A DNA stretch of 62,988 nucleotides, filler included, from Babesia bigemina (lineage: Eukaryota): assembly GCF_000981445.1 (NCBI RefSeq). It is 9 parts of 9 records of this genome, joined end to end, with 100 filler letters (N's around TTAATTAATTAA, not from the genome) between each part and the next. Parts side by side here need not be neighbours in the genome. Positions count along the whole stretch, not along the records: positions 7,892 to 18,863 come from NW_012237255.1; 8 more parts are not named here. One strand, given 5' to 3'. The notes beneath the pieces are model-generated. The model worked only from the letters and a program-made list of their open reading frames with translations. It did not search any database and was not told where the DNA came from. The position numbers and the translations under genes are program-made. This document shows, piece by piece, positions 1 to 62,988 of the stretch; the stretch's first letter is position 1, and the number at the start of each line of letters is the position of its first letter.

Positions 1-1
1 A

Positions 2-3000
2 AAGGCGCAGGAAGTTCATGATGCGTTGCAAAGTGTTGTCGTCAAGAGAGTTTACGGAATTCAACAGGATACTGCGTCAATTGCAGAGGCTAATAAAACA
101 CTTACCATCGAAGTTCAGAATTTAGACAAGTGGAAAGATGCCGCAGGGAAAGTGATTAAGATGGCGGAAGACAGGTGTGAGGAGATACTTAAGAGGGTTG
201 ACATAAATCATAAGGATAATGAAGGAGGAAAGAAAGGCCCCGTGATCTTACAGGAAGCTTCAAAGTTGAAGGATCACGGTAAAAATCTTTTGACTGCTGC
301 CAAAGATGCTAAGCAGAAAGTTGAGCAGAGAGTCAAGGATGCCTTGGACGCTGTGAAGGCCATGGACTCCGATCTCAGGAAGGATTTGTTTGACGTTAAG
401 GGAAAGATCAAGGAAGGGATTACTAAAGTTATTAACGAATTAAAAGTTGGTGATTTGGGTGAGGAAGTGCAAAAGGATTTGAAGAAATTGAGGGAGAAGA
501 TTGTTAAGCTTAGTGAAAACAATAAGGCCGAAGGTCTTGTAAGAGGGCAGTTGAAAGCTCTTGATCAGGAAACTCAGAATGTTAAGCAGAGGATTAACAA
601 AATTAAGAGTGAGACGGATAAGCAGCTTGAGGATAAATTTAGGACGAAGATCAAGGAGCCGCTTGACGTTAAAGTCAAAGCAGTCGAAGAAGCGATTGCG
701 AAGGTTTACGAGAGATTTAATTCACAAGACGGTAGTGTATCATCGGAGAATAAAAAGAAACTTCAAAAGATTTTCGAGCATATTAGAGGACAGGTTGCAG
801 ATATTAAGGGGATGAAAGGTGGTAAAACTGGTCTGGATGGGATTGTCGCAAACGTAAACGGTCTTTATGACGCATTTGTTGACAGCAACAACAGCGGGGT
901 TGACGATAGAGTTGACGGATGGCTTGGAAATATTTTGGGGATCAATGAGAATCAGCGAGGGACACAGACTGATGGGATGAAGGCTGTGACGTCTTGGATT
1001 AATGTGTATAATGGCAATGCTAGGAAGCTTGAAGACGCTTTGAAAATTGTTAAGGATCAAATTAAGAACGCGCTTAGCATCCAAATTAAAGCAGGTCAGA
1101 GGCAGATAACACGAGCAGACACAGAAGATAACATTGTCAAAAATCTTACGAAGGTCAAAGAGGCTTGCCGAGCATTTGCCGATGAACTTGATAAGCAGCT
1201 GACGAAAGAAGGAATTGAACAATTTGTGAAACCAATAGTCGAGGGCGTTCAACGTTTGTCAGGAGGGCATACTCGGTCGAGTGGTAATGCCGAACATCTC
1301 AAAACCGCCATTAGAGCCGCACTCATTGCACTCTGTAGTTGCGTCAGGCAGGTGGCCGCGGAAGTACAGTTCTTAGGCATAAGCATGTTTGGCGAAAAGA
1401 TAGACGCTATAAAGCAGACTGCTGATGGACTTCACACGAATCTTACCCATGCGACTAAATCCACCGAATCCAGTGATGCAAATCCCGACCCTGGCACAGC
1501 CCAAGCCGTGGACAAGGCGATTGACCAAGTGAGGGAGGGTGTTAAGGGGCTTGACGGTAAATTGAATGAAGTCAAACAGTCCGTTGTAGATGCAGTCAAA
1601 GGCCTTGACGAGGCTGTCACCGAGTACGACACCAAAGCTAGGCAGCAAGTCAAGGATGCGGCCAAGGGGGCGATTGACAAAGCGGCTAACGTGATTAGTA
1701 CTCAGAGTGATGAAAGTAAAATTGACTTGCAGAAAACGATGCCGAATTTCAGTCGCGAGCACAATGAAATACAAACTCAGCTTCCAAATAACCTCCGAGC
1801 ATTACTTGATCTGCACATTGGGAGCGATGACACAAGTGACGGTAAAAAAGACCAAGTAAAGCTGTCGAGAGATTTCAAAAAATATGATGATCATGTAAGC
1901 ATTGGCTCTCTAACGGACTACGTGTATGGACGACTCTCGCTAGCTATTGAGCAGGTTAGAGACGAGGGGCTGACTGAGATTGATGAGCTTATTGGTAAGA
2001 GAAGTGGCGTCGGCCCAGCAATCACAGAGGATGCATTCACCGGTGCGTTCGGCAAAATTGAGAAAGAGCTTAACTACATCACGAAATTGGTCTCTGACAA
2101 TGGAAGAGGTTTCCTGGGTGAAGGTTGATTCATAGACCAAAAAGGAGTCAAGACGCTGTTGGGTGCTCTAAACAAAGCGCTCGGTGATGGAAAGTTGGAT
2201 GAGGCTGACAAAGGCTTGGATCACATTAAGAAGGAAATCGAACTTCTGCAAACAGGGAAGTTTGACCCCAATTCCAAGAAAATTTATGAAGCCGTAGAAG
2301 TAATTAGGAAGGAGATTGAAGTGCTTAAGAAGAAGTTGAAGAGTTCAGATAACAATGATGTCATCATCAGATTGGAATATTTAAAAAATGATGGGCTTGG
2401 CGTCGAAAAATGGAACGGCAACGGTGGTAGTCCAGTAGATGGTCTCAAGAAAATCGAGGGTGAGCTTAGAAAACAAAATGGAGAATTAGGTACACAACCT
2501 GATATAATTCGCAGCGCTATAAACAAAATTCAGAGTGAACTTAAGAAGATAGGATACAGGTTGAATGATGAACTAGCATATGACGACGTAGTGGACAGGT
2601 TGCTGCGGTTGGAAATGCATATCGGGAAGGATGACCCTAGAAATGGCAACCTTCAGCAAATTGACGACGATATTAGTAAGCTGCGAGTAAACCAATTTGG
2701 TAAGAACACCGATAAAATTGATCAGTCCTGCAAAGCAATAAAAACAGAACTCAGAATGCTTCACTACCTTTTGCAAAATGGCAAAGATAATGACGTCATC
2801 GAAACGTTGAAAGATTTAATGGGCGCCGGATTCGGGCCTGGTGAGTGGCAAAAATATGACAACGAAAAGGGTCATGAGGCAATTGAAAAGGAACTACAAA
2901 GTCAACTGAAATCGTTGACCGGCCCACCCAAACAAATCGATGCAGGCATCCACCTCATTACCACTGTGCTTGAAGAGCTTAGAAAAAAGTTAAAAAGCGA

Positions 3001-6000
3001 GTCTGGAAGTCCTAATAATAGTGTGATAAGAACACTAGAAGATTTGCAAAAGAATGGGCTTGGTGGTGAGACAATGTCTTGGAATGGTAAAGATGGTCTC
3101 GGCAAAATTAAGCAGGACCTTCAAGAAAAAAATTGGCAGCTGGCGGCGGCAAGCAAAACCATTGAGGACGCAACCACGAATGTACTGGAGCAAACGAATA
3201 CTGTGCTTAAAAGTGCCAAACAGAGGTTGAGTCATGATCTCGTACCGTACGACAACATAGTGGCAAATATGCAGCAACTGCAGAAGATGATTGGGAAGGG
3301 AGATGATAAGGACGGTAATCTTCAAGCAATTCAAAAAGTGATTAATGAACTGCAAGAACAACAATTCCATCGGAAATCCAACACAATTGCGCAAGCAAAG
3401 AATATGATCGACGCAGAACTTAAAAGGCTTAAAAGTGAATTGCACAACGATGTTACCAAGCCGTTGAATAGATTGATGAAGGATGGGTTTGGCATCGGTG
3501 AAAAGTGGAATGGCCAGCATGCCAAGGGCTTCGACACTATCAATCATCATCTCCAACGTCAACAAGAAACGTTGTCACAACAACCCAAAAACATACAGGG
3601 CGGTGTCGAACTGATTGCCAATGAGCTTCAGAGTGTTCGAGGTAATCTCCAAGGTAAGGACAGCGACGATCCCAAAAACAGAGGCGTGATCCGTAATTTA
3701 CAATTCATGACAAAGCAAATCGGCAATAATGACGATGAAGGCCTTAAGAAAATAAAAAGTGACATGCAGTCCCTCAAGAACGACCAGGGCAAAGGGATCA
3801 CTGACAATTTAGATCAGCTCTCCAGAGATATTCAACACGCTGCTGCATACGCCGATTGGCACGTAACTCAGCTGGACAATCCACATATCGACGGCAAACT
3901 CAAAGGCATACAAGATGGTCTCACCAACCTCCAACTCACCGACCTGGCCGAAGCCATCACCATGTGCGACAATTTCCTTTGGGACGCCGACGAGATAGAG
4001 AAAAACACCATCGCCGCCCTTTGGAAGCACGCCGACGATGAGGTGGGCGATGCCATCAAGGACCTCACCAAGGAGGCCCGTGGGCTGTACGTGGACTCGG
4101 TGAGGGAAGCGTTGGAATTGTTTGCCAAGAAAGTCAACGAGGATTTAAACCTGCTGCCACATGAGATAAACAGGGATAGGTACGTGGGCTATAAAGGGTT
4201 CATGAATGCGGTGGAAGGTGAGAACGGCGTTAATATCAATAAGCTCAAGTGCGTGAAAAGCAGAGAACTGAAACTACTATCTTTCGTCTTCGGCGATTTC
4301 TTCGGTGAAGTCAACGAGTACGTCGAAGGGGAGCTCACCAGGCTGCACGATGAGCAGAACAAAGAGAAGAATCCCTCTTTGCCAGCAACCGAAGAGACAT
4401 ACACGCCTAAGCTTAATGATGTATATGAAGCGCTCACCGAGTTACTCGCCTACCTAAGGGACTATGATAGCGATGCCTACAAACTCACCGAGCTGCTTGA
4501 GAGGCTGACCAGGGCGCTGGGTAATTTGGCACCCTCCGACTTCAAGCACCCGTCCACTCCGCTGCTGGACACCGTCGCTCGCGGCCTTTCCAAATTTGCC
4601 GGTGAGTTCGGCAACACGTATATCTCCGCCTACTCCGGTCAGCGGTTCAGGGAGGAGCACTCCTACAAGTACGCCAAAGTTTTACTGAGCATGGTACCTA
4701 TGATGTACAAAGGGCTTACCAAGTTGGCGACGAAGTGTGCTGGTGACTGGAAACATCTTCATATTACTGAGTGCACCTCTGACGACAAGGACAACGCACT
4801 TGGCAACTACCTCACCAGGTGCGGCTACAGGGTGTCCACTTCCGGGAGGGAACAGGACGGCGAGTTGAACCACATGTTTACTGGCGCTGGAATTCACGAG
4901 CTACTTGTCACGCCAATTGAGGATGTGAGCATCGAGATGATGATTGGTGGTGAGCCAATCAAAAATGGAATGAACTTTGTTACCATCATATCGCTGCTCT
5001 ACAACACCCTATGCCACTACTTCCAGGTCTGCCACATCCCTGTTCCCCCTGAATCACGATACGCCTGCACAGTCAAGGACATGCTGTCGTGGCTCTCCGG
5101 GCTGCAGTATACACGTGTTGCAGACAAGCTGTCTGACCACTGCAAGGCGTTGCTCAACCGCCGGTGCCACGATGGCGACACCCCCCCACAGGGACGATCC
5201 CATCATGGCCATGTGCATTGGTGAGCTAACATATACCATTGCAACAACATGTTCACACTCCACCGCCCTGATCACCGCCATCCAGGGCAACGGCCAGGGC
5301 TTTGACCTCGCAGCCTACCCATATTCGGTTAACTTCTCCAACAACCGCGCCAGGCTCCATTACCCCGATGACCCAGACGCACTGCTTGAGATGCTTCGTG
5401 ATATAGTATGCCGTCTTTGTAGAGAGCTCTACTTCCTGTACTCCCAGTGCTGCTGCAGCACCGCCCGGGTCAAGGGGTGGCGAGAGTGCAGATACGGCAG
5501 GCAGGTGCAGTCACACAACTGGCAGTGTTATACATTTGACACGCAATACGCTACCAGTGCTACAACAACTACTGCTGCAACTACTACAACTACCACTTCC
5601 TCCACCACCATTCACGGCTGCCCTCCCACCTCGCCGCTCCAGTCGTTCCTCTCCGACAGCTGCCACGGACTCTTGCCGCATACCCTCACCGCTGCTGACG
5701 GGACCATCGAGTGTGCCAACTGCGCTGCCAACCAACCTGGCCAGCAGTGCCTCACTCTACTCGGCTTCTGGGATATAGGCTTTGCCGCGTCCATACGTGG
5801 CACCGGCTGGGATCTTGCTAAGCGCATCGGCGATATGTGCCGTGATGCCGATTCATGCCTGTTCGTGCTCTGTCGGACTCTGTTCTTGCTTTGCCCCGCC
5901 GCACCCTCATCACTCGCCGACGTGTTTGCATTGTATGCTCAGGTGTTACGGCAGTGGGACTCTCATGACCATGTTAAGCACCGTGGCGGCACGTACACCG

Positions 6001-6843
6001 ATGCCTCCGATTTCATATCGCACCTCAACACTGACGGCATCGACAGCCTCTTCCCACTGTGGACGCAGCTCCACGGCAGCTATGAAAATCACAAACTCAC
6101 CAGTGTCATTGCATCTCTCGCCGGCCATAACCATGAAAGCCACGATGCGCTGTCTAGCCTTTTCAACAACTCCACTTGCAAGTCACCCAGTGGCTGCGCT
6201 CCTTACCTCCAACCCCTAGGACTCCACGCCCACCACACCTACCCGCAGAAGCACGCTGGGCTATACATCACGTGGATAGTGTACCTGGCGTGGCAGTTAT
6301 GGGATTTGCTATGCGAACTACTGCAGGCGCTGGACAACATCGACTGCACGGCCTCCGGGTGCGCCACATGCCCCTGCCAACCCGGCATACACGGTGGGAA
6401 GGACACCTGCCACTGCCCTTCCATCGTCCAGTGCGCCGGAACCCTGCCCACCCTCTACCGCTACGGATTCACGTATCGCAACGCAGATCTCCTGGTCACT
6501 GACAACTATGCCATGTGCTGCGGAGACCTCAACGCACAACTCGAACAGGCACTGCACTCCGGCCACTTCACCGAATTGTTTCATCAAATTGACCAACTCA
6601 TCTGGCACATCCGGATGCCGTTCTTCTACTTCTTCATCGCACTGTGGTCTCTCGTGGCGCTGTACATACTCCACACTTTCCTCTACCGCATGGACATCTT
6701 ACGCATCAGGTCACATCTCCTGACCACCAAGGCCTCTCACCTCATCGACGTCAAGGCGCTACTCGTCCTTAGCAGAAAAATGCTCACTTTACCACGCCAG
6801 TTACTTCATTGACGACACCAAGCAGCTACTCAACTTAAAATAA
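2..6843 (+). pseudogene. ves1-like variant erythrocyte surface antigen (large coiled-coil, Cys-rich C-terminal domain, TM, ...HLIDVKALL tail type); 5'-truncated by the window edge and interrupted
   Basis: ORFs 26-2128 and 2159-5224 share a frame and are separated only by TGA 2126-2128. A frameshift in the C7 run at 5181-5187 joins ORF 4977-6812. A probable third shift near 6790 would restore a ...YHASYFIDD tail ending at 6843. Family motifs shared with paralogs here: MLSWLSGL, GWRECRYG, SPLQSFL, TM then RMDILRIRSHL. Confidence 0.8.
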
Positions 6844-7627
6844 TAATCATCGCAATTACACAATACATTGTACATGATGTGAGTTGATGTGTTTTACTGC
6901 GAGGTGATGTAATGTCTGTCAGTTAAGATTGTTACTTTCGTGGTCAACGTTGCCATCACTGTGCTCTCATGTGTACCCATGGCACTGACCAGGCATCCGA
7001 CCTGGTGACTGACCCAGGCACCTGACCAAATAACTATCCCAGTACATAATGCGATACTCAACGTAAACGTAGACTTTAATTGGGTAGGTACGGTGGGACG
7101 TTGCTTGCTTTTTACGTTGAGTTACGTAGTACTTGTGAGACCTGTCTACGGCATCTCATCTGGCGAGTGTTACGTGAAGATAGGTGTTTGGCCACCGAGG
7201 CAGGCAGCTGGCGTTTGCTGTTCTAGGTGAGTTGCTATATAGTTTCGAGGTTAGTGGCTGAAATGTCAGTAATGCGCTACGCCAGGCAATGGTGCCGGGA
7301 CTGACGTGATGGCCAGTGGACGGCGTAGTTGTGACAGCGATGGTAACAGGGTAAATGCAAAACGTATTGACCACACAGAAAAGCTCACATATACATTCGT
7401 CGGAGCATTAATGTGATGACCTTTACATGAGGCACTGCCAACTTCATACTGTCTAATGGATGGAGTTAATTGCCCAGCAGGTGTCGGTAGACCTGCATGC
7501 CACGGCGAGGATGGTATCAACATGCTTTAGCTTGATTGTACTTCAGTTGTGATAGCTGCATAGTTGTGATGTGAGTGGCGCCGACGGTAGATGGTCAGTG
7601 TCCTAGCTAAGGTGCGTGTTCATGAGT

Positions 7628-7791
7628 GGTTGGTGAGTGCGTTGCTAGGTGATTGATATGGTTGCAGGTTGAGGGGACTGGGAGCGGCAGTGGTACGTGT
7701 TGCAGTTGGTGAGTGCGTTGCTAGGTGATTGATATGGTTGCAGGTTGAGGGGACTGGGAGCGGCAGTGGTAGTGTTGCAGTTGGTGAGTGC
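7628..7791 (+). repeat. Start of ~76-bp tandem repeat (same family as 33689-34380)
   Basis: TGGTGAGTGCGTTGCTAGGTGATTGATATGGTTGCAGGTTGAGGGGACTGGGAGCGGCAGTGGTACGTGTTGCAGT recurs at 7631 and 7707 and runs into the gap. Confidence 0.9.
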
Positions 7792-7891
7792 NNNNNNNNN
7801 NNNNNNNNNNNNNNNNNNNNNNNNNNNNNNNNNNNTTAATTAATTAANNNNNNNNNNNNNNNNNNNNNNNNNNNNNNNNNNNNNNNNNNNN
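7792..7891. other. Artificial contig linker N44-TTAATTAATTAA-N44 (also 18864-18963, 33589-33688, 36852-36951, 44653-44752, 51853-51952, 56569-56668, 59934-60033)
   Basis: Eight identical 100-nt spacers with a stop-in-all-frames core. Confidence 0.98.
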
Positions 7892-8646
7892 TAGACCTAA
7901 ACCCTAAAAACCCTAAAACCCTAAACCCTAGAACCCTAGGCCCTAGAACCCTAAAACCCTAAAGCCTAAAACCCTAAACCCTTAAACCCTAAAACCCTAA
8001 AACCCTAGACCGTAAAACCCTAAAACCCTAGACCCTAAACCCTAAACCCTAAAAGCCGAAACCCGAAAAACCCTAAACCCTAAAACCGTAAAACGCTAAA
8101 CCCGAAGACCCTAAAAACCCTAAAACCCTAAAAACCCTAAAAACCTAAAAACCCGAAACCGAAAACCCTAGAAACCCGAGAACCCTAAAACCCTAAAAGC
8201 CTAAAACCCTAAAACCCTAAAAAACCCTAAACCCTAAAACGCTAGAAAACCCTAAACCCTAAAACCCTAAAACCCTAAACCCTAAACCTAAACCCTAAAA
8301 CCCTAAAACCCTAAGACCCTGAAAACCCTAAGAACCCTAAACGCTAAAAACCCTAAACCCTAAAAACCCTAAACCCTAAAACCCTAAGACCCTAAGACCC
8401 TAAAACCCTAAAAACCCTAGACCCTAAACCCTAAAACCCTAAACCCTAAAACCCAAAACCCTAAAACCCTAAAACCCTAAAACCCTAAACCCTAAACCCT
8501 AAACCCTAAAACCCCTAAACCCTAAACCAAACCCTAAACCCTAAAAAACCCTAAAACCCTAAAAACCCTAAACCCTAAAACCCTAAAACCCTAAGAACCT
8601 AAAACCCTAAGAACCTAAGAACCTAAAAAAAACCTAAAAACCTAAG
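7892..8646 (+). repeat. Telomeric repeat array (CCCTAAA, many CCCTAAAA/CCCTAGA variants); chromosome left end
   Basis: About 750 bp of C-rich CCCTA(A)n repeats at the contig start, degenerating inward. Matches the plant-type TTTAGGG telomere of apicomplexans. Confidence 0.93.
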
Positions 8647-8689
8647 CCCAGTGACCTGGCCTCCTAACCCTAGAATTCTAGGACCTCAT

Positions 8690-9590
8690 CTACTCATCTT
8701 CCAGTTTCTGGCCTTAGATAAGCCTTGATTCTAATGTGCCTTGTTATTGCTACTCATCTTATCTTATTCAGCTACTCATCTTATCTTATTCAGCTACTCA
8801 TCTTATCTTATTCAGCTACTCATCTTATCTTATTCAGCTACTCATCTAATCTTATTCAGCTACTCATCTTATCTTATTCAGCTACTCATCTTCCTGTTTC
8901 TGGCCTTAGATAAGCCTAGATTCTCATCTATCATATTCAGCTACTCATCTCATTTATCAGCTACTCATCTTATCTTATTCAGCTACTCATCTTATCTTAT
9001 TCAGCTACTCATCTTCCTGTTTCTGGCCTTAGATAAGCCTTGATTCTAATTTGCCTTGTTATTGCTACTCATCTTATCTTATTCAGCTACTCATCTTATC
9101 TTATTCAGCTACTCATCTTATCTTATTCAGCTACTCATCTCATCTTATTCAGCTACTCATCTTATCTTATTCAGCTACTCATCTTATCTTATTCAGCTAC
9201 TCATCTTATCTTATTCAGCTACTCATCTTATCTTATTCAGCTACTCATCTTATTCAGCTACTCATCTTATTCAGCTACTCATCTTATCTTATTCAGCTAC
9301 TCATCTTATCTTATTCAGCTACTCATCTTATCTTATTCAGCTACTCATCTTATCTTATTCAGCTACTCATCTTATCTTATTCAGCTACGCATCTTATCTT
9401 ATTCAGCTACTCATCTTATCTTATTCAGCTACTCATCTTCCTGTTTCTGGCCTTAGATAAGCCTTGATTCTAATTTGCCTTGTTATTGCTACTCATCTTA
9501 TTCAGCTACTCATCTTATCTTATTCAGCTACTCATCTTCCTGTTTCTGGCCTTAGATAAGCCTTGATTCTAATTTGCCTTGTTATTGTAA
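8690..9590 (+). repeat. Telomere-associated 22-bp satellite (CTACTCATCTTATCTTATTCAG)n punctuated by a ~50-bp spacer
   Basis: Tandem 22-mers. Spacer CTTCCTGTTTCTGGCCTTAGATAAGCCTTGATTCTAATTTGCCTTGTTATTG (or part of it) near 8700, 8890, 9013, 9437 and 9536. Confidence 0.95.
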
Positions 9591-11298
9591 TTTCACTATG
9601 CACGTACAATCACTATGTGCCGCCTAACTCAGCGTACAATTCGCCTACAACTCCACCACCTTAATCACCAAGCCAATCTCCACCCTAATGACTCAACGCT
9701 GCCTAGGTGGGACGGATGGGCTGGCACCGCTAGTACGCACCTTTCCCCGCCACTACCAACGCTATGAGTGCGCTACCCGTGTGCCTAATCAACGCTACTG
9801 TGACGCTACTCAGTGTCTCTATTTCGGCGCTTAACTGCCACGCCTCGCCACCGAACGCAGCCACCGATGTGAACAACACGAAAGCAAAGCACTCAACAAA
9901 TCACTGCACAGCACATTAAACAACGCCTTCACCAACACTATAATCAAATACACAACCAACCAATCAACCAAATCACGAACCAAACACCTCACCAAAGCGC
10001 TACCCAATAGGCCCACCAATGCCCCATGCAGAGCAACTGTCGATGGCCGGACGGAAACCAAGCGCCAAAAACCAAACAGAACTAACGGAACCAAGCCGAA
10101 AAAGCGTTAAAATGACTAACACAAACACATGAATGCTTATTTTTCTCACCATTATGTCATTATGGCTCACATTGTTTTATCGCTACTTAACTCAGTTTTT
10201 TCTGGAGTGTCTCACCACTTACACACCAGCTCACCTAACTTGGATAACTCACGTAACTTAATAAATTGATAATCATGAATAGCTCGACTTAATCTTGCAA
10301 TAGGGGTGACGCAATCCGGGTGCAAAACCGGACGTGCGACACCGGCCTGAAATCAGCGGTGCTGAGATCAGGACAGTCGAGTGGTCGGTTTCCGAGCTCC
10401 GTCGGCCTGAAGAGAATAAGAGCAAAGCATACACATGTATACAAATGCGCACGTAGCATTAGACATAAATATGGTTAATGTAGAACGCTTAAAATATTAA
10501 GAAAACACCTACGCAAGCAAACGGCACCTAACACACTAAGCAATATTAATAAACTAACCAACTATATAAGTAGAGCACGGCAGAGTGGATTCCGGTCGTC
10601 TAGAAAGTCAAAGGGTGGCCTTGTGTCTAGAAAATTGAAAAGGAAAGATTGATGTTTTTAGACACAGTTCACCAGACGCCCAGCCGGCCATCCAAGATGC
10701 CAAAATCGATATATATTATAACGACTACAGCGTCTTGAATTTCGTAACGGCACAGCCAAACGTCTGGGAGAATGCTGGCCAAACATTCTGAACGCGCAGC
10801 ATGCAACAAGGAGTTGCCATCAAAATGCGTGCATGCGGGGACATGCAGCTGTCTGCACTAGGGTGCGATAAGATTACAGGTGCACCGGATGCACAGATTC
10901 CGCGATGTTGTCCAGCGCTAAGCTGTCTTGTAATGTCGCTACCTAATTGTCATTTTGTGAGCTACAGCGTGAGCTATGTGACGTGATCTTTACATGCGTG
11001 TGGAAATACGCGAGGCTCGCGGCCTTGGTCGCTCATTTAATATGCCGATCTACATATGCAGTACATGCATGCAGCTGCACGCGGCTGCGTTTTTGGAGCG
11101 CCGGAATGGGGAGCAGTAGTAGAATATTCCCGATTATTTTCGGGTAGAGCTCTTAGAGCTGCTTCCGCGATACACATCGCTTGTCGACGTCGCAGCGCAC
11201 TCCCTAGCTCCGTTAGAGGCGTCGGGGAGTGATGCGCTGCAATTTCAAACATACCGTGATTTTGTAAGCTCCCTGGTTGTCTCACTATTTGCAGGAAA

Positions 11299-12480
11299 AT
11301 GGCACGCGTCAAGATGATGCGCCAGGCAACCCTGCACGAGTACTGTTCCGTTACAGACGCGCCGCCAGGCGACTCACCGAAATCAGAGAAGCAGCCTCCG
11401 AGGAAACGACCCAAAACAGACGCTACGCAGTGTCAGTTGAAATCACAGACCGCCAACCCTTCGCCCGTGGCGGAGGACGACGACTACGCATGGAGTCCGT
11501 GGCACAGCTACACGGAGGAAGACCCTGAGGCTTCCCTCGACGATGTGCAGCAAGATGCGCTGGAAAAGCAGCAGCCCGTGGAGCTGCAGACACCAACCGC
11601 CCATAAGAATGCGTTGGTGGTGCCAGAGCTGTTTGTAACAGCGCCGCAGCCAGTATGGACGACCATGGAGATGCCACCGGACGTCGGAGACCTGCAGCAG
11701 CATTATACGGCAGACGAAGGAGCGGTTGTACCGACTCCAGCGAACTCACCTACACGCGGAACCCTGTGGGCCAAAGTCGGCAGGATCAAGGACGAGCTTG
11801 CGGACGTCATGGCCAAAAACTACGCGGACCCGTACGACCCGAGACAGACGGCGCGCGAGGAGCGGATTCGGGAGCTGGGATGTGCATACGACGTGGCACT
11901 CGATGACGCCAAATTTCATGACTGGCAGACGGAACGCAGCAGACAAATTCAGATGTCAGCCACCGAGACCTCGCAGACGGCTGAGCCTCAGCGGGACTAC
12001 ATTACCCTGGAGGACATCGACTACCGCAGCCTGGTCAGCGTGCAACGGTTCAACTATCTAGTACCTTCAGAATCGCAAGACGACGGCGGTAGCGGTGAAA
12101 TACAGAACGCTGAGCAGGTACCTCAGAACAGTGAGGCATCGGAGAAGCCGTCTCCGAACGTCGTCCGTCACGTCGTGCACCAGCCGCCAACCGACGAGCG
12201 CGGCAGGTTACTCAGATGGAACACAGATCCGAGGGACGCAATCACGTCACGGTATTTAGGCAATTATTCTCCGGAGCTGCTGCCGTGCTCGTTCTGCGCC
12301 CTGCTGCCTGTATTACCATGGGAACGTCGTTGGAGGAACACACCTGCGAAGTGCAAATGTGCAAAACGGAGATACGTGTCCACGGCGCAGCGCAAACGGC
12401 GCCGCCTTCAATATTTGAAGAGTATGGGCAAAATTCACTGTAGCGCTAAAATAGAGCAGGACACGGGCACAGCCGAGTAG
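11299..12480 (+). CDS. Hypothetical protein, 393 aa; disordered acidic N-terminus, C-terminal CxxC...CxC cluster and basic NLS-like segments
   Basis: Long GC-rich ORF in AT-richer flanks. PRKRPK and RKRRR motifs; PCSFC...KCKC. TTTGCAG just upstream may be a splice acceptor. Confidence 0.7.
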   Translation: MARVKMMRQATLHEYCSVTDAPPGDSPKSEKQPPRKRPKTDATQCQLKSQTANPSPVAEDDDYAWSPWHSYTEEDPEASLDDVQQDALEKQQPVELQTPTAHKNALVVPELFVTAPQPVWTTMEMPPDVGDLQQHYTADEGAVVPTPANSPTRGTLWAKVGRIKDELADVMAKNYADPYDPRQTAREERIRELGCAYDVALDDAKFHDWQTERSRQIQMSATETSQTAEPQRDYITLEDIDYRSLVSVQRFNYLVPSESQDDGGSGEIQNAEQVPQNSEASEKPSPNVVRHVVHQPPTDERGRLLRWNTDPRDAITSRYLGNYSPELLPCSFCALLPVLPWERRWRNTPAKCKCAKRRYVSTAQRKRRRLQYLKSMGKIHCSAKIEQDTGTAE

Positions 12481-13799
12481 TGAGTAGCGGCAAACGCTGA
12501 CTGGCTGTCACACCTGGCTGCGATAAATCGATAGACATTTGTTTTGCTAAATTCTGGCAACCTTGTATATTTGTATGATGTTTTGAAATATTCTGTCACC
12601 TCGTCTCTTCAGCCCTTACGTTTTGGGGCCAAAAATCAGCTATCCATGGCCTAGCGTCATAAGGCAACAGGCATCCTTCCATATAGAGCTGCGCGTGAGC
12701 AATTTACATGGCCCGGTTGCACAAAATTTTCAAAACGATGTTCTAAGTCACATTCAACAGTGTAGTGCAATTGTGATGCGAGTTAGCGGTCAAAATACTG
12801 ACGCTTACCTGTGGCTCACCGAATACCTGGTGGGTGGTAACTACGTACGCTGAATAGTCACCTTATACAGCGTCGAAGTGTAGTCACAATTGCGGAATAC
12901 GCTTGTGTTTATGCATAGCGTTTTTCCAGTAACACCAGCAGAAAATTGCAGCCTCACACCGCACAACGTACAGCAGTGCTCACCTAGGATAATTACGGTG
13001 ACACGAGGGCGTAATATCGGAACACGTCGTAGACATTATAGTTTACTTTACACATCAATATACCACATTTGTTCGCAGAAAAACTCTACCTACAAGCGAA
13101 TTTGACCACAGTCTACTGCGTGCATCACCTTTATGTAGTAGGGGCAGTACGTTATCCTGTATCGTTGTTGTTTCGTGCAATATGAACGTGATGGTATGTG
13201 ATGCAAGTACTATACTACGACGTAAACATAACAGTCATACACAGGTATTAGTGGCAACCACGCGGCGAGGCATGTATCACACGGCAGGGCAGCGAAGCTG
13301 CCCACATTAGAGTAGGTGTACTACATACAAATACTTTGATTTTATATGATATATAACAAGTACGTCGTTACATTAGCACGTCTGTGACACGTGATTTCAG
13401 TATAGCTTACATCGGCTGCATGTCTTTTCACGGGACAGTGCAGCTGACGTGAAGTTTTCTATATCTGGCGGCAACAACTACGAATGTAAATCATCGTGTT
13501 TCATATCAACATGGAGTGTGGTATATAGTACAATAAGCAATTTCAACCCAACTTCACGACTTACCTATTTCAGTGCAGTGGCTGTGGGTACCGTGACACA
13601 TGCTACGACATCCGCAGCCATAAACCGCGTTTATACGTGGTCACCCGTGATTCCTTAAATGTGATGAATTACCTACATAATCATCAATTTAAAAGCTACC
13701 TGATCCACTTGTTTATAAATTTGATAGTACTGTAAACCGCCCGATTTCGGTTGCTGTGTTAGGTGACAGGGCTGTTGCGTTTCCATGGGCAACAACGGT

Positions 13800-16700
13800 G
13801 GTATCCACCGTGCATTCATATAACGCTTAAATTAGCAAAAATAGACAAATGTCTACTGTTAGCAACTAAATAAAACGTTAAATTAAGTTATCTCATCTTA
13901 TAGTGTGCTATGTGGCTACGTGCCTAGGGCCGGTTTTCGTGTTTGCGGGGCTAACGCCTCACGCTGAAACCGGTTGCGGGATCCACGCCGGTCCATTGCC
14001 GGACGTCACTGGTGCCATCCATGCGGGCATCCATCCAGTTTGGGCTTGAGGGTCTTCTACGGAATCGTAGTCTTCTTTCGGCTTCATATCCCTCATCACT
14101 ATTTTATGTGTTTCTTGGATCACTACCCTTTGTATGTGGGCTTCCATGCGATCCGATATGCCCAGGTCCCGTCTATACTTGCTGTGTTCTTTCGTCACTA
14201 TTCCCTCCCACGTCATAACGTAGGGGATAACCCTGATCTTGGTGTGCTGGTTAAACTGTCGCGCCTTGAGGTCCTCAATAAGGTCTTCATACTTCTGCTT
14301 CTTGAACTTCTCCGTATCCACTAGGTTGTCTTGATTGGTGATTCCTATCTCCACGATGGTTATGGTGTTCCTCCGCCGATCCGCCAGGATGATGTCTGGC
14401 CTGTTGTATTCCTTAGTCTTCTGAGTCTTGACCGTCTTGTCGTACGCGATCCATCCGTATTTTCCATGTACTTCACTCTCGATCTTGTGGGCGTCTATCT
14501 TCTCCTTGGGTAGTCCTATTTGCCTCCCGAGTACTGAGTGGACCCGTTTTGCTACCTCGTTGTGCCTCTTCGTATATTCTAGGTGTAGTAGTTTCTGGCA
14601 CTTCGTCGCGAGGTGATCCACGTTCTTGCCGTTGTTGCATCTTGTGCATTTCTTGGACGAAGACATCCATTGCAGATTCCTATCCTGGACTTCCGCTACG
14701 TTCGCTTCTTCTTCCGGAGTGAGTATTCCACACGTCAGGTACAAGGACGACGCCTCAATGTCCAGCTTGGGGTCCTCACGCTTGGCATACAGAACCTTAT
14801 GAGTTGATTTTACGTGCATTCTGTTGTACAGCCATTTGTTTTGGGCCACCCTGAGGTCCCTGAGGCTCTTGTCCGTAGTGTCCTCCATTCCGAATTCCAT
14901 TCCATATCTTCCTTCCAGGTGCATCTTGATGTGAGATATGTGCGCGTATGTGTCGCGAAAATGCTGCATGATCGCAGCTCTCCTGGTTGACGTCACCTCG
15001 TCTGCTGAAAGCGTCAACCACAGTCGTAGCAGCATGGCTTCCGCTCTAAATACCATGCTGTGGAGCCCTCTCCCCATCTCTTTCCGGGGGAGGTAGAGCC
15101 TCTGTGTGTTCGCCCACTTCTTGTGTCCGTGCTTCGCGTTAATTATTCTCCGTACTGCCAGGTCGATCTTGTCGAAATGCGTGATGTCCATAGGGATCAC
15201 GCCGATGTAGTAGTTGATGACGCTGAGGGCGTACTGGTTGATGGCCATCGAGAGGTTTTTCCCCGACAGCTTTGACGCAGCCAGTAGCTCCGTTCTCCTG
15301 CATATCTCCTGTAGTATTATGTCGAACATTCCGTCGCTTGTCAGTGAGTTTGAAGTCTCTGTGACTCCCAAGTACTTGTACGTTTCCGGGCCTTCCATCT
15401 GCTTGGCGATGCTGGCGCACGCCTCCGTGTTGGTTGCCGACTTGTCGCGGTTGATCCTGAGTCCTATGTCGTTGAAGAACTTCTCCACTTCTCGGCCCAT
15501 TCCTCTCATCGTACTTTCCTCGTGGGCGAAGAACTTGAGGTCGTCAATATAGAGAAAGTGGTTTGTGGCGAATATCCTGCCGCCGGTCACGCTTAACTCC
15601 ACCTTGGGGAAGATGCGAGTCAGGTGCCTGCTCAGCGGGTCCAAGCACAGCACGAAGAGAAGGGGCGATAGGCTGTCGCCTTGGAGAATGCCCCTCTCCA
15701 CTTTCTTGTGCATGATTGTGTTCTTGTTCCACCGTATCTCTATATTCCACCTCTTGATCGTCTGCTTGATGAAGTTTGATAACCACCCTGGTAGGTTAAG
15801 GTTGTCGATAACCCTTGCCAGGTACGCGTGGTCGATTGAGTCGTACGCCTTCATGACGTCGACCCACGTTGCAAGTAACTTCCCCTTGTGCTTCTCGTTG
15901 AGCGCGATGTTCGCTAACGCGTGCTCCTTTGCACCCTGTACGTTGCTCCTCGTGCCCATCTGGTTCTCGGACCGTAGTCCCCTGCCATCGACTTCTCGCT
16001 TAAGCGTCTCCGTTGCACAGCGGGTAGTTAGCTTGTATAGGTTGGACATGCATGTGATAGGCCTGTACTGTGCGGCGGACTTTGGTTTCTTGTTCTTCGG
16101 TAGTAGGTACGTGATCCCACAGTAGAACCAGTCGTCCTGCACTTTGCCTTGCTGGCATGCCTCCTCTACTAGCCTGTAAATGACTCTGTGAAGGGACGTG
16201 AGCCATTTAATGTAGTAGTTGTAGATCCCATCCGCACCGGGCGACTTCCAGTCTCGCAATTTCTTGACGATCGTGACGAATTCCTCGTATGTGGGAAAGC
16301 CTGCCTTGTTCTCTGCCGGTGGTCTTTCGACCAGATATCCTTCACCGTTGTGCGGTGCGTTTGGCTTCACCCACATTTGCGCCCAGTACTCTATCATCAT
16401 CCCCTCGTTTATCGCCGACTCGTCCGCGTCCTGCTTGTTCTCCAGTGTCCTGTAGAAGTGTCCCGTGTAGAGCTCGAACATGCGGTTGTCGTTGTACAAC
16501 TCCTTCTTGAACTTGGCGTTCTTGAGTTTGTCCTGCTCCTTTTGGAGCTCCTCTTGAGTCCTGCTGATCACGTATGACAGTTCCTGCGGCTTGTCCGCGA
16601 TCATGTTGTACTTGTCCATTTGGCGATAAACGCGTTTCCTATCCTCCTTCTCCAGGGGGACCTTCTGCTTGTATTTCAGAAGTAATGCTCCTATCTCCTC

Positions 16701-18192
16701 CAGCTCCTTGATCCTCCTCTCAGCTGCCTCCTTCTTTCCCGAGGACGACGATGGTTTTGCGCTGTACTTGTCGTAGCAGTCCTGTGCCGTCTGATACAAG
16801 ACGGCTAGCATCCCCATGTCAGTGACTGGGTTGTGCTTCACGTAGTTGTGGACCACTAGATCCAGCGACCTTATCGCCGTGAAGTCGAGGGAGTCCATGG
16901 TGTGTCTTTTGTTCTTTACTGTCCTAATCACACCAGGCTCCCTCAACCTCTGTGCCATGATCCGGTCGAAATCCTCCTGCAGGGCGTTGTATGAGTCGAC
17001 GTCGTGCAGCGATGCTATTTCTCCAACGTCCGTCGGTTGGCTCCGCGCTGCTTTGGCGACTACCTGTCTTGCCATCTGCTCCACCTCCTTGTGGGTCTTG
17101 TGGAATTCGAAATGCTCGTTGGCATATTCCGCGAGGACTTTCCATCCTCCTCGTGGCATCCTCTGATACTTCGTCACTACTGCCTTGTAGACGTCCGGTA
17201 CCCAATGACACCATGGTCCATCGATCTGACGCATGACACAGTGCAGGAACTGTAACTTGGCATTCAGCCTAGCGTAGTTCGGCGGCATTTGTGGCGTGTT
17301 CCCGGCCCGTTCAGCCTGCGGGGCGTGCCCTTCGGGTGCCCTCGGCAACGCAGCCGTCTCAGTGAGCGCCACCTCACTGGCGGTGCCCGGTGCTATACTG
17401 TTGTTTGATTCTCTCACAGGCCCGACTTGCTCAGGTTCCTCTTCGTCCACGTCCATAAAGTCATCCGACGATATGGAATACACGGTCGGAGAGCGGCAGC
17501 CACCGTTTCCGACAACCTCCCCTGCCGGTGGCTGCAGGGTAGACAGTGTCTGCACACACACGGGTGCGCGTTCCGAGGAACTCGGCCCGGCGTTGCAAAC
17601 CACGACAGGCGGCGTTTGAGCCGTGTTTCCTGTCTTTTTGGCCTTCCGGTTGTTACCCTTTTGGCCCTGGGGACCGCCGTTCCGCGCTTTGTTTCCAGCG
17701 CCCTTCACAGCCGGAGTGGTTCCGGGCTGGTGTCGTTTCCGGCTTGCCTGCGGGATTGGCCGGCTTTCGCCGCCACGGCCGGCCCCCTTCGAATTTGTGG
17801 GTTTACCTTTAGGGCCCTGAACACCGCTTTGTACCGGTTTTCTGGATTCATGCCGCCTTTCGGGTTGCCGACACTCTCGGCGCCCCACGGTGGCAAGCGG
17901 AGCATCGATGTCCATCCCATCGGGGACGTCCACGTCAATAACCATGAGGTCTCCGTCCTCATCGATTTGACTGCTCAGCTGCACTTCTTGTGAGCTCTCC
18001 ATTGGTACCTTGTTCGTCTATCCAGCGCGCCTGTGTGGCCGCCTTTCGCCTCGCGATGTTGCCGCTTTAATTCCGCACTTTTGGCCTTCAATACACCCCC
18101 CAGTGACATCGGAAAAATTTCCTTTCTGTGATAAACCCGAGAAAACACGTTTCTCAAAGTTTCCCCCAAAATCACAGAAGATTCCAACTCCC
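13800..18192 (-). mobile_element. Non-LTR retrotransposon, RLE (restriction-like endonuclease) group, R4/Dong-like, single ORF; 3' boundary uncertain
   Basis: Intact RT-CCHC-PD(D/E)xK ORF. The 5' boundary is set by the abrupt end of similarity to the ves leader at 18193 (compare 51110-51335). No LTRs, integrase or APE domain seen. Confidence 0.9.
13959..18002 (-). CDS. Retrotransposon polyprotein, 1347 aa: basic/disordered N-terminus, Myb-like helix, reverse transcriptase, CCHC knuckle, REL endonuclease
   Basis: WKSPGADGI, YRPITC, DVMKAYDSI, GILQGDSLSPLLF (~15660-15690), LYIDD (15540-15554), YKYLG, C-X2-C-X7-H-X4-C (14598-14648), KRHN, RPDII...IVEIGI, KKQKY. No stops or frameshifts. Confidence 0.96.
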   Translation of the reverse strand: MESSQEVQLSSQIDEDGDLMVIDVDVPDGMDIDAPLATVGRRECRQPERRHESRKPVQSGVQGPKGKPTNSKGAGRGGESRPIPQASRKRHQPGTTPAVKGAGNKARNGGPQGQKGNNRKAKKTGNTAQTPPVVVCNAGPSSSERAPVCVQTLSTLQPPAGEVVGNGGCRSPTVYSISSDDFMDVDEEEPEQVGPVRESNNSIAPGTASEVALTETAALPRAPEGHAPQAERAGNTPQMPPNYARLNAKLQFLHCVMRQIDGPWCHWVPDVYKAVVTKYQRMPRGGWKVLAEYANEHFEFHKTHKEVEQMARQVVAKAARSQPTDVGEIASLHDVDSYNALQEDFDRIMAQRLREPGVIRTVKNKRHTMDSLDFTAIRSLDLVVHNYVKHNPVTDMGMLAVLYQTAQDCYDKYSAKPSSSSGKKEAAERRIKELEEIGALLLKYKQKVPLEKEDRKRVYRQMDKYNMIADKPQELSYVISRTQEELQKEQDKLKNAKFKKELYNDNRMFELYTGHFYRTLENKQDADESAINEGMMIEYWAQMWVKPNAPHNGEGYLVERPPAENKAGFPTYEEFVTIVKKLRDWKSPGADGIYNYYIKWLTSLHRVIYRLVEEACQQGKVQDDWFYCGITYLLPKNKKPKSAAQYRPITCMSNLYKLTTRCATETLKREVDGRGLRSENQMGTRSNVQGAKEHALANIALNEKHKGKLLATWVDVMKAYDSIDHAYLARVIDNLNLPGWLSNFIKQTIKRWNIEIRWNKNTIMHKKVERGILQGDSLSPLLFVLCLDPLSRHLTRIFPKVELSVTGGRIFATNHFLYIDDLKFFAHEESTMRGMGREVEKFFNDIGLRINRDKSATNTEACASIAKQMEGPETYKYLGVTETSNSLTSDGMFDIILQEICRRTELLAASKLSGKNLSMAINQYALSVINYYIGVIPMDITHFDKIDLAVRRIINAKHGHKKWANTQRLYLPRKEMGRGLHSMVFRAEAMLLRLWLTLSADEVTSTRRAAIMQHFRDTYAHISHIKMHLEGRYGMEFGMEDTTDKSLRDLRVAQNKWLYNRMHVKSTHKVLYAKREDPKLDIEASSLYLTCGILTPEEEANVAEVQDRNLQWMSSSKKCTRCNNGKNVDHLATKCQKLLHLEYTKRHNEVAKRVHSVLGRQIGLPKEKIDAHKIESEVHGKYGWIAYDKTVKTQKTKEYNRPDIILADRRRNTITIVEIGITNQDNLVDTEKFKKQKYEDLIEDLKARQFNQHTKIRVIPYVMTWEGIVTKEHSKYRRDLGISDRMEAHIQRVVIQETHKIVMRDMKPKEDYDSVEDPQAQTGWMPAWMAPVTSGNGPAWIPQPVSA

Positions 18193-18415
18193 GTAGCATC
18201 ATCAGTAAGAGAATGGTCAGTATCAACAAGTTATTATAAAGGTTTATGGAGGTCATAGCGTTAATAAGACAAGGTAATTCGGCGGATTTGGAGTTAGGGT
18301 GAACATGGTCAGGGCAGTGGCAAGAGGTGGAAGAGGGGAAGTGAAGGGTGACAAGGGACAAGTTATTATAAAAGTTTATGGAGGTCATAGCGGTATTATG
18401 GCGAGGTAATTCAAG
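18193..18415 (-). other. Orphan ves1-like gene leader (duplicated MTSIN...CHCPDH form) fused to the retrotransposon 5' end
   Basis: Colinear with 51110-51335 upstream of the 1798-aa ves gene. Encodes MTSINFYNNLSLVTLHFPSSTSCHCPDHV, like the N-terminus at 37899. Confidence 0.88.
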
Positions 18416-18863
18416 GGATGTAGAGTGGATAAAGGGGCGATGTAGAGTGGGTAAAGGGGCGATGTAGAGTGGGTTAGGGAGCGATGTAGAGTGGGTTAGG
18501 GAGCGATGTAAGGTGGGTAAAGGGGCGATGTGGAGTGGGTAAAGGAGCGATGTAGAGTGGGTAAAGGGGCGATGTAGAGTGGGTTAGGGAGCGATGTAGA
18601 GTGGATAAAGGAGCGATGTAGAGTGGGTAAAGGGGCGATGTAGAGTGGGTAAGGTAGCGATGTAGAGTGGGTTAGGGAGCGATGTAGAGTGGATAAAGGA
18701 GCGATGTGGAGTGGATAAGGGGCGATGTAGAGTGGATAAAGGAGCGATGTAGAGTGGGTAAAGGAGCGATGTAGAGTGGGTTAGGGAGCGATGTAGAGTG
18801 GGTAAAGGGGCGATGTAGAGTGGGTAAAGGGGCGATGTAGAGTGGGTTAAGGGGCGATGTAGA
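18416..18863 (+). repeat. 22-bp G-rich satellite (GGGGCGATGTAGAGTGGGTTAA consensus)
   Basis: About 20 tandem variant units running into the gap. Confidence 0.97.
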
Positions 18864-19095
18864 NNNNNNNNNNNNNNNNNNNNNNNNNNNNNNNNNNNNN
18901 NNNNNNNTTAATTAATTAANNNNNNNNNNNNNNNNNNNNNNNNNNNNNNNNNNNNNNNNNNNNTTCTTTGCTTTTCACATACTTATTCTCCACATTGAAT
19001 TTAAATGCTTCGGCTAGGTCATTTTTAATTTCGTCGATAGCGTCATTGAGTTTCCGCCTGGATCCAATGCCCTTTGCACTCGTTCCAAAGGGCAT

Positions 19096-22000
19096 TGGAA
19101 CGAGTGCAAAGGGGCAACCAGCATACTTGGGTGGGGTGGTGGATATGGCGATGATCTCGATAAGTACCTCCATGCGAAAAAGACATCCGACTACTACGGT
19201 GGGATTATACCTGGGGGGTTTAATCCGATGGAGGTGAGATATGATTCTTCTGCGTATCCCCAGGGTTCAAATATGGCGTATGACCTAGGAAGTATTTTGA
19301 GCAAAAATGGCCACAATTTTTTCCGCGACATCTTTTCTACTACAGTTGTATCCGACTCCGGCAAGGATAAGGTGAATATTGCAAACGCGCTTCACTTGGT
19401 GGATGTATTTTGTCATATTGTAGCTGAAGAGGCAAAGAAAAACGATGGTGGAGAGTTAATAGAAACATTGAACGAGGATTTACGTAAAACTACGAAACAT
19501 TCCAACACACCTATATATTGGCAATACTTAAAAGAACATTGCGCCGGCCTTCAGTCCCAATTAGACAAATTGTTCGCTGATGGCGCCTTTTCGCAGACCG
19601 GGCAGTCGCCAAAGGTTTCAATGCTTAAGACGAAGGAATTCGCAGAAAGAACAGCGCAGTGGTTAAGAGAGAATTTGAAAAACGTGAAAAACCATTTGCA
19701 AAATTGTGTGATAAGCATCGGTGATATAGACGGTAGAAACACCCGTAAACTTGGAGAACATTTTACGAAAAATGTCTTCGCCTACGGATTCATATTTGGT
19801 TTCAATCCCAATGGATCACACAGGATGAATGCAGCGGATTTGCTTAAAATATGGGGCAGTGTAATTGACACACTGAAGCAAAAAGCTGATGGTTTGGAGA
19901 AACTTGAAGAAATTTTGAATGGTAAACTCCCAGCCCCCCCTCCACCTGAGCCTGTATCGCCTCAGCCTAATCAAACCGAAGCCACGAATCCGGTGGTTGT
20001 GATTGCACCGGGAGCGCAGAGACAGGATAAGCAGGGTGAGGGACCACAGGATCGCAGTAGTGCTCCAAGTGCAGCAACATTTTCAGATTCACAGCTTGGA
20101 AATTCTGATTCACTCTCAACTTCTGTTGTTAAAGGAGACGCAGATACGGCAAGGCCTAAGGGAGATCCAGGCACACCGGGGCCTGGTGGTCCACAGCCTC
20201 AGGATAACTCTCGGTCTCAAGCTCAACGGATCGTTCAACCGCAGAAGCCTATTCAATCCCAACTAGCGCCTTCATCTTCAGTGTTTCCCCACAGTGCTGC
20301 TGGTCTGGCAGTTGATCCGGGTAAGGGTTCAGTGGGCGGCGTTCCTTCAGGTCAACAGCGCGCAGCCTCTCAATCCCCTTCACGTATTCAGCCTACAGGT
20401 GTTCAACGTGCAGACCATACGTCACATGGTGTTCCCGATGCTGGTAGTGAAGTACGCCTCGGTGGCCAGGCCTCTTCTTCTCAGTTTTCTCAGCACAATG
20501 GCATTGCCTCTCCAACAGATACAAACTTCGTCAGTAGTTTGAACTCTGGTTTTGTTTCAAGTTCAGGTGGCGGTGGAGTTAATGGAATCGGTGATCCGAC
20601 ATCTGGGAGCAATGCGACGCACAATCAGCGGATCAAAGTACCTAATAATATGATACCGGATCGGTGTGCTGGTGGTATTCATGTGCGTGATAATGACACT
20701 TCATATTGTCAGACAAAAGGTGTTGCGGTGAAGGCACGGGACTGGCAAACAAAATGGGAAAGAGCAGAGAACCAAAAATGGATAGACGACAAACGTAAAC
20801 AGCAGGAAGCATTAAATCAGGCGGCTCTACAACGGGATTTTCAGAACAGCATTGAGATACAAACAAAATCCATCAGGGAACATCCCAGCAGGCGTAGTTA
20901 CCCTCATGCTCCGCGAGTGGCAGCTGAATTGAAGAAGCGGAACTCAAAAGGCGACCCACAAGCATTATCAGTGCGCAAACATCGAGATAACGTACAAGTT
21001 GGAGAAGCCACTGGACATGCTGCATCGGGCGCCAGTGGCATACCGCGTAGTATGCGTACTCCAATAATACACGTTTTAGGTCACGCCTTGAAACGCCCGG
21101 ATGTAAAGTCAGCGGAGTCAATTAGGCCATTGATTCATCACAAATTTATGACGCGAACTTTACCCTCGGATCCTATTGTGAAGTTACCCAAAAAGCTCAA
21201 CCGTGCGATTGCCAAGAGAGTCATCCAACCCATTAAAGTACTTTTCGATAAGCCGCCGCCCATGAGTCTGCCACATATTCCGAGAAGAATACGGTTATCA
21301 AAATCATTTCTAGAATTCCCTCCCCCATCCCTCACACCTGTTGACTTCGACGATCACCCGGCTGCCGCAGTCATTCCAAGCGTATGCCCGGTCAAATACG
21401 CGAATACGGCGGTTGATAAACTACCGCCCACAGATACGTCTCGACCATCACCCAGAACCGTACGTGAGATGCTGTGCTGGCTGGGGGATTTGCCGAACGC
21501 ACCAAGCTACGAAGAATTGATTAAGCACATCATGTATGTTTTTGGCAAATCTAAATCAATTGATGCTATCCCGGAATCTTTCTCCACCGAGGATGTCACC
21601 GAAGCTTTGTCCCAGACCTGTGGCCACGCCAGTTCTGTGCTTGCTGGCATACATGGGTCTGGTCCTGACGTATCGAAATCCCACTATGAACGCTACGGCG
21701 CTCCCCTGATGTACTACTCCGACGACCCTCATACGCTGCTGTGTCAGGTGCTTAGCTATGTCTATGCAACGTGTCATCAGTTGTCGTTTCTGCGTACACA
21801 GTGCCGAAGGGGAAGAGATTCGGGTGGGTGGAGTGACTGTCAGTTTGGTAAAGGTGTAAAGTCTTCTGAAACATGGCAGTGCACTGAACATCCGCTGGGT
21901 TTCAAGAAATCTAATCACAGGGGCTGCAATCCCTCTCCTCTACAAGGATTTCTCACCGACTGCTCTGTCCTGCCTACCTACTGGTATGATAGGGATAACA

Positions 22001-22998
22001 CATGCCGAGTGAGCCATATCAAAATGGGTTTCAATTCAGCGCATTTCCCAATGAAAGCGAAAAACGGATTCTACATATATAGCTTCTTGATTGGACCGTG
22101 TTATAATAATGTAGACCCGCTCGAGAAGCTTTGCAGATATCTCATCTGCCTCACTAGGCGAACGCCGCGTACCACCGGGGAACTGCTCTCGTTCTTCCAC
22201 AACTTCGGGAGTGAGTTGCACAAACATGTTACAGGAAGCTTGTCCGACCTAGGCATCGCACTCACCAATGCGCCTAAGTTATTTCCTAAATGGGAGCATC
22301 TTGGTAAATCCGACCTCAAAGCCCTGCAGGACATCGGGGGTTCCGACTCTTCAAATCACGGCCATGTCAAAACTCTATCCACGTTGGTTGGGTGTGAGAT
22401 AAAACCTGTGAACTGCCCTAAACTTTGCTGGCCCATCATGCACCGGCCCTACGCCGTCTACTCGCCATGCCTCGCCCAGACATACCTCAGCTGGGTGGTC
22501 TACCTGGCCGATACACTCCGCGAGTCACTCGACAGGTTGCGTTACGATTTCACTAGGCACAAAGTTTCCAAGTGCGGATCAATTCATCACTGCCACGACG
22601 CCCTGCCCTACCTCTACTTTCACGGGTTCACGCCACCGGAGGGCACGTCAACATCACTAGTCACGTGTTCACAGGTCATCACCAAGTTAGAGGAAGTGAT
22701 CAACGGTGGGCCTATCGCGAAGCTTATAACCTGCATGGACAAGTTCCTCTACAGGGTACGTGGGCCATTCATCTTCCTCAGCCTCGCACTGTGGCCCACC
22801 GCATTCCTCTTGTTCGCCCACACGGCGCTATACCGCCTGGACGTGCTGCGCATACAATCTCACTTCATGCGCTCCAGGGGGTCTCACGTCATCGATGTCA
22901 AGGCGTTACTCACGGACGGCACGAAGATGCCCTCGCTCTACGACATCGATTACTTCGACGACGAAGCACTCGCGCACGCGTGGAACAGAATTTATTAA
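19096..22998 (+). CDS. ves-like surface antigen with long Pro/Ser/Gly/Gln low-complexity insert (...HVIDVKALL tail type); 5'-partial
   Basis: The frame is open upstream of the annotated Met (WNECKG...YYGGIIPGGFNPME). Motifs TVREMLCWL, GWSDCQFG, SPLQGFL, YLSWVVYL, TM, RLDVLRIQSH...YDIDYFDDE. Confidence 0.85.
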   Translation, partial: WNECKGATSILGWGGGYGDDLDKYLHAKKTSDYYGGIIPGGFNPMEVRYDSSAYPQGSNMAYDLGSILSKNGHNFFRDIFSTTVVSDSGKDKVNIANALHLVDVFCHIVAEEAKKNDGGELIETLNEDLRKTTKHSNTPIYWQYLKEHCAGLQSQLDKLFADGAFSQTGQSPKVSMLKTKEFAERTAQWLRENLKNVKNHLQNCVISIGDIDGRNTRKLGEHFTKNVFAYGFIFGFNPNGSHRMNAADLLKIWGSVIDTLKQKADGLEKLEEILNGKLPAPPPPEPVSPQPNQTEATNPVVVIAPGAQRQDKQGEGPQDRSSAPSAATFSDSQLGNSDSLSTSVVKGDADTARPKGDPGTPGPGGPQPQDNSRSQAQRIVQPQKPIQSQLAPSSSVFPHSAAGLAVDPGKGSVGGVPSGQQRAASQSPSRIQPTGVQRADHTSHGVPDAGSEVRLGGQASSSQFSQHNGIASPTDTNFVSSLNSGFVSSSGGGGVNGIGDPTSGSNATHNQRIKVPNNMIPDRCAGGIHVRDNDTSYCQTKGVAVKARDWQTKWERAENQKWIDDKRKQQEALNQAALQRDFQNSIEIQTKSIREHPSRRSYPHAPRVAAELKKRNSKGDPQALSVRKHRDNVQVGEATGHAASGASGIPRSMRTPIIHVLGHALKRPDVKSAESIRPLIHHKFMTRTLPSDPIVKLPKKLNRAIAKRVIQPIKVLFDKPPPMSLPHIPRRIRLSKSFLEFPPPSLTPVDFDDHPAAAVIPSVCPVKYANTAVDKLPPTDTSRPSPRTVREMLCWLGDLPNAPSYEELIKHIMYVFGKSKSIDAIPESFSTEDVTEALSQTCGHASSVLAGIHGSGPDVSKSHYERYGAPLMYYSDDPHTLLCQVLSYVYATCHQLSFLRTQCRRGRDSGGWSDCQFGKGVKSSETWQCTEHPLGFKKSNHRGCNPSPLQGFLTDCSVLPTYWYDRDNTCRVSHIKMGFNSAHFPMKAKNGFYIYSFLIGPCYNNVDPLEKLCRYLICLTRRTPRTTGELLSFFHNFGSELHKHVTGSLSDLGIALTNAPKLFPKWEHLGKSDLKALQDIGGSDSSNHGHVKTLSTLVGCEIKPVNCPKLCWPIMHRPYAVYSPCLAQTYLSWVVYLADTLRESLDRLRYDFTRHKVSKCGSIHHCHDALPYLYFHGFTPPEGTSTSLVTCSQVITKLEEVINGGPIAKLITCMDKFLYRVRGPFIFLSLALWPTAFLLFAHTALYRLDVLRIQSHFMRSRGSHVIDVKALLTDGTKMPSLYDIDYFDDEALAHAWNRIY

Positions 22999-23799
22999 TG
23001 ATCGTCGTACGATGGCTGCTCACGATTGTTGCTGTGTATTTATGATGTGGAATGCCCGGCCGATGATGCCGAAGCACAGCCGGGGGTGGTGTAATTTGAT
23101 ACACCCCTGTTGCTCATACTGTTAGTAGTGATCTGGCAGCACGGCGATTGCGGCTAGGTACAGTTACATATTGTTCTGTTAACTGTGCCATATAGACCTA
23201 GCTGCTATCGTATGGCTACATATGACCACAGGTATGACAGTGCCGCATTAAGCTACCAGCCGTTGCGTAGACTTGGGGCTTCCAGTGTCGTTGCTTCCAA
23301 ACGTGCAAACACATTCGACGCTGTGGAAATTGCTAACGCGCACATGGGCGTACAACGCAATATATGGATACGTAGGATCGGATTTTGGTAGATATGTCGC
23401 CCATGTTCAGCTTGTCTGTACGTATAAGTTGCATTACTAACCTCCGAGCTACATGTTGAAAGCCGTAGATGCATGGCTTAACAATCATGTGAGACCAGTG
23501 TGAGGTGTCATTCAGTCGCCCTTAGGCATTCACCTCCAATGTACGTAGACGATGCGCGCTGTCTACACATTGTCTACACACTCGGCTCCCTCAACCAGAC
23601 CCATTTCGACAACAACCGACTCCACCTACTGCATACACTTCCTAAAATTTTCAATTCGACTGCCTGTAATATATTCAACGTCACCCACCCTTACACATGC
23701 AACGCAGCCTTCCTGGAGCCGTCGTCCAGGGTGTGTAGCATCCTTGCGTAACAGCGGCATCACACATCATGTTTGTCTTTAATTTTTAACACCTGCGCA

Positions 23800-25634
23800 A
23801 TGTCGGCGGCGGGTGTGCAACGGGAAGGCGCGGTGCTGCCGACGGTGAAGTTGTCGGAGCTGACGTCGCGGTATGTGCAGCGTCGAGGAATCTAACCGGC
23901 CGCAGCGACGACATCGATGACGATCTCACGGACACTATCCTCGTTCTGAGGCAGACTGAGTCGCCTTCCGATGTGAGTTGATCTCTTGAGGCGCCCAGGG
24001 CAAAGTAGACACAGGCATCCTCGGAGGACATCGTGATCAACGTGCACAGCGGCGTGTTGCGAGTGGCGTCGCCGTTCTTCATGCGCGCGTTCAACGATAT
24101 CCAGAGCACCGAGAGGATACGCCAGGACCTCGGCGGAGTGTGCCAGGGAAGGATTAAGTACACGCTGGTCACCCCTCACCCGCTGGCGGTACAGAGGATA
24201 CTGTACTACATTTACAAGTGAGTTCGATCTCCTCTGCCGCATGCTGCCCAGGAATGACTACCAGAACGTGACCGAGGAGCCTCAGCTGCTGGTGCCGATG
24301 TACCAGGAGTCCGCGCGCTTCGGCCTGGCCGACCTGAAGCAGAGCTTGCTGAGGATCATCCGGAGCCAGCAGAGTCTCCAGGTCCTTGCGAGCCTGTCTT
24401 ACGCGGCCGAGAGCTCCGGAGAAGTAGAGCTGGCACGTGACTGCGGAAGGGTGTTGGCGGACGCCGCATTCGCCGTCTTCTCGGGTAGGCACAAACCTAT
24501 GAATGTAACATCCACTTGCTTGCAGGGGGCTTGCTCCAGCGCATGGGAATGGCCGCCATCAAGGCGCTGCTGGAGAGCGACAACTTGCAGCTGGACGAGG
24601 TGCAGACGTTCACCGCGCTGTGCCAGTTCCTCGAGTCGAACGCGCGGTTTGTGAGCCCGTACGCGTCGGCACCGATAGGCCCTAAGGAGAAGGTACGTTG
24701 CGATTACCACTGATGACGCATTCACCAGGACCTGTTGCAGTATGTGAGGTTCTGTTCGATGGCGCCGAAGGCTATCGACCAGCTGAGGCACGACAACCTC
24801 AGCTCGCTGCTGCTCGACGCCGCGCTGCGCATCCTCCAGGGCGCCACCAAGAAGCCGCGCCACTTCCCGTGGACAGACAACGCCGATTACACGTGCATGA
24901 CCTACAAAGGGCTCTTTCCGGTGCTGGTTATCCGCGCGTCGAGGGAGCAGCTGGGCCTCTTCGACCCCAACACGGGCAACGCCAAGCTAGTTACGCCGAA
25001 CATCACCAAGCTCCCGTCAGATCCTCGATGCGGCCTCTCGTTCACCGTCGGCACCGAGCGCGAGATGAGCGTCTGCTGCTGGGCGTACGAGGTCTCCAAA
25101 ACCAAGAGTGGCAACATCGCATTCGGAATCGCATTCGCGTCGCAGGACCCTATCGACGACGCGTCACGCACGTGCTTCGTGTCGATGACCAGGTCCAGGA
25201 GGGTGGTGTTCTACTACGAGTTCGCCGAGGACACCTTCAAATCCGGGTACATCGAGCCAGGTGCCAACAGGTTCGCCCTCCACCGCGGCGCTCATCCCAT
25301 CGCAGGCAAATCAAGGCAGAGTGGACATACGAGTCCAAGCCCGGGCAGTACCCGCACAATCTGAAGCAACGAGACATCGTGACCGTGAACGTCGTCGTGG
25401 CCACCAGCTGTGTCGCGTTCTCAGTAGGCGTCCTCGGCACGTCCTTGAAGCGCTCCTTCCAGATCCCGCACCGCACCAGTGTCAGTTTAGAGTAACCAAG
25501 CCTCTCACATCTCACAGGGCGTCTTGGGGAGCGTGATGAGGAAGCCCTGCATCGTAGGCGCGCCGTTCTTCATGCTGCACGACGTGGGCGACTCCCTCTG
25601 CATCCCGGAGCTGCGAGCCGACTTCACGGTCTAG
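23800..25634 (+). CDS. BTB/POZ (BACK-like) domain protein, multi-exon
   Basis: ATG 23800 and short GT-AG introns (e.g. 23871-23905). Exons encode DTILVL, INVHSGVLRVASPFF, ILYYIY, LLESDNLQLDEVQTF, LQYVRF. Last exon ends ...RADFTV* at 25634. Confidence 0.8.
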
Positions 25635-25697
25635 AGGGATTAGATGTCACTATAATGTTTAGCTGAACACGTGTCTCTTTGCGTAAGAATACGATGC

Positions 25698-26666
25698 CTA
25701 GCCGCTGGGGTTGCGCAGGCTCCTGAGGTCCTGCGGCCACTCCTTGCACTCACTGAAGTGGAAGACGATATACTCGCTCATCCCGCCTCTGGGCTCGTTA
25801 CCTGATAGGCGCTGTGCGGTGATAGCGTCGCTTAACCTACCGTATTGGAACCGATGCATGTCGCGGATCTCGTCTTTGAGGGCAACGCTGGCTTCGCTGC
25901 GTCCAGCGGTAAAGCGGCGCCTGTTCGTCACCGGTTTGAAGGTACACTCCTCATCCGATTGCGTACGTTGTTCATCACGCGTTCCTGCAAAATCAGTGCA
26001 CCAGGCAGGGCGTTCGTCACCACTCCCAGCCTGTGAGTCGTACAGGTCACCACCCCTCACCTGCCCCGGTCCACGGCCTGGCGAGCTGATGGCGTTGTCG
26101 TCACACTCCCCTGCGGCTGTTTTGAGGGAGCTAAAGTAGCGTGATATAGCGTTACAAGGTTGACGGAGCTGCGCCAAAGGCGAAGTGTCGTCCCGTGCCA
26201 GCGCCCCAAGTGACGACTCCAGCTGCCTGATGAACGGCTCCTTCCCGATCCGACCGTCTACCAAGGCGTGCTTCGTCACCGCTAACACTTCACACAACAG
26301 CTCGAATAGGTCCGGACTTGCACGCTTGAGTGGCGCGATGAAGGCCATGGCCTCGGCGGGGCTTATGTGCCCCCTGTCCTCGAAGTCGAGGAAGTGGAAG
26401 CATCGCAAGATGTTACGCAGCAGGCAGCGATCAGCGTCGTCGACGCTAGAGGTACGAGGACTTGCCGAAGATCCTGTTCCACGCGCCTCTGGTGACCCTG
26501 GAGGGGCTCTGACGTAGACTGCCGAACGGGTGGCGGAGGCCTTGTGGCCGACATGGAAGGATTGCAGACGGCGGGGATCGGCCATTCTCATTGCATCTCC
26601 CGTAGCATATGTAGGTGGCATTGGCGAAGAAGGAGCGCTTATACCTATGGATACCGAAATGTGCAA
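25698..26666 (-). CDS. Hypothetical protein with an EF-hand-like loop (start uncertain)
   Basis: 322-aa ORF; FHFLDFEDRGHISPAE and an ECTFKP motif. Confidence 0.6.
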   Translation of the reverse strand: MHISVSIGISAPSSPMPPTYATGDAMRMADPRRLQSFHVGHKASATRSAVYVRAPPGSPEARGTGSSASPRTSSVDDADRCLLRNILRCFHFLDFEDRGHISPAEAMAFIAPLKRASPDLFELLCEVLAVTKHALVDGRIGKEPFIRQLESSLGALARDDTSPLAQLRQPCNAISRYFSSLKTAAGECDDNAISSPGRGPGQVRGGDLYDSQAGSGDERPAWCTDFAGTRDEQRTQSDEECTFKPVTNRRRFTAGRSEASVALKDEIRDMHRFQYGRLSDAITAQRLSGNEPRGGMSEYIVFHFSECKEWPQDLRSLRNPSG

Positions 26667-27002
26667 GCTCTAGAGCGAATTCAAGCAGTTAGACACAGAC
26701 GTGCCACGGCAACAGTAGCCGACGTCGCCTCAATCACATCGCGATCATTTCACTGCATAATGCATGATACGTGATGATTAAACATAATTTGTCGTTGGTC
26801 GTACTAATCGTCACCGGACTGGGCCGATGTGCAGCGTAACGCGCTACCGGAGGGGGCGTCGAACTGCCGTAAAGGAAACAACGATACTGACAGAATTTGT
26901 ACTATATTCAAAAGGCAGCGAAAAACCGCTATCATACGTGCCCTCTGCTCTGCTTGCTTGACCTTTCTTTTGACGAAAGCATTCCCCTGCCGACCTCCTC
27001 CA

Positions 27003-27836
27003 ATGAGCACGTACCTCGTCTGTCTGCCCAACGGCGCCACCCGTAGCCTGTGGGTGGATTACGAGGCGCTATGTGAGTCGGTTGGTAGCCGAGAGGCGCT
27101 GTGCCTCCACTCATGCGCTCAAGGAGACCCCTGCCGTCGGAGCGTTCCGTGCCTCTCTAGCTACATATTTCCGTCGCTGATCGAGCAGAACTTCGGGATT
27201 GGCAGGGAGTCGAGCCGTCTATCGATACGCGGGGGAATAAGAACGAAGGTTGCAGTCGACCCTCACGCCACTATTGACCCGTCGGGGATAACAGTGCCGG
27301 GCCCCTCTTCCCAAGCGGAATCCGATTGTCGCGGTGATTACACACAAAACAGCTATGACACCGAATTATGCACTGGTTCCGCCCACCAACTGCTCAAGGA
27401 CGACGTGGTGATAAGCGTGTCATGCAGGCTACTCGGGGGTAAGGGAGGGTTCGGCGCCCTGCTGAAGGCCAAGGGCAACCGCAAGAAGCAGAGCTCCAAC
27501 GTCGACTCGTGTAGAACTCTTACTGGCGAACGCATCAGGCACACGCGGCTGAACGAGCTTGCCCAGAGGCAGCGGGAGAGCACGGTGGATCCCGGCGTTG
27601 CGCGGTTGCCGCTGCCAAAGGAAGCACCCGAGCCGGCAGTGGACGCTTCAACGCAAGCAACCCACCTCAAGCACGTGAAGAAGGTGCGCAAGGAGTCCAA
27701 GCGGGTGAAGAGCACGGTAGTGAAGGGGCTTACTAACTCGACGTCGGTTGAGGGGCAGACGCAAACGGACGCGGAGCGGCAGCAGTTGGTGGAGCGGGCG
27801 CTGAATCAGTGCATGGACGTATATGATCTCGCCTAG
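27003..27836 (+). CDS. SDE2: Sde2-like protein (ubiquitin-fold N-terminus, cleaved at GG|KGG)
   Basis: RLLGGKGGFGALLKA...SNVDSCRTLTGERIRH signature. Probable ATG at 27003. Confidence 0.88.
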   Translation: MSTYLVCLPNGATRSLWVDYEALCESVGSREALCLHSCAQGDPCRRSVPCLSSYIFPSLIEQNFGIGRESSRLSIRGGIRTKVAVDPHATIDPSGITVPGPSSQAESDCRGDYTQNSYDTELCTGSAHQLLKDDVVISVSCRLLGGKGGFGALLKAKGNRKKQSSNVDSCRTLTGERIRHTRLNELAQRQRESTVDPGVARLPLPKEAPEPAVDASTQATHLKHVKKVRKESKRVKSTVVKGLTNSTSVEGQTQTDAERQQLVERALNQCMDVYDLA

Positions 27837-28228
27837 ATATGTGGCACGGGTGTTATCCGGCTATTAAGACCCATTATGGTCCCGCTTATATACTGGTGAG
27901 CAGTATGCGTAACGGACGCATCTCACTGCTTCTGGCAATATTAGACATCGCAATTAATGTAGCAAACGTTGTTAATTAAATTCTGTGAGTTAAGTGGCAT
28001 AATATCGAGCACGTTTGCCCACCTCCGCCGCGAAATGTAAGCTCCGCCCTGGTGATGGTGTGTCGAAGGTCACGTTACCTGGAGCAGTTAGCGGATTCCA
28101 CCGCTCTATATGCCTATGCCTCTGTCGTTTTAATGTAGCATTGGCCAGGAGGATGGCTGTCTTGATGTGTCGCAGTTAAGGCTGCCTTCTGCCCGGTCAC
28201 AACGTCCACTGCTTCCTGCGCCGTCACG

Positions 28229-29255
28229 ATGCTTTTCACCAAGACCTTCCTCTGCAACCTCGACTGGGATAGCGTGACGGTGGGTTAAGCATCGTGATGT
28301 GTATTTGGTTCCCTGATGTATGCTTATCTGTTGCCTTCCGTAGTCGGCTATGCCTTGGTCATCTGTCTGCAGCGCGCCTTCTATCGCATGTACCCCTCGA
28401 AGTACTACCCGCACGTGAAGGAAGTCCACTTCATCGACCATGAGCTGGTGCCGGAGCAGCGCCAGCTGCGGGTGCGCCGCATTGCCAGGGTGAAGTACGA
28501 CCTGCCCTCGATCGTCCGTGAGTTAATGCGCACTGTAGAATCTTCAGTCATTGAGATTGGTTTGTCTTTCGTGTATGAGTTTATGATTGCTTTCGTTTTT
28601 CTGCTGTTGAAGCCTACAAGTGCAATTCTGTGATGCGTCCATGCCCGGTGTCATGGTATAATGCGCGTGACCTAGTATGCGTTGAACAAAAACCATCTGT
28701 GCGCCACAAAGGCCGCAATGTGATGATTGTATCCATTGTGCTCGATTATGTAGCGCTAACATGTGGCACGCGATGTGATGCATAGTGTGGCGCTCAAAAG
28801 CTGATATTCATATTTCCTGCCCACGTGCGCTATCCTCCGCTTGGAATTCCCATCCGCCCTGCAGACTACATCGTGGGGCCGAGCATAGAGTACTTCGTGC
28901 TGGAGGACTCTGTCGTGGATTTGGGTGCTAGATGCCTGTCGCACAGAACGTTCGGGTTGACCATGAAGGACTCGTACACGTGAGCTCCAGCGGTTATCGT
29001 GACAAAACGCGCAGCTACAACGAGACGGCGACTATACGGGTGGCGCCAAACGGCCAGTCCGAGTACAGCAGCTCAACGGACTTCGGGATCCTTGCCTTCG
29101 GCTTCCTCAACTCCACGCTGGAAGCAGTAAGTCCGCCAATCCGCGCGGTTTTCATCAGCCATATCCAGGTTGCGCGCCGTGTGGTGAGTGACTTCTCCAA
29201 GACTGAGGCCCACCATAAGGCGCTGATGCAAGCCGCTGCGAGCCTCGGTGACTAG
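28229..29255 (+). CDS. PRELI/MSF1 (Ups-like) mitochondrial lipid-transfer protein, multi-exon
   Basis: Exons MLFTKTFLCNLDWDSVT / AFYRMYPSKYYPHVKEVHFID...LRVRR / YFVLEDSVVDL / ...YNETATIRVAPNG fit the PRELI pattern. Confidence 0.75.
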
Positions 29256-29399
29256 TTGCGGAACCTGGCTCCACTGCGTGACTTAAGTGGCCAACTGTGG
29301 GTATCGGTAATGCTAACGTTGACGGCTACACTTATGTTTACATAAAACATTAAGATGCGTTGTCTTGTTTACTTACGTGGAGCTGATCCAACGGTGGTA

Positions 29400-29945
29400 T
29401 TATTGCAGCGCGTGCTGCGCCACCTCCGGCTTGTGGGCGAGGAGCGACTCTATGTGGTCCAGGACGAAGAAGGCCACTATGCCGCTGATGTCCATCCCGT
29501 AGAGGGCAGGAATCGCCGCCTGGAAGAGCTTGAGGTACGCGTCGGTCGCTTGGTAGACGGCGTCAAACGGGAAGAGGTAGGGGTTCACCTGCGGCAGCCA
29601 CTCCAGCAGGTTGCGGACGTGGAGCAGGAACCTGAAGATGCGAATTCCGTACACAGCGCCGAGCACAATGCCAGCACCGTGATCCTTCCACGTCTGCAGC
29701 AGCGCGCGCTCCCACGCCGTAGGCTTCGGAGCTGTTACCTGCGACAAGGCGGCAGGCGGCGAGGCACCACCGCACGCCCTGGTCTGAACCTTCCTAGGGC
29801 GGTGCCACCCGCTGCAATATACACCCTGCTTAAGGATGGAAGACGGTTGCAGAAAGCACAGGGAAGGCTGACGAGAGTTGCAGTACCGCGTCGCGCTGAC
29901 ACATACGGCCGGCAGCAACACACTCAACGTAAGCAAGGCTCTCAT
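29400..29945 (-). CDS. YGGT/YlmG family membrane protein, probably apicoplast-targeted
   Basis: RNLLEWLPQVNPY...ATDAYLKLFQAAIPALYGMDISGIVAF. N-terminal signal peptide plus basic transit-like segment. Confidence 0.88.
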   Translation of the reverse strand: MRALLTLSVLLPAVCVSATRYCNSRQPSLCFLQPSSILKQGVYCSGWHRPRKVQTRACGGASPPAALSQVTAPKPTAWERALLQTWKDHGAGIVLGAVYGIRIFRFLLHVRNLLEWLPQVNPYLFPFDAVYQATDAYLKLFQAAIPALYGMDISGIVAFFVLDHIESLLAHKPEVAQHALQ

Positions 29946-30080
29946 GGCAGCCTTCCATCGGTAAATACAAACGAGGACACAAATTACAATTCTCACGTCC
30001 CGCACATCACGTCGGGGGGCCTGTTATCCCTCACAACGTTCGCCTGTCCATTTGCGCCGCCTTCCTCGCCATTGCCCACA

Positions 30081-30418
30081 ATGGAGTCGCGGACTAGCAC
30101 CACCACCTCCTCCAGCGCTGGCAGCACGCTGGAAGTCACGCGCGAGGGCAACATCGCAGGGTTCCGGGAGGAGCTCATCTACGAGACCATCAGCCTGGAC
30201 GACTGCCACTACGACGAGTCCGTTCAGGTCTTCTACTACGCGTGCCCGTGCGGGGACCTGTTCGAATTCACGCTGGAGCAGCTCAAGGCAGGTGAGTGCA
30301 CTCGACCACGGTCTTATCCCATGCAGGCAACCTCGTGTCGGAGTGTCCCAGCTGCTCGCTCCGGGTGCGCATGGACCTCAAGGACGGCGACCTGGACCCT
30401 TACATTGCGACCTGCTAA
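30081..30418 (+). CDS. DPH3: Diphthamide biosynthesis protein 3 (CSL zinc finger)
   Basis: IYETISLDD...YYACPCGDLF, intron 30292-30326 (GTGAGT...ATGCAG), then ECPSCSLRV...TC*. Confidence 0.92.
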
Positions 30419-30524
30419 TGGCAATACGCTAACTTCGGCGTTGTTAGTGTAGCATTTGCGCCACGTATCGGCTCGTGTAACTCTATCGCATTCCTAATTG
30501 TATTAACGTTTCCACCATGCGTCG

Positions 30525-32673
30525 TCACAGGGACAGCAGCTCCCGGGGGTTGCAGCTGTCCTTGGAAGCGCGGTTACGGAGGTCCGGCACCCTGTGCCTC
30601 GCTCTCTTGGCCCTGGGGTACCAGCGGATTGGCGAGCCCGTCAGGTTGAGTGACCGCCGGAAAAAGACCTCCAGGTACTCGGCGTAGTCGTCGGTCAGCA
30701 GGCGCTCGTCGTTGCAGAACAGCGCAATGCCAGGTGGCTCGCTGTGAACCTGGATGGCGTTGTTGCGTGCAGAATGCTAGCGGTGTTTACCTGGCAGACG
30801 TAGTAGATGTTCAGTCGTTTCCCATGCGTCACGGGCGGCTTCTGGAGGAAGGTCGCCTCTCGCAGAACCTCGTTCAGCAAGGCGGTGGTGAAACTCTTGG
30901 AGAACTGCGCAACAGTGTAGCCGTGGAATGTGCAATGGCAAGCATGGATACCCGTTACAATGCAGCGCTGCTTACCTGTTCGTGCGCGTTCTGGCATGCC
31001 TCCAGGACGTTGCTGACTCGCTGTGCGGTCTTGGCGGAGGTGAAGACGACATCGGCGTAGTCCAGCCAGTGCAGCTTCTCCTTCACGTAGCCAACCGCGT
31101 TCTTGTACACCGTGGGATCCTTGTCCACCAGGTCCCACTTGTTGCACACGATGACCGCGGCACGGCTCTCCGCCCGTATCTCCTCGGCCAGCTTCACGTC
31201 GTTGCGGGAGATGCCCCAGCTCGCGTCCACCACCAACACGCACACGTCGCTCTTGCGGATTGCCTGAGAAAAGGTCAGCATATGCAGGGCCGGGCTCGGC
31301 AGATGCCGGGGCAACTCACCCTCAGGCTGCGACCCTTGGGGAGGAAACTCCGACGGTCCTTCGACTGTAGACGCATGCCGGCGGTGTCGATCAATAGGTA
31401 ACGCTGTTCCCCTAGAAGCAGTGATTAGCGAAACTTCAGGTACGAGATGTACACTACGGCATACATCCAGCAGTGCCAACTTGACACACCCGGTGTTTAC
31501 TAACGACTGCCATGGTTCACATAGAAGCCATTATATGCATACACAGGGCACAACGAGGTTGTACATTAGCGCACCCATACCTCTGACAATGGGCACCTCC
31601 ACCGTGTCCAGGGTGGTGCCCTCCTTCGGCGACACCAGGCAGCGTGAGCTCCCAGCCAGCAGATTCACCAGCGAAGACTTGCCGCAGTTGGGTCTGAAAC
31701 ATATCCAAGGTGACAACCAAGTACCAACCTCCCGACGAACGATACCACCACGTCGTGCCGCTCCTCTATAGTGCAACGCCCAAATCCGGCAACGCAACTG
31801 CAGCCAGCTTAGCGTCAATGAAGCACCACCTACTCATTGAGGAGCTCCGCGAGCCCAGTGCCGTGCAGCGCGCTCACTGGGTACGGACGGCCCAGACCCA
31901 GCCTCCAGAATTGCTGAGCAACGTGACACCGGCACCACGCCACGTACCTCAGCCAAAACGTCGCCAAAGTGGAACGACTCGCACTTGTTCACACACAGCA
32001 ACACGCGCAGATTTCCCCTCTTTTTCAAAGCGTCCAGCACGAAGTCCCGCACCTCCAGGTCACCCTCGGTGAGCCCTTCCTGGCCGTCAACCACCACTAT
32101 GGCCACCGACGCATGGTCCAGAGAATCTCCCACTTGGGCCTTAATCTAAGCGCTCATGAGCCACTTTCCAGCCGCACTCACCGACTCGGCGTATTCACTC
32201 TCGTCCTCCAGCCCGCCGGTGTCTATTAGCCGGAAGGTGCACCCCTCCCAGTCGGCCAGCGCATATTGGCGATCCCTGACACGGAGTTACGTAGTTAGCA
32301 ATGCGCACTACCTAGTGGTGCCTGGCGATTCCGACACTATGCTGCCGCGGTGGAACTGAGCGGTTATGCGAGCGAATCACGTCGCATGGCACCTCACCTG
32401 CTTGGAGATGCGATTGAAGATGGAGGATTTGCCGACATTCGGACGACCAACGATTGCAACCACAAGCTCGCATGGTGAATCTACGCGGTCATCTGGTTCC
32501 TGCAGCTGAGATTCTCCTTCTCCGGAGGGTTGGAAGTGCGCTCGTCGTACTGCAGGCTGCCGGCACGAAGCCGACCTTGCACTAAGTGCCCAGCAGCATT
32601 CTTGGCACGGCTGCCGGAACCCGTACACCACGCTGTGAGCCACAACTATCAGCGAGATGCTCAGGAATCTCAT
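30525..32673 (-). CDS. der: Der/EngA double GTPase, probably apicoplast-targeted, multi-exon
   Basis: Signal peptide, [24 protein letters not shown], second [11 protein letters not shown]...GTTLD, DTAG, NKWD, FTSAKT, C-terminal GSPIRW. Confidence 0.92.
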
Positions 32674-32981
32674 GAAATCATGACATTGAGCACCTACGGA
32701 GGCCGCACATGTGCGACGCTTCTACACCCCTACGAAGGCAGCCAACGCAACACATCCCGGCGATACGGGCACTACATGGCGTGTATAGTTTTTGTATACG
32801 GTTGTTGTACGGTGGAGTTCGTGTCTATCTCAGTCGCGGACGGTCAGAGCCGCATTCCTGCTCCACTGGCCGGCGAATGGACGACGAAGAAGGCCCAGCA
32901 GCGCGATAATACTGTGTTAATACACTTACTATAGTATCTACAACAGCTATGCCCCTAATGCCGACCTATTGCCGAGTTGCC

Positions 32982-33588
32982 TCATCTGTTGAAGAAGGAC
33001 CTACAACACCGTCACACAGCACTCAGCAACGAACTCACGTCAGCGTCATCTGGTGGAGCTGCTTCTGAGGCTTCTTCAGCAGCCCCTTTCTGTCACCCTC
33101 CGAGCTGCGTTCTTCCCGGCCATGCTTCAGCGGAGCCGAGGTGGGCCCTCGGGCAGGCGAGTTCACCTGAACGTACTCATCGCTCTCCTCCACCACGAAG
33201 TAGCCGCTGTCCACGTAGGTGTTATCGCGCGTCACCTGCAACCTTTAAGGCGCTTATCCGATAAAGCGACACACCTTTTCCACGTAGCTCACTGGGCGGT
33301 CATTGCAGCTTGCGTCGTCCAGCTCCATGGCTTCGCAGGGGTCGTCTGAACGCGTGTGGCGCGGATACGCACCGACTCACCGCACTCAAACAGGGAGCCT
33401 TCCAACGCGTCGCTCTGCGATATCGCAGCCGGGGCGACCTGGGATGAGGGTGCCGCCGCACTGCTGCTGGGCTGCGCCAACTTTTGGGACACGAACGACT
33501 GGAAGTCTTTGTGCGTGTTTGCTGCACTCTCGCCTGGCGCTGATGTAGCTATCCTCTCGACTCTCGGCTGCGTCGGTTGCGTTGCCCC
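32982..33588 (-). CDS. POLD3: Probable DNA polymerase delta subunit 3 (Cdc27/Pol32), 3' part
   Basis: TRDNTYVDSGYFVVEE motif. Removing intron 33001-33038 creates the terminal PIP box QMTLTSFFNR*. Confidence 0.7.
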
Positions 33589-33688
33589 NNNNNNNNNNNN
33601 NNNNNNNNNNNNNNNNNNNNNNNNNNNNNNNNTTAATTAATTAANNNNNNNNNNNNNNNNNNNNNNNNNNNNNNNNNNNNNNNNNNNN

Positions 33689-34380
33689 GAGGGCAGTGGT
33701 AGTGGTAGTGTTGCAGTTGGTGAGTGCTGCTTAGGTGATTGATATGTCTGCAGGTTGAGGGGACTGGGAGCGGCAGTGGTACGTGTTGCAGTTGGTGAGT
33801 GCGTTGCTTGAGTGATTGATATGTTTGCAGGTTGAGGGGACTGGGAGCGGCAGTGGTACGTGTTGCAGTTGGTGAGTGCTTGCTAGGTGATTGATATGTT
33901 CGCAGGTTGAGAGACTGGGAGCGGCAGTGGTAGTGTTGCAGTTGGTGAGTGCTGCTTGAGTGATTGATATGTTTGCAGGCTGAGGGGACTGGTAGCGGCA
34001 GTGGTAGTGTTGCAGTTGGTGAGTGCTTGCTTAGTGAGTGATGTTTGCAGGTTGAGGAGACTGGGAGGGCAGTGGTAGTGGTAGTGTTGCAGTTGGTGAG
34101 TGCTGCTTAGGTGATTGATATGTCTGCAGGTTGAGGGGAGTGGGAGGGCAGTGGTAGTGGTAGTGTTGCAGTTGGTGAGTGCTGCTTAGGTGATTGATAT
34201 GTCTGCAGGTTGAGGGGAGTGGGAGCGGCAGTGGTACGTGTTGCAGTTGGTGAGTGCGTTGCTTGAGTGATTGATATGCTTGCAGGCTGAGAGGACTGGG
34301 AGCGGCAGTGGTACGTGTTGCATTAGGTGAGTGCGGTGCTAGGTGATTGACATGTTTGCAGGCTGAGGGGACTGGGAGGG
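33689..34380 (+). repeat. ~76-bp tandem repeat, about nine units, each with a GTGAGT...GCAG intron-like half
   Basis: GTGAGT recurs near 33720, 33795, 33872, 33945, 34019, 34096, 34173, 34250 and 34327. Confidence 0.93.
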
Positions 34381-34390
34381 GAAGGCGAAG

Positions 34391-34930
34391 ATGGTTTGGG
34401 TGTCCAGGTCAGGTGATACGTGTGTATGTAATACACATTGTAGATATCCTTATTGTAACTGTTGTCCCTGGTGCTGTGATAAATGTACGACTGACGGAAA
34501 GTGCGATGGATGTTGGGGAAATAACCTAATATGTATGCGTAACAATTACTGTTATTATAAAGGATGTGATTACAAACAAAAACAGTGTACCAACCCAAAG
34601 TGCCAATGTAAATGTTGCATAAAAAAATGTTCACAGAAGCCTGACGCCTGCAAGCCCCTTCCTCCCCCGCCTCCCGTTGCCTCCCCCGTTGTTCAGCCTC
34701 ATGTCGCCAGTGCAGAGGACCCGTCCCCTCCCGGAGCTCTCAAAAAAGAACCCGATTCCCCAGGTCCTTCCATTTCTCCCCCTTCCCCCCAAGCCATCGC
34801 CGCTGTCATCGTTGCCATCATCGTCGCCATCATCCTGCTCGACCTGTGCATCTTCCGCTTCCCGGTGGGCCGCAACATCCGCGATTTCCTCGTCCGCAAG
34901 ATACCCTTCTGCATCGCGTTCTACAGCTGA
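34391..34930 (+). CDS. Small Cys-rich membrane protein (Cys/Lys-rich domain, Pro-rich stalk, single TM, short tail)
   Basis: 179-aa ORF with 21 Cys in the first ~87 aa and TM IAAVIVAIIVAIILLDLCIF. Confidence 0.8.
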   Translation: MVWVSRSGDTCVCNTHCRYPYCNCCPWCCDKCTTDGKCDGCWGNNLICMRNNYCYYKGCDYKQKQCTNPKCQCKCCIKKCSQKPDACKPLPPPPPVASPVVQPHVASAEDPSPPGALKKEPDSPGPSISPPSPQAIAAVIVAIIVAIILLDLCIFRFPVGRNIRDFLVRKIPFCIAFYS

Positions 34931-35059
34931 TCTCAGCAATTTATTGGCACTGAAATTGTTAATCCAAATCTCACTGATCACCCAACTGACAACTGACATC
35001 TAATGTGCTAGACAGCAATGTTCGAGTTGATGACAAATCACATGGGCAGTGAGGTGACC

Positions 35060-35212
35060 ACTCCCTCCCTACTCCGTAATCGCCGCCGTCATCGTTGCCA
35101 TCATCGTCGCCATCATCCTGCTCGACCTGTGCATCTTCCGCTTCCCGGTGGGCCGCAACATCCGCGATTTCCTCGTCCGCAAGATACCCTTCTGCATCGC
35201 GTTCTACAGCTG
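35060..35212 (+). pseudogene. Orphan duplicate of the TM + cytoplasmic tail of 34391-34930
   Basis: Near-identical DNA encoding IAAVIVAIIVAIILLDLCIFRFPVGRNIRDFLVRKIPFCIAFYS*, out of frame with the upstream ATG. Confidence 0.8.
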
Positions 35213-35311
35213 AACTGAGCAATTTATTGGTGCAAACATCGTAATCCAAATCCTACTGATCACCTAACTGGCGACTGACTTCTAATGTGCTAGACAGTAG
35301 TGATCGCATTG

Positions 35312-35458
35312 ATGATCAATGACATGAGCAGTGAGGTGACTACTCCCCTCGTCCCTTACATCGTCGCCGCCGTCGCCCTCATCATCGTCGTCGTCTGCGT
35401 CATGATCTACTTCCGCATCCGGCCGTTCCACAGGGTGCGGTATCTACTGCGCAGCTGA
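35312..35458 (+). CDS. Candidate 48-aa single-TM microprotein
   Basis: MINDMSSEVTTPLVPYIVAAVALIIVVVCVMIYFRIRPFHRVRYLLRS*; not in the supplied ORF track because it is short. Confidence 0.45.
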   Translation: MINDMSSEVTTPLVPYIVAAVALIIVVVCVMIYFRIRPFHRVRYLLRS

Positions 35459-35549
35459 TGACAATAACCTAACTGGCCACTGACATCTAATGTTATAGAC
35501 AGAGTAATGATTGCATTGATGAACAATCACATGAGCAGTGAAGTGACCA

Positions 35550-35705
35550 TCCCCTCCTCCCTACTCCGCCATCGCCGCCGTCATCGTTGCCATCATCGTC
35601 GCCATCATCCTGCTCGACCTGTGCATCTTCCGCTTTCCGGTGGGCCGCAACATCCGCGATTTTCTCGTCCGCAAGATACCCTTCTGCATCGCGTTCTACA
35701 GCTAA
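35550..35705 (+). pseudogene. Second orphan duplicate of the TM + tail
   Basis: Same peptide with synonymous differences (TTT for TTC, TAA stop). Confidence 0.8.
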
Positions 35706-35829
35706 GCTTAGCAATTCGTTAGCGCCAACATCATAATCCATATTCCACTGATCACCTAACTGGCAACTGACATCTAATGTTCTACACTGAGTAATTGTTG
35801 CGTTGATGAGTAATGACATGAGCAGTGAG

Positions 35830-36851
35830 GTGACCTAGCACCTGACCAACGTGTTGACCAATGCCATGACCAGAGAGCTGACCAAAGTGCTGACTAAGGT
35901 GCTGACCAAGGTGCTGACCAATGCTATGACCAAGGTGCTGACCAACGTGCTGACCAAGGTGCTGACCAATGCCACGACCAGAGTGGTGACCAAAGTGGTG
36001 ACCAATGTGCTGACCAATGCCATGACCAGAGTGCTGACCAAGGTGCTGACCAATGCCATGACCAAGGTGCTGACCAAGGTGCTGACCAATGCCATGACCA
36101 AGGTGCTGACCAAGGTGCTGACCAATGCCACGACCAGAGTGGTGACCAGAGAGCTGACCAAAGTGCTGACTAAGGTGCTGACCAAGGTGCTGACCAAGGT
36201 GCTGACCACAGTGGTGACCAATGCCATGACCAGAGTGTTGACCAAGGTGCTGAACAATGCCATGACCAAGGTGCTGCCCAAGGTGCTGACCAAAGTGCTG
36301 ACCAACGTGTTGACCAACGTGCTGACCAACGTGCTGACCTATGTGCTGACCAACCACCTGACCAAGTTAGTGGTCACGGCAGCGATGACATGGTCACGGC
36401 AGCGGTGACATGGTAACGGCAGCGATGACATGGTCACGGCAGCGATGACATTGTCACGGCAGCGATGACATTGTCACGGCAGCGATGACATTGTCACGGC
36501 AGCGATGACATGGTAACGGCAGCGATGACATGGACACGGCAGCGATGACATGGACACAAGTGGTGATTATTATCCACTCTACATCGCCCCTTAACCCACT
36601 CCACATCGCCCCTTAACCCACTCTACATCGCTCCTTAACCTCCCTACATCGCTCCCTAACCCACTCCACATCGCCCCTTTACCCACTCTACATCGCTCCC
36701 TAACCCACTCCACATCGCCCTTTACCCACTCTACATCGCTCCCTAACCCACTCTACATCGCTTCTTTACCCACTCCACATCGCCCCTTAACCCACCCCTA
36801 AATCCCCCCTTAACCACTCTAATTGCCCCTTTATCACTCCACATCGCCCCT
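35830..36851 (+). repeat. Ordered satellite cassette: 12-mer (GTGCTGACCAAG) 35830-36366, 20-mer (GGCAGCGATGACATGGTCAC) 36371-36557, 22-mer C-rich 36572-36851
   Basis: Direct inspection of tandem units. Confidence 0.95.
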
Positions 36852-36999
36852 NNNNNNNNNNNNNNNNNNNNNNNNNNNNNNNNNNNNNNNNNNNNTTAAT
36901 TAATTAANNNNNNNNNNNNNNNNNNNNNNNNNNNNNNNNNNNNNNNNNNNNCACTCAATAATCGTCGTATGTGATTGCTTAGTTAGCATGTGGGTTATG

Positions 37000-37870
37000 T
37001 GCTGACCTAGTGGCTGACCTACCACCTGACCAATGCCATGACCAAAGTGCTGACCGAGGTGCTGACCAAAGTGGTGACCAAGGTGGTGACCTATGTGCTG
37101 ACCAATGCCATGACCAACGTGTTGACCAATGTGCTGACCAATGTGGTGACCAAGGTGCTGACCAATGTGCTGACCAAGTTGATGGTCACGGCAGCGATGA
37201 CAGTGGTCACGGCAGCGATGTCTTGGTCACGGCAGCGATGTCTTGGTCACGGCAGCGATGACATGGTCAAGGCAGCGGTGACATGGTTACGGCAGCGGTG
37301 ACATGGTTACAGCAGCGATGTCTTGGTCACTGCAGCGATGACATGGACACAGCAGCGATGACATGGTCACTGCAGCGATGACATGGTCACGGCAGCGATG
37401 ACAGTGGTGACCAAGTTGATGACCTAAGTAGTGATTATTATCCACTCTACATCGCCCCTTAACCACCTTACATCGCCCCTTTACCCACTCCTCATCGCTC
37501 CCTAACCCACTCCTCATCGCTCCTTAGTCCACTCTACATCGCTCCTTAGTCCACTCTACATCGCTCCTCTATCCACTCTACATCGCCCCTTAACCCACTC
37601 TACATCGCCCCTTTATCCACCTTCCATCGCTCCTTTATCCACTCTACATCGCTCCTTTATCCACTCTACATCGCCCCTTTACCCACTCTACATCGCTCCC
37701 TAATCCACTCTACATCGCTCCCTAACCCACTCTACATCGCTCCTTAACCCACTCTACATCGCTCCCTAACCCACTCTACATCGCTCCTTTACCCACTCTA
37801 CATCGCCCCTTTACCCACTCCACATCGCTCCTTTATCCACTCTACATCACCCCTTTACCCACGCTACATC
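37000..37870 (+). repeat. Complete satellite cassette upstream of a ves gene: 12-mer 37000-37178, 20-mer 37183-37402, 22-mer 37440-37870
   Basis: Same order and orientation as the other copies; ends about 30 bp before the ves ATG. Confidence 0.95.
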
Positions 37871-37898
37871 CCTTGAATCACCTCGCCATATTACCGCT

Positions 37899-40800
37899 AT
37901 GACCTCTATAAACCATCCTAATAACTTGTGCCTTGTCACCCTTCCCTTCCCTTCTTCCACCTCTTGCCACTGCCCTGACCATGTGCCTCCTAGGGAGCTT
38001 GACAAGAAATTTGATGAAAATAAAAAGTGCGAAATAACCTCAAATAACAATCCTACTAACATCCTTACTAACCTCTGCACTGGCCTCGAAACCTTCCTCG
38101 GCTTTAACCCTGAGACAAAAGGCTACGACGGCAGTGGCATTGTGTACTCTGACCTTGACAGGCTGTGTGATGCAGTGATGGGATTTTTGAGTGGTGTTCT
38201 CAGTAACATCAAAGACCATTTAGGGCAGCATAAAGATACTTTAGAAGATGCAATTGACACTCTTAACACCAATAAACACGCCGGTAAAAAAGGTTTTAGT
38301 GTTGCGATTGTAAAGGTGGTCGAAGGGGTGGGGAGGTATAATAAGGCAGTTAAAAAGTCAAATGATCAAGTTAAAAACATCGTCACAGATCTACAAGGCT
38401 ACACTGAAAATGGAGGTAAGTTACGTGTTTATCTTAATACTTTGCAGAATCTGGAGAGCTCTTCACATGAAGATGTTAACAAGGCCAAGCAGCAAGTGGA
38501 AGAGAAGCTGCAAGAATCCCAACGGGAAGCGAGAAACTTCACTGACGCATTAGATACAACAAATACTAAAAATCTTAATGTAGACGCCATTAATGATCTT
38601 AATGATAAAGTAAAACAGAAACTTGCTAACGTGCGTAGTACTGTGATGTATGAAAACGGGCGGTTGGAGGCGGTCAAGGCGCACGCAGAGGGGGAGTTGG
38701 CAGAGACGATAAAAAAAGTTGGTGAAGCGTTAAGGGCTTTGAAAGTAAGTGTAGATTGTAATATAAGTGAACAAGTGACATTGCTGGTTAATGATTTGAA
38801 AACAAGGGTAGAGAAGATTTTGCAACTCTTGAAGACCATTCATAGTATGCTGATCGCTTACGTTCAAGAGGTGGGTGAGTGGATTACCAAGGCAGAACCA
38901 GCCGTTCACGCAGCGTTGGAGAAAGTGGAACAAATAATTAGGGAAGCGAATGCAGGTGACCAGAGCAAACAACCGGCGCAGATTATAGCGGTGGCCGACC
39001 AGTTGAAAGTGCAGGCTGACTTACTGTATGCATCTGGTACTGCGGCGAAGGAGAGAGTTATTGCGGAAGTGAAAACAGCGCTTGAGGCTGTGAGAAAAAT
39101 GGATGGGGAATTGAAGGAGGATTTGTATGGAGTTAAGAAAGCAGTAGAGGGGCAGGTTACTAAAATTAAGGAGGCGATCGGACAAGTGTACAATAATGTA
39201 ACCGGCAAGCAAGGTCCAGTAGGAGAGGAGAATAAGAGTATCGAAAAGGTGATAGAACACATTAAAGAAAAGATATACAATATTGAGGGGCATGTTGGTG
39301 AACCGATTAACGGTGGAGGACCTCTGGCTGGGACGGATGAGAGTATATATAAGAATTGGGGTGCTCTAAAAAGTAAAATAATGACGGCGGTCAATGAAAT
39401 TTATAATAAGGAAAAAAGCAAAAATAGTAGTTACCTTGGCAAAATTCAGTACGGTGTGGCGGTGTATGCTGCTTTGTTTAAAGATACGAAAGGAGGTAAT
39501 GGGTACGACAAGACACTTGGTGAATGGGTGACAGCAATTGTTGCGACGGAAGCAGTTAAAGGTTGGATTGACAAGTATGTTGAGGAAAACAAGGGCAGCG
39601 GTTACTTTAGTGGTACCTTGAAAAGTGGAGGGCATGAAGGAATTCGTAATCGTGTTACACCTATGTTTAAGGTTAATATTACAGAAAAAATTCAAGAGAT
39701 CAAGCCAGATACGTTTGCCTCTAAGAACACTGTGGAAGAGAAGCTGTCTTATGTTAAAGAATATCTCACTAAGTTCTCGAATGATGTAATGAGCAAGGAA
39801 GATGAGATAATAAAGGCGATTGAAGGTCAAATAAAACACGATCATGATTTGGTTTCGTATGTTAAAGGTGGAGCTTATAAACCCTTCTATCTTAAACACG
39901 CCGTTCGAGCCATCCTTTATGGTCTGAAATACGCTGCAGAAAAACTTGCTGAACAGCTTGACAAATTTGCAATTACGAATACAGATCTTCACACCAATTT
40001 GGCAGCGTCTATTGCAAACGTGGAATTAATCGGCCAACAATTCGACGCTGAGAAATCCTTCGGCGCTAAAATTGATGGAGCACTGAAGAGCGTTAAACTA
40101 GAAATTAACCAGCTGCATGGTCAGCTTAACTCCGCTGTAGACGATAGCGCCAGAGGCGCCTCTAGCGCTAGCAATGCCAAAGCCGTCGACGACGCCATAT
40201 CAGAAATGAACAACGTGGCTGATAAGCAAATCGGGACGACCCCGCTGGTAGGTGGAGGCACATCAGGTGAAAGAATCTCATCGCTCGGTGTGGACGGCTT
40301 TGTGAAATATAAACTGCAAGTTATCCCAGATAGCGTATCTGCGGCAGAAAGTGACCCAGAACCTCTCAAGGGCACCCTCCCAGCTGCCATCAAAAAGATC
40401 CGTGATCAAGTTAATGAGTCCTTACAAAACATTGACGATCACATCGGTGAAGCTGCACTGAAGCTGGTTGATGTCACGAACGGCATCAGCAAGCTGTGCG
40501 GAGACATCACGTATGCCGCCCAAACTGATCCGAGTAGCGCTAGAACAAAATTGTTGGAGTTGAAAAACACATACTTTGCAGATTCCACGGCTGCCAAAAA
40601 CAGCATTAATAAGATTCATACACAGCTCAGCAGACTACAGAAAGATCAAGTGGCGAATGCCATCAAAGAGGCGCAGACATTACTTGGACATGCCGGTCCG
40701 GCCGGTGACGCAACAATCCGGGTATTGGAAAAGCAGGTAAAACACGACGTGGATATTGCTCAGCAGACTTTGACCACCCACGCCCGCAAGCAGTATGTAA

Positions 40801-43511
40801 ACTTGCTGAAGTTTGCGCTCCAGAAGTTCGCGGAGAAAATCACGACCGAACTGCAACCTCTGCAAAACGCGATCTCAGACGACCTGGAACACGGGCACAA
40901 GAAATTCATGAATATATTCGCTGACACTGTCCTGGATAAAACCAAAGACATCGACGCCATTGACACCACTTCCTCTAAGAAGGAGCGTTATCCGCTGAGC
41001 AAGGCGGCCGATATATGCAAGGACGCGGTCAAAGGTTTTTTCGGCACTCTTCAAAAACATAACGATTTCACGTCCGACGTTGATAAAGTATCCCCGTCCA
41101 CAAGTTCACTCAGGACATTGTTTAGTAAACTGCATCACGCTAAACATTTCAACAAAGAATTCAGCGACAACTTAGAGTCACTTGCCAACGAGCTCCGCGG
41201 ACTCAACCCTAAAGCGTACGGGGAGGGCAACAACCCTTGGCTTTTCGAGTCGCTTAAGAAGGGCCTGTCACTTTTGGTCGAGGAGTTTGGCAAAACATAC
41301 ATATCGACGTACTCGCAAGAAACCATCGAGTGGGAACAGGGCACAGCTGACGAGAAGCTGAAGTATGCCAAAGTGCTCTTCACGATGGCGCCCTTCATAT
41401 ATCATGAGTTGACTGAGCTCAAAGAAGGCCTGGAGAGGAAAGATGACAAATGGAATCTACATGGCATATATAATACATCAGACGCTAATCAGAACTTGCA
41501 CGCCCTTTTCTTCCGTGAGAACGGTTACGATGTTGGTCTACCTGACGATGCCGCGCACGGCGCACTTAACCACAGGGAGACGTTGAAAGGTAGTACCATC
41601 CTGCGCTATCTTACTGCTGACAAATATCAGCTGTTCAAGCAGACCGCCACTGCCTTGTCATCATCTGGTGACAATGAAGGTGGACTGACAGTGCAGTTGG
41701 AAGAGGAGAACGGTGTGATCAGGAGATTGTACGATTGCCTGCATACGTACTCGAAAGTCTGCCACTTGATTATCCACCCGAAAACTAGACCACCGTGCTC
41801 CGTTTACGAAATTCTCGTCTGGTGCTGCGGCCTGCAGTTCAACCCCGTGTACGGCAAGCTGAAGGCGCACATTGAATCTGAGTTCATGAAGGACGACAAG
41901 CAACGGCCGGGTACTAAAACGCTGCAGCCCTTCGATGCGCACCCATATCCAGTCAAGTACACTGACGTTGTCGACGAGCTCTACAATGTGTCTGCCCACT
42001 CCCACGCCGTCCTCACCGCTATCCTAGGCCACGGTCACAAGGACGGAATCTACGCGTGTGATTTCTCCAGCAACTCGCTGAAGTTAGACTACCCTAGCAA
42101 CATGATTCAACTGCTGTGTACGTTGTTCGACCAGCTCAAGCGCCTCTACCACCAGCTGTACTTCCTGCTGCAGCAGTGTAGGCACAACGCACAGCTCAGC
42201 GGCTGGAAGGACTGTCACTACGGCAAGTACATCGGTGGGTCGGGCTGGCAGTGCAACACAAAGCAATGCCCTAAGCAAGACTGCGACCAAAGGCACGACC
42301 AAAGTGGCAACCAAAGGAATGAGCAATATCCCAACTGCGGCGTCAAGTCGCCACTGCAATCGTTCTTGGAGGACGGTTTGAAAGGCCACCTGCCGCATTC
42401 GGTGTCAGCTAGGGGATCCAGTCTGTCATGTGGCACGTGTGGTAGCACACCTGGTATGCCGTGCAGAACGCCAATGGGCTTCGCTGACATCAGTGCCATT
42501 GCGTCGCATACGATGATGGGCCGGAATATATGCGAGGTGCTTTACTATTTCTGTGGGAGTGCAAAATCTCCTCTTACTAAACTGTGCGGTTACTTGAACT
42601 GCCTTCTGCCTAGTGCGCCGAAAACGCTGGCGGACATGTTCAGCTTCTACTATCATCTCACCGATCGCTGGGGTATGCATGGTCAAGAGCATAAGAAAGA
42701 TGCATTTGACGAGCAAGTTAAAGCTGCCAATTTCGGACGTCAGTATACTGCGTTGAACGTCTACCACTTATTTACCCCTAGTCACTCAGCATTGAAGAAA
42801 GGCCACTCCGATGGCAGCCTGGGCAGTCTCGTATGCTTATCACGGGACGCCGTCGTATGCGGTCCTTATCTGCGGCCCATCAGTCACGCCATCTACGAGA
42901 CGTTCTCGTCAAAACACGCCGATAAGTATTTGTCGTGGATCGTTTACCTGACGGCATCGTTCTACGATCTGCTTAAGAAATTGTATGATGAGTGCAATTC
43001 CAAATGCGGTTCCAGGGGATCGAATTGCCACGTGAAAGCGTGCGTCAAGGAGTGTCCTACTACATCCAAACAAGATCCGCCACGATATCACGATACCAAA
43101 TGCAAATCCATTGTAAGCTGCAATGCTACGCTGCCAACATTGGCAAAATACGGATTCGTTTTCGGCAACCCAGAAAAGCTAGACGGAAGTGAACGATCGC
43201 AAACGAAACGCACGTGCAGAGATCTCTGTACAGTATTTGCGGAGGCATTTGAGGAAGACTCACATCTTGTGAAGTTTTTCAAAGCCATTGATAATTTCAT
43301 ATTCACCATCAGAGAGCCGTTTATATGGCTCAACGTCGCACTCTGGCTCCTCTCTTTCCTCTACCTCACCCACATCATGGTCATCCGCCTCGACCTGCTC
43401 CACATCAAATCGCACTTACATAGTCCCTCATCACATCGCATCGCTGCTCAATCACTACTCGCTGCCGCACGTGTTAACAAACTTAACAGAGTGTTTTACC
43501 TGCAACCATAA
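37899..43511 (+). CDS. ves1-like variant erythrocyte surface antigen, full length 1870 aa (...RVFYLQP tail type)
   Basis: MTSINHPNNLCL leader, GIVYSDLDRLCD, coiled-coil body, Cys-rich domain, TM, LHIKSHLHSPSSHRIAAQSLL tail. Confidence 0.9.
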   Translation: MTSINHPNNLCLVTLPFPSSTSCHCPDHVPPRELDKKFDENKKCEITSNNNPTNILTNLCTGLETFLGFNPETKGYDGSGIVYSDLDRLCDAVMGFLSGVLSNIKDHLGQHKDTLEDAIDTLNTNKHAGKKGFSVAIVKVVEGVGRYNKAVKKSNDQVKNIVTDLQGYTENGGKLRVYLNTLQNLESSSHEDVNKAKQQVEEKLQESQREARNFTDALDTTNTKNLNVDAINDLNDKVKQKLANVRSTVMYENGRLEAVKAHAEGELAETIKKVGEALRALKVSVDCNISEQVTLLVNDLKTRVEKILQLLKTIHSMLIAYVQEVGEWITKAEPAVHAALEKVEQIIREANAGDQSKQPAQIIAVADQLKVQADLLYASGTAAKERVIAEVKTALEAVRKMDGELKEDLYGVKKAVEGQVTKIKEAIGQVYNNVTGKQGPVGEENKSIEKVIEHIKEKIYNIEGHVGEPINGGGPLAGTDESIYKNWGALKSKIMTAVNEIYNKEKSKNSSYLGKIQYGVAVYAALFKDTKGGNGYDKTLGEWVTAIVATEAVKGWIDKYVEENKGSGYFSGTLKSGGHEGIRNRVTPMFKVNITEKIQEIKPDTFASKNTVEEKLSYVKEYLTKFSNDVMSKEDEIIKAIEGQIKHDHDLVSYVKGGAYKPFYLKHAVRAILYGLKYAAEKLAEQLDKFAITNTDLHTNLAASIANVELIGQQFDAEKSFGAKIDGALKSVKLEINQLHGQLNSAVDDSARGASSASNAKAVDDAISEMNNVADKQIGTTPLVGGGTSGERISSLGVDGFVKYKLQVIPDSVSAAESDPEPLKGTLPAAIKKIRDQVNESLQNIDDHIGEAALKLVDVTNGISKLCGDITYAAQTDPSSARTKLLELKNTYFADSTAAKNSINKIHTQLSRLQKDQVANAIKEAQTLLGHAGPAGDATIRVLEKQVKHDVDIAQQTLTTHARKQYVNLLKFALQKFAEKITTELQPLQNAISDDLEHGHKKFMNIFADTVLDKTKDIDAIDTTSSKKERYPLSKAADICKDAVKGFFGTLQKHNDFTSDVDKVSPSTSSLRTLFSKLHHAKHFNKEFSDNLESLANELRGLNPKAYGEGNNPWLFESLKKGLSLLVEEFGKTYISTYSQETIEWEQGTADEKLKYAKVLFTMAPFIYHELTELKEGLERKDDKWNLHGIYNTSDANQNLHALFFRENGYDVGLPDDAAHGALNHRETLKGSTILRYLTADKYQLFKQTATALSSSGDNEGGLTVQLEEENGVIRRLYDCLHTYSKVCHLIIHPKTRPPCSVYEILVWCCGLQFNPVYGKLKAHIESEFMKDDKQRPGTKTLQPFDAHPYPVKYTDVVDELYNVSAHSHAVLTAILGHGHKDGIYACDFSSNSLKLDYPSNMIQLLCTLFDQLKRLYHQLYFLLQQCRHNAQLSGWKDCHYGKYIGGSGWQCNTKQCPKQDCDQRHDQSGNQRNEQYPNCGVKSPLQSFLEDGLKGHLPHSVSARGSSLSCGTCGSTPGMPCRTPMGFADISAIASHTMMGRNICEVLYYFCGSAKSPLTKLCGYLNCLLPSAPKTLADMFSFYYHLTDRWGMHGQEHKKDAFDEQVKAANFGRQYTALNVYHLFTPSHSALKKGHSDGSLGSLVCLSRDAVVCGPYLRPISHAIYETFSSKHADKYLSWIVYLTASFYDLLKKLYDECNSKCGSRGSNCHVKACVKECPTTSKQDPPRYHDTKCKSIVSCNATLPTLAKYGFVFGNPEKLDGSERSQTKRTCRDLCTVFAEAFEEDSHLVKFFKAIDNFIFTIREPFIWLNVALWLLSFLYLTHIMVIRLDLLHIKSHLHSPSSHRIAAQSLLAAARVNKLNRVFYLQP

Positions 43512-43640
43512 TCGTACTCACGTGTTTACTACCTACACTCACCTAGCATATCACCTACTCACCTAACTTATGAATTGTGCTTTAAGCTGTTGCATCACTC
43601 ATTCATCGTTGTATGTTGTTGTGTAGTAGTTAACTAAAGT
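43512..43640 (+). other. Conserved ves 3' flank/UTR (also 45580-45702 on minus and 62745-62868)
   Basis: TCGTACTCACGTGT.TACTA.CTACACTCACCTAGCAT...CACCTAACTTATGAATTGT is nearly identical after all three YLQP genes. Confidence 0.9.
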
Positions 43641-44652
43641 GATGATCAACCACCTGACCTAGTAGCTGACCAATGCCATGACCAATGTGCTGACCAATGC
43701 CACGACCAGAGTGCTGACCAATGCCATGACCAATGTGCTGACCAATGCCATGACCAATGTGCTGACCAAGATGCTGACCAGAGTGCTGACCAAGGTGCTG
43801 ACCAAGGTGCTGACCAATGCCATGACCAACGTGCTGACCAACGTGCTGACCAATGCCATGACCAAAATGCTGCCCAAAGTGCTGCCCAATGTGGTGACCA
43901 ATGCCATGACCAAAGTGGTGACCAATGTGCTGACCAACCACCTGACCAATGCCACGACCAAAGTGGTGACCAATGCCATGACCAGAGTGGTGACCAATGT
44001 GCTGACCAAGGTGGTGACCAAGTTGATGGGCACGGCAGCGATGACATGGGCACGGCAGCGATGACATGGTCACAAGTGGTGTTTATTATCCACTCTACAT
44101 CGCCCGTTTATCCACTCAACATCGCTCCCTAATCCACTCCACATCGCCCCTTTATCCACTCTACATCGCCCTTTATCCACTCTACATCGCTCCCTAACCC
44201 ACTCTACATCGCCCCTTAACCCACTCTACATCGCTCCCTAACCCACTCTACATCGCCCCTTAACCCACTCTACATCGCTCCTTTATCCACTCCGCATCGC
44301 TCCTCTACCCACTCTACATCGCCCCTTTACCCACTCTACATCGCCCCTTTACCCACTCTACATCGCCCCTTTATCCACTCTACATGGCCCCTTAACCCAC
44401 TCTACATCGCTCCCTTAACCACTCTACATCGCCCCTTTATCCACTCTACATCGCTCCCTAACCCACTCCACATCGCTCCTCTATCCACTCTACATCGCCC
44501 CTTAACCCACTCTACATCGCCCCTTTATCCACTCTACATCGCTCCCTAACCCACTCTACATCGCTCCTTAACCCACTCTACATCGCCCCTTAACCCACTC
44601 TACATCGCCCCTTAACCCACTCTACATCGCCCCTTAACCCACTCTACATCGC
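43640..44652 (+). repeat. Satellite cassette downstream of a ves gene: 12-mer 43640-44022, 20-mer 44027-44072, 22-mer 44088-44652
   Basis: Direct inspection. Confidence 0.95.
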
Positions 44653-44752
44653 NNNNNNNNNNNNNNNNNNNNNNNNNNNNNNNNNNNNNNNNNNNNTTAA
44701 TTAATTAANNNNNNNNNNNNNNNNNNNNNNNNNNNNNNNNNNNNNNNNNNNN

Positions 44753-45578
44753 CGATGTAGAGTGGGTTAAGGGGCGATGCAGAGTGGGGTAAGGGGCCAC
44801 GTAGAGTGGGTTCAGGGGCGATGTAGAGTGGCCTAGGGAGCGCTGCGTAGTGGACTCAGGAGCGATCTTGAGTCGGTTACCGGGCGCTGTAGAGCGGCTA
44901 AACGCGCCATGCAGAGCATGCTAGGGCCCGATGTAGATTTGATTAAGGGGCGATCTAGAGTGGGTTAAGGGGCGACGTCGACTGGGTTATGGGGCTATGT
45001 AGGGTGGGTTAAGGGGCGATTTAGACTGGGTAAGGGCGCGATGTAGAGTGGCTTCAGGCGGCGATGTAGAGTGGCTTAAGGGGCGATGTGGACTGGGTTA
45101 AGGGGCGATGTAGAGTGGGTAAAGGGGCGATGCAGAGTGGGTTAAGGGGCGATGTAGACTGGATTAAGGGGCGATGTAGAGTGGATAAAGGAGCGATGTA
45201 GAGGAGGTTAAGGAGCGATGTAGAGTGGATTAGGGAGCGATGTGGAGTGGATTAGGGAGCGATGTGGAGTGGATTAGGGAGCGATTAGAGGAGGTTAAGG
45301 AGCGATGTAGAGTGGATTAGGGAGCGATGTGGAGTGGATTAGGGAGCGATGTAGAGTGGATAAAGGAGCGATGTGGAGTGGGTAATAATCACCACTTTGG
45401 TCACCATGTCATCGCTGCCGTGACCATGTCATCGCTGCCGTGACCATATCATCGCTGCCGTGACCATGTCATCGCTGCCGTGTCCATGTCATCGCTGCTG
45501 TAACCATGTCATCGCTGCCGTGACCTTAACTTGGTCATGGCATTGGTCAACACTTTGGTCAGCACGTTGGTCACCACA
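44753..45578 (-). repeat. Satellite cassette (reverse orientation) downstream of the minus-strand ves gene: 12-mer 45527-45578, 20-mer 45398-45525, 22-mer 44753-45383
   Basis: Reverse complement of the same cassette. Confidence 0.93.
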
Positions 45579-45702
45579 TTAGTTAACTATAACACAATCA
45601 CACACAACAATTAATGAGTAAATCAACACAGTAAACAACAATTCATAAGTTAGGTGAGTAGGTGATGCTAGGTGAGTGTAGATAGTAAACACGTGAGTAC
45701 GA

Positions 45703-48700
45703 TTATGGTTGCAGGTAAAACACCCTGCCCAGTTTGTTAACACGCGCAGCAGCGAGTAGTGATTGAGCAGCAATCCTATGACTCGAGGGACTATGTAGAT
45801 GCGATTTGATGTGGAGCAGGTCGAGGCGGATGACCATGATGTGGATGAGGTAGAGGATGGAAAGGAGCCAGAGGGAAAGGACAAGGTAGGAGAATGGTTC
45901 ACGGATTCTCCAGAGGAAGTTGTCGCACTCCTCAAACAATTTCTTGAAGTACTGCGAATTGAGAACATTCTTCAATTGACTACAGAAATCAGAGCACTTC
46001 TTCGGCGATGCCTTGTCATTCAGCGTCGACGCTTCACCAAAGACGAAACCGTACTGGTAGAGCGTTGGTGCGACGCCTTTGCAGTCGACGATGGAAGTGC
46101 ACTGACATTTGTTATTTGGCTTCTCTGTATCAACAACACCATGCTCCCCCTTCTTACACTTATCACCTCTCAGACATCCACGGCATCCCCAGTCCTGGCA
46201 GTTGATGGAGCAGAAGGCGTTGTAGAGATTGTTGAGTAGGTCCCAAAACGTCCATGGGAGGTAGATGGCCCAGGAAAGGTAGGTGCTAGCATGCTTGTGG
46301 GCGACTACTTCATAAGAATAGTTGCACAGAGATGATACATAGGGCACACAGCTCTTTTTGTTTTGGCCTTTATTACACACGCTATTAATCGTAAGATTTT
46401 GTAGATGGTAACTTTCACACGCAGAATGTTTTAGGGCGTCGGAACCGTATGCGTTAACGATGGATTTAGTGAGCGCGTATGAATCCTTATAAAGCTCGAC
46501 AGATTGCGCTCCGATGGACGACTCAAATGCATACGAGAAAGTATCAGTCTTAACGTATACGGGTTGCTCAGTGTTGATGTACTGCGCAACAGACAACGCA
46601 AATCCGAAGTGCTCAGGTAAGGTGGCAGGCGGCATTGGCATAAGAGTGAATAAGCATGAAATATCGACATTATCTAGGAACTTGGTCAGCGCTTTGCATA
46701 CGTCCCTGCCTTTCTTCGTACTACCGGAGAACCCTCTAAATCCAAGTGGAGTTAGACATGGCATTCCTTTTTTAGAAGTGGACGGACAGGTAGCACATTC
46801 GTATTTGCAACCGATTTTGCTGAGCTGATGTGGTAAATGACCAGGTAGACAATCATTCAAATAGGACATTAAAGGGGAAGTTGGTTGGCAGTTTACTTTG
46901 ATGTTTGCATCGCACGTTGGTTGGCACTTTGGTTGCTTGGTTGGTTGACTCGTTGCTTTGTCGCTTGAGTGGTCCTTGCACGGCCACTTGGCGGGAGCTG
47001 TATTCATACCGTACTCGCAGTCGTACCAACCGCGATGTTCAGTCGTGAGGCTACATTGGCTTTTCAAGAAGCTTAACGTTGGTAACATTCTTCGGAGGAT
47101 GTCAAGGAACATGTCGAGACAGTCCTGCCCGGATGTGGGATAGTGTAATTTCATAGAGTTGTTAGCGTAGTCGCTACCGTAGATTGTAAGTTCATCGCCA
47201 GTTCCGAGGATGCCAATCAACACGTCATATGCTTCTGAGCAGATGTGTGTTACTGCTGCTCGTATATTTTCATATGATATTATTCTCGGGTACGCTGGTA
47301 GAGATATATCTGCAGCCTGTACTAACGATATCTTGAGGCCATCTTCAACCTCGGTTCCATGCTTTTCTTCATCATCGGGTTCTTGTATCAGTTCAAGTAT
47401 TGCTACGTCTCGCATAGCTGTATGGACAGGATGATGTGGAAGACCAGAAAGCCATACGAGCATTTCGTATACGTTGCAAGGCTTTCTTGTAGACGTTAAT
47501 GTGGACAGGTGACATACATCGTTGTAACGGTTGAGGCAAGTATAAAGGTAATCGAGAATGTCGAGGACGCTAGGTGGATGACGATTCCCAGTAGCAGCTT
47601 CTTTATGCTCCATCATCTGTTTTCCCCACGTCTCTGCGGCTTGCTTGTCAAATGATTTAACAAACGTGTTGAGAAGATCATCATAAATTTTTCTTCCTGT
47701 CATGTCACTCTTGTCTTGCAACTCACCGTGATGCTTACCCTCCTCTGACGTCACACGGTAACCGCGTTTCTCGAACCATTTGCCAAAAACGTTGTGTTTA
47801 TAAGTGTTGATTTGCTTATTTTTATGTAACATTGAATCCTCTTTCAACTTCTCTAATTCCCCAACCAGTATCTCCACTATCGTCAGGCAGACCTTGGCGC
47901 AGTTGCGGCCCTCAGGGGTTAAATCGGTAACAGTTTTGGTGGTGACTTTACTACCGGATTCACCTGTTTTTGAAGGCTCCTTAACGGTTTTAGTAACAGT
48001 TAACGCAGTGTATTTTTGACCAGAGTACCTGTTCACGTACGCGTGGCCGAGTTGCTCGGTGAATTTGGCGAGGCCGGCCTTGAGGGGGGCGAGGAGGGGG
48101 GAACAAGGGGTCGAAAAGTTTTTGGGAGCGAAGTCATGAAGAGCACTAACAAAGCGTTCAAAAAGGGTGGTAAAAACGTGATCATATTCATTGGATTTTT
48201 CAAGATGCTTAAGTAGGTTAATGAGGGAGTCATAGCAAGGCTGCACCTTACCGTAGTAGAAGGAGAAATCCGGTTGATGCTCAAGATTGTAGAAAAGAAA
48301 TCCATTGACTTCAATAAGTTTTTTGGCAATGTCTTTGAGTTTCCTATCATTCCATCCGTCTCGACTTTGAGGTTTTGGGACATAATCATCTAATCGCTTA
48401 ACAAATTGTTTATTTACCTTACCTAACAAACCCTTGACGCCCGTCACTTTGTGTTTATCGATTATGCTTTGCATTTCACTCAGCTGGCTTACAACTGAAT
48501 TTTGAAATGCTTGCAAGTCAACAGCTCTCTGCTCAGCATACATGGCTCGAATTTGGTTCGTCAGTTGCGTGAATGCCGCTTGAACTTTTTGGCCGGTCGA
48601 TTCCTTCAGTGCGTTAATCGCTTCTTTATTTTTTTCGTGTGATGCATTTAGCGCATCTCGGATTGATTTTACGGAGTTTATTAATTCTTTGTTGCATTGG

Positions 48701-51099
48701 GATACAGTTTGTTGGATGGTATCAAGCCGTTCACTAAGTGCCGTTTTCAACGCCTTCATATTTTCCTCTGCCGCGCTTCTTTTCGCATTAATTACGACGT
48801 CATGACCTACGCCGAAATCATCTTTCAATAGAGTTTCAAGTTCTTTAAGCACACTCTGCAGTCCGTTTGATTCGCTATTTATTCTATTTTGAAGTGAACC
48901 GTTGCCTCCTATATTTTTTCCTAACAAATTTCCGAGAGTTTCAATCTTCGTTTTCAGTGTTTCCAAGTGACTAGTGATTTGTTTAGCGTAGTCTCCATTA
49001 CCGCCTTTAAATTCCTGACCAACAGATTCTACATGTGCTATAATCTTTCTTAAGTTTCCCATTTTAGAGGCTGTGACAAATTTGCTTAGTTCGGTTGCAA
49101 CTTGCTTAAATCTTGTTACAAGTAATTTGAGAATGTCCTTAACAACCTCTGTGAGATCGGGTTCTTGATGGTGATTACCGCTTTTCACGTCCACTACAAT
49201 CGCTTTTACGGCCAATTCAATCGATGAATTCACTCCTTTCGTAAGATTATTATCTACCTGATTTGCAAATTTCTCGAATGTTGCACCAATATTCGTGACA
49301 CTAACACCTCGGAACGTTTCCTGAGCAGCACTGCGAATATCGCTCGAAATGAATCCTGAGAGACTTCGCTTGATTGCATCTCTAATATTGCCAGTTTTCT
49401 CGGGTTTTGTAACTCCCTTTAACTTTGATTCGTTGTTAGTAACGTATGCATATATCTTACCGTAACCGACCCCGTCTTCTACCAATTCTGCAATCCATTT
49501 TGCTAGAAATTCCTGTACCGCCTCTTCCTTGAACCCATTCGCAAACTCAATGATACCTTTTTGAATTTGTGTCAGACCTTCATTGTTGGGGATTCCATCA
49601 TTATTCTGTTGCCCATCACCAATAATCTGACCAACCAGTTTCGCAATCTTGAGTTTCATCTGCCCCCATTGCTCATATATGCTACCCGGTGAACTTTCAC
49701 TTGTTCCAACTCCATTTTGTATCTCAACAAAATTCTCCTGTGCGCTGCTAACCAACTGCAATAGCATTGCCTTATCTGACATTAAATTGCCATGAATATT
49801 GCTAACGGCCATTTTTATCTCGTGCAACATACCTAAGATTTTGCTAGTATAATTATTTTCGAAGTCATTGTCTAAGAACTTTTTAGCGATGTCTATATTC
49901 TCATTAATTTTCTTAAAGTGCATCCACCGATTCTTGTGCATATTATTTATTTCACTAGACATCTTCCAAAATTCCGCCTTTAACTTCTGCTTTACCTTAT
50001 GGCATTCATCTTCAATATGCCTATCTAATAAGGTTTTTTCATTTACTAGAGCCTCATCTACAAACCGCACCTGGCCCATTAACGACTCAGACTGGGCACT
50101 CTTCTTCAACACCTGCACAGATTTCTTAATTACTTTTGTCTCATGCATCAATGTAGTTTTTAAGTTACTATCTAACATATTAACAATAGATTCAATATGA
50201 GTGACATCTTGTTCAATGTCCCCTAGCGTAGTCTTCCACTTCTCCAGTTGCTCTTCCAGTTTCTGCGAAAAATGAATTCTGTTAAAATACTTACCTGATA
50301 AATGGTCTTGAAGCCATGATAATTCGATAATTACGTTGCCTGTTTTCTCCCTTACTTCACCTTCATACCCCTCCAACCACCCCCTCACCGCGTCGACAGA
50401 CGCCGCAAGCCCAGTACGCCCGGAGCCAATATTATCTTCTAATTTCTTAATAACTGTATTAATGTCTTTACTCTTATCTGTATCATAAGTTGTCACTTCA
50501 TTTTCGTTTTTCACCGCATCAAGAACACCATACAAGAACGCCATCACTGCATCACACAGCCTGTCAAGGTCGGAGTACACAATCCCCTGGCCAGTGTAGC
50601 CTTTGGAGTTTTCATCGTAACCAAGAAACTTCTCAAGGCCGTCACATAAATTCTCTAGGAGCTTTTTAGGATCATTTTTACTATTCTTAAGTTTCTCATA
50701 AAATCCACAAAGCTCCTTCACCTTCTTCAAAGCCTCCAACTTGGACTGCAATTTGGCTGGGTCAGCAGAGGGAGAGGGGGAAGTAGGAAGATTATTAGGA
50801 TTATTAGGGCTATTAATACGTTGATTTATGTCATTAATTTCTTGAGTAACTCGCTGACTAAGCTCACTAATTTTCTGGTTGTCACCAGCCTGGTCAACAG
50901 ACTTGACAGACTCAGAAAGCTTAGTAACATGAGAAGAGTAAGCATCATTTAGGTCAGTTTTAAGATCTTCATTAGTGTCGAAATAAGCTTTAATAGCATA
51001 TATAACAGCTTCCTTAACACTCTCACTCTCACCAACAAATCCGCCAAGCTGTCCAGCCAGGTGACCAAGGCTAATGAGCTTGGAGTCAATGTCCTTCAA
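45703..51099 (-). CDS. ves1-like variant erythrocyte surface antigen, ~1800 aa (...RVFYLQP tail type); true start uncertain
   Basis: GIVYSDLDRLCD, YEMLVWLSGL, SPLMSYLNDCLPGHLPH, TM and conserved tail. The frame stays open to ~51144 (SHSRRYDDATKRAL) and then meets TAA. Confidence 0.87.
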   Translation of the reverse strand: MKDIDSKLISLGHLAGQLGGFVGESESVKEAVIYAIKAYFDTNEDLKTDLNDAYSSHVTKLSESVKSVDQAGDNQKISELSQRVTQEINDINQRINSPNNPNNLPTSPSPSADPAKLQSKLEALKKVKELCGFYEKLKNSKNDPKKLLENLCDGLEKFLGYDENSKGYTGQGIVYSDLDRLCDAVMAFLYGVLDAVKNENEVTTYDTDKSKDINTVIKKLEDNIGSGRTGLAASVDAVRGWLEGYEGEVREKTGNVIIELSWLQDHLSGKYFNRIHFSQKLEEQLEKWKTTLGDIEQDVTHIESIVNMLDSNLKTTLMHETKVIKKSVQVLKKSAQSESLMGQVRFVDEALVNEKTLLDRHIEDECHKVKQKLKAEFWKMSSEINNMHKNRWMHFKKINENIDIAKKFLDNDFENNYTSKILGMLHEIKMAVSNIHGNLMSDKAMLLQLVSSAQENFVEIQNGVGTSESSPGSIYEQWGQMKLKIAKLVGQIIGDGQQNNDGIPNNEGLTQIQKGIIEFANGFKEEAVQEFLAKWIAELVEDGVGYGKIYAYVTNNESKLKGVTKPEKTGNIRDAIKRSLSGFISSDIRSAAQETFRGVSVTNIGATFEKFANQVDNNLTKGVNSSIELAVKAIVVDVKSGNHHQEPDLTEVVKDILKLLVTRFKQVATELSKFVTASKMGNLRKIIAHVESVGQEFKGGNGDYAKQITSHLETLKTKIETLGNLLGKNIGGNGSLQNRINSESNGLQSVLKELETLLKDDFGVGHDVVINAKRSAAEENMKALKTALSERLDTIQQTVSQCNKELINSVKSIRDALNASHEKNKEAINALKESTGQKVQAAFTQLTNQIRAMYAEQRAVDLQAFQNSVVSQLSEMQSIIDKHKVTGVKGLLGKVNKQFVKRLDDYVPKPQSRDGWNDRKLKDIAKKLIEVNGFLFYNLEHQPDFSFYYGKVQPCYDSLINLLKHLEKSNEYDHVFTTLFERFVSALHDFAPKNFSTPCSPLLAPLKAGLAKFTEQLGHAYVNRYSGQKYTALTVTKTVKEPSKTGESGSKVTTKTVTDLTPEGRNCAKVCLTIVEILVGELEKLKEDSMLHKNKQINTYKHNVFGKWFEKRGYRVTSEEGKHHGELQDKSDMTGRKIYDDLLNTFVKSFDKQAAETWGKQMMEHKEAATGNRHPPSVLDILDYLYTCLNRYNDVCHLSTLTSTRKPCNVYEMLVWLSGLPHHPVHTAMRDVAILELIQEPDDEEKHGTEVEDGLKISLVQAADISLPAYPRIISYENIRAAVTHICSEAYDVLIGILGTGDELTIYGSDYANNSMKLHYPTSGQDCLDMFLDILRRMLPTLSFLKSQCSLTTEHRGWYDCEYGMNTAPAKWPCKDHSSDKATSQPTKQPKCQPTCDANIKVNCQPTSPLMSYLNDCLPGHLPHQLSKIGCKYECATCPSTSKKGMPCLTPLGFRGFSGSTKKGRDVCKALTKFLDNVDISCLFTLMPMPPATLPEHFGFALSVAQYINTEQPVYVKTDTFSYAFESSIGAQSVELYKDSYALTKSIVNAYGSDALKHSACESYHLQNLTINSVCNKGQNKKSCVPYVSSLCNYSYEVVAHKHASTYLSWAIYLPWTFWDLLNNLYNAFCSINCQDWGCRGCLRGDKCKKGEHGVVDTEKPNNKCQCTSIVDCKGVAPTLYQYGFVFGEASTLNDKASPKKCSDFCSQLKNVLNSQYFKKLFEECDNFLWRIREPFSYLVLSLWLLSILYLIHIMVIRLDLLHIKSHLHSPSSHRIAAQSLLAAARVNKLGRVFYLQP

Positions 51100-51335
51100 G
51101 GCTCTTTTAGTAGCATCATCATAACGACGGGAGTGGGAAGTAACAAGTTATGGTCATAATTAATGGAGGTCATAGCGTTAATATGGCGAAGTAATTCGAA
51201 GGATTTGGAGTTAGGATGAACATGATGGGACTTGGCAGTGGCAAGAGGTGGAGGAAGGGAAGTGAAGGGTGACAAGGCACAAGTTATTAGGATGGTTTAT
51301 AGAGGTAATAGCGGTATTATGGCGAGGTGATTCGA

Positions 51336-51852
51336 GCGATGTAAAGTGGATAAGGGGCGATGTAGAGTGGGTTAAGGAGCGATGTAGGGTGGATAAAGGG
51401 GCGATGTAGAGTGGATAAGGGAGCGATGTGGAGTGGGTTAGGGAGCGATGTGGAGTGGATAGAGGAGCGATGTAGAGTGGGTAAAGGGGCGATGTAGAGT
51501 GGGTTAGGGAGCGATGTAGAGTGGATAGAGGAGCGATGTAGAGTGGGTAAAGGGGCGATGTAGAGTGGGTTAGGGAGCGATGGAGAGTGGGTAAGGGAGC
51601 GATGTAGAGTGGATAAGGGGCGATGTAGAGTGGATAAAGGGGCGATGTGGAGTGGGTTAAGGAGCGATGTGGAGTGGGTTAAGGGGCGATGTAGAGTGGA
51701 TAAGGAGCGATGTAGAGTGGGTTAGGGAGCGATGTGGAGTGGGTTAAGGGGCGATGTAGAGTGGGTTAAGGGGCGATGTAGAGTGGGTAAAGGGGCGATG
51801 TGGAGTGATTAAGGGAGCGATGTGGAGTGGATAAGGGAGCGATGTAGAGTCC
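51336..51852 (+). repeat. 22-bp satellite upstream of the minus-strand ves gene
   Basis: Tandem GGGGCGATGTAGAGTGGGTTAA variants. Confidence 0.96.
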
Positions 51853-51952
51853 NNNNNNNNNNNNNNNNNNNNNNNNNNNNNNNNNNNNNNNNNNNNTTAA
51901 TTAATTAANNNNNNNNNNNNNNNNNNNNNNNNNNNNNNNNNNNNNNNNNNNN

Positions 51953-52197
51953 TCGCTCCCTAATCCACTCTACATCGCCCCTTAACCCACTCTACATCGC
52001 CCCTTTGTCCACTCTACATCGCCCCTTAACCCACTCTACATCGCTCCTTAATCCACTCCACATCGCTCCTTTATCCACTCTACATCGCTCCCTAACCCAC
52101 TCTACATCGCTCCCTAACCCACTCTACATCGCTCTTTTATCCACTCTACATCGCCCCTTAAACCACTCCACATCGCTCCCTAACCCACTCTACATCC
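51953..52197 (-). repeat. 22-bp satellite (C-rich on +) upstream of a ves gene
   Basis: Tandem CCACTCTACATCGCCCCTTAAC variants. Confidence 0.96.
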
Positions 52198-52224
52198 CTT
52201 TAATTACCTCGCCATAATACCGCT

Positions 52225-55200
52225 GTGACCTCTTTAGACCACAATAATAACTTGTGCCTTGTCACCCTTCCCTTCCCCTCTTCCACCTCTTGCCACTGCC
52301 CTGACCATGTGCCGCCTAGTGAGCTTGACAAGTAATTTGACAAAATTTTGAACCTTAAAATTACCTCAAATAACAACCCTAATAACATCCTTAATAACCT
52401 CTGCACTGACCTCGAAACTTTCCTCGGCTTCAATCCATCTTCCAAAGGCTACGACGGCTCTGGGATAGTGTACTCTGACCTGGACAGGCTGTGTGACGGG
52501 GTGATGGGATTTTTGAGTGGTGTGCTTGATGCGGTGAAAGATGATGATGCGGTTAAAACGTATGATAAAGATGATGATAATAACATTAATACAGTTATTA
52601 AGAAATTACAATCTCAAATTGGCTCCGGGCGTGATGGGCTTGTGGCGTCTGTCGACGCGGTGAAGGGGTGGTTGGAGGGGTATGATAATTTTTATAAAGC
52701 TTCAACAGCTCTAATCACTAGCCACATAGATAAACTCAAAACTAATATAGATGATAAATACATGAAGACAGTGAATAGTAATAGAGCGAGGCCATTGGCC
52801 GAGCAACATGAGTCATGGAAGACTTCGGTCACTGAGATGGAGCAGCACATAAAAAGTACTGACACAGCGTACATAAAAGCAGTCGATACTTGTTTGCAAA
52901 ATAAGATAAAAACAGATTTAAAACCAATTCTAGGTGCTGTTGTGATGCTGAAAAAATCGTCAGAACATCCTGATTTGAGGAAGCAGGTGAAACATTTAGA
53001 TGAGGAATTTTTGAAGCAGCAGAAGATACTCCAAGAATCAATGTTCGTTAAGTTTTCCAAAATATATAAGGAGCTCGGTAATTTGAGAGATAAGAAAACA
53101 CTGGAAATAGGGTGTATTTTGGATGTTGTGCAGGCTTCAAAACAGTGTGCTAAGCAATATTACGATAAATTTGACGGGACATATACGTATGAAATTCGTA
53201 ATACATTCTACGAGATAGAAGGGAAATTGAGGGAAATTAACCCAACTGATGAATATATTATTGGGGGTGACGGTAGTAACTCCCTATTCAAGCGAGTGGT
53301 CATGGATCTTAGATCGGGAGTTGAGAAGATAGGTAAACAGCTCAGTGTCAGATCGCAGGAGTTGGGAAATTGGAAGGTTGTGGCTGACAGTGCTGTGAGG
53401 GCTGCAAAAGCGAAGTGTGAGCAAATACTACAAATCGTTTATAACGAACAGGGGGTAACGTACACGGAGACTGGTAAGCATGCGGAAGAATTAAAGAAAA
53501 AGGCTAAAAGTCTATTACGAGCTTACCAGTCGGTGCAAGAAAAGGTCGAACCTCTGGAAGGCAATATTAAGAGAGTGCTGGGAGTATTGGAAGACAAAAT
53601 TCGAGAGGATTTGCATACTCTCAAAGAAGCGATTAAAGATGATTTAAATAAAGTTATTCAAAAGCTTAAGCAGGGGATTGACGCTGCCACACGTAAGGAA
53701 GCAAGGGCCATCACAGCTGTTCAAGAGTTCTATGAAGGCTTGGGAGGTAGAGATGGTGTTGCTCCGAAATTGAATGCATGGGCTGAGCAGGCGATGAGTA
53801 GCGGAAGCCTTAAAAATGCCATACAGGCTTTAGAGCAACATGATAAGTTATTCGAAAAATTCCAAGATATTCTAAAGCAGCTTGATGTAAATCAAAATAG
53901 TATAGGAAAATTTTACGAGGTACTCACCCAAGATTTGGACGCCAAGGTAGATGGCCAATTGCCTAAGGAAAGTGCAAGTAAAGTGAGACTTGATGTACTC
54001 AAAGCGTATGCGAAAGAAAAAAACCAAAAAAGTATTCCGAAGAGCCAGTATCAAGAATTGCTTGAAAACGTTTCCCATGCGCTAGACAAGTACAAGGATA
54101 TGCCTGAATTCGGAGATAATAGAGCACAGTTGACTAGCGGCACCATCCTCGGTGCTGAAAACGCAGTTAACGCCCATGTTGAAGTCATCACCACCCAACT
54201 GAACAATGTCGCCGGGTTGGTTGAACAAGCAAAGAAGAAGCAGTTGCAGAGAGCCGGTGAGACTGATGGCGTCAAGGAATATTTGCAGGATTTGGAAGGT
54301 ATGCTTCGAAAAAGTATAAATGCGAAACTTGCCACAGAAGAATTAAAAGCGCATACCATAAAGGGCCTCCAACATATCAACGACGAACTCGGTACACTCA
54401 ACACAACCAATGTAGAGGGTGCTAAGCAAGCCGTCGACGAAGTACTTGCGAAAGTAGACGAGCTACAGAAAGTCCCGGAGAGGGTGAAACAATTGCGAGC
54501 AGATACGGAGATTTTAATGGATAATATAAAACATCAGTTTTACACTGTTGAAGGCACCATTAATAACATTGGTCATACGGTAGAGGAAGCTAATAAATCG
54601 TTAACCAGTGCCATAAATTCGCTAGACGATGTTGTTCGAAAAGCCGAGAAGCATCTCCTCACCGCCGTCTCCCAAGCCTTCCAATCCCTCACCGCCGCCG
54701 TCCGCTCCCTCTTCGCCGAGCAGAAAAAGGCCGACCTCCAGGCGCTCAAGGGGGTGGTGGAGGAGCAGAAAAGGGTTATCGAGGATATCATTGATAAAGA
54801 CAAAAGGACCGGAATTAAGGGCTTACTGAAGGCTGTAAACGGTATTAAGGTGACTGCAAATGCAAATGAGATTCCTACTTTTAATGATCGTTCGCCTAAT
54901 CTGTTTGACGCAATTATACAGGTTGCTCCTCCACTGACGTCGAAACTAACAGGCGAACAATATCTTCAGCTATTCCAACAATTATCTACCAAATTGTACG
55001 ACTACTACAATAACGTTGACACGTATATCAACAACCAAGTCACCGACCCAACCAAAACAGTAACCTCCCCCCCTCCCACCGACCAACCCACCGACCCAGC
55101 CAACCAGCTAACCAAAATCAAAAGTGACTTCGACAATTTACTTGGACATCTTCAAAAAAATACTAAAAAGTATAATTACGATAATGAATTTGTTAAATTG

Positions 55201-56568
55201 CGTGATCACCTCACCTCCTCCCTCACCGCTCTCTCCCCCTCCGCCTTCGCCAACCCCCGGCACCCGGAGCTGCTCGATGCGGTAAGATCGGGGCTGCAGG
55301 GGCTTGTCAAGGAGATGGAGCGGGTGTATGTGAACGGGTATGATGATGGAACATTAATCAATTTTACGTTAAATCCACTTGTTAAAAATGATGCTGGTAA
55401 AAATTCTGGTCAAAACGAAAAATTAACGCCTTACGGTGAAAAGCTGTCTAAGGTCTGTTTGACTGTTGTCTCTAACTTGCACATTGCCTTTAAAGTTCTG
55501 AAGAAGTATTGTTATACGGAACAGAGATTTCAGAAAATTAACAAAAACACAGATGTTGGAATGTTCTTTTACCATCAAGGCTATGATGTCTCCGTCAAAG
55601 AGAAGCAAAAGGGGGAGTTAGATAAGAACGTTGCTGCCACAAAAATCAAAAAGCTTCTGATTAGCGACGATTACAAGCATATATACCACACAGATAAAGA
55701 CACCAAACTTGCGCTTCAGATGCTGAACGAGCACCTTAACGATTACTATCAAGTCTGTCACGTCTCAACGTTTGCTGCCAAGAAGCGGCCATGTAACGTG
55801 TTCGAAATACTTTGTTGGCTGTCAGGGCTTCCATGCAGTTCCGTTTATGAAGAAGTTCTGCGTGATGCTGTGAGTGAATTATTTGAGGATCCAAATAAAC
55901 AGGTCGCAGCAGATCTCGACGGGTTTGAGATAACTGTTACAGACATGAGAGATGACTTCCTCCCAGCGCATCCAAACAACATGTTATATGATGATACACG
56001 GAAAGCGGTGATGCGTTTGTGCTCAAAGTCATATGACGTTCTGACCAGAATCGTCGGTTACGGAAATGCTCATACCATGTACGCCGTCGACTACTGCGCC
56101 AATTCGCTTAACTTTCACTACCCATCCAAGGGCGAAGATTGCCTCCAGATGCTACTGGATGTCCTAAGCAGGTTGTACCCGCCACTGAGATTTTTGTATA
56201 GGCAATGTAGCATCGGTGCTCAACACTACGGGTGGGCCGATTGTGTATACGGCCAGAACGTCCCATCAGCTAAATGGCAATGTAACGAGCACCCAAAAGA
56301 CAAAGCAACGAGCCAAGTAGGGTGTTTGCCAACGTGCCAGGCAAATACCCAACCAAATTGCCAACCAAACTCCCCTTTAATGAGCTACCTCAACGACTGC
56401 TTACCTGGCCACTTGCCTCATCATGTCAGTTCCATAGGGTGTAGAGCTGTATGTTCAACGTGCCCGAAAGCTAAGAAGGGTATGCCGTGTTTGACACCTC
56501 TCGGTTTCAGGGGGTTTTCTGGTAGTGAGAAGACGGGTAGAGCATTATGTGAGATGCTAGAAAATTTC
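52225..56568 (+). CDS. ves1-like antigen, 3'-truncated by the gap; leader carries GTG for ATG and an in-frame TAA
   Basis: Leader homologous to 37899 but with GTG at 52225 and TAA at 52333-52335. The body from 52348 is open with all family motifs. Confidence 0.82.
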
Positions 56569-56668
56569 NNNNNNNNNNNNNNNNNNNNNNNNNNNNNNNN
56601 NNNNNNNNNNNNTTAATTAATTAANNNNNNNNNNNNNNNNNNNNNNNNNNNNNNNNNNNNNNNNNNNN

Positions 56669-59600
56669 GGCGATGTGAGTGGGTTAGGGAGCGATGTAGA
56701 GTGGGTAAAGGGGCGATGTAGAGTGGGTTAGGGAGCGATGAAGAGTGGGTAAGGGAGCGATGTAGAGTGGGTAAAGGGGCGATGTAGAGTGGGTAAAGGA
56801 GCGATGTGGAGTGGGTAAAGGGGCGATGTGGAGTGGATAAAGGGGCGATGTGGAGTGGATAAAGGGGCGATGTAGAGTGGATAAAGGGGCGATGTAGAGT
56901 GGGTTAGGGAGCGATGTGGAGTGGGTTAGGGAGCGATGTGGAGTGGGTAAAGGGGCGATGTATAGTGGGTAAAGGAGCGATGTGGAGTGGATAAAGGAGC
57001 GATGTAGAGTGGATAAGGAGCGATGTAGAGTGGATAAAGGGGCGATGTGGAGTGGGTTAAGAGGCGATGTAGAGTGGATTAAGGGGCGATGTAGAGTGGG
57101 TTAAGGGGCGATGTAGAGTGGGTTAAGGGGCGATGTGGAGTGGATTAGGGAGCGATGTGGAGTGGGTTAAAGAGCGATGTAGAGTGGGTAAAGGAGCGAT
57201 GTAGAGTGGGTTAGGGAGCGATGAAGAGTGGGTTAAGTAGCGATGTAGAGTGGGTTAAGGAGCGATGTAGAGTGGGTTAGGGAGCGATGTAGAGTGGGTT
57301 AAGGAGCGATGTAGAGTGGATAAAGGGGCGATGTAGAGTGGGTAAAGGGGCGATGTAGAGTGGAGTGTAAAGGAGCGATGTAGAGTGGATAAAGGGGCGA
57401 TGTAGAGTGGATAAGGGAGCGATGTAGAGTGGGTAAGGGAGCAGATGTAGAGTGGGTTAAGGAGCGATGTAGAGTGGTTAAGGGGCGATGTAGAGTGGGT
57501 AAAGGAGCGATGTAGAGTGGGTTAAGGGGCGATGTAGAGTGGGTTAGGGAGCGATGTAGAGTGGGTAAAGGAGCGATGTAGAGTGGGTTAGGGAGCGATG
57601 TAGAGTGGATAAGGGGCGATGTAGAGTGGATTAAGGGGCGATGTAGAGTGGGTTAAGGGGCGATGTAGAGTGGATTAGGGAGCGATGTGGAGTGGTTAAG
57701 GGGCGATGTAGAGTGGATAAAGGGGCGATGTAGAGTGGGTTAAGGGGCGATGTGGAGTGGATAAAGGAGCGATGTAGAGTGGGTTAGGGAGCGATGTGGA
57801 GTGGATAAGGGGCGATGTGGAGTGGGTAAAGGGGCGATGTGGAGTGGATAAAGGAGCGATGTAGAGTGGGTTAGGGAGCGATGTAGAGTGGATAAGGGAG
57901 CGATGTAGAGTGGATTAGGGAGCGATGTAGAGTGGGTTAAGGAGCGATGTAGAGTGGATAAAGGGGCGATGTAGAGTGGGTTAAGGAGCGATGTAGAGTG
58001 GGTAAAGGGGCGATGTAGAGTGGATTAAGGGGCGATGTAGAGTGGGTAAAGGGGCGATGTAGAGTGGGTAAGGGAGCGATGTAGAGTGGGTAAAGGGGCG
58101 ATGTAGAGTGGGTTAAGGGGCGATGTAGAGTGGGTTAAGGGGCGATGTAGAGTGGATAAGGGAGCGATGTAGAGTGGGTTAGGGGCGATGTAGAGTGGGT
58201 AAGGGAGCGATGTAGAGTGGATAAAGGGGCGATGTAGAGTGGATAAAGGGGCGATGTGGAGTGGATAAAGGGGCGATGTGGAGTGGATAAAGGGGCGATG
58301 TAGAGTGGATAAAGGGGCGATGTAGAGTGGTGAAAGGGGCGATGTAGAGTGGTTAAAGGGGCGATGTAGAGTGGGTAAGGGAGCGATGTAAGGTGGATAA
58401 ATGAGCGATGTAGAGTGGGTTAGGGAGCGATGTAGAGTGGGTAAAGGGGCGATGTAGAGTGGATAAAGGGGCGATGTGGAGTGGATAGAGGGGTGATGTA
58501 GAGTGGATAAGGGGCGATGTGGAGTGGATAAAGGGGCGATGTAGAGTGGGTAAGGGAGCGATGTAAGGTGGATAAATAGGCGATGTAGAGTGGGTTAAGG
58601 GGCGATGTAGAGTGGGTTAAGGGGCGATGTAGAGTGGGTTAAGGGGCGATGTAGAGTGGGTTAAGGGGCGATGAAGGGTGGGTTAAGGGGCGATGTAGAG
58701 TGGGTTAAGGGGCGATGAAGGGTGGGTTAGGGAGCGATGTAGAGTGGATAAAGGGGCGATGTGGAGTGGATAAGGGGCGATGTAGAGTGGATTAGGGAGC
58801 GATGTGGAGTGGATTAAGGGGCGATGTAGAGTGGGTAAAGGAGCGATGTAGAGTGGGTAAAGGGCGATGTAGAGTGGGTAAAGGAGCGATGTAGAGTGGG
58901 TATAGGGGCGATGTAGAGTGGGTAAAGGAGCGATGTAGAGTGGACAAAGGAGCGATGTAGAGTGGATAAGGGGCGATGTAGAGTGGATTAAGGAGCGATG
59001 TAGAGTGGGTAGAGGGGCGATGTAGAGTGGGTAAGGGAGCGATGTAGAGTGGATAAAGGAGCGATGTAGAGTGGATAAAGGAGCGATGTGGAGTGGATAG
59101 AAGAGCGATTAGAGGAGGTTAAGGGGCGATGTGGAGTGGATAAAGGGCGATGAAGCGTGGATAAAGGGCGATGTAGAGTGGATAAGGAGCGATGTGGAGT
59201 GGATAAAGGAGCGATGTAGAGTGGATAAGGAGCGATGTGGAGTGGATAAAGGAGCGATGTAGAGTGGATAAAGGGGCGATGGAGAGTGGGTTAAGGGGCG
59301 ATGTAGAGTGGATTAAGGGGCGATGTAAGGTGGAGTAAGGAGCGATGAAGAGTGGGTTAGGGAGCGATGTGGAGTGGGTAAAGGGGCGATGTGGAGTGGA
59401 TAAAAAGGCGATGTGGAGTGGATTAGGGAGCGATGTAGAGTGGGTAAGGGAGCGATGTAGAGTGGTTTAAGGGGCGATGTAGAGTGGATTAAGGGCGATG
59501 TAGAGTGGATAAGGGGCGATGTAAGGTGGAGTAAGGAGCGATGAAGAGTGGGTTAGGGAGCGATGTGGAGTGGGTAAAGGGGCGATGTGGAGTGGGTAAA

Positions 59601-59912
59601 GGGGCGATGTGGAGTGGATAAAAAGGCGATGTGGAGTGGATTAGGGAGCGATGTAGAGTGGGTTAAGGGGCGATGTAGAGTGGATTAAGGGCGATGTAGA
59701 GTGGATAAGGGGCGATGGAGAGTGGGTTAGGGAGCGGTGTAGAGTGGATAAAGGGGCGATGTAGAGTGGGTTAAGGGGCGGTGTAGAGTGGGTTAGGGAG
59801 CGATGTAGAGTGGATGAAGGAGCGATGTAGAGTGGACAAAGCAGCGATGAAAAGTGGGTAAAGGGGCGATAAGGGGGGTTAGGGAGCGATGTAGAGTGAT
59901 AAAGGGGCGATG
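56669..59912 (+). repeat. Long pure array of the 22-bp G-rich satellite (roughly 145-150 units)
   Basis: The whole contig is tandem variants of GGRGCGATGTRGAGTGGRTWAR. Confidence 0.98.
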
Positions 59913-60035
59913 AACGAATCAAGCTGTCATCGANNNNNNNNNNNNNNNNNNNNNNNNNNNNNNNNNNNNNNNNNNNNTTAATTAATTAANNNNNNNNNNN
60001 NNNNNNNNNNNNNNNNNNNNNNNNNNNNNNNNNTT

Positions 60036-62744
60036 TCGGGGAAGGTCGCCGAGGAACTAAAGCCCCTCCCCGGCGAGATCGACACCGACAGGAAACACGG
60101 CTTTAAGGGGTTCATGAGGACGTTGCAGGGGAAAATCGGAGAGAATGGTGAGACTTCGACTGACAATGTTGACAAACTCAAGGGTCTCATAGGTGAACTG
60201 TCAGCAAATGTGAATCACAAGGAGGCGTGCGCAAAATTGTCGCAAAAATTCAAACAGTTCTGGTCACCACTCCACGTCTACCTCAAAGAAGAGATCAAAC
60301 GCGTTCACGCAGCTAATAACGAGAAAACCAATCCCAAGCCGTCCGGAGAGGAACAGCTCTACACCTCCAAACTCGACGCTGCGAAAACCGCACTAAACAG
60401 CCTACTTGATCACATCTATAAGAGCAACCGCTATAACCACGAAGTGCCCGCCATGCTTGACAGTCTCTCCACTAAAGTCGATGGTCTGCACCCCAAGACA
60501 TTCAATGAACCGAGCACTCCCCTGCTTGACGGCGTTGGCAAGGGGCTGCGTGAGTTTGCGGCTGTACTGAGGAAGGCGTACGTGAGTAGGTATGACGGAG
60601 GTGCTACAATTAAAAGATGGACACATAAAGAAACTGGAGAAATTGAGTTGACGCCCAATGGCCGAAATGGCGCTAAGGTCTGCCTGCACGTGCTATCCAT
60701 CTTGCATACGGAATTAAACAGATTGGTGAAGTATTGTCAGTCATCTACCAGAAGTGAACAAATAAATAAATCGACCATTGTTGGCGAATTCTTCTTCGAC
60801 CAAGGCTACGATGTTTCGGACTCTGGCGAGCAGAATGGTGAATTGCAAGACCACAAGAGGATGACAGTGTTCTTCATCTACAAACGTCTTTTCCGAGATG
60901 ATGACAGACATATTTTTAAAGACATTAAGAGAAATGGCTCTCTTCAAAAACTTCACGACTGCCTACAAACGTACTACAAGGTTGGCCACGTCGCCACTTT
61001 TGCCGCCAAGAGACGCCCGTGTAGCATCTTCGAAATGCTGTGCTGGCTGTCTGGTCTGCAGTGCACCGCTGTTTATGAAGAGCTTTTAAATGACAGTCTA
61101 AGTGACTTGTTCATAGATCCAAAGAGTCAGGTCACCGACGGTGAATTGTCGGCAGCGGTCGGCGTTGAACCCGTGAAGGCATATCCACAGGCGATGGAGT
61201 ATGACGGCACACGCGCGGCAATAGAACATCTTTGCTCCACGGCATATGACCTTTTAGTTTACATCCTCGGCACCGGAAACGCGCATACCATGTACGCTTC
61301 TGACTTCTCTAACAACTCACTCGGCTTTCATTATCCGACTTCCGGTGAGGATTGCCTAGGCATGTTCATGGACGTCCTCAGTAGGCTATTGCCACCGCTG
61401 CAATTCATGTACAGCCGATGTACGCTCAGCGTTCAGCACGGTGGCTGGCAAGAATGCGAGTACGGCAAAAACATAAGGACAACCAAATGGCCATGCAAAG
61501 AGCATATTACCGACGAAGTAGCGTGCCGACCAAATGACCAACCAAAGTGCCAACCAACGTCCCCCTTAATGTCGTACCTTAACGATTGCTTACCTGGTCA
61601 CTTACCACACCAATTGAGTTCCATCGGCTGTAAATACGATTGCGCCAGCTGCCCGTCTACTTCGAGAAAAGGCCAGCCCTGCATAACGCCACTTGGTTTC
61701 CGAGGCTTTTCAGGAAGCACGAAGACAGGCAAAGACCTGTGTGCTATCCTGAGCAAAATCATCGAGAATAAACATCTCGCATCGCTATTCTGCCTTGTTA
61801 CCAAACCGCCAAAAACGTTGCCAGAACACTTCGGTTTTGCGTTATCATTGGTTAAGGGATGGTCGAATATTTCTAAGTTACAGAACAAAAACGTACCTAA
61901 TGTCAGTTTCCAATCAGCGTTTGAAGCATCCGTTCGCGGCTTATCTATTGATCTATATTCAGAACCCTATGAGTTAACCAAATCGTTAACAAAAGCGTAC
62001 GGCTCGCAGTCCGTTTTCCATGAAGATTGCAAGCATCCGCACCTTGTCAATTTCACTAGCTCAGATATATGTCGTTATGATATTGCGGACGTGACCTGCG
62101 CTCCCTATCTTCAATCGCTATGCGCAAATTCATATGAATACATGGCCATCAAACACTGTGACCTGTACCTATCGTGGGCCATATACCTCTCATGGGATTT
62201 CTGGCGATTGCTGAACAATTTGTACAACGACTTCTGCAACATATTCTGTGCCGATTGGGGTTGCCGCGGCTGCTTGAGAGGCGATACGTGCAAGAAAGGA
62301 TCGCATGGTCTTACTGACGAAAAAAGCGGGAACCCACGTTGCCAGTGTTCATCAATAGTGGATTGTAAAGGCGTGTCACCGACGCTGTACCGATATGGAT
62401 TCAGTTTCTGTGACGCTGTCAAATTGAATGATGATAAATATAAAAAGAAGTGTTCCGATTTCTGCAGTCAGTTAAACAAAATGTTAACTTCACAATATTT
62501 CAAAGACCTGTTCACCGAGTGTGACAACTTCATTTGGACCATCAGACAACCTTTCATCTGGCTCAACGTCGCACTCTGGTCACTCTCCCTCTTCTACCTC
62601 ATCTGCGTAATGGTTGGCAGACTGGATGTCCTCCACATCAAATCACATTTACATAGTCCCTCGAGTCATCGCATAGCTGCTCAATCACTACTCGCCGCCG
62701 GACGCGTTAACAAGCTTAACAGGGTGTTTTACCTGCAGCCATAA
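60036..62744 (+). CDS. ves1-like antigen, 3' half (5'-truncated by the gap; ...RVFYLQP tail type)
   Basis: Open from the contig start; FEMLCWLSGL, SPLMSYLNDCLPGHLPH, TM and tail. Confidence 0.88.
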   Translation, partial: SGKVAEELKPLPGEIDTDRKHGFKGFMRTLQGKIGENGETSTDNVDKLKGLIGELSANVNHKEACAKLSQKFKQFWSPLHVYLKEEIKRVHAANNEKTNPKPSGEEQLYTSKLDAAKTALNSLLDHIYKSNRYNHEVPAMLDSLSTKVDGLHPKTFNEPSTPLLDGVGKGLREFAAVLRKAYVSRYDGGATIKRWTHKETGEIELTPNGRNGAKVCLHVLSILHTELNRLVKYCQSSTRSEQINKSTIVGEFFFDQGYDVSDSGEQNGELQDHKRMTVFFIYKRLFRDDDRHIFKDIKRNGSLQKLHDCLQTYYKVGHVATFAAKRRPCSIFEMLCWLSGLQCTAVYEELLNDSLSDLFIDPKSQVTDGELSAAVGVEPVKAYPQAMEYDGTRAAIEHLCSTAYDLLVYILGTGNAHTMYASDFSNNSLGFHYPTSGEDCLGMFMDVLSRLLPPLQFMYSRCTLSVQHGGWQECEYGKNIRTTKWPCKEHITDEVACRPNDQPKCQPTSPLMSYLNDCLPGHLPHQLSSIGCKYDCASCPSTSRKGQPCITPLGFRGFSGSTKTGKDLCAILSKIIENKHLASLFCLVTKPPKTLPEHFGFALSLVKGWSNISKLQNKNVPNVSFQSAFEASVRGLSIDLYSEPYELTKSLTKAYGSQSVFHEDCKHPHLVNFTSSDICRYDIADVTCAPYLQSLCANSYEYMAIKHCDLYLSWAIYLSWDFWRLLNNLYNDFCNIFCADWGCRGCLRGDTCKKGSHGLTDEKSGNPRCQCSSIVDCKGVSPTLYRYGFSFCDAVKLNDDKYKKKCSDFCSQLNKMLTSQYFKDLFTECDNFIWTIRQPFIWLNVALWSLSLFYLICVMVGRLDVLHIKSHLHSPSSHRIAAQSLLAAGRVNKLNRVFYLQP

Positions 62745-62868
62745 TCGTACTCACGTGTCTACTACCTACACTCACCTAGCATCACCTACTCACCTAACTT
62801 ATGAATTGTGCTTTAATCTATTGTATCACTCATTAATCGTTGTATGTGATTGTGTAATAGTTAACTAA

Positions 62869-62988
62869 AGTGTTGACCAATGCCATGATCAAAGTGGTGA
62901 CCAAGCACCTGACCAAGGTGCTGACCAATGCCACGACCAAGGTGCTGACCAAGGTGCTGACCAACGTGTTGACCAAAGTGATGCCCAA
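62869..62988 (+). repeat. 12-mer array starting the next satellite cassette
   Basis: GTGCTGACCAAG variants after the conserved 3' flank. Confidence 0.9.

What the first reader, a model, noticed from the sequence alone, without database searches (positions are those of the whole stretch)
13959..18002. Intact RLE-type non-LTR retrotransposon in a piroplasm genome
Seen: one uninterrupted 1347-aa ORF with complete RT motifs (QGDSLSP, YIDD, YLG), a CCHC knuckle and an RHN/PD...E/KxxKY restriction-like endonuclease. Known: this single-ORF architecture defines R2-group elements. Lack of N-terminal zinc fingers fits the R4/Dong type, many of which are site-specific, and Plasmodium, Theileria and Babesia bovis are generally described as lacking transposons. 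Inference: a potentially active retroelement in Babesia. It shares a contig with Babesia-type satellite, a ves leader and a telomere, which argues against simple contamination.
Basis: partly seen in the sequence, partly recalled or inferred. Interest (0 to 1): 0.92.

Follow-up and report, generated by a model that had tools for sequence, protein, structure and literature searches.

The report
Young Babesia retrotransposon with microsporidian kin
This cattle blood parasite carries an intact jumping gene in many near-identical copies, which likely still copies itself through RNA into scattered sites, and its closest non-Babesia relatives occur mostly in microsporidian fungi, from whose lineage it was likely picked up.

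Summary
Window 18002-13959 (-) is one 1347-aa ORF with intact RT, CCHC and RLE motifs, and its model best matches R2 structures. The element spans about 13877-18192. Records labelled Babesia bigemina hold 8 full-length gene records that differ by 0-2 residues. Public contigs show another copy with an 11-bp target-site duplication, 5'-truncated copies and at least 6 unrelated 3' flanks. It is therefore a real, recently mobile, not strictly site-specific RLE-type LINE, and neither a contaminant nor a domesticated gene. Its existence is not new: LINE-like elements in B. bigemina, B. ovata, B. divergens and Theileria equi were reported in 2022 (PMC9141347), without clade or origin. What I did not find in print is the origin. 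Babesia and T. equi elements fall inside a strongly supported radiation dominated by microsporidian LINEs (43-52% identity, against 25-30% to the insect-type outgroup), which points to cross-supergroup transfer. AU tests were mixed (p 0.028 and 0.075), and the same lineage also sits in a mite. The window copy has mismatched flanks (ves1 start, subtelomere) and no duplication, so it was recombined or misassembled. R4/Dong membership could not be tested.

The parts
13877..18192 (-). Full-length non-LTR retrotransposon, about 4.31 kb
   Evidence: 5' end: similarity to a ves1 paralog stops at 18193, an independent contig leaves the window at 18193, and the B. ovata copy matches from 18181. 3' end: loose ends at 13877-13903 in 6 of the 6 runs laid.
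18003..18192 (-). 5' UTR, 190 nt, starting with a G run
   Evidence: A homolog is kept in B. ovata (68% as translated). No Rfam family; folding z -0.28.
13959..18002 (-). Single ORF, 1347 aa
   Evidence: the identical protein is recorded on 3 contigs, the longest 2.82 Mb.
17013..17285 (-). Conserved four-helix N-terminal domain (aa 240-330, W267 and RMPRGGW), a likely nucleic-acid-binding domain; Myb-like identity not shown
   Evidence: W267 in 67 of 73 filled rows; pLDDT about 90 in the full model; no fold or Pfam match on its own.
15360..16085 (-). Reverse transcriptase core (aa 640-881)
   Evidence: Pfam RVT_1 E 2.6e-30; catalytic D715, D820, D821 conserved.
14598..14648 (-). CCHC zinc knuckle (aa 1119-1135)
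14289..14567 (-). Restriction-like endonuclease motifs RHN, PD, E, KxxKY (aa 1146-1238)
   Evidence: aligns to the R2 RLE; the model aligns to R2 through its C-terminus.
13877..13958 (-). Short 3' UTR ending in an AT-rich 13-nt unit, which is doubled in another copy; no poly(A)
   Evidence: folding not above shuffles (z -0.94).
18193..18416 (-). 5' segment of a ves1-type gene, cut off by the element in the same orientation
   Evidence: 81% identical to the ves1 5' region at 51110-51341, with the match ending at the junction.
18417..18863 (.). 22-bp satellite that flanks ves genes on other contigs of the window
12481..13876 (.). 3' flank: unique non-coding subtelomeric DNA, not ves
   Evidence: No match elsewhere in the window; held without differences in run X1.
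11299..12480 (+). 393-aa orphan ORF, a host gene outside the element
   Evidence: No Pfam hit, no Atlas hit; about 90% conserved in X2, X4, X5.
7892..9587 (+). Telomeric array (7899-8628) and 22-bp subtelomeric satellite (8749-9587) at the contig end

Best explanation
This is an intact single-ORF retrotransposon with reverse transcriptase and restriction-like endonuclease motifs, present in many near-identical copies in Babesia bigemina; it likely moves by target-primed reverse transcription into varied sites, and its lineage was likely acquired horizontally from a microsporidia-associated LINE radiation. Inferred mechanism, by analogy with R2 (PMC10499050): the protein binds its own RNA 3' end, the endonuclease nicks host DNA, and the nick primes cDNA synthesis. 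Staggered second-strand cleavage leaves a short duplication (11 bp seen once), and early termination leaves 5'-truncated copies. Insertions survive mainly in dispensable DNA such as ves genes and subtelomeres (inferred). The window copy's unmatched flanks likely come from recombination between two copies or from an assembly join across them. Odds: genuine recently mobile LINE 0.93; no strict target site 0.8; horizontal origin in the microsporidia-associated lineage 0.6.
For: Shown: intact motifs. A confident model (pLDDT 92) has R2 proteins as its top 7 Foldseek hits (E 1e-27 to 7e-24, ahead of L1 at 7e-20) and VIA Z 31.6 over 758 residues, rmsd 5.3, to R2Tg. Eight full-length 1347-aa gene records (4 distinct sequences) differ by 0-2 aa, and older variants differ by 10-35 aa. 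PMC9141347 Table 2 gives 133,787 nt of LINE-like DNA in this species. An 11-bp sequence is shared by a 5' flank (X1) and a 3' flank (X1, X3) directly at the element ends. There are 11 internal loose ends of the 5'-truncation type; of the 6 listed for the whole element, 5 lie within 670 nt of the 3' end. At least 6 unrelated single-contig 3' flanks, counting the window's own. A B. ovata copy sits cleanly inside a ves1 gene. Trees: the Babesia clade is 100/100, nested in a 100/99 clade with Vairimorpha, Nucleospora, Astathelohania, Hamiltosporidium and Pancytospora, inside a 99/98 clade with Enteropsectra, with Dictyocoela outside (same nesting). Identity is 43-45% (B. bigemina) and 44-52% (T. 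equi) to the nearest microsporidian or metagenome rows, against 25-30% to the outgroup. No other alveolate label appears among the 120 hits listed in each. AU p 0.028 against placing piroplasms outside the radiation.
Against: No activity assay and no raw reads. No listed contig bridges the window copy's 5' junction, and the 3' junction overlap (30 letters, X1 record 3) falls just short of the tool's 31-letter rule. The TSD rests on one copy whose two flanks come from separate contigs. Some unplaced-contig records may be assembly duplicates. VIA Z for L1 (30.4) ties with R2. The second AU test did not reject an outside position (p 0.0745), and piroplasm monophyly was not rejected (p 0.27). Piroplasm branches are long, and many relatives are unnamed metagenome proteins. 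The lineage is not purely microsporidian: a mite-like contig (L002), Octopus and Polistes labels, and Mikrocytos. GC3 0.69 is host-like, so composition gives no sign of recent transfer.
Confidence: 0.8

Rival explanations
1. A genuine LINE inherited vertically from an early eukaryote or alveolate ancestor and lost in most apicomplexans; its nesting among microsporidian elements is an artefact of sparse sampling and long branches.
For: AU p 0.0745 in the better-sampled test; long piroplasm stems of 0.76-0.99; host-like GC3; PMC9141347 treats presence in a common ancestor of Babesia and Theileria as one of two equally parsimonious scenarios; Mikrocytos has a deep member.
Against: Two nested strongly supported nodes in 4 of 4 trees. 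Identity of 43-52% across supergroups exceeds the 25-30% to the outgroup, and T. equi is closer to microsporidian or metagenome rows (48%) than to B. bigemina (40%). No other alveolate label among the listed hits.
Confidence: 0.2
2. Horizontal origin, but by way of an arthropod (tick or mite) genome or another shared host, or in the reverse direction, so that microsporidia are fellow recipients and not the donor.
For: A member of the lineage lies in a mite-like, intron- and microsatellite-rich contig and is 99.6-100% identical to a Dermatophagoides-labelled protein; others carry Octopus and Polistes labels.
Against: The mite elements form a separate branch with Enteropsectra rows, away from Babesia. 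No tick label among the listed hits. Microsporidian labels span 9 genera including the deepest branches.
Confidence: 0.17
3. A site-specific R4/Dong-like element that targets a conserved motif in ves genes or their satellites.
For: The window copy interrupts a ves1 start, and 4 fused gene models join the element to ves-like sequence (P0130, P0416 by tblastn, P0010 by Pfam, P0128 by eye). Most RLE clades are target-specific (PMC4640811).
Against: Insertion points in ves differ (gene start against mid-gene). At least 6 unrelated 3' flanks. Fused models are ascertained only for sense insertions in genes. A loose A/T-rich preference is not excluded.
Confidence: 0.1
4. Contamination of the assembly by a microsporidian, or a domesticated single-copy RT gene.
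For: The closest non-piroplasm relatives are microsporidian; the window copy's junctions are not bridged by independent contigs.
Against: Copies lie on 0.8-4 Mb contigs of B. bigemina, B. ovata, B. caballi, B. divergens and T. equi from separate projects. The Babesia copies form one clade. GC3 is host-like. The family is multicopy, with truncated and frameshifted copies.
Confidence: 0.02

Closest known systems
LINE-like TEs of B. bigemina, B. ovata, B. divergens and T. equi (Rodriguez and Makalowski 2022, PMC9141347)
   Same: Same species and almost certainly the same family: 0.97% of the B. bigemina genome; a 4426-nt T. equi model.
   Different: In the sections and supplement rows I read, the paper gives no element ends, TSD, endonuclease type, age or protein phylogeny. 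It classes the Babesia models as Unknown/LINE without a Dfam hit, and weighs ancestral presence against two gains without naming a donor.
R2 retrotransposons (R2Bm, R2Tg; PDB 8gh6, 9dou, 9nl2, 9nl3)
   Same: Single ORF with RT, thumb, linker, CCHC and C-terminal RLE in the same order; best structural matches.
   Different: Only 14-17% structural identity; no N-terminal zinc finger; no rDNA target; no ribozyme found by Rfam; dispersed insertions.
R4/Dong clade (recalled: RLE, no N-terminal zinc finger, often microsatellite or rDNA targets, short TSDs)
   Same: RLE plus CCHC, no N-terminal zinc finger, an 11-bp TSD and an AT-rich tail; the next-nearest group (25-30%) includes beetle- and moth-labelled proteins.
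   Different: No named R4 or Dong sequence was available, so clade membership was not tested. The element belongs to a lineage separated from that insect-type group by a long 100/100 branch, and no fixed target was seen.
Microsporidian non-LTR elements (Vairimorpha, Nosema, Hamiltosporidium, Nucleospora, Pancytospora, Astathelohania, Enteropsectra, Dictyocoela, Amphiamblys)
   Same: Same lineage, 43-52% identity to the nearest rows over RT-RLE, with a shared N-terminal W...RMPRGGW domain.
   Different: The Babesia protein has a low-complexity N-terminus about 200 aa longer (1347 against about 1145 aa) and host-like codon use. PMC4202319 counts microsporidian LINE families and reports transfers with animals; a find for apicomplex, Babesia and Theileria in it gave 0 hits.

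Membership tests
Non-LTR retrotransposon (LINE) | Non-LTR-type RT with intact catalytic aspartates | tested here: met
Non-LTR retrotransposon (LINE) | Dispersed copies with TSD, variable tail and 5' truncations; no LTRs | tested here: met
   A TSD was seen for one other copy; the window copy has none. No terminal repeat of the element in self-BLAST.
Non-LTR retrotransposon (LINE) | TPRT activity | not testable with these tools
   Needs a biochemical or cell assay.
RLE-type (R2 group) architecture | Single ORF with a C-terminal CCHC followed by a PD-(D/E)xK-type RLE | tested here: met
R2 clade proper | One to three N-terminal zinc fingers | tested here: not met
   No CxxC before aa 1119; feature as given in PMC7650587.
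R2 clade proper | Myb domain before the RT | tested here: inconclusive
   A conserved helical domain is present; the single-sequence model is weak (pLDDT 61) and has no Foldseek hit.
R2 clade proper | Insertion in 28S rDNA | tested here: not met
   Flanks are ves and subtelomeric DNA; no rRNA by Rfam in 9500-18860.
R4/Dong clade | Groups with named R4 or Dong elements in an RT tree | not testable with these tools
   No named R4, Dong, NeSL, HERO or CRE sequence came from any call.
R4/Dong clade | No N-terminal zinc finger (feature recalled) | tested here: met
Site-specific RLE elements | One conserved target sequence at the junctions | tested here: not met
   At least 6 unrelated 3' flanks; not all loose ends were listed.
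Microsporidia-associated LINE lineage (unnamed) | Nested placement with strong support | tested here: met
Microsporidia-associated LINE lineage (unnamed) | Outside placement rejected by AU test | tested here: inconclusive
   p 0.028 and p 0.0745.

The most novel reading that the evidence does not exclude
A microsporidian LINE crossed eukaryotic supergroups into piroplasms, once or twice (the Babesia ancestor, and T. equi separately), probably inside a co-infected tick. It is still jumping in B. bigemina and T. equi, and it supplies both the reverse transcriptase and the dispersed 4.3-kb homology that move and reshuffle ves antigen genes and subtelomeres, the window's ves-to-telomere join being one such event.
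Probability: 0.3. Interest if true: 0.82.

Novelty: new member of a known kind. Interest (0 to 1): 0.6.

Why it matters
Apicomplexans are nearly free of transposons, and no active element has been characterised in piroplasms as far as my searches reach. A young, intact family gives a direct test of mobility in a cultured apicomplexan and a source of strain markers. Jackson et al. (PMC4066756, passages) report frequent ves transposition and cite the idea that ves1-alpha arose by retrotranscription, while the text has no mention of a reverse transcriptase; this element is a candidate enzyme and a candidate recombination substrate. A fungus-lineage-to-alveolate transfer of a non-LTR element would be a rare cross-supergroup event between two intracellular parasites. 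Microsporidia do occur in ticks, at low prevalence (PMC8760655 abstract). A compact RLE protein without strict targeting is also a useful contrast to R2 for insertion-tool work.

Tried and rejected
No whole genome is held for this window, so copies were counted from protein records, not from DNA. TSD search at the window copy: nothing above 5-mers. Rfam over 9500-18860: one weak snoRNA hit, E 0.28, taken as chance. UTR folding was not above shuffles. N-terminal domain alone: no Foldseek hit at E<=0.001 and only Pfam E 0.2; the wide VIA search never ran because the queue was full. Pfam does not detect the RLE. Two independent transfers: suggested (T. equi with Pancytospora, 92/74), but piroplasm monophyly was not rejected, so this is not claimed. 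Expression: no RNA holder listed. X4 and X6 are only guessed to be RNA, and their cover is not used as evidence. Contig depth peaks at the 3' end, but depth is no copy number, so only loose ends are counted. The metagenome scan gave no relative above 45% among the 80 loci kept of 385. The ESM Atlas gave only RVT_1 clusters. Our own findings index was empty. GC3 values for two ORFs and one were read on the wrong strand and dropped. Finds in the B. ovata, T. equi and B. bigemina transcriptome papers gave no relevant passage; the Dong paper is not held. Trees used subsets: 122, 50, 23 and 29 rows of about 480 fetched proteins, chosen by me for length and label.
Full report
OBSERVATION. The window is nine contigs joined by an artificial linker. 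The element lies on the contig 7892-18863. From left to right it holds a telomeric array, a 22-bp subtelomeric satellite, a 393-aa orphan ORF, 1.4 kb of unique DNA, the element, a ves1 5' segment and the 22-bp satellite that flanks ves genes elsewhere in the window. The ORF at 18002-13959 (-) is 1347 aa without interruption. Pfam finds RVT_1 at aa 640-881. An AlphaFold model of aa 240-1320 (pLDDT 92) has R2 retrotransposon proteins as its seven best Foldseek hits, ahead of L1 ORF2p. VIA aligns it to R2Tg at Z 31.6 over 758 residues, rmsd 5.3, through the C-terminal endonuclease, although L1 ties on Z at 30.4. There is no N-terminal zinc finger. A conserved four-helix domain at aa 240-330 may bind nucleic acid; I could not show that it is Myb-like.

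HOST AND COPY NUMBER. The protein's 90% cluster consists of records labelled Babesia bigemina. The exact sequence is on 3 contigs, one of 2.82 Mb. A variant with one change has 3 GenBank accessions on 2 contigs, and two more full-length records differ by 2 residues. That makes 8 full-length gene records with 0-2 differences. Of the 13 other B. bigemina records compared, the rest are older variants (10-38 differences), truncated, frameshifted or fused models. Some unplaced-contig records could be assembly duplicates. T. equi has its own family of 13 records, 5 of them 1312-1314 aa, with 98.7-99.4% identity among the full-length ones. B. ovata, B. caballi (one cluster of 29 records) and B. divergens carry mostly broken copies on Mb-size contigs. 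Contamination and domestication are therefore very unlikely.

ENDS AND FOOTPRINTS OF TPRT. The 5' end is at 18192. Similarity to a ves1 paralog stops exactly at 18193, a contig of run X1 leaves the window there into a different flank, and a B. ovata gene model contains a homolog of the 5' UTR, then the whole ORF at 75% identity, with ves1 sequence on both sides that resumes where it stopped. The 3' end lies at 13877-13903. In X1 and X3 a 3' flank begins, after a doubled 13-nt AT-rich tail unit, with the same 11 bases that end the X1 5' flank, which reads as a target-site duplication; the two flanks are on separate contigs, so their pairing is inferred. Eleven distinct loose ends lie inside the element on the 5' side. 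Of the 6 listed when the whole element was laid, 5 are within 670 nt of the 3' end, as expected for truncated TPRT products. One search covered only the 3' 800 bases, and 90 and 15 further loose-end rows were not shown. Six single-contig 3' flanks, counting the window's own, are unrelated to each other, and three further rows are mixed consensuses, so a strict target site is not supported. Several flanks start A/T-rich, so a loose preference remains possible.

THE WINDOW COPY IS ODD. Its 5' flank is the start of a ves1 gene, its 3' flank is unique subtelomeric DNA, and there is no duplication. With copies that are 99.9% alike over 4.3 kb, either ectopic recombination between two copies or an assembly join would give this. 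I cannot tell them apart and put it at about even odds.

MECHANISM. Shown: domains, copy number, ends, one TSD, truncations. Inferred from R2 (PMC10499050, passages): the RLE nicks DNA, the RT extends the nick on the element's RNA, and second-strand cleavage gives the duplication. With no zinc finger to read an upstream motif, targeting would be loose. Survival mainly in ves genes and subtelomeres would reflect selection. Four gene models fuse the element to ves-like sequence, but such models are ascertained only for sense insertions. Present-day activity is likely from the near-identity of copies, but it is untested.

ORIGIN. The closest non-piroplasm relatives are microsporidian-labelled proteins of nine genera and unnamed metagenome proteins. 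No other alveolate label appears among the 120 hits listed per search. In 4 of 4 trees the Babesia elements form one fully supported clade, T. equi is a separate long branch, and both lie inside two nested supported clades of this radiation. T. equi is 48% identical to the nearest such proteins and 40% to B. bigemina. Forcing piroplasms outside the radiation cost 21.9 log units (AU p 0.028, 23 rows) and 20.2 (p 0.0745, 29 rows); the constraint was named after the first tree had been seen. Piroplasm monophyly was not rejected (p 0.27). The lineage is not purely microsporidian. One member sits in a mite-like contig beside an intron-split ankyrin gene and matches a Dermatophagoides-labelled protein. 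Others carry Octopus, Polistes and Mikrocytos labels, and I did not check their genomic context. This shows that the lineage moves between hosts, but it leaves the donor open. GC3 of 0.69 matches host ORFs (0.67-0.82), and divergence among Babesia species (78% to B. ovata, 52-58% to B. caballi and B. divergens) fits long residence. I put a horizontal origin in this lineage at 0.6.

WHAT IS KNOWN. PMC9141347 (abstract, sections 3.2, 3.3, discussion, tables, supplement rows by search) reports LINE-like TEs in B. bigemina (133,787 nt), B. ovata, B. divergens and T. equi, absent from B. bovis and other Theileria, with no clade tree or donor. PMC10463595 (passages) notes expanded reverse transcriptase genes in B. 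caballi and B. ovata. PMC4066756 (passages) reports ves transposition and cites a retrotranscription idea. PMC4202319 and PMC7313128 (passages) cover microsporidian TEs and transfers with animals. PMC4640811, PMC7650587 and PMC5753468 (passages) gave clade definitions. PMC8760655 was read as abstract only. PMC5660447, PMC3505731, PMC10975891 and PMC4053351 were searched by term only. Eight searches showed no paper linking piroplasm LINEs to microsporidia. Subscription journals, Repbase, Dfam and the supplements of the genome papers were not seen and may bear on this. R4/Dong features are recalled, and membership could not be tested.

VERDICT. A real, young RLE-type LINE: a new member of a known kind, in a family already noticed but, in what I read, not characterised. 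Interest 0.6, carried by recent mobility, the link to ves loci and the likely cross-supergroup origin.

Noticed in passing
window 11299-12480 (+): 393-aa subtelomeric orphan ORF with a Cys-rich, basic C-terminus; no Pfam or Atlas hit; about 90% conserved in three other runs.
   Followed up: partly
window 7899-8628 and 8749-9587: Telomeric array mixing 7- and 8-nt units (TRF consensus period 8), followed by a 22-bp subtelomeric satellite unrelated to the ves satellite.
   Followed up: no
window 10407-10571: A contig of run X4 skips 163 bases here, which may be an intron of an unannotated short transcript in the subtelomere.
   Followed up: no
window 1-6812: ves1-type gene broken by a stop at 2128 and a frame change near 5200; its closest relative seen is the ves part of a gene model fused to the element.
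   Followed up: no
window 35842-37870, 43665-45525, 51334-52196, 56670-59912: Ordered arrays of 12-, 20- and 22-bp satellites flank ves genes on most contigs and are candidate recombination anchors.
   Followed up: no
L002 4626-8132: A LINE of the same lineage in a mite-like contig, matching a Dermatophagoides-labelled protein, with one internal stop; its 5' end lies at a TTA run. A likely separate transfer into a mite.
   Followed up: partly
protein P0093: A Mikrocytos mackini transcript encodes a deep-branching member of the lineage, a third group of intracellular parasites.
   Followed up: no
proteins P0141-P0144, P0047, P0136: Theileria equi holds its own young family with five 1312-1314-aa records about 99% identical, likely also recently mobile.
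   Followed up: partly
proteins P0045, P0164, P0165, P0201, P0294: Members labelled as bacterial MAG proteins (Riesia, Bacilli, Turicibacter, Paraclostridium, Clostridium) on 1.5-4 kb contigs are likely misbinned eukaryotic DNA.
   Followed up: no
window 13898-13987: Runs X4 and X6 hold contigs with only the last 86-90 bases of the element at high depth, a very short truncated copy, possibly inside a transcript.
   Followed up: no
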